A stretch of DNA of 64,000 nucleotides from Bacteroidia bacterium (GTDB lineage Bacteria; Bacteroidota; Bacteroidia; JACCXN01). The stretch is taken from assembly GCA_046299555.1 (NCBI GenBank), contig JBKBHS010000001.1:1056009-1120008 (forward strand). Direction: 5' to 3'. Under the pieces are notes generated by a model. That model was not told where the DNA came from, did no database searches, and saw only the letters and a program-made list of their open reading frames with translations. The position numbers and the translations under genes were made by a program. Below are positions 1-64,000 of the stretch, one piece after another. Positions within the stretch are counted from its first letter, which is position 1; the number at the start of each line of letters is the position of its first letter.

Positions 1-978
1 ATTTAGTGTTTTAACATTAAAATCGTGTTGAATTAATTCTTTAACCAGTTCTTTATCCATTATTAAGTTTACTAACGAAATATATTTTACTTTTATTAAG
101 CTTCTGGCAATGTAATAAGATATAGTACCTCCTGTATAACAGACAACTTCAGGAATATTAAATAAGGCTGTTTCAAGTGTGGCTGTGCCGGATGTAACTA
201 ATGCCGCTTTAGATTGCTCTAATAATTCATAGGTAGCTCCCTGAATTATGGGAATTTCTTTTCCATCTAAAACCTCTTTGTAAAATTCAATTGGTATTGA
301 TGGTGCACCGGCAATAACGAATTGATAGTCTTTAAAGTTTTTTGTACATTCTGCCATAACCGGAAGCATTTTTTTAATTTCTTGTTTTCTGCTGCCGGGG
401 AGCAGAGCAATAATAGGTTTTTCAGGTAACTTGTATTTTTTACAAAAATCACTATGGTTTAATTTTTCTTTCCTATTTGAAATAGCGTCTAATAAAGGAT
501 GTCCAACAAAATAAACTTGGTAGTTATGTTTTTTGTAAAATTCTTTTTCAAAAGGCAATATGGTAAACATGGCATCTACATTACGTTTTATTTGGTGTAC
601 ACGGCTTTCTTTCCATGCCCATATTTGTGGCGAGATGTAATAAAAAACTTTAAATCCCTTTGCTTTTGCAAATTGAGCTATGCGTAAGTTAAATCCCGGA
701 TAATCCACCAATATCAATACATCGGGTTTATAAGTAAGTATGTCTTTTTTACAGAATTCAATGTTTTTAAGAATGGTTCTTAAATTAGCTACAACTTCCA
801 CAAAGCCCATAAAAGCTAAATCACGGTAGTGCTTTACAATTAGTCCGCCTTGTTGTTGCATTAAATTGCCACCCCAGCAACGAAATTCTGCATGGGCATC
901 TATTTGTTTTAAATGCTTCATTAAGTTAGATGCATGCAAATCGCCTGAGGCTTCACCGGCTATTATATAATAACGCAT
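1..978 (-). CDS. lpxB: Lipid-A-disaccharide synthase LpxB, 3' end runs off the window start. Start codon at 978.
   Basis: Reverse-strand translation from 978 reads MRYYIIAGEASGDLHASNLMKHLKQ...LLPGSRKQEIKKMLP...GTATLETALFNIPEVVCY, which are typical LpxB motifs. The frame stays open to position 1 and is absent from the ORF track only because it is edge-truncated. Confidence 0.75.
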   Translation of the reverse strand, partial: MRYYIIAGEASGDLHASNLMKHLKQIDAHAEFRCWGGNLMQQQGGLIVKHYRDLAFMGFVEVVANLRTILKNIEFCKKDILTYKPDVLILVDYPGFNLRIAQFAKAKGFKVFYYISPQIWAWKESRVHQIKRNVDAMFTILPFEKEFYKKHNYQVYFVGHPLLDAISNRKEKLNHSDFCKKYKLPEKPIIALLPGSRKQEIKKMLPVMAECTKNFKDYQFVIAGAPSIPIEFYKEVLDGKEIPIIQGATYELLEQSKAALVTSGTATLETALFNIPEVVCYTGGTISYYIARSLIKVKYISLVNLIMDKELVKELIQHDFNVKTLN

Positions 979-980
979 TT

Positions 981-1271
981 TTAACTGAGTTTGTAAGCAA
1001 ATACAATTATTGCATAAATTAATGTTGCAAAAATTATTCCTCGTGCAGCATAATATTTTTCTAATTGTATAAAGAGAAAAAATAATCCAAGATTAATAAT
1101 CGTACATAAACTAAATAGGGGAATAAGCGCATTATGTTCCATGTATTTTGAAAGAAATCCAATAAAACTGATATGAGTATAATTTATAAGATAGAATATT
1201 GTTAAAACAATTATTGGACTTATTATGCCCAGTAAAGTTCCTATCCACATTTTATCTAATTTGTCTAACAT
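981..1271 (-). CDS. Small hydrophobic membrane protein (96 aa), function unknown
   Basis: ORF predicted to span three helices, tightly packed between surE and lpxB on the same strand. No recognisable motif. Confidence 0.35.
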   Translation of the reverse strand: MLDKLDKMWIGTLLGIISPIIVLTIFYLINYTHISFIGFLSKYMEHNALIPLFSLCTIINLGLFFLFIQLEKYYAARGIIFATLIYAIIVFAYKLS

Positions 1272-1351
1272 TTGTTTTATTTATTTAGTCGTTAGGTACT
1301 AGCCAATAGCCATTAGTTAATTTCAAAATCATAAATCGTAATTCATAAATC

Positions 1352-2119
1352 TTAAATTTTTAGTTTCCAGCTTTCTATAGTTTTTAAATGCTGATGTGCT
1401 GTCATGTCAAAATGTATTGGAACCACAGAAACGTAATTGTGTGCTAATGCCCATTCGTCTGTATCATTCCCCTTATCGTAATTATTTAAACTTCCGGTTA
1501 ACCAATAGTATTTTCTTCCATAAGGATCGGTGCGCTCATCAAAATCTTCATCCCAATAAGCTTTTGCTCCGCGACACACTTTAATGCCATTTATTAAATC
1601 TAATTCAATAGCCGGTATATTTACATTCAAACAGGTATGCTCAGGCATTTTTTGAGTTAATACATTTTCTACAATTTTATGTACAACATGTTTAGCGGCA
1701 GTAAAATCAGCTTCAATGGAATGGTCGCATAATGAAAACCCGATGGAAGGAATATTTTCTAATGCCCCTTCAACGGCAGCCGACATGGTACCGGAATAAA
1801 TCACACTAATAGATGAATTAGAACCATGATTAATGCCTGAAACTAATAAATCCGGTTTTTTAGGCAATAGTTTTTTAATGGCAAGCTTTACACAATCTAC
1901 GGGAGTTCCGGATGTACTATATTCTGGAAAGTTTAAATCATTTTTGTGTTTTTGTACTCTTAGTGTTGAGTTTAATGTAATGGCATGTCCCATACCTGAT
2001 TGCGGTTTATCGGGAGCAACTACAAAAATTTCTCCAAGTGGATAAACCGCTTCAATCAAAGCTCTAATTCCCGGTGCATTAATACCATCATCATTAGTAA
2101 TTAAAATTAATGGCTTCAT
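1352..2119 (-). CDS. surE: 5'/3'-nucleotidase SurE
   Basis: N-terminus MKPLILITNDDGINAPGIRAL and the GINHGSN motif are characteristic of the SurE family. It lies directly upstream of lpxB as in many Bacteroidota. Confidence 0.85.
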   Translation of the reverse strand: MKPLILITNDDGINAPGIRALIEAVYPLGEIFVVAPDKPQSGMGHAITLNSTLRVQKHKNDLNFPEYSTSGTPVDCVKLAIKKLLPKKPDLLVSGINHGSNSSISVIYSGTMSAAVEGALENIPSIGFSLCDHSIEADFTAAKHVVHKIVENVLTQKMPEHTCLNVNIPAIELDLINGIKVCRGAKAYWDEDFDERTDPYGRKYYWLTGSLNNYDKGNDTDEWALAHNYVSVVPIHFDMTAHQHLKTIESWKLKI

Positions 2120-2196
2120 TGAATTAAAATAATTTGTTTATAAAAATATCTATAAAAAGATAGTGTAGGATGAGTTAGATAGGGTAATAAATTAAC

Positions 2197-2225
2197 AAAG
2201 GCGTTTCATAATGAAACGCCTTTGT
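2197..2225 (-). terminator. Rho-independent terminator downstream of the hsp20 gene
   Basis: Perfect hairpin caaaggcgtttcat-aa-tgaaacgcctttg followed by a T-rich tract on the minus strand. Confidence 0.4.
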
Positions 2226-2254
2226 TATCAATAGTTTTAAGATAAAATACAGAA

Positions 2255-2713
2255 TTAATTAACAGTTATTTGTTTTACGTTATTTTTAACTTCTTTGATT
2301 TTTGGAAGTCTAAGATTTAAAATTCCATTTTCATAATTAGCTGAAATTTCATCCTCATTTATGTTTTCAGGCAAATTAAATGAACGAGAAAAACTTTGAT
2401 GAGTAAATTCTCTTCGACTGTAATTTTTTTCTTCTGTTGAGCTATTTTCGCTAACTTCACCGGATACTGTTATAACATTATTTTCAATATTTATTTTAAT
2501 ATTTTCTTTTTTAAATCCGGGAATTGAAAATTCTAAGTTAAAAGCTTCATTATCTTCACTAATATTTACAGCAGGAACTCTAAAATATCTGTCATTGAAA
2601 AAGAAATCATCAATTAAAGATTTCATTTCAGGAAATAAGCTGTATGGTTTTAAAATTGAATTGTTGTTGTTTACTTTAACTAGTGTCATATGAACCTCCT
2701 TTTTTGTTTTCAA
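2255..2713 (-). CDS. Hsp20/alpha-crystallin family small heat-shock protein
   Basis: Alpha-crystallin domain signature (...FSIPGFKKENIKINIENNVITVSGEV...REFTHQSFSRSFNLPENI...ANYENGILNLRLPK). Confidence 0.8.
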   Translation of the reverse strand: MKTKKEVHMTLVKVNNNNSILKPYSLFPEMKSLIDDFFFNDRYFRVPAVNISEDNEAFNLEFSIPGFKKENIKINIENNVITVSGEVSENSSTEEKNYSRREFTHQSFSRSFNLPENINEDEISANYENGILNLRLPKIKEVKNNVKQITVN

Positions 2714-2887
2714 AGAGGTATTTTCAAATTAAGTACCATTTTAAAAAAATGAAGATTAAATGAAAAAATGACATTTAGTTAAATTTAAAAAAGCCATTTT
2801 GGCTTTAGTTTGTTAAATAATATGAAAAATATTCATGCTTTTAAATTGGAATAACATTTGATTTAACTTTGCAAAAAATTAAAAACT

Positions 2888-3571
2888 ATGATGCTTTATT
2901 TAATTTTCGGTTTCTTTATGATATTAAGTTGGTTAATTGGTAGCCAACTTAAAAGAAGATTTGAAGAATATTCTCAAATTCCAAACAGCGCAGGACTTAG
3001 CGGCAAAGAAATTGCCGAAAAAATGTTGCGCGATAATGGAATTTATGATGTGCAAGTAATATCGGTTGAAGGACAGTTAACAGATCATTACAATCCACAA
3101 AAGAAAACAGTAAACTTAAGCCCTGAAGTGTTTTATGGCAGAAGTGTAGCTGCTGCAGCAGTTGCAGCTCATGAAGTTGGTCATGCTGTACAACATGCGC
3201 AAGCTTACATGTGGTTGCAAATGCGTTCTACTTTAGTTCCAATTGTTAGTGTTGCATCACAATGGATGCAATGGGTTTTATTGGCGGGAATAATTTTCTT
3301 TAATACTTTTCCTGAATTATTATTAATTGGAATTATAATGTTTGCTTCAACTACCTTATTTAGTATAATTACATTACCTGTTGAATTTGATGCAACAGCT
3401 CGCGGTTTAGCATGGATTAATAGAGCAGGAATAACAAGAGGAATTGAACATGAAAAAGCTAAAGATGCTTTAAAATGGGCTGCATTAACTTATGTTATAG
3501 CTGCTTTATCGTCTTTGGCTACTTTAATGTATTACATTATGATATATTTGGGTGGAAACAGAAGAGATTAA
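2888..3571 (+). CDS. YugP-like membrane zinc metallopeptidase (putative neutral Zn metallopeptidase family)
   Basis: HEVGHAVQH (HExxH) motif between an N-terminal and C-terminal transmembrane helices. Size of about 227 aa is typical of the YugP family. Confidence 0.7.
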   Translation: MMLYLIFGFFMILSWLIGSQLKRRFEEYSQIPNSAGLSGKEIAEKMLRDNGIYDVQVISVEGQLTDHYNPQKKTVNLSPEVFYGRSVAAAAVAAHEVGHAVQHAQAYMWLQMRSTLVPIVSVASQWMQWVLLAGIIFFNTFPELLLIGIIMFASTTLFSIITLPVEFDATARGLAWINRAGITRGIEHEKAKDALKWAALTYVIAALSSLATLMYYIMIYLGGNRRD

Positions 3572-3593
3572 TTTTTTTAATTGTTTAGCTACT

Positions 3594-3620
3594 AAAAATC
3601 CCGCTTATGCGGGATTTTTA
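3594..3620 (+). terminator. Rho-independent terminator after the metallopeptidase gene
   Basis: aaaaatcccgc-ttat-gcgggattttt hairpin with T-run. Confidence 0.5.
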
Positions 3621-3639
3621 GTTTAGATTTGTTGCTAAA

Positions 3640-4335
3640 ATGAAACTTACTGAAGCGGATATAATTTTTGAAGATAACCATCTGATAGCGGTGAATAAAA
3701 AGCCCTCGCAAATTGTTCAGGGCGATAAAACCGGTGATAAGCCTTTGAGTGAACTGGTGAAAGATTTTTTAAAAGAAAAATACAATAAGCCAGGTAATGT
3801 ATTTACAGGCGTGGTACATCGCTTAGACAGACCTGTGAGTGGAGTAGTGGTTTTTGCCAAAACAAGTAAAGCATTAAGCCGATTAAATGAACTTTTTAAA
3901 ACGCGTGCTGTTACTAAAACATATTGGGCAGTGGTAAAAAACAAGCCACCACAAAATGAAGGCCATTTAGTACATTACATGATTAAAAACGAAGCTAAAA
4001 ATATGTCGAAAGCTTTTAAAGAACCACGTCAAGGAGCTTTAAAAGCAGAATTGGATTACAAAATATTAGCTTCGTCAGATAATTATCATTTGCTGGAAGT
4101 TACTCCTTTAACCGGAAGGCATCACCAAATTAGAGTTCAATTATCATCCATAGGATGTCCGATAAAAGGCGATTTAAAATATGGATTCGATAGAAGTAAT
4201 AAAGATGCTTCAATACTTTTACATGCTCGTAAATTAAGTTTTATTCATCCCATTAAAAACGAACAAGTAGAAATTATTGCTACTCCACCGGATGAAGCAT
4301 TGTGGAATTTTTTTACCCAACAAGTTTCTGAATAA
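3640..4335 (+). CDS. RluA-family RNA pseudouridine synthase
   Basis: HRLDRPVSGVVVFAKTSKA catalytic Asp motif typical of RluA/RluD enzymes. Confidence 0.75.
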   Translation: MKLTEADIIFEDNHLIAVNKKPSQIVQGDKTGDKPLSELVKDFLKEKYNKPGNVFTGVVHRLDRPVSGVVVFAKTSKALSRLNELFKTRAVTKTYWAVVKNKPPQNEGHLVHYMIKNEAKNMSKAFKEPRQGALKAELDYKILASSDNYHLLEVTPLTGRHHQIRVQLSSIGCPIKGDLKYGFDRSNKDASILLHARKLSFIHPIKNEQVEIIATPPDEALWNFFTQQVSE

Positions 4336-5952
4336 ATGGCAATATCTCACCAAACAATAGCGCTTAGCGAAACAGGTTTATTTTCAAAACTGTTTACAGA
4401 TTATCTCAATAATTCACCAAAACTGAATGAATTTGTCGCGTTTGAAAATTCATTAGAAGGATTTAAAAAAGCAATAGAATCAAGAGTAAATTTTTCGGTT
4501 GACAGATCTGTTTTAACAGAAACGCTAATTAATCAATATCAAAAAAATAAACTTCTTTCAGATAAAGTAAAATCAACTATTGACTTGCTGAAAGATGAAA
4601 ATACGTTTACTGTTTGTACAGGTCACCAATTGTGTTTGTTTACCGGTCCGCTTTATTTTATTTATAAAATAGTTACAACCATAAATCTTGCTAAGCAGTT
4701 AAATGCAGCATTTCCGGATAAAAATTTTGTTCCTGTATATTGGATGGCGAGTGAAGATCATGATTTTGCTGAAATAAATCATTTGCATGTTTTTGGTAAA
4801 AGGGTAGAATGGACAAAATCAGAACATACCGGTGAAGAACCAGTTGGAGCACTTTCCAATAAAGGATTAGAAGAGGTGCTTTCAGCTTTGGCTTTATTTT
4901 GGGGAACAACTGAAAAAGCAGATGAGTTAAAACAATTATTTGAAAAAGCGTATCTGCAAACATCTAATTTGGCAGAAGCAACCAGATTACTGGTACATGA
5001 AATTTTTAAAGAAACAGATTTGCTGATTATTGAGCCGGATGATGCTAAGTTAAAAACACTTTTTGTTTCCTATATGCAACAAGATATTTTAGAACATACG
5101 GCATATAAAAAAGTAAATGAAAGTATAGAGAAATTAGAAAGTGCAGGCTACAAATCGCAGGTGCATCCCAGAGAAATTAATTTATTTTATTTCGATAATA
5201 AAAAACGAAAACGTATTGTAAAAAATCCGGATGATACTTTTCAGTTACATAATTCAGAAAAGCGATTTAGCAAAGATGATTTAATAAATGAGTTAAAAAA
5301 ACACCCTGAAAAGTTTAGCCCTAATGTAACCTTACGCCCTCTATATCAGCAGATAATTTTACCAAATTTGGCTTATGTTGGAGGCCCCGGAGAGTTGGCA
5401 TATTGGTTGGAGTATAAATCGTTTTTTGAAGCTGCAAAAGTTTTTTATCCTGTTTTAACACCTCGTAATTTTGCAACAGTTTTAGATGTACGAACACAAC
5501 AATTAATTGAAAAAACTAATATCAGTATTGGTTTACTTTTTGCTTCAGAAGATGAAAAAGTAAAATATTTTATTCAGCATGCTACCGAATTGCCCGATAC
5601 AGAAAGTATTAAAAAAGAAATTGAAAAAAGCTTTTCTATATTAATTCACGAAACGGAGAAAACAGATGTAACATTAAAACCTTTTGTAGAAGCAGAAATG
5701 CAAAAGGCATTCAAATCGGTTGATGCCATTAGGCATAAGCTGGAGCGTGCTCAAAAACAAAAGAATGAGAATTCCATAAATCAGATTAAAAAGTTACATG
5801 AAAAAATTTTTCCAAATGGAACCTTGCAAGAACGATACGAAAATTTTTCATCAATGTATTTAAGTGAAGGAGAAGATTTTTTTAATTATTTACTCACTAA
5901 TTTTGATGCTTTTTCAAAAGAAATGTATTTACTAAAACTTAATACCAATTAA
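4336..5952 (+). CDS. bshC: Bacillithiol biosynthesis cysteine-adding enzyme BshC
   Basis: 538 aa. The conserved TGHQLCLFTGPLYFIYKIVTTINLAKQL block matches the BshC GQQ.GL.GGPLYT.YKI signature. The C-terminal coiled-coil region is also present. Confidence 0.7.
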   Translation: MAISHQTIALSETGLFSKLFTDYLNNSPKLNEFVAFENSLEGFKKAIESRVNFSVDRSVLTETLINQYQKNKLLSDKVKSTIDLLKDENTFTVCTGHQLCLFTGPLYFIYKIVTTINLAKQLNAAFPDKNFVPVYWMASEDHDFAEINHLHVFGKRVEWTKSEHTGEEPVGALSNKGLEEVLSALALFWGTTEKADELKQLFEKAYLQTSNLAEATRLLVHEIFKETDLLIIEPDDAKLKTLFVSYMQQDILEHTAYKKVNESIEKLESAGYKSQVHPREINLFYFDNKKRKRIVKNPDDTFQLHNSEKRFSKDDLINELKKHPEKFSPNVTLRPLYQQIILPNLAYVGGPGELAYWLEYKSFFEAAKVFYPVLTPRNFATVLDVRTQQLIEKTNISIGLLFASEDEKVKYFIQHATELPDTESIKKEIEKSFSILIHETEKTDVTLKPFVEAEMQKAFKSVDAIRHKLERAQKQKNENSINQIKKLHEKIFPNGTLQERYENFSSMYLSEGEDFFNYLLTNFDAFSKEMYLLKLNTN

Positions 5953-6828
5953 ACATACATCATCCACTTGTTCTTCATTTCCTTTCCATTTATTAAATAC
6001 ATGTAGTATCATTTCTTTTTGTTTATCCATAGTTAACTTAGAAACAGATAAAAGCAATTCTTTTAGTCGTCTTCTGTTAAATTTTTTATTCTGCGGTCCA
6101 CCAAATTGATCGGATAATCCATCAGAAAGTAAATAGATGATATCGTTTTTTTGAATATTTATAAAATGAGAAATAAAATTTCTTTCGCTTTCTATTTGCC
6201 ATCCTGCAACCGGAAATTTATTCCCTTCGTATTCAAAAAAGTTTTCATTTCTAACTAAATATAAATTTTGCATGGCACCTGAAAATTCTAACATATTTGT
6301 TTTGTTGTTGTAACAACAAATTGAAATATCCATCCAATCGTTGTTAAAACGCTCTTCTTGTGCCATGTGAAAGGAGTCAATTACTTTTTGATCTAACTCT
6401 GTAATAATTTCTTTACAGGATAAAATGTTTTTTCCGTGTACAATGTAATTAAGTAAACTATGTCCAAGTACAGAAAGCAATGCACCGGGTACACCATGCC
6501 CTGTGCAATCTCCTAATATTACATAAGATAGCTCTTCAACTTTAGTAACCCAATAAAAATCTCCGCCAATAAAATCTTTCGGTTGATAGATATAAAATGA
6601 TTCTTTAAATGCTCTATCGAAATGTCTTTGTTTAGGTAAAATAGCTTGGTGAATTAATCGCGCATATTGAATGGAATCAACAATTTCTTTGTTTTTATTA
6701 TTTAAATCGTTGTTGGCGCGTTTTAAATCTTCATTTGTTTTTAGTAAATCATCTATTATAAAATTTAATTCAACATCGTTGTTTAAACGTTGATTGTAGG
6801 AAGTGTTTTGATAAATTTCAGTTGGCAT
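5932..6828 (-). CDS. PP2C/SpoIIE-family protein serine/threonine phosphatase with N-terminal coiled coil
   Basis: GDCTGHGVPGALLSVLGHSLL and DGLSDQFGG motifs of RsbU/SpoIIE phosphatases. The 3' end overlaps the convergent bshC by 21 bp. Confidence 0.7.
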   Translation of the reverse strand: MPTEIYQNTSYNQRLNNDVELNFIIDDLLKTNEDLKRANNDLNNKNKEIVDSIQYARLIHQAILPKQRHFDRAFKESFYIYQPKDFIGGDFYWVTKVEELSYVILGDCTGHGVPGALLSVLGHSLLNYIVHGKNILSCKEIITELDQKVIDSFHMAQEERFNNDWMDISICCYNNKTNMLEFSGAMQNLYLVRNENFFEYEGNKFPVAGWQIESERNFISHFINIQKNDIIYLLSDGLSDQFGGPQNKKFNRRRLKELLLSVSKLTMDKQKEMILHVFNKWKGNEEQVDDVCLIGIKF

Positions 6829-6897
6829 TTTACACGGGGTTTGTGCAAAATTAAAATTGCATTTTTTCCTAAAGGCTAAGTAGTTGTTAAGATTTCT

Positions 6898-7323
6898 TTA
6901 GCTGTTTGAATAGAGCCCCATTTTATTCCCTTCAGAATCTAGAAAATATGCAAAGTAACCGGTATTGTTATCAATTAAAGTTTTAGCAATATAAACTTTG
7001 CCGTCTTCAGTAGAGTTTTTAATCAATGTTTTTTTTAATAAAACTTTACCACCATTTTGTTCTACTCGTTGTAAAATGTCATCCATTCCACTATCGGCAT
7101 TAAAAAATAATATTCCTCCTAAATTGTTTTCAGGAAAGTCTTTTACTTCTACCAGTGCACCAGTTATTTCAAAATTATTTTCGCTGGTGTTTTTAAATAT
7201 GGCATGGGGAACACCTCTGAATTCTTCGTATATAAAATCTACCCGTAACACTTTGGTATAAAATTTTACTGCGCGTTTAAAGTCTTTTACAGGAATTTCG
7301 AACCAGCGTATGAGTTTGGCCAT
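6898..7323 (-). CDS. VOC (glyoxalase/bleomycin-resistance fold) family protein
   Basis: 141 aa. N-terminal beta-alpha-beta-beta-beta module pattern (WFEIPVKDFKRAVKFYTKVL). Confidence 0.45.
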   Translation of the reverse strand: MAKLIRWFEIPVKDFKRAVKFYTKVLRVDFIYEEFRGVPHAIFKNTSENNFEITGALVEVKDFPENNLGGILFFNADSGMDDILQRVEQNGGKVLLKKTLIKNSTEDGKVYIAKTLIDNNTGYFAYFLDSEGNKMGLYSNS

Positions 7324-7338
7324 AGGTGGAAAAGAAGA

Positions 7339-9060
7339 TTATTTGTTTACAACAAATTTAAAAGATTTTTGAAAATTTGAATTTCTAACACTTGCAAAAT
7401 AAATTCCATTTTCAAGCGAGTATGCAATCTCAATTTTTTCTTCTTTGTTATCAGTATTGATGTTTTTCATTAATATTAATCTTCCTCTTAAATCATATAT
7501 TTCAATTGTTGTATTATATAGCGATTCATTGCTGCTTATATGCAAATAACTGTCATAGTAATATAAGCCTGATAAAGCATTGTCTTCAAAAGTAAGCGCT
7601 TTTATTTCAGAATAGGAATACGTGCCATCAAAATCAACTTGTTTTAAACGATAGTAATTAACTCCTTTTTTAGGTTCATAGTCTGTAATTAGATAATTTA
7701 TGGTTTGATTACTATTACCGGCTCCTTTTATTTTGCTTATCTCTTCAAATATTTCCCCGTCAATTGAACGTTCCACTATAAAATAATCATTATTGGTTTC
7801 AGTTTGAGTAGTCCAATAGATATGGCTTTTATTGATTTCTTTTTTTACATGAAAGTTGGTTAATTGGATAGGGAGGGGATTCGTTACACAATTTACAGTA
7901 ACATAATTTGTTGTATTGTATGCTCTACCTCTTGCAGAATTATAAGAATTGCCATTTAAATCATCTGTTTTATATCTGTAAGCATATACTCTATAACAAA
8001 AGGTACTGCTTGTATTTGCTCCAAAATCAGTATAAGAAATTGTACTAGTTCCCGGGTTATCGATATTAGCTAATACAGTACCTCCTCCTGTTATTGCATC
8101 ACCAATATTATATGTAGTTCCATCTTGAGGAGTACCAAATATTCCTGTACTACTTCTAACAATCATATAACCTTGAGTTGAGTCAGTATGTACGGGGTCG
8201 GTTGCGCTATTCCATGTAAATGTAAGAGCTACGGTAGGATATGTTGTGGCTGTTGTAGCTGTAACAGTTTGCGATGTAAAAACAGGTTCACGCAATTGAT
8301 TAATAAAGTTTGTATTGTCATTAGGAGCTGAACCACATGTATTGGGCAGTCCGAAAGTAATAGTAGTATTATTTTTTGATGTGTAAGCATTCCCGGTTCC
8401 TGGTCCATTATAATCAGAAATAATTCCACCTGGACAAACATATATTGCATCTCCACTACTTGCAATATTTGCATGATTAAGTTTTGGTGATGGTAAATTA
8501 ATCCAGTCTGTTCCTGGTGTTGATAAATGACCTAATGCATGAATATGTGTTCCACTAGCATTTCTAAGTTGAATGATTTCTCCTGAACCGGCAATATTTA
8601 ATGTGTTTCCAGCCCAAGTTGGGCTTGTACCAAATGCTCCTCCATTAAAATATGTAGTATTTTGTGCATTAATTTGAATGTATCCATCAGCTTTAGAAAT
8701 ATCTTCCGGGTTATTAACTCCAGACGAATTTATAATTCTATGCCAAATAATAATTATTGTACCAGCACGCATATTATTCCAAAATGCGATGTTGTTAAAT
8801 GTAATTGGAGTTTGCCAACTTGTTTGTGACGAATTATTATCTCTTAATGTCCACTCTCTCATATCTACATTGTCATCTATTACTAATAATTCTGTCCACT
8901 CATCTCTTGGATCTGCAGCATTAAAATAACTGTTTATAACTACACTTTGAGCATTTACAGTGTTAGTTAGTAGTATCATTATCAATAAAAATAATATTAC
9001 TGAAAATAATACTAACAATCGTTTTTGTAAATCCTGAATGGTTTTAATATTCTTAAACAT
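7339..9060 (-). CDS. Secreted T9SS type-A (Por_Secre_tail) cargo protein with lamin-tail-like N-domain and fibronectin-III-like middle region
   Basis: Signal peptide. The C-terminal ~80 aa (...YRLKQVDFDGTYSYSEIKAL...NGIYFASVRNSNFQKSFKFVVNK) fit the T9SS type-A sorting domain. The N-domain (VVINSYFNAADPRDEWTELLVIDDN...) resembles LTD domains. Confidence 0.6.
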   Translation of the reverse strand: MFKNIKTIQDLQKRLLVLFSVILFLLIMILLTNTVNAQSVVINSYFNAADPRDEWTELLVIDDNVDMREWTLRDNNSSQTSWQTPITFNNIAFWNNMRAGTIIIIWHRIINSSGVNNPEDISKADGYIQINAQNTTYFNGGAFGTSPTWAGNTLNIAGSGEIIQLRNASGTHIHALGHLSTPGTDWINLPSPKLNHANIASSGDAIYVCPGGIISDYNGPGTGNAYTSKNNTTITFGLPNTCGSAPNDNTNFINQLREPVFTSQTVTATTATTYPTVALTFTWNSATDPVHTDSTQGYMIVRSSTGIFGTPQDGTTYNIGDAITGGGTVLANIDNPGTSTISYTDFGANTSSTFCYRVYAYRYKTDDLNGNSYNSARGRAYNTTNYVTVNCVTNPLPIQLTNFHVKKEINKSHIYWTTQTETNNDYFIVERSIDGEIFEEISKIKGAGNSNQTINYLITDYEPKKGVNYYRLKQVDFDGTYSYSEIKALTFEDNALSGLYYYDSYLHISSNESLYNTTIEIYDLRGRLILMKNINTDNKEEKIEIAYSLENGIYFASVRNSNFQKSFKFVVNK

Positions 9061-9065
9061 AATTT

Positions 9066-11351
9066 TTAATGCATTAAGGTTATATGTCCGCTTTTAATGT
9101 CTTTAGTACCATTCATCCATTCTACATCCAATAAATAAAAATATACGCCATCGGTAACGCTTTCATTTTTATAGGTTCCATCCCAATTACCTTCTAATCC
9201 TTGCCATTGGTAAATTTCTTCCCCCCAGCGATTGTAAATTCTACAAACAATATCTTTTACTCTAACTCCTTTAATCTCAAAAACATCATTTACATTATCT
9301 CCATTAGGTGTAAATACATTGGGAATAAAAATCATTAAATAATCATGTACTTTAATAAATTCATAAATAGCTGTGTCTCTACATCCATAATTGTTTAAAG
9401 CAATGAGTGTTACGGTATATTCACCCGGTAAATTATAAATGGTTGATGGGTTTGTATCGGTAGAGGTATTATTGTTTCCGAAATCCCAATAATAATTATC
9501 GGCACTAATGCTATTATTAACAAAATTTACTTGAAGTGGAATTTGACCACTTGCCGGATTGGGCGTAAACGAAGCATCTATATTATTTACGTATATGGAA
9601 TAATAGGCAGTATCGCTACCACAGCTATTGCTTGCAATTAAATAATAATTTCCGGCAGCATTTACAGTATATGTATTTGAAATATTGATGCTTCCATTCC
9701 AAGTAAATGTGCCGTTCCCGATTGCAGTTAAAGTGGTTGATTCGCCCGGACATAAAGTATCTCGACCTATGTTTATTATATTAGCATTTGGAACAGAATC
9801 TTGAGTTATGGTAATACTTGCAGTATCTAAGCCACAATTATTAGAACCTATTACAGTGTAAGTTCCCGCTGTATTTATTGTAATACTATTAGAATTATTT
9901 CCAGTGTTCCAAGTATATGAATTAGCTCCGCTTGCGGTCAGGGTAGCTGTTTGATTGCCACAAATACTAGTTTGAGAAGCATTTATACTAACATTAGGTA
10001 ATGGATTTACTGTTATAGTTACAGGAGATGAAGTAGCACTACCACAATTATTAGAGGCAGTAACAGAATAATTACCTGCCGTACTTACATAAATTGATGT
10101 ACTTGTACTTCCATTTGACCATACATAACTATTCCCTCCTGACGCAGTTAGTAAAACCGAATCACCTTGGCATATAGTTGTATTACCCGTTATACTTATA
10201 TTTGCCGAAGGTAGAGAATCAATTATAATTTGTTGGCTAAGTGTATCAGAGTTACATGCATCACTAATGATAACCGTATATAACCCTGATGTTAAAACAT
10301 TGATAGATGCTGTTTGAGCACCCGTATTCCACGTATATGAAGTCCCACCACTTGCAGTTATGGTAGCAGTTTGGCCTTGACAAATAGTATCATTAGGAGT
10401 TACTGAAATAGTTGCATTAAGCGAATTTTGAATAGTTATTTGAAGTGTATCTTTTATACTATCGTTGCAGGTGTAGGCAGTAAAATATAAATTAAATGTT
10501 CCAACATCATTTTGTCCTATAACATATTGTACTGTATCATTATTATTTTGTAAAAATGTGCCATCTCCGCCACTCCATAAATAGGAACTTGCATTACCTC
10601 CGGTTAAGGTGCCAACCAATGTTAGAGTATCACCAACACAATAGGGTGCTGCTGTTGTATTAATTGTGTTTGCATTTAAAGGAACTACAGGAGCTTGACA
10701 ACCAAAGTTAACATACGTTGCATTCCCTGCCCAATCAAATATCACAGTAGAACCATCAGCATTGGTAGCACTTGGAATTCCTGATTGATTTACTAAAAGA
10801 GCTCTATCGTATGTAACTGCATCTGTACAACCTGCTCCAAAACTCATAGAAAGTGTTCTTAATCCGGTTCCGAAATTGGCAAAGTGCCCCGAAAAATTTC
10901 CCGGACATTGAAAAATTATATACATGGTATCTGCCAGGTTAGCAAATGAATTACCAACGGTACAGAAATCGGTTGATGTTATAAAAATAACATCAGCACC
11001 GGCTGGTAATATTCCCCCGGTAGGCTCAATTAAAAAACCACAACCTTGTATGGTACTGTTTAATGCAGCTGTATGTGCAGCTGTGGTAGCATTTTGGCAG
11101 ATTCCTTGCCAACTATTATTTGGCCAATTAACAGTTAAATTTGAAAGATTTAAAGGATTAGGACCTACTTTGAAACGAACCATTTCATTTTTTCCTTCAC
11201 AACTACAGGTAGGCGAATTTGCATTGGTACAACTACCTCCAGTAATACAGGCATCTACCAATATGCTTTCAATTTCAAAGCAAGTAGTTGGAATTTGTGC
11301 AAATAAGGCAAACTGAGTGCAAATGAATATCAGCGATAAAAATTTTTTCAT
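9066..11351 (-). CDS. Large surface adhesin with tandem SprB-like Ig repeats and gliding-motility/T9SS type-B C-terminal domain (CHU_C)
   Basis: Signal peptide. Five tandem ~72-aa repeats each carrying the C.G....L.ASGG.SY.W..G.....V..AG.Y.V...N.CG motif, then a PKD-like domain. The C-terminus FIPNVFTPNGDNVNDVFEI...NRWGEEIY...GVYFY matches the type-B sorting domain. Confidence 0.75.
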   Translation of the reverse strand: MKKFLSLIFICTQFALFAQIPTTCFEIESILVDACITGGSCTNANSPTCSCEGKNEMVRFKVGPNPLNLSNLTVNWPNNSWQGICQNATTAAHTAALNSTIQGCGFLIEPTGGILPAGADVIFITSTDFCTVGNSFANLADTMYIIFQCPGNFSGHFANFGTGLRTLSMSFGAGCTDAVTYDRALLVNQSGIPSATNADGSTVIFDWAGNATYVNFGCQAPVVPLNANTINTTAAPYCVGDTLTLVGTLTGGNASSYLWSGGDGTFLQNNNDTVQYVIGQNDVGTFNLYFTAYTCNDSIKDTLQITIQNSLNATISVTPNDTICQGQTATITASGGTSYTWNTGAQTASINVLTSGLYTVIISDACNSDTLSQQIIIDSLPSANISITGNTTICQGDSVLLTASGGNSYVWSNGSTSTSIYVSTAGNYSVTASNNCGSATSSPVTITVNPLPNVSINASQTSICGNQTATLTASGANSYTWNTGNNSNSITINTAGTYTVIGSNNCGLDTASITITQDSVPNANIINIGRDTLCPGESTTLTAIGNGTFTWNGSINISNTYTVNAAGNYYLIASNSCGSDTAYYSIYVNNIDASFTPNPASGQIPLQVNFVNNSISADNYYWDFGNNNTSTDTNPSTIYNLPGEYTVTLIALNNYGCRDTAIYEFIKVHDYLMIFIPNVFTPNGDNVNDVFEIKGVRVKDIVCRIYNRWGEEIYQWQGLEGNWDGTYKNESVTDGVYFYLLDVEWMNGTKDIKSGHITLMH

Positions 11352-11515
11352 AGAAAGTTATTTTAAAACTAAATTAGAAATTCAAAATTTCTTAATTGCT
11401 TCATTTTTATTATATTTTTGTGAAGTGTAGGTAAATTTCGCCCAAGCTAAGTTTTTAAAAGATGAATAAATTAAAACTACCTATTTGTTTTGTTAGGGCA
11501 ATTGTTTTAGATAGC

Positions 11516-11523
11516 TATCTTTG
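11516..11523 (+). promoter_or_regulatory. Bacteroidota-type sigma-A -7 box (TATCTTTG) upstream of guaA
   Basis: Matches the TAnnTTTG consensus 19 bp upstream of the guaA ATG. Upstream TTG candidates at 11490-11492 and 11502-11504 could serve as the -33 element. Confidence 0.3.
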
Positions 11524-11541
11524 TGTTTTAATTCCTCAAAA

Positions 11542-13062
11542 ATGATTTTAATTATTGATTTTGGTTCACAATACACGCAGTTAATTGCTCGTAGAGTTAG
11601 AGAACTTAATGTTTATTGCGAGATACATCCCTATAACCATATTCCTGAAATTCATTCCGGAATTAAAGGGGTAATTTTATCCGGTAGCCCGTATTCTGTT
11701 AGAAATCCGGATGCTCCAAGGCCTGATTTAAATTTATTTCGAAATAAATTGCCATTATTAGGTATTTGTTACGGTGCACAATTAATTGCAGATATTAGTG
11801 GTGGAGAAGTGATGCGTTCTGAAACGCGAGAATATGGCCGTGCTCACTTAGATTTTGTAAACGACAAGCATGCTCTATTTAAAGGTGTAAGTCAAAATTC
11901 ACAGGTGTGGATGAGTCATGGAGATACAATTAAAGTAATTCCTGACAATTTTGAAATTATTGCCAGTACACATGATGTAAAAGTGGCTGCTTATCATATA
12001 AAAGATGAAAATACTTATGGAATTCAATTTCACCCTGAAGTATATCATTCTACCGAAGGAACAAAAATTTTGAAAAACTTTGTAGTTGATATATGTGGTT
12101 GCAAACAAGACTGGACTCCTGCATCGTTTATAGAAACAACTGTTAATGACTTAAAACAAAAAATTGGAAATGATAAAGTGGTTTTGGGATTATCAGGCGG
12201 TGTAGATTCGAGTGTTGCGGCCATGTTGTTACACAAGGCAATTGGTAAAAATTTGTATTGCATATTTGTGGATAATGGCTTATTGCGTAAAAATGAATTT
12301 GAAAATGTATTACATTCTTACCAAGATATGGGATTGAATGTAAAAGGTGTAGATGCTAAAAATCGTTTTTATAAAGAACTTGCCGGGAAAACCGATCCGG
12401 AAGAAAAAAGAAAAATAATCGGTCGCGTATTTATCGAAGTATTTGACGAAGAAGCACATCGTATTGAAGATGTTAAGTGGTTGGCGCAAGGAACCATTTA
12501 TCCGGATGTAATAGAATCGGTTTCAGTAAAAGGGCCATCAGCAACCATTAAATCACATCACAATGTGGGTGGATTACCTGATTTTATGAAATTGCAAGTA
12601 GTTGAACCTTTACGTTTGTTGTTTAAAGATGAAGTAAGAAGAGTTGGTAAAGCATTACAAATTCCTGATAATATTTTAAATCGTCATCCTTTCCCAGGGC
12701 CTGGTTTAGCAATAAGAATTTTAGGAGAGATAACTGCCGAAAAAGTTGCTCTGTTACAAGAAGTTGATTATATATTTATAGAAGGGCTTAAAAAAGCCGG
12801 CTTATACAATCAAGTATGGCAAGCAGGTGCCATATTATTACCGGTGCAATCGGTAGGTGTAATGGGTGATGAAAGAACATATGAAAATGCAGTTGCTTTA
12901 AGAGCTGTAACTTCTACTGATGGTATGACAGCAGACTGGTGTCATTTGCCTTATGAGTTTTTAGGAAAAATTTCGAATGAAATTATCAATAAAGTACGTG
13001 GTGTAAACCGTGTGGTGTATGATATTAGCTCCAAACCACCTGCAACCATAGAATGGGAATAG
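11542..13062 (+). CDS. guaA: GMP synthase (glutamine-hydrolysing)
   Basis: GATase-1 domain ([28 protein letters not shown]), PP-loop SGGVDSSV and the C-terminal dimerisation domain. ATG at 11542 is preferred over the upstream TTG at 11521 given in the ORF track. Confidence 0.9.
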
Positions 13063-13083
13063 TTTTTGTTAGATAATTGAATT

Positions 13084-14910
13084 ATGATTAGAAATATAGT
13101 TTTGATTATTTGTTTTATCCTTTCATTTCTTGTCGTTACTGCTCAGGAAAATACACCTATTCAGGTAATCAATGGCAAAAAGTATTATATCTATAAAGTT
13201 GAATCAAAAAACACCTTGTATTCTATTTCAAAACGTTTTAATGTAGAGCAGGAAACTATCATAAATGAAAATCCGGAAATAAAAGAAGGTTTAAAACCCG
13301 GCCAGGAATTAAAAATACCTGTTGCAGTTGCTTCAAAAGAAGTTGAAAAAACTCCCTTAAATACCAAAGAAAATTTTACCATACACAAAGTAGAGCAGGG
13401 GCAAACCTTGTATGCCATATCAAAATTGTATGATGTAAAAGTTGAAGAAATTTCAGCCTTAAATCCACAAACAGAGCAAGGATTAAAACCCGGTATGGAA
13501 TTAAAAATTCCTACTAAAAAACTTGAGAAGCAAGCCATACCTGTTCAAAATTTGCAACCAACAACAAAAGAAAGTAAAAATACAGTTACCCATAAAGTTC
13601 AGAAAGGTGAAACACTTTACTCCATTTCTAAACAGTATGATGTAAGCCAGGAAGATATTCTGAAAGCCAATAATGATATGCCAAATGGATTAAGAGTGGA
13701 TGATGAAATTGTAATTCCTGTTGCAACATCGAATCTTAAGCCGCAAAAAGCTCAGCAAGACACTATCTATAACTATGTTAAGCAAAAACTAAATCATGAA
13801 ACAGCTCAGGATGATGAGGTGAAGCTAAATGATAATGAATTTGTTGTGGCCCTAATGTTGCCATTTTTTACTTATGAAAATAAGGTTTTCGAGCAAAATT
13901 TAAAACCCAATCAAAAAAATGAAGTGATTGCAAAATCATTGGTGGCGCTTCAGTTTTACAATGGTTTTTTAATGGCTGTTGATTCCATGATTCAAAAAGA
14001 TTTTAAAGTAAAAGTATATGTTTACGACACTGCCAATGATTCCTCAACAATAGAAAAAATATTTAAAAAAGAAGAATCGTATCAATTCGATTTAATTGTA
14101 GGGCCATTATATGCCAATGGCTTTAATGTTGCAGCAAAGTTTGCCAAAGAAAGAAAAATACCAATTGTATCGCCTTTTGTCCAAACAACATCAATTTTAA
14201 GAAATAATGTATATACTAACAAAGTTACTCCATCTCAATCTGTTTTAATGCAGGAAACAGCCGGTTTTATTGCAGCTAATTATGCTTCTGAAAATGTAAT
14301 AGTGCTTACACATAATAACTTAAAAGATAAATCATTGCTAAATACTTTTGTTACAACTTACAGAAATAAAACCAACAATCCTTTAAAAGAATTGAATTAT
14401 TCGGTAAACGGTATTGCAGGAATCAGTAATTTATTACACCCATCAAAGAAAAATATCATTGTTATACCATCAAACGAACAATCAGTAGTAACTGATATCA
14501 TTTCAAAAATTTATTTCTTAAATAAAGAAAATATCATACTTGTTGGAACTGAAGCCTGGCAAGCTTTTGAAAATATTGATATGGAATATATTAATAAGCT
14601 TCAATTACACTGGGCTACCTATTCTTATATAGATTTTGAATCAGATAAAGTTAAAGATTGGATAAGTAAATTTCGCTCTAAATTTGCTACTGAGCCTGAT
14701 AATTATGCATTCCAAGCAAACGATTTAGCATGGTATTATTTTACCGCATTAAATAAAAATGGAATGACCTATCCAGCCAATATTCAAAATGTTCAATGGA
14801 AGGGGATGGCTGGTGGTTTTGAATTTGAAAAAACAGAAGATGGCGGTTTCGAAAATAAAAGTGTTTCAATCTTAAAAATTCAGGATTATATTCCGGTTAA
14901 GGCCAACTAA
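13084..14910 (+). CDS. LysM-repeat protein (3 LysM domains) fused to a periplasmic-binding-protein-like domain
   Basis: Signal peptide. Three LysM repeats (H/YKV..G.TLY.ISK.Y.V..E.I...N..-GLKPG.ELKIP) are followed by a ~390-aa domain with PBP type-1 topology. Confidence 0.75.
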   Translation: MIRNIVLIICFILSFLVVTAQENTPIQVINGKKYYIYKVESKNTLYSISKRFNVEQETIINENPEIKEGLKPGQELKIPVAVASKEVEKTPLNTKENFTIHKVEQGQTLYAISKLYDVKVEEISALNPQTEQGLKPGMELKIPTKKLEKQAIPVQNLQPTTKESKNTVTHKVQKGETLYSISKQYDVSQEDILKANNDMPNGLRVDDEIVIPVATSNLKPQKAQQDTIYNYVKQKLNHETAQDDEVKLNDNEFVVALMLPFFTYENKVFEQNLKPNQKNEVIAKSLVALQFYNGFLMAVDSMIQKDFKVKVYVYDTANDSSTIEKIFKKEESYQFDLIVGPLYANGFNVAAKFAKERKIPIVSPFVQTTSILRNNVYTNKVTPSQSVLMQETAGFIAANYASENVIVLTHNNLKDKSLLNTFVTTYRNKTNNPLKELNYSVNGIAGISNLLHPSKKNIIVIPSNEQSVVTDIISKIYFLNKENIILVGTEAWQAFENIDMEYINKLQLHWATYSYIDFESDKVKDWISKFRSKFATEPDNYAFQANDLAWYYFTALNKNGMTYPANIQNVQWKGMAGGFEFEKTEDGGFENKSVSILKIQDYIPVKAN

Positions 14911-14923
14911 TACTATTACTTGT

Positions 14924-15817
14924 ATGTTTACTAAAGATAGCGCTACCGAATTTTTTATCAAACTGCAAAATGAAATTTGTTATTCTTTAGAACAAGTTGA
15001 CGGCAAAGCAAAATTTCATGAAGATATTTGGGAAAGAGAAGGAGGAGGAGGGGGAAGAACGCGCGTAATGCAAAATGGAAATGTGATTGAAAAAGGAGGA
15101 GTAAATTTTTCTGCCGTTTATGGTAAGCTTCCTGAAAATATAAAAAAAGCACTACAGGTTAATGAAGAAGATTTTTTTGCGACAGGTGTTTCTATTGTAA
15201 TGCATCCTGAAAATCCTTTTGTGCCAATTATTCACATGAATGTTCGCTATTTTGAATTGAGCGACAAAACACGTTGGTTTGGAGGAGGTATTGATTTAAC
15301 ACCGCATTATATTAATACAGAACAAGCAAAATATTTTCATCAGCAATTAAAAAACACTTGTGATAAATTTGACCCGGATTATTACCCTAAATTTAAAAAG
15401 TGGGCAGATGATTATTTCTTTATAAAACATAGAGGTGAGGCAAGAGGTATTGGAGGAATCTTTTTCGATCGATTATCGGATAATTCTACAAAAACTATTG
15501 AAGAAATTTTTGAATTTGTTAAAGCGGTAGGTGAAACATTTGTACCAACCTATTGCCATTTAATTGAATGGAATAAAAAAACTCCTTATACACAGCAGCA
15601 TAAAGACTGGCAAATGATACGTAGAGGCCGTTATGTTGAATTTAATTTAGTGTATGACAAAGGAACTAAATTTGGATTAGACACCAATGGCCGCATAGAA
15701 TCTATTTTGATGAGTTTGCCTCTTCAAGCAGGATGGCCTTATAATTTTATCCCGGAACCCCAATCAGAAGAAGAATTTACCACCAAACTACTTAAAAATC
15801 CGACTAATTGGATTTAA
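14924..15817 (+). CDS. hemF: Oxygen-dependent coproporphyrinogen-III oxidase
   Basis: HemF signature GGGGGRTRVMQNG, HPENPFVPIIHMNVRYFE and GGGIDLTP blocks. Confidence 0.85.
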   Translation: MFTKDSATEFFIKLQNEICYSLEQVDGKAKFHEDIWEREGGGGGRTRVMQNGNVIEKGGVNFSAVYGKLPENIKKALQVNEEDFFATGVSIVMHPENPFVPIIHMNVRYFELSDKTRWFGGGIDLTPHYINTEQAKYFHQQLKNTCDKFDPDYYPKFKKWADDYFFIKHRGEARGIGGIFFDRLSDNSTKTIEEIFEFVKAVGETFVPTYCHLIEWNKKTPYTQQHKDWQMIRRGRYVEFNLVYDKGTKFGLDTNGRIESILMSLPLQAGWPYNFIPEPQSEEEFTTKLLKNPTNWI

Positions 15818-15881
15818 TATCTGTTTAAAGGCAACCTATCTTAAAATTTCCGTTTATTTATTTAAAAATTAAATAAAAAAT

Positions 15882-15905
15882 GAGGGGCTGCCCCTTATTG
15901 TATTT
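15882..15905 (+). terminator. Possible rho-independent terminator after hemF
   Basis: GC-rich hairpin tgaggggc-tg-cccctta followed by a T-rich stretch. Confidence 0.35.
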
Positions 15906-15947
15906 AATAGATTTTTAATTTACATTTACTTTATAAATCTTCATATT

Positions 15948-18900
15948 ATGAGGGCATTAGTAAATAAAGTAATTATAACATTGCTTGTTAATTTTGCATT
16001 AATGTCAATATTGAATAATCGACTTAGTGCTCAAAATGGTTGTCCTAATGCCGATTTTTCTCAAAATAATTTTAATAATTGGCAAGGCTTTACTGGAAAC
16101 TACAATAATCCTGCACAAAATACAGGTATTGTTAATGGTCGTCATACCATTATGACGGGTCCCGGTACCGATCCTAACTCTTGTGGTGGATTACCATTAG
16201 TTCCTCCCGGTTCAACATTTTCTGCAAGATTAGGAAATGCAAATTATGGTGCAGAAGCAGAGCGTTTAAGATATACCTTAACTGTTGACCCTTCAAATGT
16301 ATTTTTTACATATAAATATGCGGTTGTATTTGAACAAGCAGGGCATTCACCGGCTGATCAGCCTAAATTTGATTTAAGAATTTTAAATAGCGCTAATCAA
16401 GTAATAAACCCAACTTGTGGCCAATATTCGGTTTATGAAGGTCAGCCCGGTTCTAATTATGTAAATTGTAGTTATTATCGTTATCAAAATTGGCGCACCG
16501 TTGGTTTAGATTTATCTCCTTACATGGGGCAAACAATTACCATTGAATTTACAACTTACGACTGTGCTTTAGGAGGACATTTCGGATATGCTTATGTGGC
16601 AGCTTCTTGTGGTCCATTAGAATTAGATGTGTCCTATTGCCCAGGATCAAATAGTGCAATATTAGAAGCTCCCGCAGGTTTTGCTACATATAATTGGTCG
16701 ACAGGTCAAACTGGTCAGACGATAACTATTAATAATCCAAATGTAGGTCAAAATGTAACCGTTACAATGACATCAGTTGTTAGCCCATCATGTCAAGTAA
16801 CGCTGAATACATTATTACAACCTACTACTGTAGATGCACATTTTAACTTTACAAGCGGATGTGTTTATGATACATTTAATTTTACGGATTCAACTATTGT
16901 AAATAATTCATCTGTTTCTACATGGTCTTGGAATTTTGGTGATCCGGGTTCAGGAGCAAATAATACTTCTAATTTGCAAAATCCTACACACGTATTTAGT
17001 ACAGCCGGAACTTTTAATGTAACTCTCATCGCATTGGTTCCTGCAGGCTGTGGTGATACTATTACCAGACAAGTTGTTGTGCAGCCACAACCTACTCCTG
17101 CATTTAATGCACCTGCTGTATGTTTTGGTGTGGCTGCTAATTTTACTGATCAATCTATTTCCAACACTTCTAACCCCATCAGTTCGTGGAATTGGGATTT
17201 TGGAGACGGAAACACATCAACCGCTCAAAACCCTTCAAATACATATACTTCTCCCGGTAATTATAATGTTACATTAATCGTTTCTAATGATTTAGGTTGC
17301 TTAGATACCTTGCAACAGCAAATAACTGTTTATAATGTTCCTCAAGCTGACTTTAATTTTACATCTCAATGCGATGGAACAGCAATTCCATTTACTGATG
17401 CCAGTACAACTCCGGCTCCAACAACCATTAATTCATGGCAATGGAATTTTGGAAACAATACCAGCACATCTCAAAACCCAACTAATGTTTTTCCAAGTAA
17501 TGGAACATTTAATGTACAACTTATTGTGGGGGCAAGTACCGGTTGCTACGATACAATAACCAAGCCTGTACGTGTTTACGCCAATCCATCGGCAGGTTTT
17601 TCTTATACGGATGTATGTTTGGGTAATGTGATGAGTTTAACGGATTCTTCGAGTATTGCAACCACAGATACGATAGTTTCATATTTATGGGCATTTGGCG
17701 ATGGTTCACCTACAGACAATAATCAAAATACAACACATCTTTATAATAATGCGGGAGCCTATACGGTAACGTTAATAGTAACGGGCACGGGAGGATGTTC
17801 AGATGTACAAACACATACGGTAAATGTATATGATGCCCCGCAGGCTAATTTTACAACGAGCAATGTATGTTTAAACACGGCAGCAAGTTTTACAAATACC
17901 ACTGTGAGTCCACAACATGGAGGCATGGGTAATTTTTCGTGGAATTTTGGAGATGGCTCGCCTTTGAATACAAATGACTGGAATGCTAATCATCAATATA
18001 CTACACATGGCACTTATCAGGTAACATTAATTACACAAAATTCAAATTTAGGCTGTGCTGATACCATTACATTACCAATTATAATTCATCCCATGCCTGT
18101 ACCAAACTTTACCTTTGTAAATCAATGTCAGGCAGATGCTTACACATTTACAAATACTTCAAGTATAGCGCAAGGAACGATAGCCTCCTATAATTGGAAT
18201 TTTGGGGATAATAGTACAAGCACTGCGAGTTCACCAAGTCATACCTATAGTTCATCGGGTAATTACAGTGTAACGTTAACAGCAACGAGTGATAGTGGAT
18301 GTGTAGCAAGTATAACACAACAAGTTACGGTATATCCGATGCCGAATGCAGATTTTACGGTTAATGAAGTATGCCATAATAGTCCCACAGAGTTTACAAG
18401 TACATCGAGTGTATTACCACCGGATAATATTACCACCTATCAATGGTTATTTGGAGATAATAATAGTTCAAGCCAACAAAATCCACAGCACACTTATAGC
18501 AGTGCAGGCTTATACAATGCTACCTTGATAGTAACCACGAATCACAATTGCAGCGATACGATAGTTTTACCTGTAACAGTAAATCCGAATCCGGTAGTAG
18601 ATTTTGTGGCCAATAAAATAAACGGATGCTCACCATTGTGTATAGATTTTACACAACAGGCAACAATATCATCAGGAGTTAACAGTCAATATATTTGGAA
18701 TTTTGGCGATGGAAATAATGGCAATGGAGCAGTAGTATCAAATTGTTATACCAATACAACTATCTACAATCCGATTAGCAGAGATATTACGTTAACTGTA
18801 GTATCGGATAAGGGTTGTAGCACAACGGTAACCAAGCCGAATTATATAACAGTGTATCCTTTGCCTGTAGCGGAGTTTACGCCTATACCGAAGGAGACGA

Positions 18901-19388
18901 GTATCTTAGATCCAATTATATATTTTGAAAATCAATCTTTAGGTTCGAATGCGTGGTTGTGGCATTTTGGAGAGGCGAATAATACGGGAGATACCATAAG
19001 TCAAAACCCATATCATACATACAAGGATACTGGGATTTATCAAGTTACATTAATATCCACGAATCAATGGGGATGTAAAGATACAGTAGTACATGATGTA
19101 GTAATAATAGGAGATTTTGCGTATTTTATACCGAATACCTTTACACCGAATGGGGATGGGGTAAATGATAGTTTTTATGGCAAGGGTTATGGTATAAAAG
19201 AGATCGTATTTCAGGTGTTTGACCGCTGGGGGTTGTTATTATTTGAAACAACCGATGTAAACGAAGGCTGGAAAGGTACTTATCAAGGAGAAAACTGTCA
19301 ACAAGATGTATATGTTTATCAAGTAAGGATTGTGGATATATTTGATAGAAAACATCAGTATAGAGGGCATGTTAATTTGATTCGATAA
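15948..19388 (+). CDS. Giant PKD-repeat surface protein A with gliding-motility/T9SS type-B C-terminal domain
   Basis: Signal peptide, a ~230-aa Cys-rich N-domain, nine PKD-like modules (each with a W.FGDG motif) and a C-terminus FIPNTFTPNGDGVNDSFYGKGYGIKE...DRWG...GVYVYQV matching the type-B sorting domain. Its 3' 1.85 kb is shared with the next gene. Confidence 0.8.
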   Translation: MRALVNKVIITLLVNFALMSILNNRLSAQNGCPNADFSQNNFNNWQGFTGNYNNPAQNTGIVNGRHTIMTGPGTDPNSCGGLPLVPPGSTFSARLGNANYGAEAERLRYTLTVDPSNVFFTYKYAVVFEQAGHSPADQPKFDLRILNSANQVINPTCGQYSVYEGQPGSNYVNCSYYRYQNWRTVGLDLSPYMGQTITIEFTTYDCALGGHFGYAYVAASCGPLELDVSYCPGSNSAILEAPAGFATYNWSTGQTGQTITINNPNVGQNVTVTMTSVVSPSCQVTLNTLLQPTTVDAHFNFTSGCVYDTFNFTDSTIVNNSSVSTWSWNFGDPGSGANNTSNLQNPTHVFSTAGTFNVTLIALVPAGCGDTITRQVVVQPQPTPAFNAPAVCFGVAANFTDQSISNTSNPISSWNWDFGDGNTSTAQNPSNTYTSPGNYNVTLIVSNDLGCLDTLQQQITVYNVPQADFNFTSQCDGTAIPFTDASTTPAPTTINSWQWNFGNNTSTSQNPTNVFPSNGTFNVQLIVGASTGCYDTITKPVRVYANPSAGFSYTDVCLGNVMSLTDSSSIATTDTIVSYLWAFGDGSPTDNNQNTTHLYNNAGAYTVTLIVTGTGGCSDVQTHTVNVYDAPQANFTTSNVCLNTAASFTNTTVSPQHGGMGNFSWNFGDGSPLNTNDWNANHQYTTHGTYQVTLITQNSNLGCADTITLPIIIHPMPVPNFTFVNQCQADAYTFTNTSSIAQGTIASYNWNFGDNSTSTASSPSHTYSSSGNYSVTLTATSDSGCVASITQQVTVYPMPNADFTVNEVCHNSPTEFTSTSSVLPPDNITTYQWLFGDNNSSSQQNPQHTYSSAGLYNATLIVTTNHNCSDTIVLPVTVNPNPVVDFVANKINGCSPLCIDFTQQATISSGVNSQYIWNFGDGNNGNGAVVSNCYTNTTIYNPISRDITLTVVSDKGCSTTVTKPNYITVYPLPVAEFTPIPKETSILDPIIYFENQSLGSNAWLWHFGEANNTGDTISQNPYHTYKDTGIYQVTLISTNQWGCKDTVVHDVVIIGDFAYFIPNTFTPNGDGVNDSFYGKGYGIKEIVFQVFDRWGLLLFETTDVNEGWKGTYQGENCQQDVYVYQVRIVDIFDRKHQYRGHVNLIR
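17543..19258 (+). repeat. Copy 1 of a 1716-bp segment that is 100% identical to 21678-23393
   Basis: Base-by-base comparison at a constant offset of 4135 bp was checked at several internal points. The ORF track also shows identical translations, including identical spurious antisense ORFs. Confidence 0.9.
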
Positions 19389-19401
19389 TTATACAATACC
19401 T

Positions 19402-22400
19402 ATGAAAGCATTAATAAAAATTATATTTATTTTATACATAATTCTACCATATACATCTGCTTACTCTCAAAATTCTACAAAAGGAAAAGATTTTTGGTTT
19501 GGTTTTCTATCTAATTTTTATGGCCCGGGTGGTTCACCCAATATGATTTATATTACTTCTGACAGAAATGTAAATGGAAATATATCTGTTCCCGGTATTG
19601 GAGTTAATATTCCGTTTAGTGTTACAGCCAATGGAGTTTTTTCTGTAGATATGGCAGCTCAATTGGTAGAACCTCCCCAAAATGACGGAATACATAATTT
19701 GGCCATACATATTACTGCATGTGATACTATTACGGTTTATGCTCAGAATGCAGGTTCAGCTTCAAATGATGCTACGATTATTTATCCAACCGAATCGCTT
19801 GGTGATGATTATAGAATTTTAAATATTAATGGATGGCCGGGAGATTGGGGGGATGAAGCTTTGATAGTAGCTACAGAAAATAATACACAAATAGAAATAA
19901 TCCCTTCAGTTGCAACTTCGGGTGGTTTGCCTGCCGGTGTTCCAACTGTTATCACATTAAATCAGGGACAAATGTATCAATTAAGTCATATTCCTGGTGG
20001 TAATAACTTATCCGGTACTATAATTAGAGGAGTAAATTCAGGAGTTTGTAAGCCATTTGCGGTTTTTTCAGGAAGTATATGTATAAATATAGGCGGATGC
20101 GTAGCTTGTGATCATCTGTATGAACAATTATTACCTGTATCAGCATGGGGGCTTGAATATATTTTAGTGCCCTTGAGCAATAAATCTCAAACTTATTATA
20201 GAATAATTGCATTAAATAATGGAACCAGCGTTTCCATAAACGGTGGAGCACCCATTAACTTAAATGCAGGTCAAGTTCATCAATTTTCAAATAATGTAGC
20301 CAGCTATGTACAATCCAATCAACCTATTCAGATAATGCAATATGCGCAAGGGAATGATTGTGACGGTGTTGGAGATCCTTTTCAAATTTTAATGTTTCCA
20401 ATTGAGCAAACTATAGATAATATAACTTTTAATGCATTTGTTACACCTTTAATTACTCAATATTGGGTAAATATTGTAGCTCAAACAAGTGCAGTTGCTA
20501 ATGTGGTATTAGATGGAAATAATATTGCAGCCCAGTTTAATCCCGTACCTTCAAATCCGGCATTTAGTTTTGCAAGAGTAAATATAACTCAAGGCAATCA
20601 TACACTTACATGTCCAGATGGTGTATTGGCTTATATTTACGGTTGGGGAGGTTATGAATCTTTTGGATATTGTGCCGGAGCCTCATTGCGCGATTTAACA
20701 AATGATTTTACTATAACATCGGTACCAACTTGTGCAGGAAATTCAATTACGTTCAGTGCAATAAGCGATCCAAATACAACTAATTATATATGGAATTTTG
20801 GAGATAATACAACTGCAAATGGTCTAACCGTTAGTCATACTTATTCTAATCCTGGTACCTATCAAGTTACTTTAACCAAAGTAAATAATATAGGATGTGA
20901 TAAAATCATACAGAAAAATGTATTAATAATGGATCCTCCTGTACAAATAGAACAAAATGATACTGTAATTTGTATCGGTGCAACGGTTAATTTGAATATT
21001 TTTTCAAATGATAGTATTCCAATTTATACACCAACAGGATGTGGAGATAGTTTATTAACATATATTTCATATCCTTATGATAGCATTGTATGGAGTACTG
21101 GACAAAATACATTTAATATTTCGATAACTCCAACTCAAGATACCACAATATATGTTTATGCATACGAAGGTAATTGTATAGGTGTTGACTCAATTCGAAT
21201 AGCCGTTAAAGACATACACGCACAATTCAGTGTTCAAGATAATTGTTTTGGGGTGAGTAGTCAATTTAATAATACTTCATTTATTAATAATCCTCATCAA
21301 ATAGATTCATATTTATGGAATTTTGGTGATGGAAATAATACAACGGCTCAAAATCCAACTCATACTTATGGTTCACCCGGAAATTATAATGTAACATTAA
21401 TTGTTTCCACTATCGAAGGATGTAGCGATAGTATTACACAAAGTATTAATGTTTATGATGCTCCTGTTGCAGATTTTGAAACAGATTCAGTTTGCTTAGG
21501 AGTAGCAATATTATTTAATAATCTTACAAGTAATCCTTTACATGGTAATATAGGAAACTACTGGTGGGATTTTGGAGACGGATCTCCAATTAATACTTCC
21601 AATTGGTCGCCTAATTATATGTATAATCAATCAGGCGTTTTTAATGTTTCTTTAGTTGTTCAAAATTCACAATTAAATTGCTACGATACAATAACCAAGC
21701 CTGTACGTGTTTACGCCAATCCATCGGCAGGTTTTTCTTATACGGATGTATGTTTGGGTAATGTGATGAGTTTAACGGATTCTTCGAGTATTGCAACCAC
21801 AGATACGATAGTTTCATATTTATGGGCATTTGGCGATGGTTCACCTACAGACAATAATCAAAATACAACACATCTTTATAATAATGCGGGAGCCTATACG
21901 GTAACGTTAATAGTAACGGGCACGGGAGGATGTTCAGATGTACAAACACATACGGTAAATGTATATGATGCCCCGCAGGCTAATTTTACAACGAGCAATG
22001 TATGTTTAAACACGGCAGCAAGTTTTACAAATACCACTGTGAGTCCACAACATGGAGGCATGGGTAATTTTTCGTGGAATTTTGGAGATGGCTCGCCTTT
22101 GAATACAAATGACTGGAATGCTAATCATCAATATACTACACATGGCACTTATCAGGTAACATTAATTACACAAAATTCAAATTTAGGCTGTGCTGATACC
22201 ATTACATTACCAATTATAATTCATCCCATGCCTGTACCAAACTTTACCTTTGTAAATCAATGTCAGGCAGATGCTTACACATTTACAAATACTTCAAGTA
22301 TAGCGCAAGGAACGATAGCCTCCTATAATTGGAATTTTGGGGATAATAGTACAAGCACTGCGAGTTCACCAAGTCATACCTATAGTTCATCGGGTAATTA

Positions 22401-23523
22401 CAGTGTAACGTTAACAGCAACGAGTGATAGTGGATGTGTAGCAAGTATAACACAACAAGTTACGGTATATCCGATGCCGAATGCAGATTTTACGGTTAAT
22501 GAAGTATGCCATAATAGTCCCACAGAGTTTACAAGTACATCGAGTGTATTACCACCGGATAATATTACCACCTATCAATGGTTATTTGGAGATAATAATA
22601 GTTCAAGCCAACAAAATCCACAGCACACTTATAGCAGTGCAGGCTTATACAATGCTACCTTGATAGTAACCACGAATCACAATTGCAGCGATACGATAGT
22701 TTTACCTGTAACAGTAAATCCGAATCCGGTAGTAGATTTTGTGGCCAATAAAATAAACGGATGCTCACCATTGTGTATAGATTTTACACAACAGGCAACA
22801 ATATCATCAGGAGTTAACAGTCAATATATTTGGAATTTTGGCGATGGAAATAATGGCAATGGAGCAGTAGTATCAAATTGTTATACCAATACAACTATCT
22901 ACAATCCGATTAGCAGAGATATTACGTTAACTGTAGTATCGGATAAGGGTTGTAGCACAACGGTAACCAAGCCGAATTATATAACAGTGTATCCTTTGCC
23001 TGTAGCGGAGTTTACGCCTATACCGAAGGAGACGAGTATCTTAGATCCAATTATATATTTTGAAAATCAATCTTTAGGTTCGAATGCGTGGTTGTGGCAT
23101 TTTGGAGAGGCGAATAATACGGGAGATACCATAAGTCAAAACCCATATCATACATACAAGGATACTGGGATTTATCAAGTTACATTAATATCCACGAATC
23201 AATGGGGATGTAAAGATACAGTAGTACATGATGTAGTAATAATAGGAGATTTTGCGTATTTTATACCGAATACCTTTACACCGAATGGGGATGGGGTAAA
23301 TGATAGTTTTTATGGCAAGGGTTATGGTATAAAAGAGATCGTATTTCAGGTGTTTGACCGCTGGGGGTTGTTATTATTTGAAACAACCGATGTGAACGAA
23401 GGCTGGAAAGGCACCTATCAAGGAGAAAACTGTCAGCAGGATGTGTATGTTTATCAGGTAAGAATTGTAGATATAAATAATAAAAAACATCAGTTTAGAG
23501 GGCATGTTAATTTGATTCGATAA
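19402..23523 (+). CDS. Giant PKD-repeat surface protein B with IgGFc-binding-like N-domain and type-B T9SS C-terminal domain
   Basis: Signal peptide. The ~430-aa N-domain begins KGKDFWFGFLSNF, which resembles the IgGFc-binding N-terminal domain family. PKD modules follow. The 3' ~620 codons are identical to gene A except the last ~40. Confidence 0.8.
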   Translation: MKALIKIIFILYIILPYTSAYSQNSTKGKDFWFGFLSNFYGPGGSPNMIYITSDRNVNGNISVPGIGVNIPFSVTANGVFSVDMAAQLVEPPQNDGIHNLAIHITACDTITVYAQNAGSASNDATIIYPTESLGDDYRILNINGWPGDWGDEALIVATENNTQIEIIPSVATSGGLPAGVPTVITLNQGQMYQLSHIPGGNNLSGTIIRGVNSGVCKPFAVFSGSICINIGGCVACDHLYEQLLPVSAWGLEYILVPLSNKSQTYYRIIALNNGTSVSINGGAPINLNAGQVHQFSNNVASYVQSNQPIQIMQYAQGNDCDGVGDPFQILMFPIEQTIDNITFNAFVTPLITQYWVNIVAQTSAVANVVLDGNNIAAQFNPVPSNPAFSFARVNITQGNHTLTCPDGVLAYIYGWGGYESFGYCAGASLRDLTNDFTITSVPTCAGNSITFSAISDPNTTNYIWNFGDNTTANGLTVSHTYSNPGTYQVTLTKVNNIGCDKIIQKNVLIMDPPVQIEQNDTVICIGATVNLNIFSNDSIPIYTPTGCGDSLLTYISYPYDSIVWSTGQNTFNISITPTQDTTIYVYAYEGNCIGVDSIRIAVKDIHAQFSVQDNCFGVSSQFNNTSFINNPHQIDSYLWNFGDGNNTTAQNPTHTYGSPGNYNVTLIVSTIEGCSDSITQSINVYDAPVADFETDSVCLGVAILFNNLTSNPLHGNIGNYWWDFGDGSPINTSNWSPNYMYNQSGVFNVSLVVQNSQLNCYDTITKPVRVYANPSAGFSYTDVCLGNVMSLTDSSSIATTDTIVSYLWAFGDGSPTDNNQNTTHLYNNAGAYTVTLIVTGTGGCSDVQTHTVNVYDAPQANFTTSNVCLNTAASFTNTTVSPQHGGMGNFSWNFGDGSPLNTNDWNANHQYTTHGTYQVTLITQNSNLGCADTITLPIIIHPMPVPNFTFVNQCQADAYTFTNTSSIAQGTIASYNWNFGDNSTSTASSPSHTYSSSGNYSVTLTATSDSGCVASITQQVTVYPMPNADFTVNEVCHNSPTEFTSTSSVLPPDNITTYQWLFGDNNSSSQQNPQHTYSSAGLYNATLIVTTNHNCSDTIVLPVTVNPNPVVDFVANKINGCSPLCIDFTQQATISSGVNSQYIWNFGDGNNGNGAVVSNCYTNTTIYNPISRDITLTVVSDKGCSTTVTKPNYITVYPLPVAEFTPIPKETSILDPIIYFENQSLGSNAWLWHFGEANNTGDTISQNPYHTYKDTGIYQVTLISTNQWGCKDTVVHDVVIIGDFAYFIPNTFTPNGDGVNDSFYGKGYGIKEIVFQVFDRWGLLLFETTDVNEGWKGTYQGENCQQDVYVYQVRIVDINNKKHQFRGHVNLIR
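21678..23393 (+). repeat. Copy 2 of the 1716-bp identical segment
   Basis: See copy 1. Identity starts inside a PKD module at ...CYDTITKPVRVYANPSAGF and ends 130 bp before the stop codon. Confidence 0.9.
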
Positions 23524-23668
23524 AATTTTTTATCCATAAAAGCATTCTGCTAAATAATTTCATCGAATCAAATTAAATAATAGTCGAATTGGCAACCAAA
23601 TGTTTATTTTAACGTTAATTAATATAATCTTTTAAATTACTTTCGTAAATTATATGTAAAACATTGTA

Positions 23669-26600
23669 GTGATGCCAATTAACAGAATTTTATTTCTTTT
23701 TATAATTTGTATTTTAAATCCAAGTTTTCTATCAGCTCAAAATACATGTCCTAATTCCGATTTTTCACAAGGCAATTTTAATAATTGGAATGGTTTTACA
23801 GGTAGTTATACTAATCCTGCTCAAACTCCCGGTATAGTTCCGGGCAGGCACACTATAATGAATGCTTCTGCATTAGATCCAAATACATGCAATGGCTTAA
23901 ATGTATTACCTCCCGGATCTTCATTTTCGGCACGTTTGGGTAATGCAGGTACAAATGCACAAGGAGAGCAATTAAGATATACTTTAGCAGTTACCAACCA
24001 AAACGCTTTATTTGTATATAAATACGCAGTTGTATTAGAAAATCCATCCGGTCATGCCCCTAATGAACAACCTGAATTTAGAATGAGAATTTTAAACCAG
24101 TCAGGACAACAAATTGGAGGTAATTGCGGGCAATATACGGTTTATGGAGGTCAACCGGGGCAAAATTTTCAAGTTTGTGGAGGAGTTACTTGGTTACCCT
24201 GGACAATAGTTTCTGTAAACTTATCGCCCTATATCGGGCAAAATGTTACAATAGAATTTACAACAAAAGACTGTAGCTTAGGTGCACATTTTGGATACGC
24301 ATACGTTGCTGCCGAATGTATGCCTTTAATGATTGATATTGAATATTGCCCGGGTGATAATTCTGTAGTATTAACTGCTCCTCCTGGCTTTCAATCTTAC
24401 CAATGGAGTCCGGGGGGAGCTACAACACAATCTATAACCATAAATAATCCGGTTATTGGTTCTACCTATTCTTGTACATTAACTTCGTTTAGTAATCAAG
24501 GTTCTTGTCAGGTTACCTTAAGTGTTCAGATAGTACCAACAGTAGTTACGGCAGGTTTTTCTTTTTCACCGGCTTGTCAGGGAGTGCCAATACAATTTAC
24601 AGATACTTCAACAGTAGCAAATGGAACACTAGGTTCCTGGCTTTGGGATTTTGGAGATGGAAACACTTCAACAGCACAAAACCCAACACATACCTATTCG
24701 AATAGTGGCACTTATAATGTAACCCTTATTGCATTTTCTACAGCGCAATGTAGCGATACAATTACTCAGCAAATTAATATTTTCCCAATTCCTGATGCTC
24801 AATTTACTTATGCTCCTGCTTGTCCCGGAGATGCTGTTCAATTTACTAATAACTCTACCGGTAATACAACTTTAACCTACAATTGGAATTTTGGAGATCC
24901 TGCTTCCGGTGCAAATAATACTTCAACTGATACAAATCCAAGTCATATATTTAATACAGCCGGAACGTATAATGTAACTTTGGTTGCAACTAATACCAAT
25001 GGATGTGTTGATACTCTTGTTCAACAAGTCCAAGTTAATTCAGGTGCTACGCCAAATTTTACATTTACAAGTCAATGTCAGGGAACAGCAATAAACTTTA
25101 ATAATACAAGTACTATAGCTCCTCCTAATACCATTACAAATTACAGTTGGAATTTTGGAGGAGGTAATACCGCAACCGGAGCTACAGCAAGTCATGTATT
25201 TAATACTCCCGGAATGAATAATGTTACATTAACGGTAACAACATCTTTAGGATGTAGCGATTCTATTACCATACCGGTGAGGGTATATGCTAATCCTGTT
25301 GCTAATTTTACACATCAAGATGTGTGTTTTGGTAATGTAATGAGTTTTACTAATACCTCTACAGTTACTAATACAGATACTATTACAAGTTATTTATGGG
25401 CATTTGGAAATGGTAATACATCTACAGCAACCAACCCAACTCAAAACTATGCAGCACCAGGCAGTTATAATGTTACTTTGATTGCCACTAGTACCGGTGG
25501 ATGTTCAAATGTTGTTACTCATCAGGTTAATGTATATGATTTGCCAGTTGCCGACTTTATATTTGATAATAAATGTGAAAATATTCAAGCTACATTTACA
25601 AACATTACACAACAGCCACAATCCGGTAATGTTACGTCATGGTCATGGAATTATGGAGATGGTTCACCATTAGATGTTACCAATTGGAATGGAGTACATA
25701 CTTATACAACAACAGGTACATATACTGTAACTTTAATTACTAATAATACTATCGGCTGTTCAGATACTGTAAGTCATCAAATATTAGTACATCCAACTCC
25801 TGTTGCAGATTTTAGTTTTACCAATAAATGTTTAGTAGATTCAGTTGTGTTTACAGATCTTTCAACCGGTGGAATCGCATCATATAACTGGAATTTTGGA
25901 GATGGAAATAATAGTACGCAATCTAATCCAACCCATATCTATTCAAATGCTGGATTTTATACCGTTACATTATCAGTAACAAGCGATAGCGGTTGTACAC
26001 ATTTTACAACTAAGCAAGTTGAAATATACCCAATGCCAAATGCTGATTTTTCTGCATTAAACGTTTGTCAGTATGATAGTATGAATTTTACTTCGTTGGC
26101 AACGGTTCAACCTCCAAGTAATATTGCAAATTGGAATTGGGATTTTGGAAATACAATAGGAACATCTACTCAAACCAATCCAGCTTATTTCTATGGTGCA
26201 CCTGGAACTTACAATGTAACCTTAATAGTAAATACCAATAATAATTGTAAAGATACAGTTACAAAAACAGTTGTAGTAAACCCAATGCCGAATGTAAATT
26301 TTGAAGCGGATTTATTAAGTTCCTGTTCTCCATTATGTGTTAATTTAACAGACTTATCATCAGTAGTTTCAGGTAACAATACTTCTTTTGTGTGGAATTT
26401 TGGTGATGGAACAACAGGAAACGGAGTAACTACTAACCATTGCTATACCAACGATGGTGCTACTGAAAATGTATATAGAACAATAACGCTAACTGTTACT
26501 ACCGATAGTGGTTGTGTTGGCATGCACACCAAAAACAATTATTTAACAATTTATCCTACCCCGATTGCTGAATTTTCATCATCTCCACAACCCACTACCA

Positions 26601-27079
26601 TTAGAAATCCAATTATATATTTTAATAATGAAACAATTGGAGGATATTCTTATGTGTGGAATTTTGGTGATAATACAGCAACTTCTACTGAAACTAGTCC
26701 AACTCATACTTATGTAATGGTTGGTCAGTATGATGTTACATTAATATCTACCAATCAATGGGGATGTTCTGATACAATTATTCATACAGTATATATTGAT
26801 GATGATTTTGCGTTTTATATACCAAATGCCTTTACTCCAAATGGTGATGGAATTAATGATATATTTTCAGGCAAAGGCTATGGTATTAAAGAGTATGTAA
26901 TGTATGTTTTTGATCGGTGGGGTGAAAAACTTTATGAAACCACTGACTTAAATAAAGGGTGGGATGGGACCTTTAAAGGAGCGGAAGCTCAACAAGATGT
27001 ATATGTTTATCGTGTAGATATTATAGATATTCACGGAGAAAAACACAAATATAAAGGACACTTTACATTAGTAAGATAA
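23669..27079 (+). CDS. Giant PKD-repeat surface protein C, a diverged paralog of A, with type-B T9SS C-terminal domain
   Basis: Same architecture as A. The N-domain CPNSDFSQGNFNNWNGFTGSYTNPAQTPGIVPGRHTIM...FGYAYVAAEC is colinear with A's but only partly identical. It has ~9 PKD modules and a C-terminus FYIPNAFTPNGDGINDIFSGKGYGIKE...DRWGEKLYE. Confidence 0.8.
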   Translation: MMPINRILFLFIICILNPSFLSAQNTCPNSDFSQGNFNNWNGFTGSYTNPAQTPGIVPGRHTIMNASALDPNTCNGLNVLPPGSSFSARLGNAGTNAQGEQLRYTLAVTNQNALFVYKYAVVLENPSGHAPNEQPEFRMRILNQSGQQIGGNCGQYTVYGGQPGQNFQVCGGVTWLPWTIVSVNLSPYIGQNVTIEFTTKDCSLGAHFGYAYVAAECMPLMIDIEYCPGDNSVVLTAPPGFQSYQWSPGGATTQSITINNPVIGSTYSCTLTSFSNQGSCQVTLSVQIVPTVVTAGFSFSPACQGVPIQFTDTSTVANGTLGSWLWDFGDGNTSTAQNPTHTYSNSGTYNVTLIAFSTAQCSDTITQQINIFPIPDAQFTYAPACPGDAVQFTNNSTGNTTLTYNWNFGDPASGANNTSTDTNPSHIFNTAGTYNVTLVATNTNGCVDTLVQQVQVNSGATPNFTFTSQCQGTAINFNNTSTIAPPNTITNYSWNFGGGNTATGATASHVFNTPGMNNVTLTVTTSLGCSDSITIPVRVYANPVANFTHQDVCFGNVMSFTNTSTVTNTDTITSYLWAFGNGNTSTATNPTQNYAAPGSYNVTLIATSTGGCSNVVTHQVNVYDLPVADFIFDNKCENIQATFTNITQQPQSGNVTSWSWNYGDGSPLDVTNWNGVHTYTTTGTYTVTLITNNTIGCSDTVSHQILVHPTPVADFSFTNKCLVDSVVFTDLSTGGIASYNWNFGDGNNSTQSNPTHIYSNAGFYTVTLSVTSDSGCTHFTTKQVEIYPMPNADFSALNVCQYDSMNFTSLATVQPPSNIANWNWDFGNTIGTSTQTNPAYFYGAPGTYNVTLIVNTNNNCKDTVTKTVVVNPMPNVNFEADLLSSCSPLCVNLTDLSSVVSGNNTSFVWNFGDGTTGNGVTTNHCYTNDGATENVYRTITLTVTTDSGCVGMHTKNNYLTIYPTPIAEFSSSPQPTTIRNPIIYFNNETIGGYSYVWNFGDNTATSTETSPTHTYVMVGQYDVTLISTNQWGCSDTIIHTVYIDDDFAFYIPNAFTPNGDGINDIFSGKGYGIKEYVMYVFDRWGEKLYETTDLNKGWDGTFKGAEAQQDVYVYRVDIIDIHGEKHKYKGHFTLVR

Positions 27080-27085
27080 TAAATA

Positions 27086-27115
27086 AAAATCCCCCGAAAC
27101 CGGGGGATTTTTTTA
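27086..27115. terminator. Bidirectional rho-independent terminator between convergent genes
   Basis: aaaaatcccccg-aaac-cgggggattttttt perfect 8-bp GC-rich stem flanked by A-run and T-run. Confidence 0.6.
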
Positions 27116-27123
27116 GAATTTAA

Positions 27124-27645
27124 TTAGAACAATGTTTTGACTTCTTTTTTTAAGATTTCCAATGCAAAATCAGATGGAATTTTTTCCAACTGACTACTCA
27201 TATCAATAATCATTTTGCTTAATTCAGCGCCATTTGCATCATCTCCAACTCTTGCTGCAGCAATGTTTATAATTTTAATCGTTTCTTCTTTTGCAGCTTT
27301 TACTGCGTCCCACATAGGTTTCGACATATAAATTTGTTGTGCTACATTATGATCATATTCATTTCTGATATTTTTTAATAATTCAGCTTGTAATAAACGA
27401 GCACTCATACCTTGTTTAAAAATGCGCATTACTAAAGCATTTGGATGAATTCTTTCTAAAAAAATGGCAATTCTTTCATAAGCTTGTAAACGTAAAGGCA
27501 AAATATTTTTCTGATTGTTTGATTTAAATTCAATCATTTGTTTGCGATATTCATTTTCAGTCATTTTTTTTAAAAAGAAAAAAGCAGTTAGAAATACAAT
27601 ACCCGAAGGTAAAACTGCTATTAATACATCAAAAAGTGCATCCAT
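27124..27645 (-). CDS. Hypothetical single-pass membrane protein (173 aa)
   Basis: N-terminal transmembrane helix (LIAVLPSGIVFLTAFFFL) followed by a predicted helical domain. No recognisable motif. Located immediately downstream of dnaN. Confidence 0.4.
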   Translation of the reverse strand: MDALFDVLIAVLPSGIVFLTAFFFLKKMTENEYRKQMIEFKSNNQKNILPLRLQAYERIAIFLERIHPNALVMRIFKQGMSARLLQAELLKNIRNEYDHNVAQQIYMSKPMWDAVKAAKEETIKIINIAAARVGDDANGAELSKMIIDMSSQLEKIPSDFALEILKKEVKTLF

Positions 27646-27705
27646 AAATTGAACGTTTTAAACAAATTTAAAAATTAATATGATGATTTTAGAGTATTTT
27701 TAATA

Positions 27706-27736
27706 AAAAGCCTCATCAAATTATTTGATGAGGCTT
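27706..27736 (-). terminator. Rho-independent terminator after dnaN
   Basis: aagcctcatcaaa-ttat-ttgatgaggctt hairpin with a T-run on the minus strand. Confidence 0.5.
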
Positions 27737-27756
27737 CAATAAAAATTCTTCTTTGA

Positions 27757-28878
27757 TTATGAATTAAGCATTATAGGCATAACCAACATTAATAAATCTT
27801 CTTCTTTATTATCATTATCAACCGGTAGCAAAATTCCTGCTCTGTTTGGAGCCGACATTTCTAAGTTTACATATTCGGTTTCAATATTATTAAGCATTTC
27901 TAATAAGAATTTTGAATTGAAACCTATTTCCATATCTTGCCCTTCGTATTGGCAAGGCAGGCGTTCTATTGCTTCGTTAGAAAAATCTAAATCTTGCGCA
28001 GAAACTTGTAATTGGTTACCGGTAATTTTTAAACGTATTTGATAAGTGGTTTTATTTGAGAAAATTGAAACACGTTTTAAAGAATTGGCTAATGCTTGCC
28101 TTTCGATAGTTAATTTATTGGGGTTTTCTTTTGGTATAACAGCTTCATAATTAGGATATTTTCCGTCAATTAATCTACAAATTAACTGTAAATTATTGTG
28201 TGCAAAAAAGGCACTGGTTGGATTATACTCTATTTTAACGTTTCCTTCTTCTCCTGAAAGTAAGTTGCGTAATAAGTTTAATGGTTTTTTGGGTAATATA
28301 AACGAAGCATTATTTGCTGATTTTACATCTAATCTTCTGTATCGAACTAATTTATGAGCATCGGTAGCTACGAAAATTACTCCACTATCAGTTAATTGGC
28401 AAAATACTCCCGACATTACAGGGCGCAAATCATCATTACCGGTAGCAAAAATGGTTTTATTAATTCCTGTTGCAAATGCAGAAGCGTCCATTTCAAAAGT
28501 GCTTGGAGATTCTACATTTGGAATTTTTGGATATTCATCAGCATTATGCCCTGATAATTTATATTTACCATAATCTGAAGCTATTTCTATTCCAAAGTTT
28601 TTTTCGTCAATCGTAAAAGTTAAGGGTTGTTCCGAAAAAGTTTTTAATGTATCCATTAAAAGCTTTGCAGGTACGGCAATTTTACCACTGTCTTTAGATT
28701 CTACCTCTAGGTAAGTAATCATGGTTGTTTCTAAATCGGAGGCGCAGATAGTTAATTTGCCCGGTGTAATATCAAATAAGAAATTATCTAAAATGGGTAA
28801 GGTATTACTGGAGTTTAATACTCCGTTTATCTGCGAAAGGTGTTTTAGTAATGTGGTACTCGAAACAATAAATTTCAT
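27757..28878 (-). CDS. dnaN: DNA polymerase III beta sliding clamp
   Basis: 373 aa with MKFIVSSTTLLKHLSQINGV..., a three-domain clamp pattern and the C-terminal LLMLVMPIMLN motif. Confidence 0.9.
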   Translation of the reverse strand: MKFIVSSTTLLKHLSQINGVLNSSNTLPILDNFLFDITPGKLTICASDLETTMITYLEVESKDSGKIAVPAKLLMDTLKTFSEQPLTFTIDEKNFGIEIASDYGKYKLSGHNADEYPKIPNVESPSTFEMDASAFATGINKTIFATGNDDLRPVMSGVFCQLTDSGVIFVATDAHKLVRYRRLDVKSANNASFILPKKPLNLLRNLLSGEEGNVKIEYNPTSAFFAHNNLQLICRLIDGKYPNYEAVIPKENPNKLTIERQALANSLKRVSIFSNKTTYQIRLKITGNQLQVSAQDLDFSNEAIERLPCQYEGQDMEIGFNSKFLLEMLNNIETEYVNLEMSAPNRAGILLPVDNDNKEEDLLMLVMPIMLNS

Positions 28879-28980
28879 GTCTTTTTGTATTTTTAGAAAA
28901 CAAATTTAAAGGTTTAAACCTATAAGGATTTAAAATAAGAATTAACAATAAAGAGGAGTTTTTAACAAGTTGTTAATTCC

Positions 28981-31680
28981 TTAATTTACTTTAGCTATCC
29001 CTTTTAAAAAATTTTTTCGATAAGCCCATTTAAATAGCTCCATAATAGGTAGCATTAGTGCAGCAAGGCCAAAAAGCCAAATCCACTCATTTAGACTAAC
29101 CATATCGCTTTCAAGTATTTTTTGCATAAATGGTATGTTTACAGTAATAATATGAATAGTTTGTGCTGCCAATACGCCAAATAAAATATAATAGTTTCTA
29201 TTAATAGGAACCTTAAAAGCTGATGTTAGTTCAGAACGACAGTTAAATACATGAACATTTTCAGCAAGCACCATAAACATAAATACTAAGGTACGTGAAT
29301 GAAGTTCAGTATATCCCATATCCAATAGTACGTACCATAATGTAAAACATATTAAGCCCATTGATGCTCCTGCGGTTAAGCTTTGAGAAATCATTAAGCG
29401 ATTAAACAGCCCTTCGGTTGGTTTTCTGGGAGGCTTTTGCATGGTTTCAGGTTCGCCCCCTTCCATAGCAAGCACTACATCTTGTATGCCGTTTGTTACC
29501 AGATTTAACCATAATAGTTGAATAGCTGTTAATGGAATTGGAAGACCACTGCCTATTGCTAAAAAAAACAAAAGTATTTCTGCTGCGCCTGTAGAAACTA
29601 GTAAATAAACTACTTTCCGAATGTTGTCGTATGCAAATCGCCCTTCTTCAATTCCGGCTTCAATGGATTTAAAATTGTCATCGGTTACAATTATTGATGC
29701 AGTTTCTTTGGCCATATCTGTCCCTGAGCCCATTGCTATGCCAATGTTTGCTAATTTTAAGGCGGGGACATCATTTACTCCATCACCGGTTACCGCCACA
29801 AAATGACCAATTTTAGATAATCCGGATACAATTTGCATTTTTTGGATGGGTGATACGCGTGCAAATACAGTAGTTGATTTTAATTTTTCTAAAAATTCAG
29901 GACTTTCATCATTGCCAAGTTTTTCCAAGTCTAAACCGGTTAAAACTTGATTTTTATTTTCTGCAATACCTAATTCTTTTGCAATGGAAAATGCTGTAAG
30001 AGGATGATCGCCTGTTACCATTGCTACTTTTACACCTGCTCCATGGCATAGTTTTACGGCTTCAATTGCTTCTGGTCTTAGTGGGTCAATAAATCCTGCA
30101 AAACCTGCTAAGGTCATTTGATTAAAGTTATCATCTGATTCTGTATTGCTTACAGATAAGGTTTTATAAGCTAAAGCAAGTACTCTGTAACCTTTACCTG
30201 TTAATGTATTGGCTATTTCTTCGGCTTCTTTTATGTTTATATCTACAATGCCATTTTTTGTAAGCATTTTGCTGCATCTTGCTATAATAACCTCCGAAGC
30301 GCCTTTTGCAGCTGCCACAAGCTCATTGCTTGAATTTTGATATACAACAGCAGAATATTTTCGTTCGGACTCAAATGGGATTTGTTGAATAATTCTAAAT
30401 TTACTTTTGTAGTTAATATCTTTTCCTGCCTTATATGCAAGTGCAATTAGTGCTACATCCATGGCATCGCCATGATGTACCCATTTGCCAGCTTCTTCAT
30501 AAAGTTCAGCTTCGTTGCATAATAAGGCTATATCAGTAAATTCTTCAGGTAATGGGTAGTTTTTATTGTTCTCTTCAGCTTCAATTGTTCCTTTATTGTT
30601 ATATCCTTCTCCGCTAACGCTAAATGATGTACCATCTGCTAAAGATATATGCTTTACTGTTTGCATATTAACAGTCAGCGTTCCCGTTTTATCGCTGGCA
30701 ATAAATGTACAACTTCCTAATCCTTCTACAGCCGTAAGTTTTCTGACGATTACATTTCTTTTAGCCATTCTGCCTGTACCTATTGAAAGTGCTACGGTAA
30801 CAGCTATAGGTAAACCCTCCGGAATGGCTGATACTGCCAATGCTACAGCAAGAAAAAATAATTCATACTGAGGAATTCCTTTTGCAATTCCAATAAACCA
30901 TAGAATTACAATTGCAGCCATTACAACCCAGGCTACATGTTTAGCAAATTTTTCTAATCGAATTACTAAGGGAGGCTTAAGAGATGTGGATATACTTACT
31001 GCATGTGCAATGTTCCCTACTTCTGTGTGGTTCCCTGTTTGAACAACTATTCCAATGGCTCTTCCGGAGGTAACAGTAGATCCTGCATAGGCCATGTTTT
31101 TTCTGTCAGCAAGTGCGGTATTTTCGTCTTCCAGTTCAACCAGTTTTTCAACTGCTACTGATTCTCCTGTAAGTAGAGATTCGTCAATCTGTAATTGATT
31201 TGTATATAGCAAACGCAAGTCAGCAGGTACTCGATTGCCTGATTCTAGCATTACAATATCTCCCGGAACCAATTGTTCTGCATCTATAATTTGAGATTTA
31301 CCGTTTCGCTTTACACTAACCATTATTTTGAACATTTTGTGCAAAGCTGCAGCCGACTTTTCAGCCTTATGTTCTTGTAATGTTCCAATTATTGAATTAA
31401 TTAATAATACAATTACAATAAAAATAGCATCAGTATATTCTTCAAGCACCAATGAAACAATAGTGGCAGCACCAAGTATGTATATAAGCGGGTTTTTAAA
31501 TTGCGATAAAAATATGTGAAATAAAGTAGGTGGCTCTTTTCCTGGTAAGCGATTAAATCCACATTTTTCCTGCCTTTTTGCTACTTCAAGGTCATCGAGC
31601 CCATTTGAATTTGAATGAAGAAGATTAAAAACTTCTTGTTCTGTTAATGAATGCCAGCTATGCTTTTGGTTACAGTTCAT
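28981..31680 (-). CDS. Cation-translocating P-type ATPase, Ca2+-ATPase-like (type II)
   Basis: DKTGTLT phosphorylation site, TGES, TGDGVNDVPALK and a PEGLP motif in TM4 typical of type IIA/B Ca2+ pumps. 899 aa. Confidence 0.85.
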   Translation of the reverse strand: MNCNQKHSWHSLTEQEVFNLLHSNSNGLDDLEVAKRQEKCGFNRLPGKEPPTLFHIFLSQFKNPLIYILGAATIVSLVLEEYTDAIFIVIVLLINSIIGTLQEHKAEKSAAALHKMFKIMVSVKRNGKSQIIDAEQLVPGDIVMLESGNRVPADLRLLYTNQLQIDESLLTGESVAVEKLVELEDENTALADRKNMAYAGSTVTSGRAIGIVVQTGNHTEVGNIAHAVSISTSLKPPLVIRLEKFAKHVAWVVMAAIVILWFIGIAKGIPQYELFFLAVALAVSAIPEGLPIAVTVALSIGTGRMAKRNVIVRKLTAVEGLGSCTFIASDKTGTLTVNMQTVKHISLADGTSFSVSGEGYNNKGTIEAEENNKNYPLPEEFTDIALLCNEAELYEEAGKWVHHGDAMDVALIALAYKAGKDINYKSKFRIIQQIPFESERKYSAVVYQNSSNELVAAAKGASEVIIARCSKMLTKNGIVDINIKEAEEIANTLTGKGYRVLALAYKTLSVSNTESDDNFNQMTLAGFAGFIDPLRPEAIEAVKLCHGAGVKVAMVTGDHPLTAFSIAKELGIAENKNQVLTGLDLEKLGNDESPEFLEKLKSTTVFARVSPIQKMQIVSGLSKIGHFVAVTGDGVNDVPALKLANIGIAMGSGTDMAKETASIIVTDDNFKSIEAGIEEGRFAYDNIRKVVYLLVSTGAAEILLFFLAIGSGLPIPLTAIQLLWLNLVTNGIQDVVLAMEGGEPETMQKPPRKPTEGLFNRLMISQSLTAGASMGLICFTLWYVLLDMGYTELHSRTLVFMFMVLAENVHVFNCRSELTSAFKVPINRNYYILFGVLAAQTIHIITVNIPFMQKILESDMVSLNEWIWLFGLAALMLPIMELFKWAYRKNFLKGIAKVN

Positions 31681-32774
31681 TATTGTTTTCTTAAAATATT
31701 TTGCAGTGTGATAAATTCCTTAATATTTTCTAAATCAACTACTCCAATAATTTTTCCATTTTCTTGTACCGGAACTATGCTATATTGATGTTTAAACATT
31801 GTTTCCATTAATTTATCAAGTGGTAAATCTTTATCGGCTATAAAATCTATTTCTGAAGCATATTGGCGAATAGTTATTTCATTTCCTTTTTCAGATAAAG
31901 CCTTTATAATATCTGTCTTAGTCAATACATATTTTATTTCGTTGTTTTCTTGTACTAAAAATCGTGTGTCTTGTCCATTTAATAAAGCGTTAACCGCAGA
32001 TTGTATTGTATCGTTTGCATTTAAGATGGTAAAGTTTTTCATCAGTACGTCTTCTGTTTTATATTGGTTTAATATTCGTTGATTTTTTACTGCTTCAAAT
32101 TCACTTTTAGAACCTATGTAAATAAATAATGCAATAAATACAAGCATAGGATTATTGAAAATTCCTATTAAAACAAAAATAATAGCAAAGATGGATGTAA
32201 CTTTACTAGCCAGTTCAGTTGCGCTAACTCTATCCATTTTAAAAGCAAACAGCGCTCTTAATACTCTTCCTCCATCCATTGGAAAAGCAGGAGTAAGATT
32301 GAATAATCCCAAAAAAACATTAGCTATCATTAAATAAATAAGAAAATTATCATAGTTAATGATAGATGTCATAAACTTTTCAGGAACCAATTCTCCTCTA
32401 TAAAACAAGTAAACAAAAATCACTGTACTTATTATCATATTTACAAAAGGACCTGCAAGTGCTACAAAAATTTCTTTTTTAGGTTCTTCAGGAATTTTTT
32501 CAAGACTTGCAACTCCTCCAATTGGAAGTAATACGATGCTTTTAGTTACTATACCAAATCGTTTGGCTGCTAATGCATGGCCTAATTCGTGTAAAAGTAC
32601 ACAGGCAAATATGCTTAAAACAAATATTCCGGACCAAATGGCAACATACAAAGGCTGACCTTTGTATAGATTCATTCCTACTATCCAAATTACTAAAATA
32701 AAAAATGTCCAATGTATAGCTATAGGAATTCCAAATGCCTTGCCTAGTTTTAACGAATTTTTAGATAGGTTCAT
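31680..32774 (-). CDS. Site-2 protease (M50) family metalloprotease with tandem CBS domains
   Basis: HELGHALAAKRFG (HExxH) in TM, a later FPMDGG motif and a C-terminal CBS pair. Its start overlaps the ATPase start by 1 nt. Confidence 0.75.
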   Translation of the reverse strand: MNLSKNSLKLGKAFGIPIAIHWTFFILVIWIVGMNLYKGQPLYVAIWSGIFVLSIFACVLLHELGHALAAKRFGIVTKSIVLLPIGGVASLEKIPEEPKKEIFVALAGPFVNMIISTVIFVYLFYRGELVPEKFMTSIINYDNFLIYLMIANVFLGLFNLTPAFPMDGGRVLRALFAFKMDRVSATELASKVTSIFAIIFVLIGIFNNPMLVFIALFIYIGSKSEFEAVKNQRILNQYKTEDVLMKNFTILNANDTIQSAVNALLNGQDTRFLVQENNEIKYVLTKTDIIKALSEKGNEITIRQYASEIDFIADKDLPLDKLMETMFKHQYSIVPVQENGKIIGVVDLENIKEFITLQNILRKQ

Positions 32775-32917
32775 TTTGCTTAGATTTTTTACAAAAATGT
32801 ATTTAAGCCATAAATCAAAATCTGATGAAAATCATTTTTTAATCTGACATTTCTCATATTGTAGTGTAGATTCAATTTATTTCTTTGTTGCATAAATATA
32901 ATGTACTGAAATTTAAA

Positions 32918-33274
32918 ATGAAAACATTATTTGCTTCAATAATACTTCTTCTTGGTTTGTTTTCTTCGGCAATTGCTGATGGTAATATTCAAAATACTTA
33001 CAAAAAAACCAGTTTAGTAATTATTAAAATAGATAAGCCTAATTCAGCAACTGTTAGTAAAGCTGTTGCTCTTACTGCTAAATATCAGGGAATGTCGCAC
33101 GAATATAGTTGTTCTACATCGGGAATTATAGTATATCGTTATAATCATAATTTAAATGAGCGGGCTGATGTTATTCAATTTTTTCAGAAAATATTAGCTA
33201 AGGAAATCTCAGGAATTAAAACAGAGATTGTTTTTTGTGATATAATGAGTAATGAAAATATTGGTAAATGTTAA
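32918..33274 (+). CDS. Small secreted protein of unknown function (118 aa)
   Basis: ATG at 32918 gives the clean signal peptide MKTLFASIILLLGLFSSAIA. The track ORF begins earlier at the TTG at 32885. Confidence 0.35.
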   Translation: MKTLFASIILLLGLFSSAIADGNIQNTYKKTSLVIIKIDKPNSATVSKAVALTAKYQGMSHEYSCSTSGIIVYRYNHNLNERADVIQFFQKILAKEISGIKTEIVFCDIMSNENIGKC

Positions 33275-33286
33275 AATTAATACATT

Positions 33287-33679
33287 ATGATAACTAAGGA
33301 ATTTTACATCGCTTTTGGAAATTTATTATATGCTTTAGCTATGAGCGATGGTGCTGTTCAACCGCAAGAAAAAGAAAGCATTTTAAAATTAGTAAAAGAA
33401 AAACTAGTTCCCTTAGAAAATATTAAAGATGCAATGGGAACAGACTTAGCTTATTATACTGCTTTTGCATTTGAAACAGCTGATGAATTTGTAAAAAGTG
33501 TTGAAGATACATTGATACAATTTATTGATTATGTAAAAGAACATGAAGAAAAAATAAATAGAGAACAACTTAAAGTTTTAAATTCAATAATTAAAGAAGT
33601 GGCTAGATCATACGGAAGAGTTACCAAAAAAGAGCAAGAAATAATAGATGTTTTTAATGGAATGATGTACAATATTTAA
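33287..33679 (+). CDS. TerB-like (tellurite-resistance TerB / DjlA-N family) small helical protein
   Basis: 130 aa. N-terminal FGNLLYALAMSDGAVQPQEKE resembles the TerB metal-binding motif. Confidence 0.45.
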   Translation: MITKEFYIAFGNLLYALAMSDGAVQPQEKESILKLVKEKLVPLENIKDAMGTDLAYYTAFAFETADEFVKSVEDTLIQFIDYVKEHEEKINREQLKVLNSIIKEVARSYGRVTKKEQEIIDVFNGMMYNI

Positions 33680-33709
33680 TTCCATATTTTCAATTTAAAA
33701 GATTTATAA

Positions 33710-34699
33710 ATGAAAGTAGCAATTTTTTCTTATAAACCTTTTGAATACTTACAAATTGAAGAAGCTGAAAAAGTTGGAATTTCTTGTTTAGTTATAAACG
33801 AAAGATTAACGAAAAAATCTTTGATTGCGGCAAAAGGTTGTGTAGCAGTTTCGCTTTTTTCAAGCGATGAAGCAAATGAAGAAGTATTAGAGCAATTACA
33901 TTTATTAGGAGTAAAGTATATTGCTTTAAGATCTACTGGATATAATCATGTTGATTTAGAGAAAGCAGAACAACTAGGTTTTAAAGTTGCAAATGTGCCC
34001 GCTTATTCGCCTAATGCAATTGCTGAACACGCCCTTACCATGATGATGGTATTAAATCGTAAAATTATAGAAGCCCACAAAAGAGTAACTGAAAATAATT
34101 TCCTCTTAGATGGTTTAACAGGCTTTGATATGAATGGTAAAACGGTTGGAATTATTGGTGTTGGCAAGATTGGAGCTGCATTAGCTCATATTTTAAATGG
34201 CTTTGGTTGCAAAGTATTAGGCTATGATTTGGAAGTAAATAATGAATTGAAGCAAAAAGGAATTGTACATTATGTATCAACTGATGAATTATTTAAACAA
34301 TCAGATATTATTTCACTCCATGTGCCTTATAATAAAAGCACACATCATATTATAAATAGAAATAGTATTTCAAAAATGAAAGATGGTGTAATGCTTATTA
34401 ATACAGGAAGAGGAGGGCTTATTAATACGCAAGATGTTATTGCAGCTGTTTATTCAGGTAAAATTGGATACCTTGGTTTGGACGTATATGAAAATGAAAG
34501 TGGATTGTTTTTTGAGGATAAATCAAATGAAGAAATAAATGATGAATTATTTTTAGAATTAAAAAAACTTCCAAATACTTTAATTACCGGACATCAAGCT
34601 TTTCTTACCAAAGAGGCTTTGTTAGGTATGGCCCAAACAACTGCGTATAATTTAAGTTGTTGGAAAAATGGGTTAAGATCAGAGAATGAATTGTACTAG
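33710..34699 (+). CDS. ldhA: D-isomer-specific 2-hydroxyacid dehydrogenase (D-lactate dehydrogenase-like)
   Basis: NAD-binding GIIGVGKIGAALA, catalytic Arg/Glu/His arrangement (TGRGGLI...HQAF). Confidence 0.75.
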   Translation: MKVAIFSYKPFEYLQIEEAEKVGISCLVINERLTKKSLIAAKGCVAVSLFSSDEANEEVLEQLHLLGVKYIALRSTGYNHVDLEKAEQLGFKVANVPAYSPNAIAEHALTMMMVLNRKIIEAHKRVTENNFLLDGLTGFDMNGKTVGIIGVGKIGAALAHILNGFGCKVLGYDLEVNNELKQKGIVHYVSTDELFKQSDIISLHVPYNKSTHHIINRNSISKMKDGVMLINTGRGGLINTQDVIAAVYSGKIGYLGLDVYENESGLFFEDKSNEEINDELFLELKKLPNTLITGHQAFLTKEALLGMAQTTAYNLSCWKNGLRSENELY

Positions 34700-35986
34700 T
34701 TATGGTTCAGTTTTTTCAAAATAGTTGATAATAGCATTGTAATAGGCATCAACAACATCTTCTATTCGAGATGAATATTTAATACCATCATGTGATTTAG
34801 TTTTATTCGATAATAAAATTACTTCGTTTATATTGTCCTGATAGAGCGTTTCGCCATATATTACAGCGCCTTTTACTAATCTCAATAAAGATAGATTTCG
34901 AATAAATACTCCGTCTTTTAATGCGGTGCAAAATTCATCCAAATATTTACATTCGTTTTGTTTAGCTAATGGAATTTTTAAAATCTTTGTAAAGCTTTCA
35001 GCTGTTAAATTTGCCAGCTGATTGGATTGATCTATATCGTCACATACCAATAGTCTTAAAAAGTGAAATCTATCCTCTATGTTTGATAATTCTCCCTTGG
35101 CAAAAGCTCCAGGAATAAAAACCATATTTAAATTTTTATTGCTTGGTTTATTCCATGGATTATTATCTGCATCTACATTGTAATGAATAATGATGGTAGC
35201 ATCGGGATTAAAATCATTTATTTTTTCGGCTCTTTTTCTAAAGTCTAAATTGTTGTAAAGTTTAAATTTTGATCGAATATTATTTTTACTTAACAGCTCA
35301 TTTTTTTCTTTTAAAGATATTTCTCCGATTTTAAACAGACTATCTACATCTTTTTGAAAATGTTTTTCAAGCCATGTGGTGAAGCTAATACCTTCAGCAC
35401 CTCCACACATTTTTTCTCGAGTTAATAAAACCTTAGCACCTTGCGCTTCTAATTTTTCTTTTAAAAGCAATGATGTAATGTAGGTAAGTTCTGCTTCATA
35501 AAATTTTATAGTTTGAAATGTTCCATTTATTAACACACTATCCATTTCAATAAATTTTGCTTCCAATTTTGCTTCTTCAAAATTGCAGGCAGTGTGTCCG
35601 GCATCAATGGCTATTTTGTAGCCTTTTAATTTTTGTATTGTTCTGTCATAATATGGTGCAGTCCAAATGCTGGTATTATAGGAGGGTTTAAATAAAATTT
35701 CTTTTTTATATAAATCAAAACTTTCTTTTACACTTAAATGCTGCATTTGTATTCGAAATGCTTCTATATCTTTCCAGCGGATTATTTTCTCAGGATTTTT
35801 TTTATTGCTGTCAGCGTACATTATTAAGGCAGTATCGTTAAATGCTATGTAGTTATAAATACTTTTATCTTTAACTAAAATAGCATCCATTCTGCTTTTA
35901 TATAAATCAATTTTGTCTGCTTGAGCATTTAAAAGAGAAAAGACGGCTGATGTAAGAAGAATTAAAACACAAGCTAAGTGTCGCAT
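34700..35986 (-). CDS. Secreted hypothetical protein with degenerate MurNAc-L-Ala amidase (Amidase_3)-like motifs
   Basis: Signal peptide. IAIDAGHT and IIIHYNVDADNN resemble the zinc-ligand blocks of the Amidase_3 family, but the match is weak. Confidence 0.35.
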   Translation of the reverse strand: MRHLACVLILLTSAVFSLLNAQADKIDLYKSRMDAILVKDKSIYNYIAFNDTALIMYADSNKKNPEKIIRWKDIEAFRIQMQHLSVKESFDLYKKEILFKPSYNTSIWTAPYYDRTIQKLKGYKIAIDAGHTACNFEEAKLEAKFIEMDSVLINGTFQTIKFYEAELTYITSLLLKEKLEAQGAKVLLTREKMCGGAEGISFTTWLEKHFQKDVDSLFKIGEISLKEKNELLSKNNIRSKFKLYNNLDFRKRAEKINDFNPDATIIIHYNVDADNNPWNKPSNKNLNMVFIPGAFAKGELSNIEDRFHFLRLLVCDDIDQSNQLANLTAESFTKILKIPLAKQNECKYLDEFCTALKDGVFIRNLSLLRLVKGAVIYGETLYQDNINEVILLSNKTKSHDGIKYSSRIEDVVDAYYNAIINYFEKTEP

Positions 35987-35988
35987 AC

Positions 35989-36972
35989 TTATAGACTGTG
36001 TTTTTGGTTTTTTAAAATTACTTCTTTTGTCCAGGTAATTTGCTTTACAAAATCATGCTTGCGTTGAGCACAATTTTTAAGTGCGCAAATGTTGCACGAG
36101 TCAGGTAAACAAGGATCAGCATGTATAAAAACTTCTACATGATTTTCAGATTCTCTTGTAAGTATGGTTTCAACTTCGCTTACTACTTGGTGCGATTGTT
36201 CTAAACTGTAATACCATGGCAGGGTAATATGGCAATCGATGTGTAAATTAGAGCCATATTTAATAACTCTGAAATTATGGATATCTATCCACTCTTCTTT
36301 CCGGTTTTTATTTAATACATCTATTATTTCATCCACCAGTAAATAATCGGTTTCGTCTAATACTCCCGCTAAAGATTTACGCATTAATTTGTATCCTGTA
36401 AATAGTATAAATACACCAAAAAGTATAGCCACAGCACTATCCATCCAATTTATGCCGGAAATCCATATAAGTGCAATTCCTATAATTAATCCTGCACTTG
36501 AATAAGCATCGGAAATAATGTGTTTGCCATCAGCAACTAATGTAACGGAATGCAATTCTTTCCCCTTTTTTTGAAGATAAATTCCCATAAATAAGTTAAT
36601 AAAACCGGTAAATAAGGTTAAGTACAAACCCAAGTTTAAGCTGTGTATTTCATGTGGGTAAAATAAGTTATAAACGGATTTGATTATAATGGAGACACCT
36701 GCAATAGCTATTAGTGTACCTTCAAGACCAACAGATAAAAATTCAATTTTACCATGTCCGTATGGATGATCTTCGTCTTTAGGTTTAGATGCATAATTTA
36801 CACTGTATAAAGCAAAAGCTCCGGCAAATACATTTACTATACTTTCCAAAGCATCAGTAAGTATGGCATTAGAGTGTGTAATAATCCATGCAGCAAATTT
36901 TATAAGCATTAATGCTGTACTTATAAAAAGTGTTACGCTAAGTATTTTAATTTTTTTTCTATCGCGTTCCAT
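35989..36972 (-). CDS. Cation diffusion facilitator (CDF) family metal efflux transporter
   Basis: HSNAILTDALESIVNV and HIISDAYSS TM motifs plus the C-terminal cytoplasmic domain. Confidence 0.8.
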   Translation of the reverse strand: MERDRKKIKILSVTLFISTALMLIKFAAWIITHSNAILTDALESIVNVFAGAFALYSVNYASKPKDEDHPYGHGKIEFLSVGLEGTLIAIAGVSIIIKSVYNLFYPHEIHSLNLGLYLTLFTGFINLFMGIYLQKKGKELHSVTLVADGKHIISDAYSSAGLIIGIALIWISGINWMDSAVAILFGVFILFTGYKLMRKSLAGVLDETDYLLVDEIIDVLNKNRKEEWIDIHNFRVIKYGSNLHIDCHITLPWYYSLEQSHQVVSEVETILTRESENHVEVFIHADPCLPDSCNICALKNCAQRKHDFVKQITWTKEVILKNQKHSL

Positions 36973-37027
36973 TTTACTAAGGTAGAAAAGAATGTAAAAT
37001 CCATCATAATCTTTAATATATTTGTTT

Positions 37028-37438
37028 ATGCAAATAAATGAAAAAGAATTATTAAAAGAAGTTGAATTTAAAACCAGCCGTAGCGGAGGTAAAGGTGGTC
37101 AGCATGTAAATAAAGTTTCAACAAAGGTTGAACTGATTTTTAATTTACAAAATTCAAAGGTTTTTAATGATGAGCAAAAAAAGATACTATTGGAAAAGCT
37201 TTTTGAAAAGATAGACAGCGAAGGTTTTTTACACGTAGTATCGCAAGCAAGTCGGAGTCAAATTGAAAATAAAAAGATTGCAATATCTAAATTTATAAAA
37301 CTGATTAAAAAAGCATTTATTATTAAGAAACCAAGAAAATCAACAAAACCTTCCATATCAGCCATTGATGATAGAATAAAAAATAAAAAAATAAAAGGAG
37401 AACAAAAAAAGTTGAGAGCTAAGCTAAAATTAGATTAA
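37028..37438 (+). CDS. arfB: Alternative ribosome-rescue factor ArfB (peptidyl-tRNA hydrolase, GGQ family)
   Basis: SRSGGKGGQHVNKVSTKV GGQ motif and the basic C-terminal tail (KKPRKSTKP...KLRAKLKLD). ATG at 37028 is preferred over the TTG at 37022. Confidence 0.75.
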   Translation: MQINEKELLKEVEFKTSRSGGKGGQHVNKVSTKVELIFNLQNSKVFNDEQKKILLEKLFEKIDSEGFLHVVSQASRSQIENKKIAISKFIKLIKKAFIIKKPRKSTKPSISAIDDRIKNKKIKGEQKKLRAKLKLD

Positions 37439-37479
37439 AAATAGTTATTTATTATCCTAAAAAATGAAAAACTGCTTAA

Positions 37480-39771
37480 ATGACCGCCAAATTTAATATA
37501 CAAGCTATACCTCTTTGGAAAAAAATACTATATTTTTTCCCTTTTCAATTATTGCTTGTTCATTTAAAGAAAAATTACATTTTATTATTTTACTGGATTA
37601 TTTTATTTGGAATAATTACAGGTGCTTTTGCTGAAAAATATGGCGTTCCATATTTATTCTTATTACCCGAATATAGAGGAGAAGTAGGTTTTTTATCATA
37701 TCTTTTATTAGGCTTTTCATGTGGCGGATTTATTATGGCATTTAATATATCCAGCTACATTATGAACGGTTTTCGTTTTCCGTTTTTAGCAACTACCGCT
37801 CGTCCATTTAATAAATACTGTTACAATAATTCCATTATTCCTATTGCATTTGTAATTACGTATTTATTCATGCTGTTTAATTATCAAATTAAAGATGAGT
37901 TTCTTCCTTTAAATATTGTATTATTTAATTGTTTAGGTTTTATAGCGGGGATACTTGTTTTTGTATTTATTGCATTTACATATTTTCTAAGTACCAACAA
38001 AGATTTATTAAAAATTTTAGGATTAAAATCAGAAGATGAATATAAACCGAAGCGCATAAGAGCAAGAGCTGTAAAGGATATTTTACATAGAAATGATAAG
38101 TGGTATAGAAGTATTGATAAATTACGCGAATGGCCGGTTACAACCTATTTAGCTCATCCGTTTAAAATTCAAATAGCAAGAGATTGTGATCATTACGATA
38201 GAGCAATGTTAGCTCAAGTACTTTCACAAAATCATTTAAATGCCGCATATTTTGAAATAGCAGTGGTGGTATCATTAATTGTGCTTGGCCTATTTCGCGA
38301 AAATGAATACATCATGCTACCTGCAGGAGCTACTATTTTTCTATTGTTTACCATGTTTTTAATGATAAGCAGCGCTATTTATTCATGGTTTAAAGGATGG
38401 TCGAATGCGGTATTTATCGGAACAATTATTTTACTAAATATACTGTCTGTATATGATGTTTTTAATTATCAAGAAAATGTTTACGGATTAAATTATAAAG
38501 GGAAAAAAGCACTGTATTCCACCGATGAAATAAGAAAATTAAGCGAAAATGAAAAGTTGCATCAAATTGATTACAATGCCGGAATAGAAGTTTTAAATAA
38601 GTGGAGATTAAAAAATGTAGTAACATCATTTCAAAAACAACGAAAACCTAAAATGGTTATTACCTGTGCCAGTGGAGGAGGTTTAAGAGCAGCTATGTGG
38701 GCCTTTTATTCACTACAATATGCCGATAGTTTGTTAAATGGCGAATTACTTAAACATACCCATATTATGACCGGCTCATCGGGTGGCATGATTGGAACTT
38801 CCTATTTACGCGATTTATATCATAAAAAAGTTTTAGATTCTACTTTTTCGTTTTATGATGAAAAATACCTCGATAATATTTCAAAAGATTTATTAAATCC
38901 TGTAGCTTTTAGTGTTGCAACAAATGATTTGTTTATTCGATTTCAAAAATTTAATGATGGTAAATATACCTATACCAAAGATCGAGCTTATGCATTTGAA
39001 AGACAACTTAACTTAAATACAGATAATAGTTTTCAAAAAAGACTTAACGATTATTTAAAAGATGAACAAGAAGCCCTTATTCCTACTATGTTTTTTACAC
39101 CTTGTATAATTAATGATGGAAGAATGCTGTTAGTGGCTTCACAAAACATGTCGTTTTTATGTAATAACAAACCCATCAACCAAACATACAGTTCGCCTTT
39201 GCCTGAATATGTTGAGTTTAAACGATTTTTTAAAAATCAAGATGCCGGAAATACACGCTTAAGTAGCCTATTAAGAATTAATGCAACATTTCCTTACATT
39301 TTTCCGGTAGCTACTTTACCAAGCGTACCTGCAATTGAAATTATGGATGGTGGTATTAGAGATAATTATGGAATAAAAACAGCTCTTCGATATATTTTTA
39401 CTTTTAGGAATTGGATTAGTACCAATACAAGTGGAGTAATTATTATTCAAATAAGAGATAAGTACAAAGAATTTGAGATTAATGATAATTCAAAAGGTGG
39501 TTTAATTGCAAATTTGGTTACACCATTAGAAAGTTTTTATGTAAATTTTGATAAGATTCAAAATTTTAATCATGACGAAATTATTCAATATGCTTCTTTA
39601 TGGCTTGATGCACCTTTAGATGTAATAGATTTTCAATTAAAAAATGATGAGCAAACTAAAATAGCCATGAGTTGGCATTTAACAACTAAAGAAAAAAATG
39701 AAATTAAAAATGCCATTCATCAGCCAGAAAATAGAGTAGCCTTAGCACGTTTAAAACAGCTGTTGGAATAA
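37480..39771 (+). CDS. Polytopic membrane protein fused to a patatin-like phospholipase domain
   Basis: N-terminal ~330 aa contains ~8 hydrophobic helices. The C-terminal domain has the oxyanion-hole ASGGGLRAAMW (GGGxR), the nucleophile elbow GSSGG (GxSxG) and the catalytic IMDGGIRDNYG (DGG). Confidence 0.65.
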   Translation: MTAKFNIQAIPLWKKILYFFPFQLLLVHLKKNYILLFYWIILFGIITGAFAEKYGVPYLFLLPEYRGEVGFLSYLLLGFSCGGFIMAFNISSYIMNGFRFPFLATTARPFNKYCYNNSIIPIAFVITYLFMLFNYQIKDEFLPLNIVLFNCLGFIAGILVFVFIAFTYFLSTNKDLLKILGLKSEDEYKPKRIRARAVKDILHRNDKWYRSIDKLREWPVTTYLAHPFKIQIARDCDHYDRAMLAQVLSQNHLNAAYFEIAVVVSLIVLGLFRENEYIMLPAGATIFLLFTMFLMISSAIYSWFKGWSNAVFIGTIILLNILSVYDVFNYQENVYGLNYKGKKALYSTDEIRKLSENEKLHQIDYNAGIEVLNKWRLKNVVTSFQKQRKPKMVITCASGGGLRAAMWAFYSLQYADSLLNGELLKHTHIMTGSSGGMIGTSYLRDLYHKKVLDSTFSFYDEKYLDNISKDLLNPVAFSVATNDLFIRFQKFNDGKYTYTKDRAYAFERQLNLNTDNSFQKRLNDYLKDEQEALIPTMFFTPCIINDGRMLLVASQNMSFLCNNKPINQTYSSPLPEYVEFKRFFKNQDAGNTRLSSLLRINATFPYIFPVATLPSVPAIEIMDGGIRDNYGIKTALRYIFTFRNWISTNTSGVIIIQIRDKYKEFEINDNSKGGLIANLVTPLESFYVNFDKIQNFNHDEIIQYASLWLDAPLDVIDFQLKNDEQTKIAMSWHLTTKEKNEIKNAIHQPENRVALARLKQLLE

Positions 39772-41235
39772 TTATTTTCTAATGGCAATAGAGTAGGGGT
39801 CGGTTGAAACTTCAGGTCTAAAGCCTTTTTTAAGTTCGAGCGTATTTAATTCAATAGCATTAATGTATCCGTTTCTTCCTCCACATTCGGTAGTGTGGTG
39901 TGGAGCAGGTCCGCTAATATCAATATTACGATGAGCTACATATACAATTCCCTTAGCATCATCAACAGCAATTCCGTGTGGTTGTGTTCCGGTTTGAATA
40001 TGTTTTACAAATTGATTGGTTTTATAATTAACCACTGTTACTGAGCCAATATTCCCTGGGAATGTGGTTCTATCTTCCATACATGTTACAAATAGATAAT
40101 CGGTAGAATGAGATAAGCTGAATTCTTGAGGATATTCACCCGTAGGTATGCGAGCAATTAATGAGTCGTTGCTTGTTTGCATCACTCTCAATTCATTAGA
40201 TTTTTGACACGATACAAAATACTTACTGCCATCGGGCGAAAAAATTATTTCATGTGGATCTAACGATGAGATATTGGATGGTAAGTCACCGGGAACTAAT
40301 GATATTTCTTCAAAATCAGGGAAGTTGGGATTTCGTATATCAATTTTATAAATATAATTTCCGGTTTGAGAGGTTACATATAAATATTTCTCATCAGGGC
40401 TTAAAGCAGAACCATGAGGCCATTTTAATAATCCGGAACCTTGATACATTTTTTTTAGGGTCATACTTTCTAAATCAACCCAAGCAATTCTTCCATCAAA
40501 ACTCCAATCAACTACAAATGCATTTTTGCCATCTTTTGTAATTACAAATGTATTCCAGTTTCCAAGAGTAATATTGGCTTCACCAACAAAGCGATCATCA
40601 CTGGTACGGTATTTTTGTATTACATTACTATTTGTAAAGCATACATACCAATAGTTACCATCAGGCGAAACTTTTACCATGTGTGGAGATTCAATAGCCT
40701 CATTATTCCCAACATCAATAATTCGCATAGCTAAATCGGTTTCGCTGTCAAATACATACACCAAGTCACATCCTTGATTTGTTACATAGTATTTTTTTCG
40801 ATTAGGATTATCTGCAAATTTTATTTCTCCTTTATTGTTTGGAGCTCCTCTATCAATCCAATCAATTATTTGCATCATTTCTTCTCTACTGAGTGGCGAG
40901 CCATTGATAGGCATGGTCGGTAAGTTGCTTAATCCAAAATCTTCGTGCGTGTTTGTAAACAAAAATAAAGTGCTTAATGAATGTTTAAATGGAATTACCG
41001 CTGAACCGCTTCTGGCTCCTTGAAATAAGGAATTCCAAGTAGATAATGATAACCCGCTTGCTGCATTTTTACTAACATCATTATGACATCCGCTTACGGC
41101 ACATTTTGTAATGAGTAATTTGCCTATTTTTTCCGGGTAACCGGTTTGGCTAATATCAATAATTTGTGGGTCTTTCCTGCACGAGGAAACGATTGTAAAT
41201 ATTGAAATAATTATAACTAAAAATTTTCTATTCAT
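39772..41235 (-). CDS. Lipoprotein with a PSCyt1-like cytochrome-c-type N-domain (atypical CX4CH) and YVTN beta-propeller repeats
   Basis: Lipobox ...IVSSC. KCAVSGCH...SGSAVIPF...MPINGSPLSREEMMQIIDWIDRGAPN resembles the planctomycete cytochrome-c domain. It is followed by repeated YVTN/YVCFTN/YVTSQ propeller blades. Confidence 0.5.
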   Translation of the reverse strand: MNRKFLVIIISIFTIVSSCRKDPQIIDISQTGYPEKIGKLLITKCAVSGCHNDVSKNAASGLSLSTWNSLFQGARSGSAVIPFKHSLSTLFLFTNTHEDFGLSNLPTMPINGSPLSREEMMQIIDWIDRGAPNNKGEIKFADNPNRKKYYVTNQGCDLVYVFDSETDLAMRIIDVGNNEAIESPHMVKVSPDGNYWYVCFTNSNVIQKYRTSDDRFVGEANITLGNWNTFVITKDGKNAFVVDWSFDGRIAWVDLESMTLKKMYQGSGLLKWPHGSALSPDEKYLYVTSQTGNYIYKIDIRNPNFPDFEEISLVPGDLPSNISSLDPHEIIFSPDGSKYFVSCQKSNELRVMQTSNDSLIARIPTGEYPQEFSLSHSTDYLFVTCMEDRTTFPGNIGSVTVVNYKTNQFVKHIQTGTQPHGIAVDDAKGIVYVAHRNIDISGPAPHHTTECGGRNGYINAIELNTLELKKGFRPEVSTDPYSIAIRK

Positions 41236-41612
41236 TAATCTCCTTCAGTAACAGGAACATCAATTAGTTTTTCACCGGCTTTTTGAAGCAATTGTACCGG
41301 AATTCCTCCAACTACAGTTTGTTTTATGGTACTATCATAACCAATACCATAAAAGTAATAATCACCGCGTTTTAGCCCTTCAAATTTAACTCTTCCGTCT
41401 TTTCCGGCAGTTTTATAGTCGTCATATAAAGAAAGGTTTTCTCCCGGAAATTCTTTTGCATTGTATTTGATATATATTGTAGCTTCAGGAATTATTAAGC
41501 CATGATGTTTAGCCGTAGCTATAATAGTATTATTTCCTCCTGTGCCTGCATTCTCTGCACAGCTATATAAAAGAAAAATTAATGTTGTAACAATAATTGT
41601 TATCTTTTGCAT
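41235..41612 (-). CDS. Small lipoprotein, unknown function (125 aa)
   Basis: Lipobox LLYSC. Predicted beta-rich and co-directional with its flanking genes, with 1-3 nt spacing. Confidence 0.35.
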   Translation of the reverse strand: MQKITIIVTTLIFLLYSCAENAGTGGNNTIIATAKHHGLIIPEATIYIKYNAKEFPGENLSLYDDYKTAGKDGRVKFEGLKRGDYYFYGIGYDSTIKQTVVGGIPVQLLQKAGEKLIDVPVTEGD

Positions 41613-41614
41613 AA

Positions 41615-43279
41615 TTAATAAACTGTAAGTTTTTGAGTGTTGGTTGATTTTCCATTTACTTGAAGATTTACAAAATATATTCCTTTTGAAAGATTAGGTA
41701 TATCAACTTTGTGACTTATAAACCCTGAATAACGATTTCCTGCATCTATTTTAGCAACTTCTCGACCACTCATATCATATATTAGAATTTGTACATTTCC
41801 TGATTTTTCTAAAGCGTATTCTAAATTAATCCAGCCATTTGCCGGGTTAGGATAAACATTAAATAAAACAGAATTTTCAATGTAAGTGTTTAGTTTTTGT
41901 TCGGGTGCATCTGATGCTAAAACTGCACAATAATCTTGTAGCTTTAAAAGCATTTTGTGAATATTTAATCTGCCTTTTGTTTTAACTAAATTTTGTAATG
42001 ACGCAATAGTATCAACTCCTTGAAACATAAAATCTCGAAAAATAAGTGCAAAAGAGTCAGGGTATGCTTTGTACTTTTCTAATAATGCAGGGCAAGCAGC
42101 AGCATACATTAAAGCAATAGCCCCTGCAACATGTGGTGTAGCCATAGAAGTTCCTGAGGATGTACTATAACCGCTTGAATTGTTACATGATAAAATATTT
42201 GTTCCTGGTGCGCCCAAATCAATGGTATTTATTCCATAACCGGCAAATTGCGTTTTTACATCGGTATTGGTTGTATTGGTAACTGAAATCATGTACTCGC
42301 TTGGGCATGCGGTAGGTATATCACCTTGTGTATCTACATTGGTATTTTGATTGGCAGTAGCACCTGCATTTAAAATGCCAATTCTGCCTAATGAGTCGTA
42401 TATTCCACACCATAGTGGATAATTGGATGGTTGTCCAAAATCTACACCAAACGATGCATTAGTAGAAACAATAAAAGCTCCTTTTTGCCCATTAGTTGTA
42501 TCGTACATCATACGATTGGTATATACATAATCGTATGCTCTAACAACTACAGCTTCGCTATTCGATGAGCCTCTTATTGCCATTACCTTTACTTTCCAGT
42601 TTACTCCTGTTACGCCTAAATTATTATTCCCAATTGCACCAACAGTACCTGAAACGTGTGTGCCGTGATAATCGCTTGCTATGGTTCCATTTTGTCCAAC
42701 TGCATTCCAACCGTTTACATCATCAATATATCCATTACCGTCATCATCTATACCGTTACCGGCAATTTCATTGTAATTTTTCCAAAAATCCAAATCAGGA
42801 TGATTTAATTGAAAACCTCCGTCAATAACTGCAACTACAATGGTATCTCCGGCTGCTGTTAATCCACCTGTGGTTATATCCCAAGCTAATGTAGCATCAA
42901 TATCTGCTCCGGCAGTTCCTCCATTTTGACCGGTATTTCGCAAGCCCCATAATGAACTAAACTGTGTATCATTTGGTATAGAGGCTCTTTGTTCTATGGT
43001 ATGATTGTATTGTGCTACCAATATTTTTGAATCGGCTTTTAATTTATTTAATAAATCTTCAGCATTTATTTGTGGATGAATATTTATTTGATAAATACTC
43101 CAATTTTGCGATAAAAGTTCATAACTAATTATTTCAGGATAATTTTTAAAAATATAGGCAGGGCTGTAACTTGCATCAATTTTTACTAACAACTCACCTG
43201 GAATAATATTTTTTTCAGGTTGTGAAAAAACCGTAAAAGTAATAATTGATATAATAACTGTAAGTAGAGCTTTTTTCAT
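41615..43279 (-). CDS. S8 (subtilisin) family serine peptidase with T9SS type-A C-terminal sorting domain
   Basis: Catalytic triad blocks VAVIDGG, HGTHVSGTVGA and GTSMATPHVAGAIALM. C-terminus ...NPANGWINLEY...IYDMSGREV...GIYFVNLQVNGKSTNTQKLTVY. Confidence 0.8.
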   Translation of the reverse strand: MKKALLTVIISIITFTVFSQPEKNIIPGELLVKIDASYSPAYIFKNYPEIISYELLSQNWSIYQINIHPQINAEDLLNKLKADSKILVAQYNHTIEQRASIPNDTQFSSLWGLRNTGQNGGTAGADIDATLAWDITTGGLTAAGDTIVVAVIDGGFQLNHPDLDFWKNYNEIAGNGIDDDGNGYIDDVNGWNAVGQNGTIASDYHGTHVSGTVGAIGNNNLGVTGVNWKVKVMAIRGSSNSEAVVVRAYDYVYTNRMMYDTTNGQKGAFIVSTNASFGVDFGQPSNYPLWCGIYDSLGRIGILNAGATANQNTNVDTQGDIPTACPSEYMISVTNTTNTDVKTQFAGYGINTIDLGAPGTNILSCNNSSGYSTSSGTSMATPHVAGAIALMYAAACPALLEKYKAYPDSFALIFRDFMFQGVDTIASLQNLVKTKGRLNIHKMLLKLQDYCAVLASDAPEQKLNTYIENSVLFNVYPNPANGWINLEYALEKSGNVQILIYDMSGREVAKIDAGNRYSGFISHKVDIPNLSKGIYFVNLQVNGKSTNTQKLTVY

Positions 43280-43360
43280 ATAAAATTAAATTATATTTAT
43301 GTATAAAATTAGGAAAATAAATTATAAAATAAAAGTTAAAAATTTCTCATAAAATATTAC

Positions 43361-46300
43361 ATGTTATATAACAAACCATTTAAAATTTATAAATCTTCTG
43401 CAGGTTCAGGCAAAACTTTTACTTTGGTAAAAGAATACCTAAAACTTGCATTATCAAGCAATCAAAAAGATTATTATCGTTACATACTGGCTATAACTTT
43501 TACCAATAAAGCTGCCGAAGAAATGAAAGCTCGTGTTTTTGTGAGCTTAAATGATATAAGTAAAAATTTAGATAAGAATCATAAAAATTACGCATTACAA
43601 AAATTATTATTGGATGAATTAAATATTCCGCTTCATGAATTGCAACATAGAGCTGAGCAAGTCTTTATTCATATGTTGCATCATTATTCTGATATTGCCA
43701 TTAGCACTATTGATAAGTTTACACATAAAATAATTCGAACATTTGCTCATGATTTACATCTGCCTATAAATTTTGAAATTGAAATGGAAAGCCAAAATTT
43801 GATTAGTGAAGCTGTTGAAATTTTAATTTCGAAAGTTGGCGACAATAAATATTTGACAGACTTTTTAATTCAATTTGCAGAAAGCAAATCCGATGAAGAT
43901 AAAAGTTGGAACATCGAAAATGATATTTTAAATTTTTCATACAATTTATTAAAAGACGATAATGAACACTATCTAAATTTATTGCGCTCAATAGTTATGC
44001 TTCAATATGTTGAAGCAATAAAAAAAATGCGCTCCATTCAAAGAAATTTTTTAAAAAGTATAAAAACAATCGGTGAAGAAGCTATAGAGCTAATTAAAAA
44101 CAATGGAATAAAAGAAGAATCATTTTTCCAAGGTAAAAAAGGAATAGCTACCTATTTTAAAAATTTATCTAATCATATAATAATATCAAATCCTAATAGT
44201 TTTGTTGTTGCAACAATAGAAGAAAATAAATGGTTTGCAGGGAAAATTAGTGAAGAACAAAAGTCAAAAATTGAACAAATAAAAGATAAGTTAACTACAC
44301 TTTACTTTAATGCAAAAAATATTATTGATGAAAATTATATACATTATTTAGCTATCAATGAACTGTTGGTTAATATTCATTCGATGGCATTATTGCAAGA
44401 ATTAGAAAATATTTTAACAGAAATAAAAAAAGAACAAAATATATTGCCCATAGCAGAGTTTAATAAGCTTATTTCTAATATAGTTCAAAATGAATCAGCT
44501 CCATTTATATATGAGCGAATAGGTGAAAAATATCGTCATTATTTAATTGATGAATTTCAAGACACTTCGGTAATGCAATGGCATAATTTATTACCACTTA
44601 TTCATAACTCTTTATCAAACGGTTATTTTAACATGGTAGTTGGCGATGCAAAACAAAGTATTTATCGATGGCGAGGGGGAGAAGTAGAGCAGTTTTCAAA
44701 ACTCCCACATATCTATTCCAAGCAGCCTTTAAATAATATTTTAAAAGAACGTGAGCAAGCATTAGTTCAATCGCATGAAATTTTAAATCTTAGTAAAAAT
44801 TGGCGTTCAAAAAAAGAAATTGTTCAATTCAATAATCAAATTTTTAAATTTTTTGCTGAAAATTATTTAGGTGAATTAAGTTATATATATCAAAATCATG
44901 AACAAGAATTTAATGAAAATAATGATGTTGCTTGGATAACGTTTGATATTATTGCTAATGAAAAAAAAGCTGCATCAGAAATAAATGAAGATGACGAAAA
45001 TTCTTTTGATTCCAATCAAAAAGCATTACATCTTACCCTTGAGTATATTCAAAAGCACATAGCATTAGGATATCAACAAAAAGATATATGCATATTATGT
45101 AGAAAAAAGAAACAAGGACAAGAAGTCGCTGATTTTTTAATTAAACATAATTTTAATGTAATTTCACCTGATAGCTTATTATTAGCTTCAAATCCTACCA
45201 TTCAATTTATTATACATCTTTTAACTTACTCCATAACTCCTGACAATAGGGCTATACAAGTAAAAATTTTAGAATTCATAATCGAAAATTCAATTATTAA
45301 ACATTCTTTACCAGAAGAACTATACTTACAATTAAATAATGGTAAATTAAATGTTGAATCAATTCTTCATACATATAATATTGCTTTTTCAAAACTTAGG
45401 ATAATTCAACAATCTTTATTTGATGCAGTTCAGTACATAATAAATTTATTTAATTTAAATGCAAGCCCTAACCCATATATACAATTTTTTTTAAATGCAG
45501 TTTTTGAATTTAGCACTCAAAAAAATAATAGCATACAAGACTTTTTAGAATGGTTTAATAATAAAGCCGATAAACTTTCTATAATTATTCCTGAAGGCTC
45601 AGACGCGATTCAAATAATGACTATACATAAATCAAAAGGCTTAGAGTTTCCTGTGGTTATTATGCCATTTACGAATGAGTACATAAAAAACAGTAATGAT
45701 TTTTTATGGGTTGATGTACCTGATGATTTGAATATTGATATTCCGGTGGGCTTAGTTTCTTCCAAAAAATCAAACGAAAATAATTTTTTTCAAAGCGAGA
45801 AAATACATGAAAAAAATAAAACAAATTTAGACATAATTAATTTACTATATGTTGCTTTTACAAGAGCTGTGGATTCTTTGCATTTAATATTTACTGCAAA
45901 AACTAAAAGTAATACATACAGTTGGTTTCAAAAATATTTTCAAGTTAATTTTAGTGACTTTAGTACAGATAAAACTCATTTTGAAATAAGTCCATTATCA
46001 AATAAAATAACACCTCATCATAAGGTTGCAAAAAAATCAGAAACATTTAATACGATAATAAGTTCAAATTGGTATGAAAAGCTAAATTTAAGTCTAACAG
46101 CTCCAGAAGCATGGAATATTGATAATCCTGACCAAGCAAGCGAATATGGAAAACAATTTCATGATATTATTGCTATTATTAACAATGAAAATGATTTGAT
46201 TGAAGTTTTTGAAAATTTTGTTTGGGAAGGAAATATTTCAAAAGAAGAAATTTTAATATTAAAAAATGAGATTGAAAAAATTGTTAAACATCCTTTGTTA

Positions 46301-46555
46301 AATAAATTTTTTTCATCTCAATATCAAGCCATAAATGAAGTAGATATAATTGATAAAAACGGAGTTACACATCGGCCTGATAAAATATTTATTAAAGGTA
46401 AGGAAGCTGTAATATTAGATTTTAAAACCGGCAGAAAAGCTGATAAGCATATTAGGCAAATTCATGCATACTCTACCTTGCTTAATGAATTAGGTTACAT
46501 GGTAAACGAAAGATATCTTTGCTATACTCAATCATGTGAAATTATTAGTGTTTAA
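43361..46555 (+). CDS. AddA/RecB-like UvrD-family helicase fused to a C-terminal PD-(D/E)XK nuclease
   Basis: Walker A SSAGSGKTFTLV, helicase motifs (DEFQDTS, KQSIYRWRGG), and a C-terminal RecB-nuclease block GVTHRPDKIFIKGKEAVILDFKTG...QIHAYSTLL. Confidence 0.7.
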   Translation: MLYNKPFKIYKSSAGSGKTFTLVKEYLKLALSSNQKDYYRYILAITFTNKAAEEMKARVFVSLNDISKNLDKNHKNYALQKLLLDELNIPLHELQHRAEQVFIHMLHHYSDIAISTIDKFTHKIIRTFAHDLHLPINFEIEMESQNLISEAVEILISKVGDNKYLTDFLIQFAESKSDEDKSWNIENDILNFSYNLLKDDNEHYLNLLRSIVMLQYVEAIKKMRSIQRNFLKSIKTIGEEAIELIKNNGIKEESFFQGKKGIATYFKNLSNHIIISNPNSFVVATIEENKWFAGKISEEQKSKIEQIKDKLTTLYFNAKNIIDENYIHYLAINELLVNIHSMALLQELENILTEIKKEQNILPIAEFNKLISNIVQNESAPFIYERIGEKYRHYLIDEFQDTSVMQWHNLLPLIHNSLSNGYFNMVVGDAKQSIYRWRGGEVEQFSKLPHIYSKQPLNNILKEREQALVQSHEILNLSKNWRSKKEIVQFNNQIFKFFAENYLGELSYIYQNHEQEFNENNDVAWITFDIIANEKKAASEINEDDENSFDSNQKALHLTLEYIQKHIALGYQQKDICILCRKKKQGQEVADFLIKHNFNVISPDSLLLASNPTIQFIIHLLTYSITPDNRAIQVKILEFIIENSIIKHSLPEELYLQLNNGKLNVESILHTYNIAFSKLRIIQQSLFDAVQYIINLFNLNASPNPYIQFFLNAVFEFSTQKNNSIQDFLEWFNNKADKLSIIIPEGSDAIQIMTIHKSKGLEFPVVIMPFTNEYIKNSNDFLWVDVPDDLNIDIPVGLVSSKKSNENNFFQSEKIHEKNKTNLDIINLLYVAFTRAVDSLHLIFTAKTKSNTYSWFQKYFQVNFSDFSTDKTHFEISPLSNKITPHHKVAKKSETFNTIISSNWYEKLNLSLTAPEAWNIDNPDQASEYGKQFHDIIAIINNENDLIEVFENFVWEGNISKEEILILKNEIEKIVKHPLLNKFFSSQYQAINEVDIIDKNGVTHRPDKIFIKGKEAVILDFKTGRKADKHIRQIHAYSTLLNELGYMVNERYLCYTQSCEIISV

Positions 46556-46568
46556 ACATTGAATTAAA

Positions 46569-47498
46569 ATGATTCTTACAAACAAAAAAATAAGCTATTT
46601 TATTATCCTCACTTTTGCAATAAGTTGGTTATCTATTTTATTTTTAAACTTATTGGGCTATTCCTACGGTTCAATTGAATTTACAATAACAACGGCCTTT
46701 TTATTTATGTGTGCACCTGCAATTTCTGTTTTTATTGTTAAAAAAATTGTATTTAAAGAAAATTTATTTGAGTACGGTTTACAGTTTAAAATGCTTGATT
46801 ATAGATGGATTATACTATCTGCAATGGCAACAATTATTTTTATTTTTTTAACAATAGCAACAATTTACCTTTTTGGAAATATTTTTAAAATATCAAATTT
46901 TGGTTTTGTTGATATTTCAGAAAATGGATTGCATAATGCATTAAATAAATTAGCCGGAGATAAAGAGCATAATTTACAAGCACTTCCAAAACCATTAATT
47001 TTGTTGGTGATTTCAACCATTGGCGGAGTTGTTTCTGGAGCTTTTGTAAATTTACCGTTTACTTTTGGTGAGGAATTAGGATGGCGCGGTTTACTTCAGA
47101 AAGAAACAAAGTATTTAGGATTTATTAAAAGTTCAATCTTTATTGGATTAATATGGGGAATATGGCATGCTCCAGTAATTTTAATGGGGCATAATTATAA
47201 CAATAACTCTATCATGGGAGTTTTTATGATGATTGCATTTTGTGTGGTGTTGTCATTCCCAATGTCGTATATTCGAATTAAAACCAAAAACATAATTGGT
47301 CCGTCTATGTTGCACGGTATGATTAATGGTTCAGCTAATGTATTATCAATGTTTGTACATGATGGTAATTTGATATTTAATGGTCCTGCTGGTATTGCAG
47401 GTATTTTGGTAATTACTGTATTTACTTTGGCGATATTTATTTTCGATAAAACAATTGTTAAGAATTATTCGGAGATAATAGAAAAATTTGATGAATAG
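46569..47498 (+). CDS. CPBP (CAAX protease/Abi) family intramembrane metalloprotease
   Basis: EELGWRGLLQ, FIGLIWGIWH and HGMINGS motifs in consecutive TM helices. Confidence 0.7.
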   Translation: MILTNKKISYFIILTFAISWLSILFLNLLGYSYGSIEFTITTAFLFMCAPAISVFIVKKIVFKENLFEYGLQFKMLDYRWIILSAMATIIFIFLTIATIYLFGNIFKISNFGFVDISENGLHNALNKLAGDKEHNLQALPKPLILLVISTIGGVVSGAFVNLPFTFGEELGWRGLLQKETKYLGFIKSSIFIGLIWGIWHAPVILMGHNYNNNSIMGVFMMIAFCVVLSFPMSYIRIKTKNIIGPSMLHGMINGSANVLSMFVHDGNLIFNGPAGIAGILVITVFTLAIFIFDKTIVKNYSEIIEKFDE

Positions 47499-47506
47499 AC
47501 AAATAA

Positions 47507-47528
47507 AAAGGAGCTAATAAGCTCCTTT
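47507..47528. terminator. Bidirectional terminator between convergent CPBP and TIGR00266 genes
   Basis: aaaggagc-taataa-gctccttt hairpin. Confidence 0.45.
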
Positions 47529-47548
47529 CAAAATTTACATTAAAAAAT

Positions 47549-48343
47549 CTAACTATCACCATCTAAAAGATTTCCTAATCCTCCTAAAATGCTGCCTTCT
47601 TCTTTTCTTTGAGTAGTACCATATTGTATTATTCGTGAAGCTAATCGACTTATAGGTAAACTTTGTATCCATACTTTACCGGGTCCGGTTAAAGTTGCAT
47701 AAAATACACCTTCTCCTCCAAATAATGTATTTTTTATTCCGCCCACAAATTGAATATCGTAGTTTACATCTTTGGTAAAGGCTACAATACAACCGGTATC
47801 TACTTTAAGTAATTCTCCCGGAGCTAAAGTTTTTTCAACAATTGTTCCTCCGGCATGAACAAAGGCCATTCCATCGCCTTCAAGTTTTTGCATAATAAAT
47901 CCTTCACCACCAAATAGTCCTGTACCAAGTTTTCGTTGAAATTCAATTCCAACAGCAACCCCTTTTGCTGCACACAAAAATGCATCTTTTTGACAAATTA
48001 CTTTTCCGCCTAAATGGTATAAATCTAAAGCAATAATTTTACCGGGATAAGGAGATGCAAATGTTGCTCTTTTTTTGCCACTACCAATATTGGTATAGGT
48101 AGTCATAAATAAATTTTCCCCGGTTAGCAGTCTTTTACCGGCTGAAAATAATTTTCCAATCAGTCCGCCTGAGTTGCTTGAGCCGTCTCCAAATATGGTT
48201 TCCATTTTTATTTGGTCGTCCATCATCATAAAACTACCAGGTTCGGCTATTACGGTTTCTTGCGGGTCGAGTTCTATTTCAACGCATTGCATTTCTTCGC
48301 CTATTATGCGATAGTCTATTTCATGGTTAGATATCATAAGCAT
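47549..48343 (-). CDS. TIGR00266/AIM24 (DUF124) family protein
   Basis: 264 aa. The repeated Gly-rich beta pattern (GGEGFIMQKLEGDGMAFVHAGG, LFGGEGVFYATLTGPG) is typical of the AIM24 family. Confidence 0.6.
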   Translation of the reverse strand: MLMISNHEIDYRIIGEEMQCVEIELDPQETVIAEPGSFMMMDDQIKMETIFGDGSSNSGGLIGKLFSAGKRLLTGENLFMTTYTNIGSGKKRATFASPYPGKIIALDLYHLGGKVICQKDAFLCAAKGVAVGIEFQRKLGTGLFGGEGFIMQKLEGDGMAFVHAGGTIVEKTLAPGELLKVDTGCIVAFTKDVNYDIQFVGGIKNTLFGGEGVFYATLTGPGKVWIQSLPISRLASRIIQYGTTQRKEEGSILGGLGNLLDGDS

Positions 48344-48460
48344 TTTATTTTTAATATTCTCATCAAAAATAGATAATTGAATTTATATTCTAATCTTTTT
48401 AATGTTAATTTGAATAAAAATCATCCCACAATATTACTTTTCAAACCTTACCTTTGTGTT

Positions 48461-49876
48461 ATGACAAAAAAGAAATATAAATACCGTGATCAAATTTTTC
48501 AAAATATTGAAATTATAGATGCTACCAGCGAAGGAAATAGTATAGCTAAAATAAACGATTTAGTTGTTTTTGTAAAATATGCTGTGCCGGGAGATATTGT
48601 TAATATTAAAATTATACGCGAACATAGAAGATATTTAGAAGCGAATGTAATAGAAATTATTAAGCCCTCTGAGCACCGTATTAAGCAAGTATGCGAACAT
48701 TTTGGAATTTGTGGCGGTTGCAAGTGGCAAAATTTAAACTATCATCAACAATTGTTATATAAACAAAAACAAGTATTTGATGCTTTTTCGCGAATTGGAA
48801 AATTAACTTTCCCCGAAATTTTGCCAATTATTGCATCAAAACAAGTTTATCATTATCGCAATAAAATGGAATATGCATTTTCCAATAAAATGTGGCTAAC
48901 TGATGAACAGATAAAATCAAATGAAAAATTTAGTAATAGAAATGCATTAGGATTTCATTTGCCCGGGATGTTTGATAAAATTTTAGATATACGTCAATGT
49001 TATTTACAAGATGAAAAAGGCAATGATATTAGAAATTTTGTTAAGCAATTTTGTGAAGAACATCATTATCCTTTTTTTGATAATAGAGAACAACATGGAT
49101 TAATGCGTTCTCTTATTATTAGAACATCAAGTACAGGAGAATGGATGGTAATTCTTATTTTTTATGAAAAAGACTCAATTAAAATAGAAAAACTCCTAAA
49201 TGCCATTGCTGATAAATTTCCTTTTATAACCTCTCTTTTATACATTATTAATCCCAAGCGTAATGATACTTATAATGATTTAGAAGTATTTGTACATAAA
49301 GGAAAAGAATATATGCTTGAAGAAATGGAAGGTTTAAAATTTAAAGTAGGCCCTAAATCTTTTTATCAAACCAATTCCATTCAAGCGTATGAATTGTATA
49401 AGGTAGCTCGCAATTTTGCCGATTTAAAAGGATACGAACTTGTTTATGATTTATATACCGGAACCGGAACCATAGCAAATTTTATAGCTAAAAAAGCTAA
49501 AAAAGTAATTGGAATTGAATATGTAGCTTCTGCAATTGATGACGCTAAAGTAAATTCTGAATTAAATAATATATCCAATACCTTGTTTTTTGCAGGCGAT
49601 ATGAAGGATGTTTTAACTGCAGAATTCGTAAAAACTCACGGAAAACCGGATGTGATTATAACTGATCCTCCAAGAGCAGGTATGCATGAAAGTGTGGTAA
49701 ATTGTTTATTAGAAATAGCAGCGCCCAAAATAGTATATGTAAGTTGTAATCCGGCAACACAAGCCAGAGATTTACAAATTCTATCCGCTAAATATGAAAT
49801 AACCAAAGTGCAACCTGTTGATATGTTTCCTCAAACACATCATGTTGAAAATGTAGTTTTACTTGAACTTAAGTAG
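48461..49876 (+). CDS. rlmD: 23S rRNA (uracil-C5)-methyltransferase RlmD/RumA-like (TRAM + 4Fe-4S + SAM MTase)
   Basis: TRAM domain at the N-terminus. Cys cluster CEHFGICGGCKWQ, a SAM motif DLYTGTGTI and a catalytic DPPRAG...VSCNP. ATG at 48461 is preferred over the track start at 48377. Confidence 0.75.
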   Translation: MTKKKYKYRDQIFQNIEIIDATSEGNSIAKINDLVVFVKYAVPGDIVNIKIIREHRRYLEANVIEIIKPSEHRIKQVCEHFGICGGCKWQNLNYHQQLLYKQKQVFDAFSRIGKLTFPEILPIIASKQVYHYRNKMEYAFSNKMWLTDEQIKSNEKFSNRNALGFHLPGMFDKILDIRQCYLQDEKGNDIRNFVKQFCEEHHYPFFDNREQHGLMRSLIIRTSSTGEWMVILIFYEKDSIKIEKLLNAIADKFPFITSLLYIINPKRNDTYNDLEVFVHKGKEYMLEEMEGLKFKVGPKSFYQTNSIQAYELYKVARNFADLKGYELVYDLYTGTGTIANFIAKKAKKVIGIEYVASAIDDAKVNSELNNISNTLFFAGDMKDVLTAEFVKTHGKPDVIITDPPRAGMHESVVNCLLEIAAPKIVYVSCNPATQARDLQILSAKYEITKVQPVDMFPQTHHVENVVLLELK

Positions 49877-49944
49877 CTTTTTGTAATTTCATCTTGCATT
49901 TCTAAAAAAAAAATTATTTTTAACAAGAAATTAAAACTTAAGCT

Positions 49945-50997
49945 ATGAGAAAGATAATCTCAGTATTAATATTTGTGTTATTTGCATATATTGCTAATGC
50001 ACAAGAAATGATAGTTGTTAAGGATACCACTTCCGAAAACTATCAAAAATCACAAATAAGTTATAATGACGGAATTCAATATTTCCAAAATAAGCAATAT
50101 CAGCAAGCAATAGAAGCTTTTACTCAGTCCATTCAATTAGTTGGAAACTTTGATAAAGCATACTTTAATAGAGCAAATGCCTATTTTGAACTGCGTGATT
50201 TTAAATCGGCTAAAAACGATTTAAAAATGGCATTAGAGCTTAACCCAAATAATGAAAATGCTTATCAATTAAGAGGAGATATTTATATGGCAGAAAATAA
50301 AAATGAGAAAGCCAAAAAAGACTACTTAAAAGCTGTTGAACTTAATCCAAATAACGCACATTGTTTATATAATTTAGGAGTAATAAGTTTTACAGAGCAA
50401 GATTATAATGCTGCAATTAATTATTATACCCAAGCCATAAAAGCTAAACCCGACCACGCCTATGCATATAACGATAGAGCAGGGGCAAAAAGAGAATTAG
50501 GCGATTTGGATGGTGCTTTACAAGATTACAATCAGGCTATTAAATTAGATAATAAAATGGCTTTTGCCTATAACAACAGAGGAACAGTAAAACGTAGAAA
50601 AGGCGATTTTAAAGGAGCCATAGAAGATTATACCAAAGCAATTAACTTAAAGTCTGATTATTATATTGCATACAATAACCGTGGAAGTGCTAAGTTCGAT
50701 AGTGGCGATTATGAGGGTGCCGTAGCCGATTTTACACAAGCTATTAAATTAAAACCCGATTACGCCTATGCTTATAATAACAGAGCAGCCGCTAAATTTA
50801 AATTAAAAGACTACAGAGGAAGCTTAGCCGATTGCAATGAAGCAATTAAACTCGATGCTAATTACGGTTATGCCTATTTAAATAGAGGAACAGCTAGAGA
50901 AATGCTTAGAGAATTTGAAAAAGCTTGTCAAGATTGGCAAAAAGCATCTGAATTAGGTGTTAGTAATGCTTCAAAATTTTTATTAGACTGTAATTAA
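49945..50997 (+). CDS. Secreted tetratricopeptide-repeat protein
   Basis: Signal peptide followed by ~8 consecutive TPR units (A..Y.NRG......GD...A..DY..AI.L.P). Confidence 0.7.
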   Translation: MRKIISVLIFVLFAYIANAQEMIVVKDTTSENYQKSQISYNDGIQYFQNKQYQQAIEAFTQSIQLVGNFDKAYFNRANAYFELRDFKSAKNDLKMALELNPNNENAYQLRGDIYMAENKNEKAKKDYLKAVELNPNNAHCLYNLGVISFTEQDYNAAINYYTQAIKAKPDHAYAYNDRAGAKRELGDLDGALQDYNQAIKLDNKMAFAYNNRGTVKRRKGDFKGAIEDYTKAINLKSDYYIAYNNRGSAKFDSGDYEGAVADFTQAIKLKPDYAYAYNNRAAAKFKLKDYRGSLADCNEAIKLDANYGYAYLNRGTAREMLREFEKACQDWQKASELGVSNASKFLLDCN

Positions 50998-51007
50998 AAT
51001 TATTAAT

Positions 51008-53074
51008 TTGATAATATTTATGAAAAATAGTGTTATAACAATAATTTTTGTTTTTATAACAAATCTTCTTTTTGCACAAAATAAAGAATTTTCAAAAGAA
51101 TTCTTTCCAAATGATAAAGAAGGATTAAAGGCGGCAATTGCAGCAATTAAAGAAGGCGATAAATTATATATGGAAGGAGAGCACAAATATTCATTTGCGC
51201 TAAATTATTATTTAACTACTCAAAATTTTAATCCTGATAATGCAGAATTAAATTATAAAATAGGTGTTTGTTATTATTATTCAAGTTTTAAAATTAAATG
51301 TTTCGAATATTTTAAAAAAGCCAATGAATTAAAGCCTAATTTAACAAGCGATATTCGATTCTATTTAGGAAGAGGTTATCACTTAAAAGGCGAGTGGGAT
51401 AAGGCTATTGCAGAATATAATGCTGCTAAATCAACCCTTAAACCAAAAGAAGATGAAGATAAATTAAAACAAATACCTAAGCTTATTGAAGAATGTAAGT
51501 ACGGAAAAGAATTAGAACAAAAGCCTGTTAGAGTATTTATTGATAATATTGGTTCAGCTATTAACACAAAATATCCTGAATATGGCCCAATAATTTCTGC
51601 TGATGAATCTGTAATGTATTTTACTTCTCGTAGAGATAATACAACCGGTGGCAAAATTGATGAAAATTTAGGAGGATATTACGAAGACATTTATGTATCA
51701 TACAAACAAAACGGAAAATGGACACCTGCACAAAACATTGGTGCTCCAATAAATACGCCTGAACACGATGCAACTATAAGTTTGTTTCCTGACGGACAAA
51801 AAATGTTTATTTACAAAGACGACAAGGGCGATGGAAATATTTATGAAACATCGTTAATAGGGAATACTTGGACAAAACCTCAAAAAGTTGATAAAGCTAT
51901 TAATACATCATCTCACGAATCTTCAGCTTGCTTATCTCCAGATGGTAAAACGCTCTACTTTGTAAGTACTCGCCCGGATATGTCAATTGGAGGAAGAGAT
52001 ATTTTTGTTAGTACCAAAGATGAAAAAGGTCGTTGGATGAAACCCGTTAATATTGGCAGTACCATTAATACCCCATATAATGAAGAAAGTTTATTTCTTC
52101 ACCCGGATGGTAAAACATTATATTTTTCATCGCAAGGCCATAATAGTATGGGAGGTTATGATATTTTTAAAACAGTTAATAATAATGGTATTTGGAGTAA
52201 ACCCGAAAACATAGGATGGCCTATTAATACTCCCGATGACGATGTATTCTTTGTGCTTTCAGCAAGTGGCCGAAGAGGATACTATTCATCATTTAAAGCT
52301 GATGGATTAGGCGAAAAAGATATTTATGTTATAACATTTTTAGGCCCAGAAAAACCATTGCAACTTAATAATGAAGATAATTTAATTGCAAGTTTAGTAG
52401 CTCCTGTTAGAACGGCTGTTATCGAACCTAAGGTGGAAGTTGCTAAAGCTAAAACAACCATTCTTAAAGGAACAATTACTGATGCTATTACACAAAAACC
52501 TGTTGAAGCAGATATAGAATTAATTGATAATGTTAAAAATCAAACGCTGGCCGTATTCAAATCCAATTCAGCAACAGGTAAATATTTAGTTTCTTTACCA
52601 TCCGGGAAAAACTATGGTATTGCAGTAAAAGCAGAAGGATATTTGTTTCATTCAGAAAATTTTGATTTGCCTGATACTGCCGATTATAACGAAGTTACCA
52701 AAGATATTCAGTTAAAAAATGTAGCCGTTGGAAGCAAAATTGTATTACGTAATATCTTTTTTGACTTTGGAAAATATACCCTTCGTCCCGAATCTACCAA
52801 TGAGTTAGAACGCTTAATCAAATTATTAAACGATATTCCAACCATGCGTATTGAAATTTCTGGGCATACCGATAACAGAGGATCGGCTGAGTTAAACCAA
52901 AAACTTTCAGAAAATCGAGCTAAAGCTGTTGTAGATTATTTGGTAGAGCGAGGCATTAGTCCTTCTCGTTTAGAGTATAAAGGATATGGTAAAGATCAAC
53001 CAATTGCTACAAATGACACCGAAGCCGGACGACAAGAAAACAGAAGAACAGAATTTAAAATTTTGAGCAGATAA
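51008..53074 (+). CDS. OmpA-family protein with N-terminal TPR, PD40/TolB-like propeller repeats and C-terminal OmpA peptidoglycan-binding domain
   Basis: Repeated ...SPDGKTLYF.S.R... (PD40) blades. C-terminal NIFFDFGKYTLRPES...ISGHTDNRGSAELNQKLSENRAKAV matches the OmpA_C domain. Confidence 0.7.
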   Translation: MIIFMKNSVITIIFVFITNLLFAQNKEFSKEFFPNDKEGLKAAIAAIKEGDKLYMEGEHKYSFALNYYLTTQNFNPDNAELNYKIGVCYYYSSFKIKCFEYFKKANELKPNLTSDIRFYLGRGYHLKGEWDKAIAEYNAAKSTLKPKEDEDKLKQIPKLIEECKYGKELEQKPVRVFIDNIGSAINTKYPEYGPIISADESVMYFTSRRDNTTGGKIDENLGGYYEDIYVSYKQNGKWTPAQNIGAPINTPEHDATISLFPDGQKMFIYKDDKGDGNIYETSLIGNTWTKPQKVDKAINTSSHESSACLSPDGKTLYFVSTRPDMSIGGRDIFVSTKDEKGRWMKPVNIGSTINTPYNEESLFLHPDGKTLYFSSQGHNSMGGYDIFKTVNNNGIWSKPENIGWPINTPDDDVFFVLSASGRRGYYSSFKADGLGEKDIYVITFLGPEKPLQLNNEDNLIASLVAPVRTAVIEPKVEVAKAKTTILKGTITDAITQKPVEADIELIDNVKNQTLAVFKSNSATGKYLVSLPSGKNYGIAVKAEGYLFHSENFDLPDTADYNEVTKDIQLKNVAVGSKIVLRNIFFDFGKYTLRPESTNELERLIKLLNDIPTMRIEISGHTDNRGSAELNQKLSENRAKAVVDYLVERGISPSRLEYKGYGKDQPIATNDTEAGRQENRRTEFKILSR

Positions 53075-53075
53075 C

Positions 53076-54026
53076 ATGCAGTTTAGAACTGAATTAAAAA
53101 TTGAAGAATCAAAATTTAAAATAGAGCATCACGATGCTCTATTTTTTATGGGTTCTTGTTTTGCTGAAAATATTGCCGAAAAATCTCATTTGCTTTTGTT
53201 TAATACTTGTATCAATCCGCATGGCATATTATATAATCCTAAAAGTATAGCAATAGCAATTCGTGAGTATTGCACACAAAAAAAATATAAAGAAGACGAT
53301 TTGTTTTTTTACGATAATTGGTGGCACAGTTGGAATCATCATAGCAGATTTTCGAATGCCGATATAAATTGTTGTTTAGAAAACATAAATAACAATTTAT
53401 CCATAGCTTTTAATTTTTTAAAAAAGAGTAAATTTTTATTTATTACACTTGGCTCGGCATTTATTTATAAATATATAAAATCAAATAGTTACGTAGCTAA
53501 CTGTCATAAAGTTCCCAATAAAGAGTTTGTAAAAGAATTATTAACTATTGAATCCATTATTTGTGATTTGCAATCGGCTATTAATGATTTAAATTACCTT
53601 AATAAAGAAATTAAAATAATATTTACGGTAAGCCCGGTAAGATATATACGTGATGGTATTGTTGAAAATACCTTGAGTAAAGCACGTTTGTTAGAGTCTG
53701 TACATCAGCTTTGTAATATAAATAAAAATTGTTATTACTTCCCGGCTTATGAATTAATTATGGATGATTTAAGAGATTATCGATTTTTTAAAGAAGATTT
53801 GGTGCATCCGTCTGAAATGGCAATAAATTATGTATGGGAAAAATTCTCAAAAAGTTTATTTTCTAATCAATGTTTAAACATTATTAAAGAAATAGAAGAA
53901 ATTGCAAAAGCAGAAAATCATCAGCCAAGAAATATTAATTCTAAAAGTTATCTTTCATTTAAAAAAAATATTGAAGAAAAAAAACAAAAACTTTCTTCAA
54001 TGTTTCCTTATATAAATTTTAATTAA
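53076..54026 (+). CDS. GSCFA-domain family protein
   Basis: Name-giving FFMGSCFAENI motif near the N-terminus. Confidence 0.7.
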   Translation: MQFRTELKIEESKFKIEHHDALFFMGSCFAENIAEKSHLLLFNTCINPHGILYNPKSIAIAIREYCTQKKYKEDDLFFYDNWWHSWNHHSRFSNADINCCLENINNNLSIAFNFLKKSKFLFITLGSAFIYKYIKSNSYVANCHKVPNKEFVKELLTIESIICDLQSAINDLNYLNKEIKIIFTVSPVRYIRDGIVENTLSKARLLESVHQLCNINKNCYYFPAYELIMDDLRDYRFFKEDLVHPSEMAINYVWEKFSKSLFSNQCLNIIKEIEEIAKAENHQPRNINSKSYLSFKKNIEEKKQKLSSMFPYINFN

Positions 54027-54726
54027 GCGGAAGTTTAAAATATTCCATATTATTAATCGGAACTTTCTTTTTTAACATAAAATCTGCTACTTTATTAATA
54101 AAAGCTTTTCCTCCGCATACATAAAATATGGGTGCCTTATCTTTACAAGCAAATTCAAAAAGCTCATTCAATTTAGTTGTACTAAAAGTTTTTTTATTTA
54201 TTTCCTGTTCATACTTTATTCTACCATGTACCATGTTTTTCAAAAAATCAATTTCATCAAACAATATTCCATTGCTATCTTTACATATTGTATATATAGA
54301 AGATTTACTCATGTTTTCAATATATAATAAAGATTTAAGCATAACATAAATTGGAATTACGCCTTCATCTTGAGCTAAAAAAATAAATGTTCGCTTGTAA
54401 TTACTTATCGGATTTAGCGTAAAAGTTCCTTCAGGTTTGCTTAGTAATAATTCATCACCGTTTTTTAAAAATGATATTTCATTTTTATGTAAAATAATAG
54501 AAGGTAAATCGCCTCCAAAATGGTGCGATGCTATCCAATATTTTTTTATTTTATTGTTGAGATTTAAATACACATATTGCCCCGGCAAATATTCATTCCA
54601 AATGGGTGATTTAGAATAAAAAAATATTTGTAAATATTTACAGTAAATGGTTTTTATAGAATGAATTTTACAAGCATAAAAATCCTTAACTATTTCTATG
54701 GGCCTTTTATTATTCATGAAATACAA
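54019..54726 (-). CDS. Ferredoxin-NADP-reductase-like FAD/NAD(P)-binding oxidoreductase, divergent
   Basis: KKYWIASHH fits the FAD-binding RxYS(I/L)AS block. The C-terminal APIFYVCGGKAF fits the FNR-family C-terminal motif. The NAD-binding Gly motif is degenerate. Confidence 0.4.
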   Translation of the reverse strand: MYFMNNKRPIEIVKDFYACKIHSIKTIYCKYLQIFFYSKSPIWNEYLPGQYVYLNLNNKIKKYWIASHHFGGDLPSIILHKNEISFLKNGDELLLSKPEGTFTLNPISNYKRTFIFLAQDEGVIPIYVMLKSLLYIENMSKSSIYTICKDSNGILFDEIDFLKNMVHGRIKYEQEINKKTFSTTKLNELFEFACKDKAPIFYVCGGKAFINKVADFMLKKKVPINNMEYFKLPLN

Positions 54727-54828
54727 AGGTAAGGATATTTTCTGCCTTTAAGCCTTAATAAAAACCGATTATATAATTCATAAAATGCAATGTAAAAGAT
54801 GATTATTTTTGTATAAATACCTTTAAAG

Positions 54829-55872
54829 TTGAATAAAACAAGTGTTTATTGGATTTGCCAAATTTTCGGATGGTTTTCTTTTGCATTTATCAATGCAGTT
54901 TTTATTGGTTTTAGTAACGATGCCGGTTTTAAAGAATATTTATCTTTAGTATTATTATTTGTATTAGGTATTTTTCTATCGCATTTATATCGAAACCTTA
55001 TTATTCGATTTAAATGGCTTTCTGTAAAAACTATTGCATTAATCCCGCGTTTTTTATTTTCAGCTATTTTATTGGGTTTTTTTACTTATTTTTTTGAAAG
55101 TATTTTAATTTCGATTATAACATTTGATAATATTTTATTTACAAAAACAGATATAGCCGGAATACTTAATTTATCATTTGTTTATTTAGTTTGGTCTTTA
55201 ATATATTTTTTAGTAAACTTTATAGAGAATTATCGTAAAGAAGAAATTAAAAATTTGAGGTATGAAGCAAGCATGAATGAAATTGAGTTGAATAACTTAA
55301 AAACTCAGTTAAACCCTCATTTTATGTTTAATGCAATGAACAGTATCAGAGCATTAATTGATGAAAATCCTGAAAAAGCAAAACAAGCTTTAACTAAATT
55401 TTCTAATATCTTACGAAATGCCCTTCAAATGGGAAAAACTAAATTAGTTCCGTTTTCGCAAGAGTTACAATTGGTTAAAGATTATTTAGATGTAGAAAGC
55501 ATAAGATACGAAGAACGCTTAAATGTTAGTTATTCAATTGATAATTCATCTAATGATTTTTTTATACCTCCCATGATGTTGCAAACATTGGTTGAAAATG
55601 CCATAAAACATGGTATTTCAAAATTTGCAAAAGCTGGATACATATACATAAATACAAAAAAGATAAATAATGATTTACAAATTGAAATTATCAACTCAGG
55701 TGTTTTAGAAAATAACAATACATCCAATTCAGGTTTGGGATTAAATAATACTGTGCAACGACTACACTTAATATTTGGCGATGCTGCAAAATTTAAAATA
55801 GAACAATCTAACGCTAATGAGGTTAAATGTATTTTACTAATACCTTTAATAAGAAATATTAATATAAATTAA
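54829..55872 (+). CDS. LytS/YehU-type sensor histidine kinase (membrane domain + His_kinase domain)
   Basis: Five to six N-terminal TM helices, then LNPHFMFNAMNSIRALI (H-box of the LytS family) and an HATPase_c region. It appears to start with TTG at 54829. Confidence 0.75.
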   Translation: MNKTSVYWICQIFGWFSFAFINAVFIGFSNDAGFKEYLSLVLLFVLGIFLSHLYRNLIIRFKWLSVKTIALIPRFLFSAILLGFFTYFFESILISIITFDNILFTKTDIAGILNLSFVYLVWSLIYFLVNFIENYRKEEIKNLRYEASMNEIELNNLKTQLNPHFMFNAMNSIRALIDENPEKAKQALTKFSNILRNALQMGKTKLVPFSQELQLVKDYLDVESIRYEERLNVSYSIDNSSNDFFIPPMMLQTLVENAIKHGISKFAKAGYIYINTKKINNDLQIEIINSGVLENNNTSNSGLGLNNTVQRLHLIFGDAAKFKIEQSNANEVKCILLIPLIRNININ

Positions 55873-55886
55873 AAATCAAAACTTGT

Positions 55887-56609
55887 ATGAAAGCATTAAT
55901 TATTGACGATGAACGATTAGCACGACAAGAGTTAAAAAAACTATTAGAAAAATATCCGGAAATTGAAATAATAGGTGAATGTACTAATGCAGTGGAAGCT
56001 CTTGAAAGAATTCCGGTTTTAAATCCTGAATTAATTTTTTTAGATATTCAAATGCCTGAAATGACAGGATTTCAATTGCTTGAAAAGTTAGATGAAGTTC
56101 CTAAAGTTATTTTTGTTACAGCTTATGATGAATACGCTTTAAAAGCATTTGAATACAATGCGCTCGATTACCTTTTAAAACCAATACAATCTGAAAGATT
56201 AGATGAAACAATTAAAAAAGTTATAAACGAAAAAAATCTTTCTAATGATAAAAATTCCTCACAGGGCAATTATTTAACTGTAGAAAATCAAGTATTTTTA
56301 AAAGATGGAGATAAATGTTGGTTTGTAAAATTAGACGATATTCGTTTGTTTGAATCAGAAGGAAATTATGTAAGAGTTTATTTTCATAATTTTAAACCAT
56401 TAATTTTAAAATCATTGAATAATTTAGAAGAGCGTTTGCATCCGCAGCAATTTTTCAGAGCAAGCAGAAAACATATAGTGAATTTAAAATGGATAGAAAG
56501 TGTTGAAAATTGGTTTAATGGTGGTTTAATGGCAAAACTTAAAAGTGGAGAGCAAGTTGAAATATCAAGAAGGCAATCAGCTAAATTTAAAGATATGATG
56601 AGTTTATGA
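55887..56609 (+). CDS. LytTR-family response regulator
   Basis: Receiver domain (ALIIDDE...FLDIQMPEMTG...) followed by a C-terminal LytTR DNA-binding domain. Confidence 0.8.
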   Translation: MKALIIDDERLARQELKKLLEKYPEIEIIGECTNAVEALERIPVLNPELIFLDIQMPEMTGFQLLEKLDEVPKVIFVTAYDEYALKAFEYNALDYLLKPIQSERLDETIKKVINEKNLSNDKNSSQGNYLTVENQVFLKDGDKCWFVKLDDIRLFESEGNYVRVYFHNFKPLILKSLNNLEERLHPQQFFRASRKHIVNLKWIESVENWFNGGLMAKLKSGEQVEISRRQSAKFKDMMSL

Positions 56610-57955
56610 TGCTACGATTTAAAATATTAACCCTATTATTTTTATTTCAAAATAATTTTTTATTTTCCCAAGCAATTAGTAAAAAAATTTATGTTTTTGG
56701 CATACAGGATGAAATAGCTCCACCGGCTGTTAGAACTACGCATAAAGGTATAGAAGAAGCAAAGCGTATAAATGCCGATTATATTCTAATTGAGTTGAAC
56801 ACTTATGGAGGATTAGTTGATGCTGCAGATTCTATACGAACAAAAATTTTACATTGTCCCATTCCTGTAATGGTATACATTAAAAATAATGCTGCATCAG
56901 CAGGAGCATTAATTTCCATTGCCTGCGATAGTATTTATATGAGTCCCGGAGCAACTATAGGAGCTGCAACAGTGGTTGATCAAACAGGTCAACAAGTACC
57001 TGATAAATATCAATCGTATATGCGAAAAAAAATGCGTGCAACCGCTGAAATGAATAATAGGAATCCGGAAATGGCAGAAGCCATGGTAGATCCTGATGTT
57101 GTTATTCCGGGAATAATAGATTCAGGAAAAGTTTTAACCCTTACTACTCAAGAAGCAATTAAATATGGCTTTTGTAATGGCGAAGCCAATGATATAAGTG
57201 ATGTTTTAAAACTTGCACAAATCAATAATTACGAAATAATACACTATAAACCCACCATTGTTGATAATATTATTGGTTTTTTAATTAAGCCCTTGGTTAG
57301 TGCTTTGCTTATAATGATTATTATAGGAGGCATTTATTTTGAACTGCAAACACCCGGCATTGGCTTTCCGCTTGGAGCAGCAGCAGTAGCAGCTATTTTA
57401 TATTTTGCGCCACTTTACTTGGAAGGTTTAGCAGAACATTGGGAAATTTTAATTTTTATAATCGGGCTTATTTTAATTGGTATAGAAATATTTGTTACTC
57501 CCGGTTTTGGAATAATTGGTGTTAGCGGAATTATCTTATTAATACTATCATTAACATTAAGTATGATTGGTAATATAGGCTTTGAATTTCCACAAAATAC
57601 AGCCACTACTATTGTTCGTTCATTATTAATTGTTATTGTTGCTATGGTAAGTTCCATTTCAATTTCTTTGTTTTTAAGCACAAAACTTACCAGTTGGCAA
57701 TTATTTAAAAAATTTACTTTAGCAACCGAACTTAAGGGAAATATAAATAGTGAAGTAAATATAAATTCATCACTTTCGAATTTAATTGGAAAAACAGCAA
57801 TAGTTTACAACGATTGTAAACCAAGCGGAAAAGCATTTATAGAGAATAAACTCTACGATGTAACCTTGGTAAACGGATATGCTGAAAAAGGAAATCAAGT
57901 TAAAGTGGTTGGAATAGAAGGAAATTATTTATTAGTTAAAAAAAATAATATATAG
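56606..57955 (+). CDS. NfeD-family membrane protein (ClpP-class serine protease domain + TM + OB-fold tail)
   Basis: N-terminal ClpP/S49-like region (IQDEIAPPAVRTTHKGIEEA...IELNTYGGLVDAADSI), a central block of multiple TM helices and a C-terminal beta domain. ATGA overlap with the upstream response regulator. Confidence 0.7.
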   Translation: MMLRFKILTLLFLFQNNFLFSQAISKKIYVFGIQDEIAPPAVRTTHKGIEEAKRINADYILIELNTYGGLVDAADSIRTKILHCPIPVMVYIKNNAASAGALISIACDSIYMSPGATIGAATVVDQTGQQVPDKYQSYMRKKMRATAEMNNRNPEMAEAMVDPDVVIPGIIDSGKVLTLTTQEAIKYGFCNGEANDISDVLKLAQINNYEIIHYKPTIVDNIIGFLIKPLVSALLIMIIIGGIYFELQTPGIGFPLGAAAVAAILYFAPLYLEGLAEHWEILIFIIGLILIGIEIFVTPGFGIIGVSGIILLILSLTLSMIGNIGFEFPQNTATTIVRSLLIVIVAMVSSISISLFLSTKLTSWQLFKKFTLATELKGNINSEVNINSSLSNLIGKTAIVYNDCKPSGKAFIENKLYDVTLVNGYAEKGNQVKVVGIEGNYLLVKKNNI

Positions 57956-57967
57956 TTAATTTATAAG

Positions 57968-58600
57968 ATGGAAATTAAAAACATAGAGCAACAGCTACTA
58001 AAAATTTTTGATAGTAATATCGTTGAAGAAATATTAAAAGTTGGTCAATTTTATGAATTTATGCCCGGTGAAGAAATAATGCGTCCCGGTCAATACATAA
58101 AATCAATACCACTAATTATTAAAGGTTCTGTAAAAATAATGCGTGAAGATAATGATGGTAAAGAAATACTTTTATATTACTTAGGAGATAATGATAGTTG
58201 CGCAATGTCGCTTACCTGTTGCATGTCATTACGCAAAAGTGAAGTAAGAGCAGTTGCTGAAGATAAAACTCAAATGCTGATGATACCTGTAGAATTTGTC
58301 GAAAAATGGATGGAGAAATATCCGGGTTGGAAAAGTTTCGTGTTTAGTACCTATCAAAAAAGATTTGAGGAAATGCTTTCAATAATTGATAGTATTGCAT
58401 TTAAAAAGATGGATGAACGTTTACTGGAATACTTAGAGAAAAAAAGCAATACACTTTCAACTAAAGAAATAAATATTACACACGAAGAAATAGCAAGAGA
58501 TTTAGGCACATCAAGAGAAGTAATATCCCGATTATTAAAACAACTGGAAAGAATGGGAGATGTAAAGCTATCCAGAAATAAGATAGAAATATTGTCATAG
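57968..58600 (+). CDS. Crp/Fnr-family transcriptional regulator
   Basis: cNMP-binding beta-roll followed by a C-terminal HTH (HEEIARDLGTSREVISRLLKQLE). Confidence 0.75.
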   Translation: MEIKNIEQQLLKIFDSNIVEEILKVGQFYEFMPGEEIMRPGQYIKSIPLIIKGSVKIMREDNDGKEILLYYLGDNDSCAMSLTCCMSLRKSEVRAVAEDKTQMLMIPVEFVEKWMEKYPGWKSFVFSTYQKRFEEMLSIIDSIAFKKMDERLLEYLEKKSNTLSTKEINITHEEIARDLGTSREVISRLLKQLERMGDVKLSRNKIEILS

Positions 58601-58624
58601 TTAATGTTTAAACATCAATCGTAA

Positions 58625-59791
58625 ATGTCTTTTTTAACAAGTAAAAATTACATTAATGGCAATGATGTAAAGCTTATAAAAAGTGGTAATGATTATTTTA
58701 ATACACTTGATAGAATTATAAATCACGCAAAACAAACAATTCATTTTCAAACATACATTTTTGAAGAAGATACAACCGGCAGACATGTTGCTGCACAATT
58801 GCTAAAAGCTGCTAAAAGAGGCGTAAAAGTATACTTATTGGTTGATGCTTATGCCAGTAGCAATTTAAGTTTAAAATTTACAAATCAATTAAAGCAATAT
58901 GGAATTGAAATAAGAAGATTTTCTCCTATACATTTTTGGAAATTTGAAACAGGAAGAAGGTTGCATCATAAAATTGTGGTTGTTGATACTGATTTTGCTT
59001 TAATAGGAGGTATTAATATTGCCGATAAATATAAAGGAGTAAACGAACAGGCATGGCTTGATTATGCTGTATTATTACAAGGTAAAATTGTATGGGATGC
59101 ATATATTTTATGTCATCAGATTTGGAATAAAAAACTTTATAAGCCTCGTTTAAAAAGAAAATTGAATATATCTTCTCATTCTTCTAATATAAAGGTTTTA
59201 CTTGCTCAACATGATTTTTTTAGACGTAAATTAGATATTTCAAGAAGCTATTTAAGTGCAATTAAAAATGCGCAAAATGAAATTTATTTAGTTTCCAGTT
59301 ATTTTATTCCGGGTAGAAAATATTTAAGAACATTAATTAAAGCTTCTAAAAGAGGTGTAAAAATACGTTTAATATTGGGTAAGCAATCAGATGTTCCAAT
59401 TGCTCAAAAAGCCACTTATTACTTATATCGAACCCTATTAGAAAATGATATTGAAATTTATGAATATAAACCCAGTGTTGTTCATGCTAAAGTGATGATG
59501 GTAGATGAACAATGGAGTACAGTAGGTTCTTTTAACCTAAATTTTATTAGTGAATACAATAGTATTGAATTAAACGTAAATATTGCAGACAGTAATTTTG
59601 CTCAAATATTAAAAGCTGAACTATTAAATATTATTAAAAATGATTGTGAGTTTGTAGATAAACATGATTATTTTTCAAAGCAATCCTTATTGAATAATTT
59701 ATTAAATCAGGTTTATTACAGCTTTGTTCGATTGTTATTTCGTATTTTATTTTTCTTTACAAAAAAAGATAAAACCTATGATATTGTTTAG
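58625..59791 (+). CDS. Phospholipase-D-like/cardiolipin-synthase-like protein with two HKD motifs
   Basis: HHKIVVVDTDFALIGGINI and HAKVMMVDEQWSTVGSFN (HxKx4D x2). No N-terminal TM helices, so it is ClsB-like. Confidence 0.7.
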   Translation: MSFLTSKNYINGNDVKLIKSGNDYFNTLDRIINHAKQTIHFQTYIFEEDTTGRHVAAQLLKAAKRGVKVYLLVDAYASSNLSLKFTNQLKQYGIEIRRFSPIHFWKFETGRRLHHKIVVVDTDFALIGGINIADKYKGVNEQAWLDYAVLLQGKIVWDAYILCHQIWNKKLYKPRLKRKLNISSHSSNIKVLLAQHDFFRRKLDISRSYLSAIKNAQNEIYLVSSYFIPGRKYLRTLIKASKRGVKIRLILGKQSDVPIAQKATYYLYRTLLENDIEIYEYKPSVVHAKVMMVDEQWSTVGSFNLNFISEYNSIELNVNIADSNFAQILKAELLNIIKNDCEFVDKHDYFSKQSLLNNLLNQVYYSFVRLLFRILFFFTKKDKTYDIV

Positions 59792-59847
59792 TTATTAGTT
59801 TAAAGTCATTAACCATTAGTTAATTAATTTGTTGATTTGATGATTTT

Positions 59848-59895
59848 TTGAATTGTTGAATTGTTGAATTGTTGAATTGTTGAATTGTTGAATTT
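59848..59895 (+). repeat. Tandem octamer array (TTGAATTG) x5 perfect + 1 imperfect
   Basis: Read directly: ttgaattg repeated head-to-tail, preceded by degenerate units (ttgatttg, atgatttt). Confidence 0.9.
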
Positions 59896-59912
59896 CAGAT
59901 TTGAAAATTTAT

Positions 59913-60019
59913 AACTCAATAACACAATAACTCAATAACTCAATAACACAATAACTCAATAACTCAGTTACCAATAACTCAATAATTCAATAATTCAATA
60001 ATTCAATAACTCAATAACC
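59913..60019 (+). repeat. Tandem octamer array (AACTCAAT / AACACAAT / AATTCAAT) x13, whose complement carries the same TTGARTT core as the upstream array
   Basis: Read directly. The reverse complement of the units is ATTGAGTT/ATTGAATT, so the two arrays present the core TTGA(A/G)TT in opposite orientations. Confidence 0.9.
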
Positions 60020-60056
60020 AAACCTTCTAACTTTTGGGCAAACAAGCTATATTTAG

Positions 60057-60064
60057 TAACTTTG
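60057..60064 (+). promoter_or_regulatory. Bacteroidota-type -7 box (TAACTTTG) with a TTG -33 candidate at 60034-60036, promoter of rocD
   Basis: Matches TAnnTTTG 17 bp upstream of the ATG. TTG lies 21 bp further upstream. It starts 38 bp downstream of the last octamer repeat (60019). Confidence 0.35.
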
Positions 60065-60080
60065 CATAAAATAGTTTGTT

Positions 60081-61325
60081 ATGGAAACGCTTATGTTAGA
60101 AAAAATCACGAGTCAGCAGGCAATAGAATTGGAAGAAAAGTATGGAGCACATAATTATCATCCAATACCGGTAGTATTAGAAAGAGGTGAAGGTGTTTAT
60201 TTATGGGATTTAGAGGGTAAACGTTATTATGATTTTCTTTCAGCTTATTCTGCCGTAAATCAGGGGCATTGCCACCCCAAAATTATTAAAGCACTTACAG
60301 AACAGGCAAAGAAACTCACGCTTACATCACGAGCGTTTTATAATGATAAATTAGGTTTAGCTGAAAAATATATTACCGAAACGTTTGGCTACGACAAAGC
60401 CTTGTTTATGAACAGTGGTGCCGAAGCCAATGAAACGGCCATAAAATTAGCCAGAAGATGGGGTTATGATGTAAAAGGAATTGAGAAAGATAAAGCAGTA
60501 ATAATTGCTGTTGAAGGCAATTTTCATGGAAGAACAACTACTGTAATTTCTGCTTCTACCGACCCTGATTCAAGAGGAGGTTTTGGCCCATTTATGCCCG
60601 GTTTTGAAATTATACCTTACAATAATATTGAAGCATTAGAAAAAGCTTTGCAAAATAAAAATGTGTGTGCTTTTTGGCTTGAGCCAATACAAGGAGAAGC
60701 AGGCGTATATGTGCCCGAAGATGGTTATTTAGCTAAAGCAAGAGAGCTTTGTACTAAGTATAATGTATTATTAATGATTGATGAAGTACAAACAGGAATT
60801 GCCCGTACCGGAAAAATGCTTGCCAGCGACCATGAAAATGTGCGTGCCGATGTTTTAATTTTAGGTAAAGCCTTATCGGGTGGTGTATTGCCGGTATCTT
60901 GTGTGTTAGCAGATGATGAAATAATGCTAACAATAAAACCCGGACAACATGGTTCTACCTTTGGAGGTAATCCTTTAGCATGTGCTGTATGTATTGCATC
61001 GTTAGAGGTTGTAAAAGAAGAAAAACTAGCTGAGAATGCAGCGCTTTTGGGAGAACTATTTAGAGCTGAAATGCGCAAATTGCAAAGCGAGCGACCAGAT
61101 TTAATTTCTTTAGTAAGAGGAAAAGGTTTATTGAATGCCGTTATTATAAAACCAACCAAAGATGGCAGAACAGCTTGGGATGTTTGTATTAATTTAAAAG
61201 AAAATGGTTTACTGGCTAAACCAACTCATGGCGATATAATTCGTTTTGCCCCACCATTAATAATTACTGAAGAACAATTAATGGATTGTGTAAATATTAT
61301 AAGAAAAACAATTCTGGAGTTTTAA
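60081..61325 (+). CDS. rocD: Ornithine--oxo-acid aminotransferase (class-III PLP aminotransferase)
   Basis: [49 protein letters not shown] and PLP-lysine region ...LGKALSGG. Size and motifs fit OAT. Confidence 0.85.
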
Positions 61326-61342
61326 AAATAGATACACAATAT

Positions 61343-61374
61343 AAAAAAGCCCGAAGTAATTCGGGCTTTTTTAT
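61343..61374. terminator. Bidirectional rho-independent terminator between rocD and aroK
   Basis: aaaaaagcccgaa-gtaa-ttcgggctttttt hairpin. Confidence 0.6.
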
Positions 61375-61406
61375 TGTTTGAACATTGAAATCATTATTAA
61401 TTTTAA

Positions 61407-61916
61407 TTATTTAATATATTTAACAATGGCATCTGCCACTTCTTCAGCGTTATGATCTTTGATAGAAATTTTAAACTGACTTTGCGAATAGTAAAATTCA
61501 CGTTCATCTAATAAATGAGATATATATTTTTTCATTTCTGATTCATTTTTGCCAAGCAATAAAGGGCGTTTATTAGAATCTTTTTGCAGACGGTCAAATA
61601 AACGTTCGCTGCTTAGTTTTAAATAAACGGTAATACCTTGATTGTTTAATTCTCTCATTAAATTATTATGACAAGGTAAACCGCCACCACAAGCAATTAC
61701 ACAATTATCTTTATTTTGTAAATTTTGTATAGTTAACTTTTCTAATTCTCTGAAATGTGATTCGCCATCTTTTTCAAAAATCTCGTTAATACTTTTTCCG
61801 GTAGATGCTACTATTTCATGATCCGTGTCAAAAAAACTTAGGTTTAATTTCTGAGCAAGTACTCTTGCAACAGAAGATTTTCCGCTGCCCATAAAACCTA
61901 CCAAAAATATTTTCAT
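61407..61916 (-). CDS. aroK: Shikimate kinase
   Basis: MKIFLVGFMGSGKSSVARVLAQKL Walker A and a size of 169 aa. Confidence 0.85.
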   Translation of the reverse strand: MKIFLVGFMGSGKSSVARVLAQKLNLSFFDTDHEIVASTGKSINEIFEKDGESHFRELEKLTIQNLQNKDNCVIACGGGLPCHNNLMRELNNQGITVYLKLSSERLFDRLQKDSNKRPLLLGKNESEMKKYISHLLDEREFYYSQSQFKISIKDHNAEEVADAIVKYIK

Positions 61917-61922
61917 ATCAAA

Positions 61923-63962
61923 TTAATAATTAAAATTCATCCCTAAATTATACATCATGAAGCTTAACACATCGGCCGATTCTTCAATTTGTTTGGAAGT
62001 AGGTTTACCTGCACCATGTCCTGCATTAACATCAATGCGGATTAATACAGGATTTGTTCCTTTGTGTTTTTCTTGTAAAGTAGCAGCAAATTTAAAAGAA
62101 TGAGCTGGCACTACGCGGTCATCATGATCACCGGTAGTAATTAAAGTTGCAGGATAATTTATACCTTCTTTTATATTATGTAGTGGAGAATATTTAATTA
62201 AATTTTTAAAATGAATTTCTTCATCGCTTGTGCCATAATCTGTAGCCCATGCATAGCCAATGGTGAATTTATGATAGCGAAGCATATCTAATACGCCAAC
62301 ACCCGGTAAGGCTACTTTAAATAAGTCGGGTCTTTGTGTCATTACTGCACCAACAAGTAATCCACCGTTGGAACGTCCTTCAATGGCTAATTTTTCAGGA
62401 GATGTATATTTTTCGTTAATTAAGTATTCGGCTGCTGCTATAAAATCGTCAAACACATTTTGCTTTTGTAATTGCGTACCTGCTTTGTGCCATTCTTTTC
62501 CATATTCGCCACCACCGCGTATATTAGCAACTGCATAAATACCTCCTTGTTCCATAAACACTGCACGCGATACACTAAATGATGGTGTAACACTAATATT
62601 AAACCCTCCATATCCATATAACAGTGTAGGATTATTGCCATCAAGTTTTATTCCTTTTTTATATGTAATAAACATGGGAACTTTTGTACCATCTTTACTC
62701 GTGTAAAATATTTGTTTGGTTTCATAATCATCGGAATTAAATTTAATCTCCGGTTTTTTATAAAGACTTACTTCGTTCTTATCAATATCATATTTGTAAA
62801 TACTGGTAGGAGCAGTAAAGGTACTGAACGAGAAAAATGCAATTGGTTCGTTTCTTTTTGCATTAAATCCACCAACAATTCCAACTCCCGGTAATTTGAT
62901 TTCATGTTTAAAATTTCCGTCTAAATCATATACTTCCAATCGGCTTTGCACATCTTTCATATATTTTGCCACCAATAAATTATTGCAAATGGTAACGCTT
63001 TCTAATACATCATTTTTTTCAGGTAGTATATCTTTCCAATTTTTACGTTGTGGATTTTTAGTATCAATTGCTATCAATCTTCCTTTTGGAGCATTGTCGT
63101 TTGTGAATACTAAAAGTATATCATTGTTATTATCAATAACATCATAATCGTATTCAAAACCATCCGCAATTTTTATAAAGTTTTTATCATTAGATTTCTT
63201 TATATACAAGGCATTGCCACTTGTAGAGACTGATTCGCTCATATACACAAAACTTTCGTCCTCTGTTGTTCCTGCATAAAAGCTATTGAGTGGGTTTTTA
63301 TCATCGCTGTAAACTAAAAAATCTTCGCTTTGTGGCGTTCCTATTCGATGATAATATACTTTGGCAAATTCATTTTTACCCGAAAAAGCTCTCTCTTTAT
63401 TAGGTTCATCATATCTTGTGTAAAAAAATCCGTCTCCTAACCATGCTGCATTACTAAATTTTATCCATTTTAACGTATCTCTCAAAATTTTGCCTGAAGG
63501 TAATTCCATTACATAATATTCTTTCCAGTCACTTCCGGCTTTAGAAACAGAAAATGCAGCATATTTTCCGTTATTGGAAACATCAAAGTTGGTTAATGCC
63601 GAAGTTCCATCAATTGAGAATTTATTTGGGTCTATTAAAACCTTTGGCTCATCGTTTAGATTGTTTAATATGTATAACACGCTTTGATTTTGAACACCAT
63701 CATTTTTATACATAAAATAAAAATTGCCCTTTTTAAAAGGAATACCGTATTTAGGAAAATCCCAAATTTCAGATAAACGTTCTTTAATTTTTTCTCGAAA
63801 TGGAATTTTGCTTAAGTAACTAAAGGTAACATCGTTTTGTTGTTTTACCCATTCTGCGGTTTCTTCTGAATTATCGTCTTCCAACCAACGATAGGGATCT
63901 TCAACAGGTGTTCCAAAATAATCGTCTACTTGATCTACTTTTTTAGTTTTAGGATAATTCAA
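61923..63962 (-). CDS. Prolyl oligopeptidase (S9A family)
   Basis: N-terminal DPYRWLEDDNSEET motif, beta-propeller region, and C-terminal catalytic domain with GRSNGGLLVGA (GxSxGG) and the Asp/His blocks. Confidence 0.85.
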   Translation of the reverse strand: MNYPKTKKVDQVDDYFGTPVEDPYRWLEDDNSEETAEWVKQQNDVTFSYLSKIPFREKIKERLSEIWDFPKYGIPFKKGNFYFMYKNDGVQNQSVLYILNNLNDEPKVLIDPNKFSIDGTSALTNFDVSNNGKYAAFSVSKAGSDWKEYYVMELPSGKILRDTLKWIKFSNAAWLGDGFFYTRYDEPNKERAFSGKNEFAKVYYHRIGTPQSEDFLVYSDDKNPLNSFYAGTTEDESFVYMSESVSTSGNALYIKKSNDKNFIKIADGFEYDYDVIDNNNDILLVFTNDNAPKGRLIAIDTKNPQRKNWKDILPEKNDVLESVTICNNLLVAKYMKDVQSRLEVYDLDGNFKHEIKLPGVGIVGGFNAKRNEPIAFFSFSTFTAPTSIYKYDIDKNEVSLYKKPEIKFNSDDYETKQIFYTSKDGTKVPMFITYKKGIKLDGNNPTLLYGYGGFNISVTPSFSVSRAVFMEQGGIYAVANIRGGGEYGKEWHKAGTQLQKQNVFDDFIAAAEYLINEKYTSPEKLAIEGRSNGGLLVGAVMTQRPDLFKVALPGVGVLDMLRYHKFTIGYAWATDYGTSDEEIHFKNLIKYSPLHNIKEGINYPATLITTGDHDDRVVPAHSFKFAATLQEKHKGTNPVLIRIDVNAGHGAGKPTSKQIEESADVLSFMMYNLGMNFNY

Positions 63963-64000
63963 TGCGATTTCTTTTACAGTAGATTCTGTTTTACATGAAT

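Follow-up and report, generated by a model that had tools for sequence, protein, structure and literature searches.

Within the window analysed here, a 64-kb stretch of DNA from a Bacteroidia metagenome-assembled genome (MAG), three genes stand in tandem on the forward (+) strand, as do all window features located below, downstream of hemF (coproporphyrinogen oxidase; 14924–15817, NF003727, 403 bits), the synteny anchor upstream of the first of them. Gene A (15948–19388) is an intact open reading frame of 1146 aa that encodes a putative signal peptide and a predicted beta-sandwich N-domain, followed by nine PKD modules and, at the C-terminus, a sorting domain of T9SS type B. Gene B (19402–23523; 1373 aa), likewise intact, has an IgGFc_binding-type N-domain and three old PKD modules, followed by a copy of A modules 4–9 and the sorting domain. 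Its exposed head (19768–20643, residues 123–414) matched PF17517 with 251 bits (E = 2e-74), in agreement with the IgGFc-binding-like character proposed in a preliminary description of this DNA. Gene C (23669–27079; 1135–1136 aa) is an old full-length paralogue of A (53% amino acid identity, blastp) and was used as the outgroup.

The PKD repeats were recovered as nine PKD_4 stretches in each of the three proteins (396–415 bits; 396 for A), and nine W-x-F-G motifs were spaced 80–88 residues apart, with one wider gap of 175 between B1 and B2. We took a type-B sorting domain to be a match of the C-terminal ~85 residues to the family model over its curated cutoff; TIGR04131 gave 57.4, 58.6, and 66.1 bits for A, B, and C, respectively (cutoff 35), and CHU_C (PF13585) gave 50–55 bits (cutoff 27). 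The N-termini of the proteins were hydrophobic on inspection. We regard A, B, and C as tandem genes for predicted T9SS-exported cell-surface PKD-stalk proteins with different N-terminal heads. In the flavobacteria that have been studied, type-B cargo is often encoded close to a cognate PorP/SprF-like partner. The 64-kb window yielded no gene of the PorP/SprF type, and the sole candidate for T9SS machinery was a PorE-like OmpA protein (51008–53074) that scored under its cutoff.

Gene A was collinear with its orthologues P0122, P0123, and P0124 (74–83% over the full length), and its position 3′ of hemF was kept in close and distant relatives, the order guaA–LysM–hemF–A being old according to a hemF-anchored scan of GTDB species genomes. 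That scan turned up relatives at 67% at most, which means that GTDB has no representative of the species. Neither protein A nor protein B had an exact match in the contig index; the product of gene B was identical to P0001, an NCBI protein from a MAG. For the N-domain of A, a sequence search of solved structures gave no match, and an AlphaFold model (pLDDT 78) resembled beta-sandwich carbohydrate-binding, MAM, and adhesin folds only weakly (TM at most 0.36).

Genes A and B are separated by 13 bp (19389–19401; TTATACAATACCT), and TTATACAAT is present again in L100, one of the two nearest outgroups, in the spacer that follows its A orthologue. A terminator scan placed sites only after hemF and after C and found none in the A–B spacer, so B is probably co-transcribed with A. 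A sigma-70 promoter scan, which is not designed for Bacteroidota, gave 66 hits against 61 expected from shuffles and was thus uninformative. The B–C spacer (23524–23668) shares TTTTATC(C)ATAAAA, CTGCTAA, and AGTCGAATTGGCAACCAA with positions 13433–13549 of L098, the other of these outgroups, and is, judged by sequence, the positional orthologue of the A–C spacer of related species, right from the stop codon.

An exact repeat in genes A and B

Positions 17543–19258 of gene A and 21678–23393 of gene B, hereafter the two copies of R, matched base for base in a self-comparison of the window (1716 of 1716 positions, offset 4135), and both borders are so sharp that the run could not be extended by even one base at either end. 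This identity had been described beforehand and holds in full. The window contained no other exact direct repeats of at least 25 nt, save the last 28 nt of A and B and a simple-sequence array at ~59.8 kb. At the same offset, nucleotide identity between the two genes rises from ~25–35% upstream of the run, the level of random sequence, to 100% within it, and falls to 89% over the 130 bp that lead to both stop codons, where the similarity ends. The unique DNA between the copies (T1, 19259–21677) is composed of the A tail, the 13-bp spacer, and the B 5′ part, and together with one copy of R makes up a unit of 4135 bp.

According to the module map, R begins with the final 12 residues of PKD module 3 and continues through modules 4–9 and the first half of the sorting domain. 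The preliminary description had counted six PKD modules and most of the sorting domain, of which R covers 43 of 86 residues, about half. It had also set the start of identity at a PKD module junction, whereas the run begins at a conserved Cys codon 12 codons before the module end, inside a chimeric third module of B. The body of this module, B3 (21457–21714), is closest to A module 5 (52% amino acid identity), while its last 12 residues (CYDTITKPVRVY) are those of the A module-3 end; at the junction B reads CAAAATTCACAATTAAA|TTGCTACGAT against CAAAATTCAAATTTAGG CTGTGCTGAT in A5, with identity starting at 21678. The continuity from module 3 to module 4 is common to A and C, C module 3 likewise ending in PVRVYANP, and B3 is the chimera. 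No A/B homology extends past this junction. The two genes had been called unrelated upstream of R; they are not entirely so, in that B keeps three old, diverged PKD modules there.

At the 3′ border, identity switches abruptly within homologous sequence, as expected of a gene-conversion tract, from no differences in 1716 positions to 14 in 130 (10.8%); given that tail divergence, the probability of finding no difference in 1716 bp is ~1e-85. The tails, each consisting of the last 43 sorting-domain codons and the stop (A, 19259–19388; B, 23394–23523), differ at nine synonymous and four non-synonymous codons, and three residues of the B tail (N, N, and F) are derived. Because the differences are mostly synonymous, both tails are under selection, and the two age layers argue against a single event. 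A 761-aa type-B protein (9066–11351) was considered as the donor of the B tail and rejected on the sorting-domain test. No recent exchange between A and C was seen in this genome, their nucleotide identity being uniform at 51–69% with saturated third positions.

Independent assemblies and related lineages

Logan contigs are short-read assemblies with k = 31, in which 31-mers are distinct per accession. Contigs L002, L003, L008, and L009 end at 17572, and L011–L014 start at 23364. The inter-copy contig L015, retrieved via the 52-residue product that gene calling would predict from its A tail, spans 2479 bp (19229–21707), carries 30 nt of the repeat at each end, and is identical in eight samples. 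The k = 31 graph forks exactly at 17543 and at 19258/23393 in several independent accessions. Since the contig ends and L015 correspond to the break points required of a two-copy repeat, an assembly artefact, raised as a possibility in the preliminary description, is effectively excluded, and the two-copy repeat is real. The presence of both copies in one genome is supported indirectly, by the graph topology, by L015 with repeat sequence at both ends, and by the 1.70-Mb source MAG contig.

One strain, represented by L001 and L010, has the window minus 4135 bp, in the order A 5′ part, R, B tail, C, and holds one hybrid gene and no B; four other SNPs separate L001 from the window in ~22.7 kb. 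In the two nearest outgroups, L098 and L100, the C orthologue directly follows A behind the spacer, without B. On these comparisons of orthologous loci, which had been suggested earlier as a search for the chimeric gene B elsewhere, the nearer relatives have A–C alone, and B is a lineage-specific insertion between A and C. At the 14 sites that distinguish the A and B tails, L100 agreed with A at nine (A:B = 9:3) and L098 at eight (8:5), a polarisation that at 9:3 is only borderline significant. As the orthologue tails side with A and not with B, the single gene of L001 bears the derived, B-type tail. We favour L001 as a deletion derivative; however, its layout matches that of the outgroups, and because these lack B and the B–C spacer, not the A–B spacer, is orthologous to their A–C spacer, the single-copy state could be ancestral instead.

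Other lineages carried other combinations. In the related lineage L099, an A body is followed by a C-type sorting domain and the terminator downstream of C, making an A/C fusion, and in the distant relative L019 the gene next door combines a different head with an A-like 3′ half. Searches of 5.8 billion proteins and JGI contigs for B as it was before conversion, its head still joined to a native 3′ half, gave nothing closer than 46–55%; the scan of JGI metagenome contigs with the B 5′ part returned nothing above 55%.

Direction and mechanism of the exchange

Identity between A and P0122 was 81.5% in the 5′ part, 81.6% in the shared segment, and 81.4% in the tail, and A orthologues were uniformly ~75–82% across the shared segment. 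The nearest relative of B, P0002, fell from 68.5% in the N-domain to 38.4% over the same segment, which groups with the A orthologues, the donor being unchanged, and not with the relative of B. From this uniformity and this fall it follows that the segment is native to A and that B holds a copy of the A 3′ half; on the sequence comparisons, A is the source.

We consider it fairly probable that the 3′ half of B was overwritten by A-templated gene conversion over older homology, with a later deletion between the repeats; the conversion mechanism itself we infer. Non-reciprocal homologous recombination with A as template would have replaced the 3′ half of B. The 3′ end of the tract lies midway through the stretch that encodes the sorting domain, within older homology, and the 89% layer survives beyond it. 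The 5′ end falls where A/B homology stops, which is at the conserved Cys-x-Asp-Thr-Ile-Thr motif of a PKD module; there a type-5-like module of B is joined out of register to the A module-3 end, and this fusion junction may predate the latest homogenisation. A tract that ends exactly at the homology limit has no 5′ flanking homology, which is awkward for simple two-ended conversion. B would then display its own IgGFc_binding-type head on an A stalk with nearly the A sorting signal. The perfect direct repeat would in turn be a substrate for RecA-type recombination, and a crossover between the copies would drop 4135 bp (A tail and B head) and leave one hybrid gene, as in L001. The recent conversion between tandem paralogues proposed in the preliminary description fits the perfect run beside a diverged tail, as homologous conversion over older homology would leave it.

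A recent duplicative insertion would read the same locus from the opposite end. The ancestral layout would be A 5′ part, R, tail, spacer, and C, into which a foreign or ectopic piece made of a sorting-domain tail, the 13 bp, and the B head was inserted, with joins provided by homology in the sorting-domain region and by microhomology at the Cys-x-DTIT motif; R would have been re-copied by template switching or unequal sister exchange, and the copies would be identical as a fresh duplicate, with no later homogenisation. One complex event would cover both the zero divergence of R and the 11% divergence of the tails, and the A–C arrangement of L098 and L100 without B, together with the orthology of the B–C spacer to theirs from the stop codon on, points the same way, while the mere four SNPs between L001 and the window make the structural change very recent either way. 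However, one join falls at the start of R, which is upstream of the homologous anchor; two sister chromosomes or two template switches would therefore be needed, and such an event is rarer than deletion between 1.7-kb perfect repeats. Moreover, no source of the B head above 46–55% emerged from the proteins or JGI contigs, the B 5′ part matches its neighbours in base composition (low GC and GC3) and so has no foreign signature, the supposedly native B tail bears most of the derived changes (nine versus three), and two-copy pieces occurred in eight samples versus two for the single-copy contig. We rate such an insertion as possible but rather unlikely.

Conversion over older homology also has to be weighed against a single duplication-fusion, in which the A 3′ part was copied once onto the B head, with no later conversion, and is identical because it is new. 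In favour of such an event, the fusion at the 5′ border is non-homologous and out of register, yet the copied unit would include the tail, where differences in a pattern of purifying selection stand next to the perfect run, and the spacers after the two stop codons differ from each other. With 10.8% tail divergence beside complete identity, a single duplication cannot be the whole story, unless one tail was afterwards exchanged for that of a third paralogue located beyond the window. Duplication-fusion alone, named in the preliminary description as one possible origin, is improbable.

Slightly more doubtful still is a reversible cassette, in which the 4135-bp unit would be excised as a circle by recombination between the repeats and re-integrated at any gene with the shared stalk, in the same or other cells. 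If so, heads would be swapped or switched on and off population-wide, with the stalk and T9SS signal as a recombination landing pad, and the L099 fusion and the other head in L019 would have come about in the same general way. A mobile element or site-specific excision cassette was rejected: the unit contains nothing beyond R, the A tail, and the B 5′ part, no recombinase domain was found in the ORFs examined around the locus, and the flanking repeat is 1716 bp of coding sequence, not a short att-like site. An artefact of assembly or polishing, with one copy only or two diverged copies homogenised by the consensus, is least probable of all, for although assembly classically goes wrong at a 1.7-kb perfect repeat, the sequence comes from a MAG, and the short-read contig L001 shows one copy, both copies lie in intact ORFs with distinct unique flanks on each side, the graph forks at the repeat borders recur across accessions, and a diverged B copy would yield a separate k-mer path and a T1 contig that did not end exactly 30 nt into R.

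Discussion

Beyond the preliminary description, the present analysis adds the direction of copying, with A as the source, the polymorphism within the population, and the status of B as a lineage-specific insertion. The earlier idea of changing heads on a retained secretion and anchoring tail is borne out by the hybrid gene of L001, the A/C fusion of L099, and the other head in L019. The locus offers a clean, dated example of T9SS surface-protein evolution in environmental Bacteroidia, in which the stalk and sorting signal form the shared recombination substrate and the heads differ, and three outcomes are seen in natural populations: a homogenised 3′ half, a strain without one head, and a fusion of neighbours. 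Short-read assemblies systematically break or collapse such genes, so adhesin-gene counts from MAGs are unreliable, and presence or absence of a surface protein between strains can arise without any mobile element.

Non-reciprocal copying between paralogous surface-protein sequences also characterises Neisseria pilE/pilS and Borrelia vlsE. Those systems pair a single expression site with numerous silent partial cassettes that lack promoters, and segmental changes arise at high frequency in the exposed variable part. Here, in contrast, the partners are complete genes, only two or three in number, and the stalk and anchor are copied. We rejected programmed cassette-type antigenic variation, as the window holds only three full-length genes and no extra copies of the segment, and the exchanged part is the conserved stalk and anchor, not an exposed variable region. 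Concerted evolution and deletion between tandem direct repeats belong to general RecA-dependent recombination, a generic process. The present locus resembles it in its long perfect direct repeat, the deletion product with one hybrid copy (L001), and the independent fusion of neighbours (L099). Literature on recombination in Flavobacterium johnsoniae remA/remB yielded nothing usable.

In Porphyromonas gingivalis, hagA, rgpA, and kgp contain identical adhesin-coding repeats, undergo modular rearrangement between strains, and defeat automated assembly (PMC5266723). They encode T9SS-secreted surface proteins, as the genes described here are predicted to do; however, they are scattered over the genome and carry sorting domains of type A with cleaved-adhesin/DUF2436 modules, whereas the present genes stand strictly in tandem, combine type-B (TIGR04131/CHU_C) sorting domains with PKD modules, and come from an uncultured environmental member of the Bacteroidia. 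In the babA/babB/babC genes of Helicobacter pylori, intragenomic non-reciprocal recombination generates chimeric genes and changes the expressed head, and strains are polymorphic for gene content (PMC4552749). These outer-membrane adhesin genes are paralogues too, homologous in their 3′ regions and divergent in the parts that are exposed, but they occupy dispersed loci, rely on a beta-barrel anchor instead of the T9SS, and vary in phase through CT repeats, of which none were seen at the present locus. The event reported here is clear but ordinary: it is recombination between paralogous surface genes of a known kind, as in kgp/rgpA/hagA and bab, and reveals no new mechanism.

Organization of the tandem surface-protein genes

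The locus comprised three tandem genes on the plus strand, preceded by guaA, a LysM protein gene, and hemF. In the products of A (15948-19388), B (19402-23523), and C (23669-27079) alike, a T9SS type-B sorting domain lay behind nine PKD modules, with scores above curated cutoffs; B additionally had an N-terminal IgGFc_binding domain (PF17517, 251 bits). The B product was identical to an NCBI protein that is encoded on a 1.70-Mb contig and assigned to 'MAG: Bacteroidia bacterium'. An unannotated N-domain was common to A and C, and its AlphaFold model (pLDDT 78) took the form of a beta-sandwich that weakly resembled carbohydrate-binding, MAM, and adhesin folds (TM ≤0.36). A and C, at 53% amino acid identity and 51-69% nucleotide identity throughout, with saturated third positions, are old paralogues. 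The spacer between A and B was 13 bp, and terminator-like hairpins were present only 3' of hemF and 3' of C.

The 1716-bp perfect repeat of A and B in the preliminary description was recovered on re-comparison: 17543-19258 and 21678-23393 matched at all 1716 positions with a fixed offset of 4135 bp, and the exact run ended at those borders. Upstream of this segment (R), identity at the same offset was at the random level, about 25-35%, while downstream the last 130 bp of A and B (the tails) were 89% identical, with similarity stopping at the stop codons. Apart from R, exact direct repeats of at least 25 nt in the window were limited to the last 28 nt of A and B and to an array of simple sequence near 59.8 kb. 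There, between cardiolipin-synthase-like and ornithine aminotransferase genes, the spacer held two arrays of 8-bp units (59846-60015), the first of about six units of TTGAATTG and the second of about a dozen CTCAATAA/CACAATAA-type units, followed near 60058 by a TAACTTTG motif (TAnnTTTG-like).

Two further secreted-protein genes lay back to back on the minus strand upstream of guaA (7339-11351), encoding a type-A Por_Secre_tail protein of 573 aa (7339-9060) and a PKD-module and type-B CHU_C protein of 761 aa (9066-11351). A single 441-aa Por_Secre_tail gene occupied their place in a related lineage (L098), and thus this neighbouring surface-protein locus varies between species too. A TPR/PD40/OmpA protein (51008-53074) was PorE-like (T9SS) and CHU_0125-family-like, scoring 310 and 353 bits against curated cutoffs of 600 and 620, and the 64-kb window yielded no PorP/SprF-like gene, even though it carries one cargo gene of type A and four of type B. 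Upstream of C, a motif with TGGCAACCA was conserved in three species (23580-23600 in the window, 13478-13496 in L098, and 3730-3750 in a second related lineage, L100); it read AGTCGAATTGGCAACCAA in both the window and L098, sat within the inverted repeat GGTCTAAATGGCAACCATTTAGACC in L100, and might act in the regulation of C.

Origin of the repeat

Several lines of comparison indicated that R is native to A. The A orthologue P0122 was similarly related to A in its 5' part (81.5%), R (81.6%), and tail (81.4%), as was P0124 (82.7%, 75.1%, and 74.4%, respectively), while the nearest relative of B, P0002, fell from 68.5% in the head to 38.4% over R. Moreover, module 3 passed into module 4 via the same '...PVRVYANP' end in both A and C. 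The third PKD module of B was chimeric: its body was closest to module 5 of A (52% amino acid identity; ≤40% to every other A, B, or C module), and it terminated in the end of A module 3. Hence, B holds a copy of R, joined out of register at a conserved Cys-x-Asp-Thr-Ile-Thr motif.

Probable conversion and deletion, and alternative histories

The tails of A and B differed at 14 sites in 13 codons, with nine synonymous and four non-synonymous changes, a pattern that we take to mark two copies that are functional, under selection, and separate for some time. A near-identical strain, recovered in two samples (contig L001/L010; SRR24079483, 109.8 kb), had the window sequence minus 4135 bp, in the order A 5' part, R, B tail, spacer, C. 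Only four other SNPs distinguished it from the window in about 22.7 kb, none of them in R. Three of the four (8578, 8676, and 10473) were in secreted-protein genes, comprising two non-synonymous changes (E>D, Q>K) in the type-A sorting-domain protein gene at 7339-9060 and one synonymous change in the type-B protein gene at 9066-11351; the last (27859) was an E>D change in dnaN. The layout of this strain would be the exact product of recombination between the two R copies.

The closest other lineages, L100 (A 82% amino acid identity) and L098 (78%), had hemF, A, the spacer, and C without B, and therefore B is a lineage-specific arrival. Their A-C spacer was orthologous to the B-C spacer from the stop codon onward, and TTATACAAT was common to the 13-bp A-B spacer and the spacer after A in L100. 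Across the 14 tail sites, L100 resembled the A tail at nine and the B tail at three, and L098 at eight and five, respectively; thus, the single gene of L001 bears the more derived, B-type tail. This favours an origin of L001 by deletion, although the test is borderline and the L001 layout is the same as that of the outgroups. We consider it fairly probable that R was converted from A to B and that L001 is a deletion. That L001 is instead ancestral, the two-copy form having arisen when a foreign 'tail plus B head' was recently inserted with duplication, accords with the outgroup layout and runs against the tail sites, and we regard it as rather unlikely.

We give little weight to a pure duplication-fusion. 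Given the tail divergence, 0/1716 differences in R has P~1e-85, and therefore one such event cannot explain the A and B data. Of the processes proposed in the preliminary description (gene conversion, duplication-fusion, or homogenisation), a single duplication-fusion thus fell away and conversion was retained, with a recent non-reciprocal homologous event (gene conversion) appearing to overlie older A/B homology. The 3' limit of the identity tract, 19258/23393, fell midway through the coding sequence of the sorting domain. Its 5' limit was also that of A/B homology, so the fusion junction may be older than the last homogenisation.

The concern that the perfect repeat was an assembly artefact also merits little weight, as independent short-read contigs broke where two copies demand. 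In Logan, which comprises k=31 de Bruijn contigs, each 31-mer occurs once per accession (PMC12424806), so that any repeat present twice has to interrupt contigs precisely k-1 = 30 nt within each border. Contigs that came in from the hemF side through the 5' part of A stopped at 17572 (SRR32875425, SRR32875429, SRR32943639, SRR32875432), those entering C began at 23364 (SRR32875425, SRR32875427, SRR32875432, SRR31360857), and a contig of the predicted 2479 bp, present in eight samples, corresponded exactly to 19229-21707 (the A tail, spacer, and B 5' part, flanked on each side by 30 nt of repeat). The only genome path using each unique piece once runs from the A 5' part through R, the intervening unique DNA, and R again to the tail, and it matches the window. 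Separately, contigs from one series (SRR32943635, SRR32943636, SRR32943640) ended exactly at 16072, within the coding sequence of the A N-domain; the window is free of repeats at that point, which suggests a co-occurring strain or paralogue diverging from there.

A fusion and a related gene pair in other lineages

In a related lineage (L099; SRR22388330; A 75% amino acid identity), an A orthologue at 4076-7513 gave way to a sorting domain of C type over the final ~60-70 residues, and was followed by the terminator of C and a match to the region downstream of C, where the window has a DUF7935 gene. This single gene is an independent A-by-C fusion that has lost the C body; its sorting domain was itself mosaic ('RVDI' C-like, 'IFDKKH' A-like, 'GHFTLVR' C-like). 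A distant relative (JBBRYH010000003.1, MAG Bacteroidia) encoded two genes with an A-type 3' part, at 11025-14507 and, two ORFs downstream, 16510-19644. The second had a different Cys-rich head, shared the A-type 3' 750 residues (63% amino acid, 69% nucleotide identity), and had nearly the same last 25 residues; different heads on a common stalk and signal are thus a recurring pattern.

Proposed mechanism and comparison with known systems

The heads differ, and we propose that the shared stalk and sorting signal serve as the recombination substrate. Conversion would make or maintain identical 3' halves, the resulting direct repeat would favour elimination of the head between the copies, and neighbouring genes would become fused in like manner.

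The A-B-C locus had no silent cassette arrays and lacked the defining features of a programmed cassette system, as well as those of a mobile element, and the ORFs examined around it contained no recombinase domain. The A/B locus is real and well explained, with no new mechanism. As a natural example it is clean and backed by population evidence, and it cautions about adhesin gene counts in short-read MAGs. The bab chimeras of H. pylori are the classic mechanistic parallel (PMC4552749). The closest case is kgp/rgpA/hagA of P. gingivalis, T9SS cargo genes whose adhesin-coding repeats are identical both inside a gene and from one gene to another, and which show modular rearrangement (PMC5266723).

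Follow-up and report, generated by a model that had tools for sequence, protein, structure and literature searches.

The locus analysed here raises the question of what is encoded by three large neighbouring genes that have a common body and different N-terminal heads, and how such an array is built and reshuffled. ORF calling in the 64-kb window (the whole stretch of DNA that was analysed) placed the genes A, B and C on the + strand of a Flavobacteriales chromosome exactly as the original prediction had them: co-directional, 1146, 1373 and 1136 aa long, with spacers of 13 bp (A-B) and 145 bp (B-C). At 1.1-1.4 thousand residues the proteins, which had been called giant, are better described as large. 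The closest sequenced relatives of the source organism belong to Fluviicola (Crocinitomicaceae). The array and its edges comprise the following features.

15879..15899, + strand: terminator-like hairpin 3' of hemF, upstream edge of the array
15948..19388, + strand: gene A, 1146 aa, ATG start; signal peptide, jelly-roll head, Ig-like module, 9 PKD domains, type-B T9SS C-terminal domain (ORF, translation, Pfam, NCBIfam)
19402..23523, + strand: gene B, 1373 aa, ATG start; signal peptide, PF17517 head, PKD1, Ig-like insert, PKD2-9, type-B C-terminal domain (ORF, Pfam, NCBIfam, motif scan)
23507..23576, no strand assigned: 26-nt inverted repeat, 92% complementary, with an 18-nt loop, spanning the B stop codon
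23669..27079, + strand: gene C, 1136 aa from GTG; same layout as A (ORF, Pfam, NCBIfam, motif scan)
27085..27112, no strand assigned: perfect 12-bp-stem hairpin with T-runs on both strands, downstream edge of the array

An ATG at 23672, one codon downstream of the GTG of gene C, gives the 1135-aa product found in public gene calls. Over the full length, C is 52.6% identical to A. The inverted repeat at the end of B may act as a terminator or attenuator that separates B and C, and A and B are presumably co-transcribed. The downstream hairpin sits between C and a convergent DUF7935 gene. Rfam at gathering thresholds gave no match anywhere in the 64-kb window, and a sigma-70 promoter scan returned 66 sites against 61 expected, with a model that does not fit Bacteroidota promoters. 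Phase variation by an invertible promoter found no support: the flanks hold AT-rich hairpins only, and no recombinase was found among the scanned ORFs.

The targeting signals were examined in all three proteins. Sec signal peptides were called by eye from the translations, without a predictor. As predicted, each N-terminus showed a basic n-region and a hydrophobic core, followed by a cleavage context of SA or YS before a Q. By this reading the mature proteins all start with Gln, and Gln at +1 is in keeping with the Bacteroidetes 'Q-rule'. The body had been described as about nine PKD-like modules with a W.FGDG motif. PKD_4 indeed covered 9 stretches in each protein (Pfam, E 2e-121 to 3e-127), the motif scan found nine W.FG(D/N/E/G) motifs per protein, and several PKD domains in each were above threshold for PKD-repeat membership (PF18911 / PF00801). 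The type-B sorting domain, likewise expected on all three, was found at the extreme C-terminus of each above both curated cut-offs, which are 27 bits for PF13585 (CHU_C) and 35 bits for TIGR04131.

16827..19127, + strand: A stalk, nine PKD domains, approximate bounds (PKD_4 E 2.4e-121; W.FGD motifs)
19128..19388, + strand: A type-B sorting domain, aa 1061-1146 (PF13585 50.3 bits; TIGR04131 57.4 bits)
20728..23262, + strand: B stalk, PKD1, Ig-like insert of ~85 aa, PKD2-9 (Pfam, motif scan)
23263..23523, + strand: B type-B sorting domain, aa 1288-1373 (PF13585 51.6 bits; TIGR04131 58.6 bits)
24551..26818, + strand: C stalk, nine PKD domains (Pfam, module comparison)
26819..27079, + strand: C type-B sorting domain, aa 1051-1136 (PF13585 55.2 bits; TIGR04131 66.1 bits)

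Modules 3-9 of C match modules 3-9 of A position by position. Other genes in the window are also predicted to encode T9SS cargo, those at 7339-9060 and 41615-43279 with a type-A tail and that at 9066-11351 of type B; they imply only that the organism has a T9SS. A PorP/SprF-like shuttle gene had no match among the window's ORFs of at least 150 aa that were scanned directly, five further ORFs being covered by precomputed Pfam marks on matching public contigs only.

The N-terminal regions of A and C are colinear, with 59% identity over ~265 residues, and contain all the motifs that the original prediction had quoted. What had been taken for one shared Cys-rich domain falls into two, a jelly-roll (~198 aa) and an Ig-like module (~65 aa), and with 8-9 Cys the region is only mildly Cys-rich.

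16032..16625, + strand: A head, beta-jelly-roll of an unnamed family, aa 29-226 (AF2, Foldseek, family alignments)
16626..16826, + strand: A Ig-like module, aa 227-293 (AF2 strands 199-261; profile positions 202-265; Ig-module profile)
23738..24340, + strand: C head jelly-roll, aa 24 to ~224 (paralogue of the A head; head profile E 2.6e-84)
24341..24550, + strand: C Ig-like module (Ig-module profile E 1e-27)

That this N-domain has no named family was borne out. The jelly-roll, the Ig-like module and two homologues gave no Pfam or NCBIfam match even at E<=10, and the A head alone found nothing among the PDB sequences. The head family profile gave as its best PDB sequence match a marginal one, to 8xmz (E 0.19 over 28 residues), which covers the family's N-terminal 'PN.DFE.G...W' strand. 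Among representatives of clusters at 50% identity there were ~3,700 strong matches. The best matches of a search of 1.84 billion proteins mostly have the head at the N-terminus, usually directly after the signal peptide, and the head occurs with type-A, type-B or no C-terminal sorting domain. The Ig-like module of A is a repeat unit that occurs 20-78 times in giant proteins of other organisms. By nearest neighbour in an NJ analysis, the closest relative of the C head is the hemF-linked head gene of Fluviicola sp. SJ411. Judged by these searches, the A/C head is a large, widespread domain family without a Pfam or NCBIfam model.

Structure prediction, which had been proposed as a check, gave a confident AF2 model of the A head (pLDDT 94.7, pTM 0.89), a beta-jelly-roll resembling carbohydrate-binding modules, with a small Ig-like domain after it. 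In Foldseek the head matched CBM61, CBM27, CBM28 and 8xmz with probability 1.0 and CBM11 with 0.92-0.98. The highest TMt was 0.53 with 8xmz, a porphyran-binding CBM from a T9SS protein, and CBM61 reached 0.51. Further fold matches were CBM4, a MAM-Ig module, the Kgp K1 adhesin domain and distal domains of phage tail fibres. The likeness is generic, with TM-scores to the query of ~0.3 and ~10% identity, and no carbohydrate-binding residues could be mapped. In the predicted model the best fold matches of the head are non-catalytic binding modules. The proposed 'binding or lectin module' gains from a predicted fold like those of CBMs and adhesin jelly-rolls, but fold likeness is no proof of it.

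The head of B is of a different family, as had been predicted.

19468..20691, + strand: B head, IgGFc_binding (PF17517), all-beta, aa 23 to ~430 (Pfam, AF2)

It matched PF17517 with E 2e-74 and 251 bits (gathering 25.6), aa 123-414 covering profile positions 1-297 of 297. Its AF2 model is confident (pLDDT 92.9). The head gave no match to PDB sequences, and the Foldseek search of the model against the PDB returned no convincing fold (TM <=0.15). The original prediction had named membership of an N-domain in a well-known family with a defined function as evidence that would count against it; the B head does belong to a named family, but to one without a defined bacterial function.

Comparison of the genes at the DNA level revealed a stretch of 1,716 bp, with sharp edges, that is 100% identical in A and B.

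17543..19258, + strand: repeat copy 1, in A, 1,716 bp, from the end of PKD3 to the middle of the C-terminal domain
21678..23393, + strand: repeat copy 2, in B, offset by 4,135 bp from copy 1

The original prediction had overlooked this stretch. PKD modules 4-9 of B are identical to modules 4-9 of A, and 14 sites in the 102 nt beyond the repeat distinguish the A-type 3' end from the B-type one. This pattern in the sequence supports a very recent gene conversion that would have homogenised the stalk and C-terminal domain of the two genes. The contig SRR24079483_6485 equals the window minus exactly 4,135 bp, with B removed, and has 4 other SNPs in ~25 kb. The repeat would be the substrate for an unequal crossing-over that deletes B. 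The expected product, an A-head gene with the 3' end of B, corresponds to the allele present in this near-clonal strain.

In Fluviicola genomes, guaA-LysM-hemF is followed by three type-B cargo genes with different heads, only one of which is of the A/C type. Two adjacent head genes were found in 10 of 79 loci of other genomes. The comparison of gene number and composition that had been suggested shows that both vary, with a two-gene allele on the one hand and other heads in Fluviicola on the other. The conversion tract, the near-clonal strain without B and the differently composed hemF-linked trio in related genera agree with a modular, rapidly evolving locus. The description does not hold for the heads. 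Of all parts of the protein, the head is the one best conserved between A and C (59% against 45-58% for the stalk modules), so the heads themselves are not fast-evolving.

Taken together, these results make it fairly probable that A, B and C are adhesins on the cell surface whose ligand-binding tips can be exchanged and which have diversified through gene conversion and unequal crossing-over. We infer secretion, surface anchoring, adhesin function and ligand from the architecture of the proteins and from analogy. The Sec signal peptide would bring each protein into the periplasm with Gln as its mature N-terminus, and the type-B C-terminal domain would route it through the T9SS. A PorP/SprF-like outer-membrane shuttle would keep it on the cell, by analogy with SprB-SprF and PG1035-PorP. 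With no shuttle gene found among the scanned ORFs of the window, the shuttle must be encoded elsewhere, which makes A, B and C 'orphan' type-B cargo. The anchoring of type-B cargo depends on PorP/SprF (PMC9143113, PMC12618676), and orphan type-B substrates that are served by a distant shuttle have been documented (PMC12618676). The stalk of nine PKD domains and one extra Ig-like module would hold the head away from the cell, with the N-terminal head as the would-be distal tip. The A/C and B heads are most likely such ligand-binding (adhesin or lectin) tips.

A rival reading concerns the gene array itself. The sole long public contig across the site carries two genes, an exact look-up of the A and B products encoded in the window found neither on record, homology searches likewise did not retrieve the window's own proteins, and the A/B junction, searched as an exact sequence, had no match in the JGI metagenomes. 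All of this would fit a true two-gene locus in which a duplicated or chimeric assembly join had produced both the third gene and the A/B identity. We nevertheless regard such an artefact as very improbable. Independent assemblies from five other samples have contigs that either stop 30 nt inside the left repeat edge (17572) or start at 23364, which is 30 nt upstream of the first A/B difference at the 3' end. A k=31 assembly graph with both repeat copies present breaks contigs at exactly these two positions, and breaks at both repeat boundaries require two left and two right contexts for the repeat. From the break points, B is presumably present in these five samples. Gene B also has an uninterrupted reading frame, a head of its own and three PKD modules distinct from those of A, and the 14 differences between the A-type and B-type 3' ends argue in the same direction.

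The function of the proteins may be read in two other ways. The A/C head could be a stalk-borne enzyme or metal-dependent catalytic domain, for instance one that modifies or degrades glycans, instead of a passive lectin or adhesin. Numbered from the mature N-terminal Gln (A aa 29), the residues N6, F9, W17, G22, H38, G68, V99, H105, P111, W154, C178, H183, G185, Y186 and Y188 are invariant in the family and R37, D47, E77, Q110 and D177 nearly so. With its three invariant His and its conserved Asp, Glu and Gln, the head could have a metal or catalytic site instead of a lectin site. Beta-jelly-rolls host catalytic families too, and hydrolases are common among T9SS cargo. We consider an enzyme unlikely. 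At E<=10 the sequence matched no catalytic family, the highest-ranking folds were those of non-catalytic modules or of accessory domains in enzymes, and the head contains no known catalytic motif such as HExxH. It is similarly doubtful that A, B and C are mobile gliding adhesins of the SprB/RemA type, propelled along the surface and gripping different substrata with their different heads. In favour, mobile type-B cargo has been proposed to be held by PorP-like proteins alone (PMC9143113). A, B and C do have a type-B C-terminal domain as in SprB and a repetitive Ig-like stalk, and the A/C head is lectin-like, as RemA has a lectin domain. They are, however, five times shorter than SprB, the window holds no gld or spr genes, and no sprF-like gene lies adjacent to the array or elsewhere in the window, whereas sprB and sprF are linked (PMC9143113). 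A role as motility adhesin is not known for most type-B cargo proteins.

The A/C head family extends to viruses. It forms a separate, monophyletic clade in phage contigs, where most head proteins have no sorting domain at the C-terminus, their last two residues being a conserved T/H-N/D dipeptide. The phage head genes usually adjoin a gene for a separate mini-protein in which a signal peptide is joined to a type-B sorting domain, and in crAss-like contigs this cassette is located within the lysis gene cluster. A tblastn search of the GenBank phages with a phage-type head homologue found no match. Stop-codon read-through as the source of a sorting domain for the phage heads was dismissed, as the adjacent genes lie in different frames and in varying order. 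The separate clade with its conserved C-terminal end suggests a candidate link between phage infection and the T9SS. It is conceivable, if rather speculative, that the unnamed family is shared between Bacteroidota T9SS cargo and a long-standing line of secreted proteins encoded by phages, and that phages hijack the host T9SS to display the head on infected cells, possibly in trans via docking to the small sorting-domain protein. If so, the bacterial A/C heads and the phage heads would have a ligand class in common, perhaps a Bacteroidota surface glycan.

T9SS type-B cargo is abundant in environmental Bacteroidota and few of these proteins have a known function. The array is a clean, well-delimited case of how they are built and reshuffled: one stalk and sorting domain bears two unrelated tips, and a homogenised repeat would add or remove a whole gene between near-clonal strains. 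The locus itself is of an ordinary kind, but its A/C heads belong to a large family that has no database name and lends itself to a new family entry and to binding studies.

Compared with known systems, A, B and C are like SprB and the orphan substrates in having a Sec signal peptide, a repetitive Ig-like body and a TIGR04131/CHU_C domain. Like other type-B cargo they are expected to depend on a PorP/SprF-like shuttle, and as with the orphan substrates there is no linked shuttle gene (PMC9143113, PMC12618676). They differ from SprB-type cargo in the families of their heads and in being much smaller. Unlike the type-B cargo compared, they are three tandem paralogues with a converted stalk.

The beta-jelly-roll CBMs (CenC-like CBM4/9/22, CBM11, CBM27, CBM28, CBM61 and 8xmz) share the predicted fold of the A/C head, and both are accessory domains of secreted Bacteroidota proteins. 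With 8xmz the head also has the motif PN.DFE.G...W of the N-terminal strand in common, in a weak alignment. In contrast to this likeness in fold, the sequences are not significantly alike (best PDB E 0.19), which puts the head outside the described CBM families. Neither the three invariant His nor the likely disulfides, of which there are up to four, are typical of CBMs, and the fusion to an Ig-like module sets the A/C head apart as well; its carbohydrate binding is a prediction from the fold. The 'cleaved adhesin' K domains of the Porphyromonas gingivalis gingipains and haemagglutinin (4itc) are jelly-roll adhesins on T9SS cargo and a fold match, but they belong to type-A cargo, have another position in the protein and show ~12% identity with a low TM-score.

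T9SS sorting domains on phage-encoded proteins were also described for crAss-like phage contigs (de Jonge et al. 2019, PMC6949934). There, the gut phages carry BACON repeats, whereas the phage proteins found here bear an A/C-type head, are mostly without a sorting domain and have the T/H-N/D end. PF17517, finally, is the N-terminal domain of animal FCGBP/zonadhesin-like proteins and of many Bacteroidota proteins. The confident model of the B head resembles no solved structure in the PDB by Foldseek, but the head matches the full PF17517 model, and its homologues in this family are likewise paired with CHU_C, PKD or Por_Secre_tail domains.

The three co-directional genes A, B and C were confirmed at the positions and lengths of the original prediction:

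15948-19388, forward strand: gene A, 1146 aa
19402-23523, forward strand: gene B, 1373 aa
23669-27079, forward strand: gene C, 1136 aa from a GTG start; the ATG at 23672 gives 1135 aa, as in the public gene calls

The predicted spacers of 13 bp (A-B) and 145 bp (B-C) were also found. Where about nine PKD modules had been proposed, every protein gave nine PKD_4 stretches in Pfam (E 2e-121 to 3e-127). A C-terminal CHU_C domain was present in all three, and TIGR04131 (NCBIfam) scored 57-66 bits with a cut-off of 35, which bears out the T9SS type-B sorting domain. The N-termini, read from the sequence, look like Sec signal peptides with the ends ...SA|Q or ...YS|Q; a glutamine at +1 is typical of exported Bacteroidota proteins. 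A tandem array of modular T9SS type-B surface proteins is an ordinary kind of locus. Its neighbours are housekeeping genes of the chromosome, with guaA, a gene for a LysM/periplasmic-binding protein and hemF on the upstream side and DUF7935, dnaN, P-type ATPase and M50 peptidase genes on the downstream side. The GuaA protein shares 73-76% identity with that of Fluviicola MAGs, which places the host in the Flavobacteriales near Crocinitomicaceae. With two more cargo genes a short way upstream on the other strand, the number of T9SS cargo genes within 20 kb comes to five:

7339-9060, reverse strand: 573-aa protein with a type-A Por_Secre_tail
9066-11351, reverse strand: 761-aa type-B protein (Ig-like repeats, one PKD domain, CHU_C)

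The N-terminal domain that follows the signal peptide, here called the head, is shared by A and C. Counted from the mature N-terminal Gln, about 265 residues are colinear with 59% identity. It had been described as belonging to no named family, and this held in the HMM searches: Pfam and NCBIfam gave no match even at E<=10, and the best PDB sequence only reached E 0.19. AlphaFold2, run with a 40-sequence alignment, returned a confident all-beta model (pLDDT 94.7, pTM 0.89) in which a jelly-roll (about 198 residues) is followed by an Ig-like module (about 65 residues). A Foldseek search of the PDB matched this model, at about 10% identity, to CBM61, CBM11, CBM27, CBM28 and CBM4, a porphyran-binding module that is itself part of a T9SS protein (8xmz), the K1 adhesin domain of gingipain, a MAM-Ig module, GH85 accessory domains and the distal domains of Klebsiella phage tailspikes. 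In a viral structure library, CenC-like CBMs and tail-fibre tips were matched. The N-terminal strand PN.DFE.G...W was the sole piece of the head that aligned to a solved CBM. Invariant in the family are N6, F9, W17, G22, H38, G68, V99, H105, P111, W154, C178, H183, G185, Y186 and Y188.

A profile of the head, searched against 1.84 billion cluster representatives, had 15,628 matches at E<=1e-3, of which 3,761 reached E<=1e-30. Some of the strongest matches contain the Ig-like part only, repeated 20-78 times in giant proteins. Where the whole profile matched, the head nearly always started 15-45 residues from the N-terminus. Scanning one genome per species yielded at least 598 head loci; the records of 80 of them are almost all labelled Bacteroidota, and the best matches among the loci listed (57-58%) come from Fluviicola and unclassified Bacteroidota or Flavobacteriales MAGs. 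It occurs together with a type-B sorting domain, a type-A one or neither, and two head genes adjoin in 10 of 79 loci. The A/C head is a widespread domain without a family name but with a confident CBM-like fold, which goes beyond routine annotation.

The head of B belongs to a different family, as predicted, but this family has a name: residues 123-414 cover the whole of PF17517 (IgGFc_binding, E 2e-74 in Pfam). Homologues of B (best 44% over the full length) combine the same head with CHU_C, PKD or Por_Secre_tail domains. Its AlphaFold2 model is confident (pLDDT 92.9, pTM 0.92), and Foldseek found nothing resembling it among the solved structures of the PDB (TM no higher than 0.15).

At the surface, the sorting domain would be membrane-proximal, and the N-terminal head would stand well away from the cell on a stalk of ten Ig-like domains. 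The binding-module fold at this distal position argues, with some preference, for an adhesin or lectin role of the heads. The binding or lectin module suggested originally fits the CBM-like predicted fold, and the overall interpretation is supported. That the invariant His triad of the head marks a metal or catalytic site appears unlikely. Type-B cargo is gathered and held at the surface by PorP/SprF-like outer-membrane proteins, and for some orphan type-B substrates the gene of the shuttle lies at another place (PMC9143113, PMC12618676). No PorP/SprF gene was found in the window, which would make orphan substrates of A, B and C.

The locus had been called modular and likely rapidly evolving, and the repeat structure agrees with this. 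A and B are identical at 1,716 of 1,716 bases (17543-19258 and 21678-23393). The identity starts at the conserved GC.DT with which PKD3 ends and stops midway through the sorting domain; the 102 nt 3' of the tract hold 14 differences. This tract, which had not been pointed out in the earlier reading of the sequence, is the only long 31-mer repeat in the window; the other repeated 31-mers belong to short octamer arrays near 59850-59940. These stand back to back between a phospholipase-D-like gene and a class-III aminotransferase gene, in intergenic DNA:

59829-59894: octamer tandem array (TTGTTGAA)x8
59911-60018: octamer tandem array (ATAACTCA)x13.6

PKD modules 4-9 of B are those of A, and modules 1-3 are distinct. 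Modules 3-9 of A and C are 45-58% identical position by position and 25-40% off the diagonal (52.6% for A and C overall), so A and C are old whole-gene paralogues.

By exact-product look-ups, C and hemF were located on contigs of public sequencing runs. The contig SRR24079483_6485 (109.8 kb) reads like the window minus exactly 4,135 bp, with only four other base differences in about 25 kb. Its order is hemF, a 1146-aa gene, a 148-bp spacer and C, and the 1146-aa gene consists of the A head, the shared stalk and a B-type 3' end. From five other samples, some contigs end at 17572, 30 nt inside the repeat, and others begin at 23364, 30 nt before the first 3' difference between A and B. Such breaks are expected of a k=31 assembly graph with two left and two right repeat contexts, and A and B would be expected to be both present in these samples. 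The most economical history would be that gene conversion first homogenised the tails of A and B in a three-gene array and that one lineage later lost B through unequal crossing-over inside the tract. These data are direct evidence that near-clonal strains gain or lose a whole gene driven by conversion, beyond what routine annotation delivers. Two contigs from the further samples SRR32943635 and SRR32943640 (L089, L091) both stop at 16072, inside the A head, where the window has no repeat; further allelic divergence of the A head may start there in mixed populations.

Structures around the genes were the following:

15879-15899: strong hairpin at the upstream array boundary
23507-23576: inverted repeat of 26 nt, 92% complementary, spanning the B stop codon
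27085-27112: strong hairpin at the downstream array boundary

The 13-bp spacer without a terminator suggests that A and B are co-transcribed. The inverted repeat has no counterpart after A; in the two-gene allele it sits behind the recombinant A gene.

The locus was also compared across relatives. Five Fluviicola MAGs carry guaA-LysM-hemF and, behind it, three type-B cargo genes that all point the same way (932, 935 and 1228 aa):

6970-16950 in L002, L003 and L004: hemF-linked Fluviicola array
4856-14815 in L058: hemF-linked Fluviicola array

Both the head make-up and the right flank differ from the window. The head occurs in the middle gene only, with four PKD domains, and the N-terminal regions of the outer two genes are different; on the right flank, DUF7935 and dnaN give way to proline dehydrogenase and DHQ synthase. 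The N-terminal region of the first gene spans about 680 aa, and that of the third contains PKD, P_proprotein-like and Ig_7 pieces. In a tree of heads, those of C and the Fluviicola middle gene are nearest relatives. As hemF-linked three-gene arrays differ in make-up, the site is a conserved home for a variable surface-protein array.

Stand-alone head homologues of 294 and 455 aa proved to be phage genes. One lies on a crAss-like contig (L092, ENA) between lysozyme and Peptidase_M15_3 genes, upstream of Ring and Muzzle, and the second in a 129-kb contig of small ORFs without assigned function. Besides L092-L095, there are 48 further viral contigs with this head in IMG/VR (L096-L143; 41-50% identity to A). 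On four of these, scanned together (L104, L101, L141, L098), neighbouring genes match phage families, among them a topoisomerase II large subunit (L104, E 7e-182), an RNA ligase/tail-fibre attachment catalyst and a dCMP deaminase. The viral heads form one almost pure clade in an NJ tree (28 of 29 unique sequences). A type-B sorting domain is present in 70 of 89 bacterial head proteins, and 40 of 50 viral ones have no sorting domain. All but one of these 40 end in TN, HD, HN or QN, and 28 have a small separate protein with a signal peptide and CHU_C encoded <=2.5 kb away. The same motif closes a third secreted phage protein, about 186 aa long, and on crAss-like contigs the head cassette lies between the lysozyme and Peptidase_M15_3 genes. 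A few phage contigs encode full A/C-type proteins of 877-1347 aa with signal peptide, head, 6-10 PKD domains and type-B sorting domain (for example 1347 aa, ten PKD domains, CHU_C):

9935-13978 in L101 and L102: viral full-length A/C-type gene
9947-12580 in L104, L105, L142 and L143: viral full-length A/C-type gene

ORFs with T9SS sorting domains were already known from crAss-like contigs (PMC6949934); no description of either this head or the terminal dipeptide motif was found in the literature. The phage-borne branch of the head family likewise exceeds routine annotation.

Other genes of the window with an actual or possible T9SS link were:

41615-43279, reverse strand: subtilase (Peptidase_S8) with a type-A T9SS sorting tail
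49945-50997, forward strand: TPR protein
51008-53074, forward strand: PD40 beta-propeller and OmpA-C protein, adjoining the TPR gene

No PorP-like gene lies beside the TPR and PD40/OmpA-C pair. The pair has the same domain set as the T9SS component PorE (TPR, beta-propeller, OmpA-like), but is divided into two ORFs.
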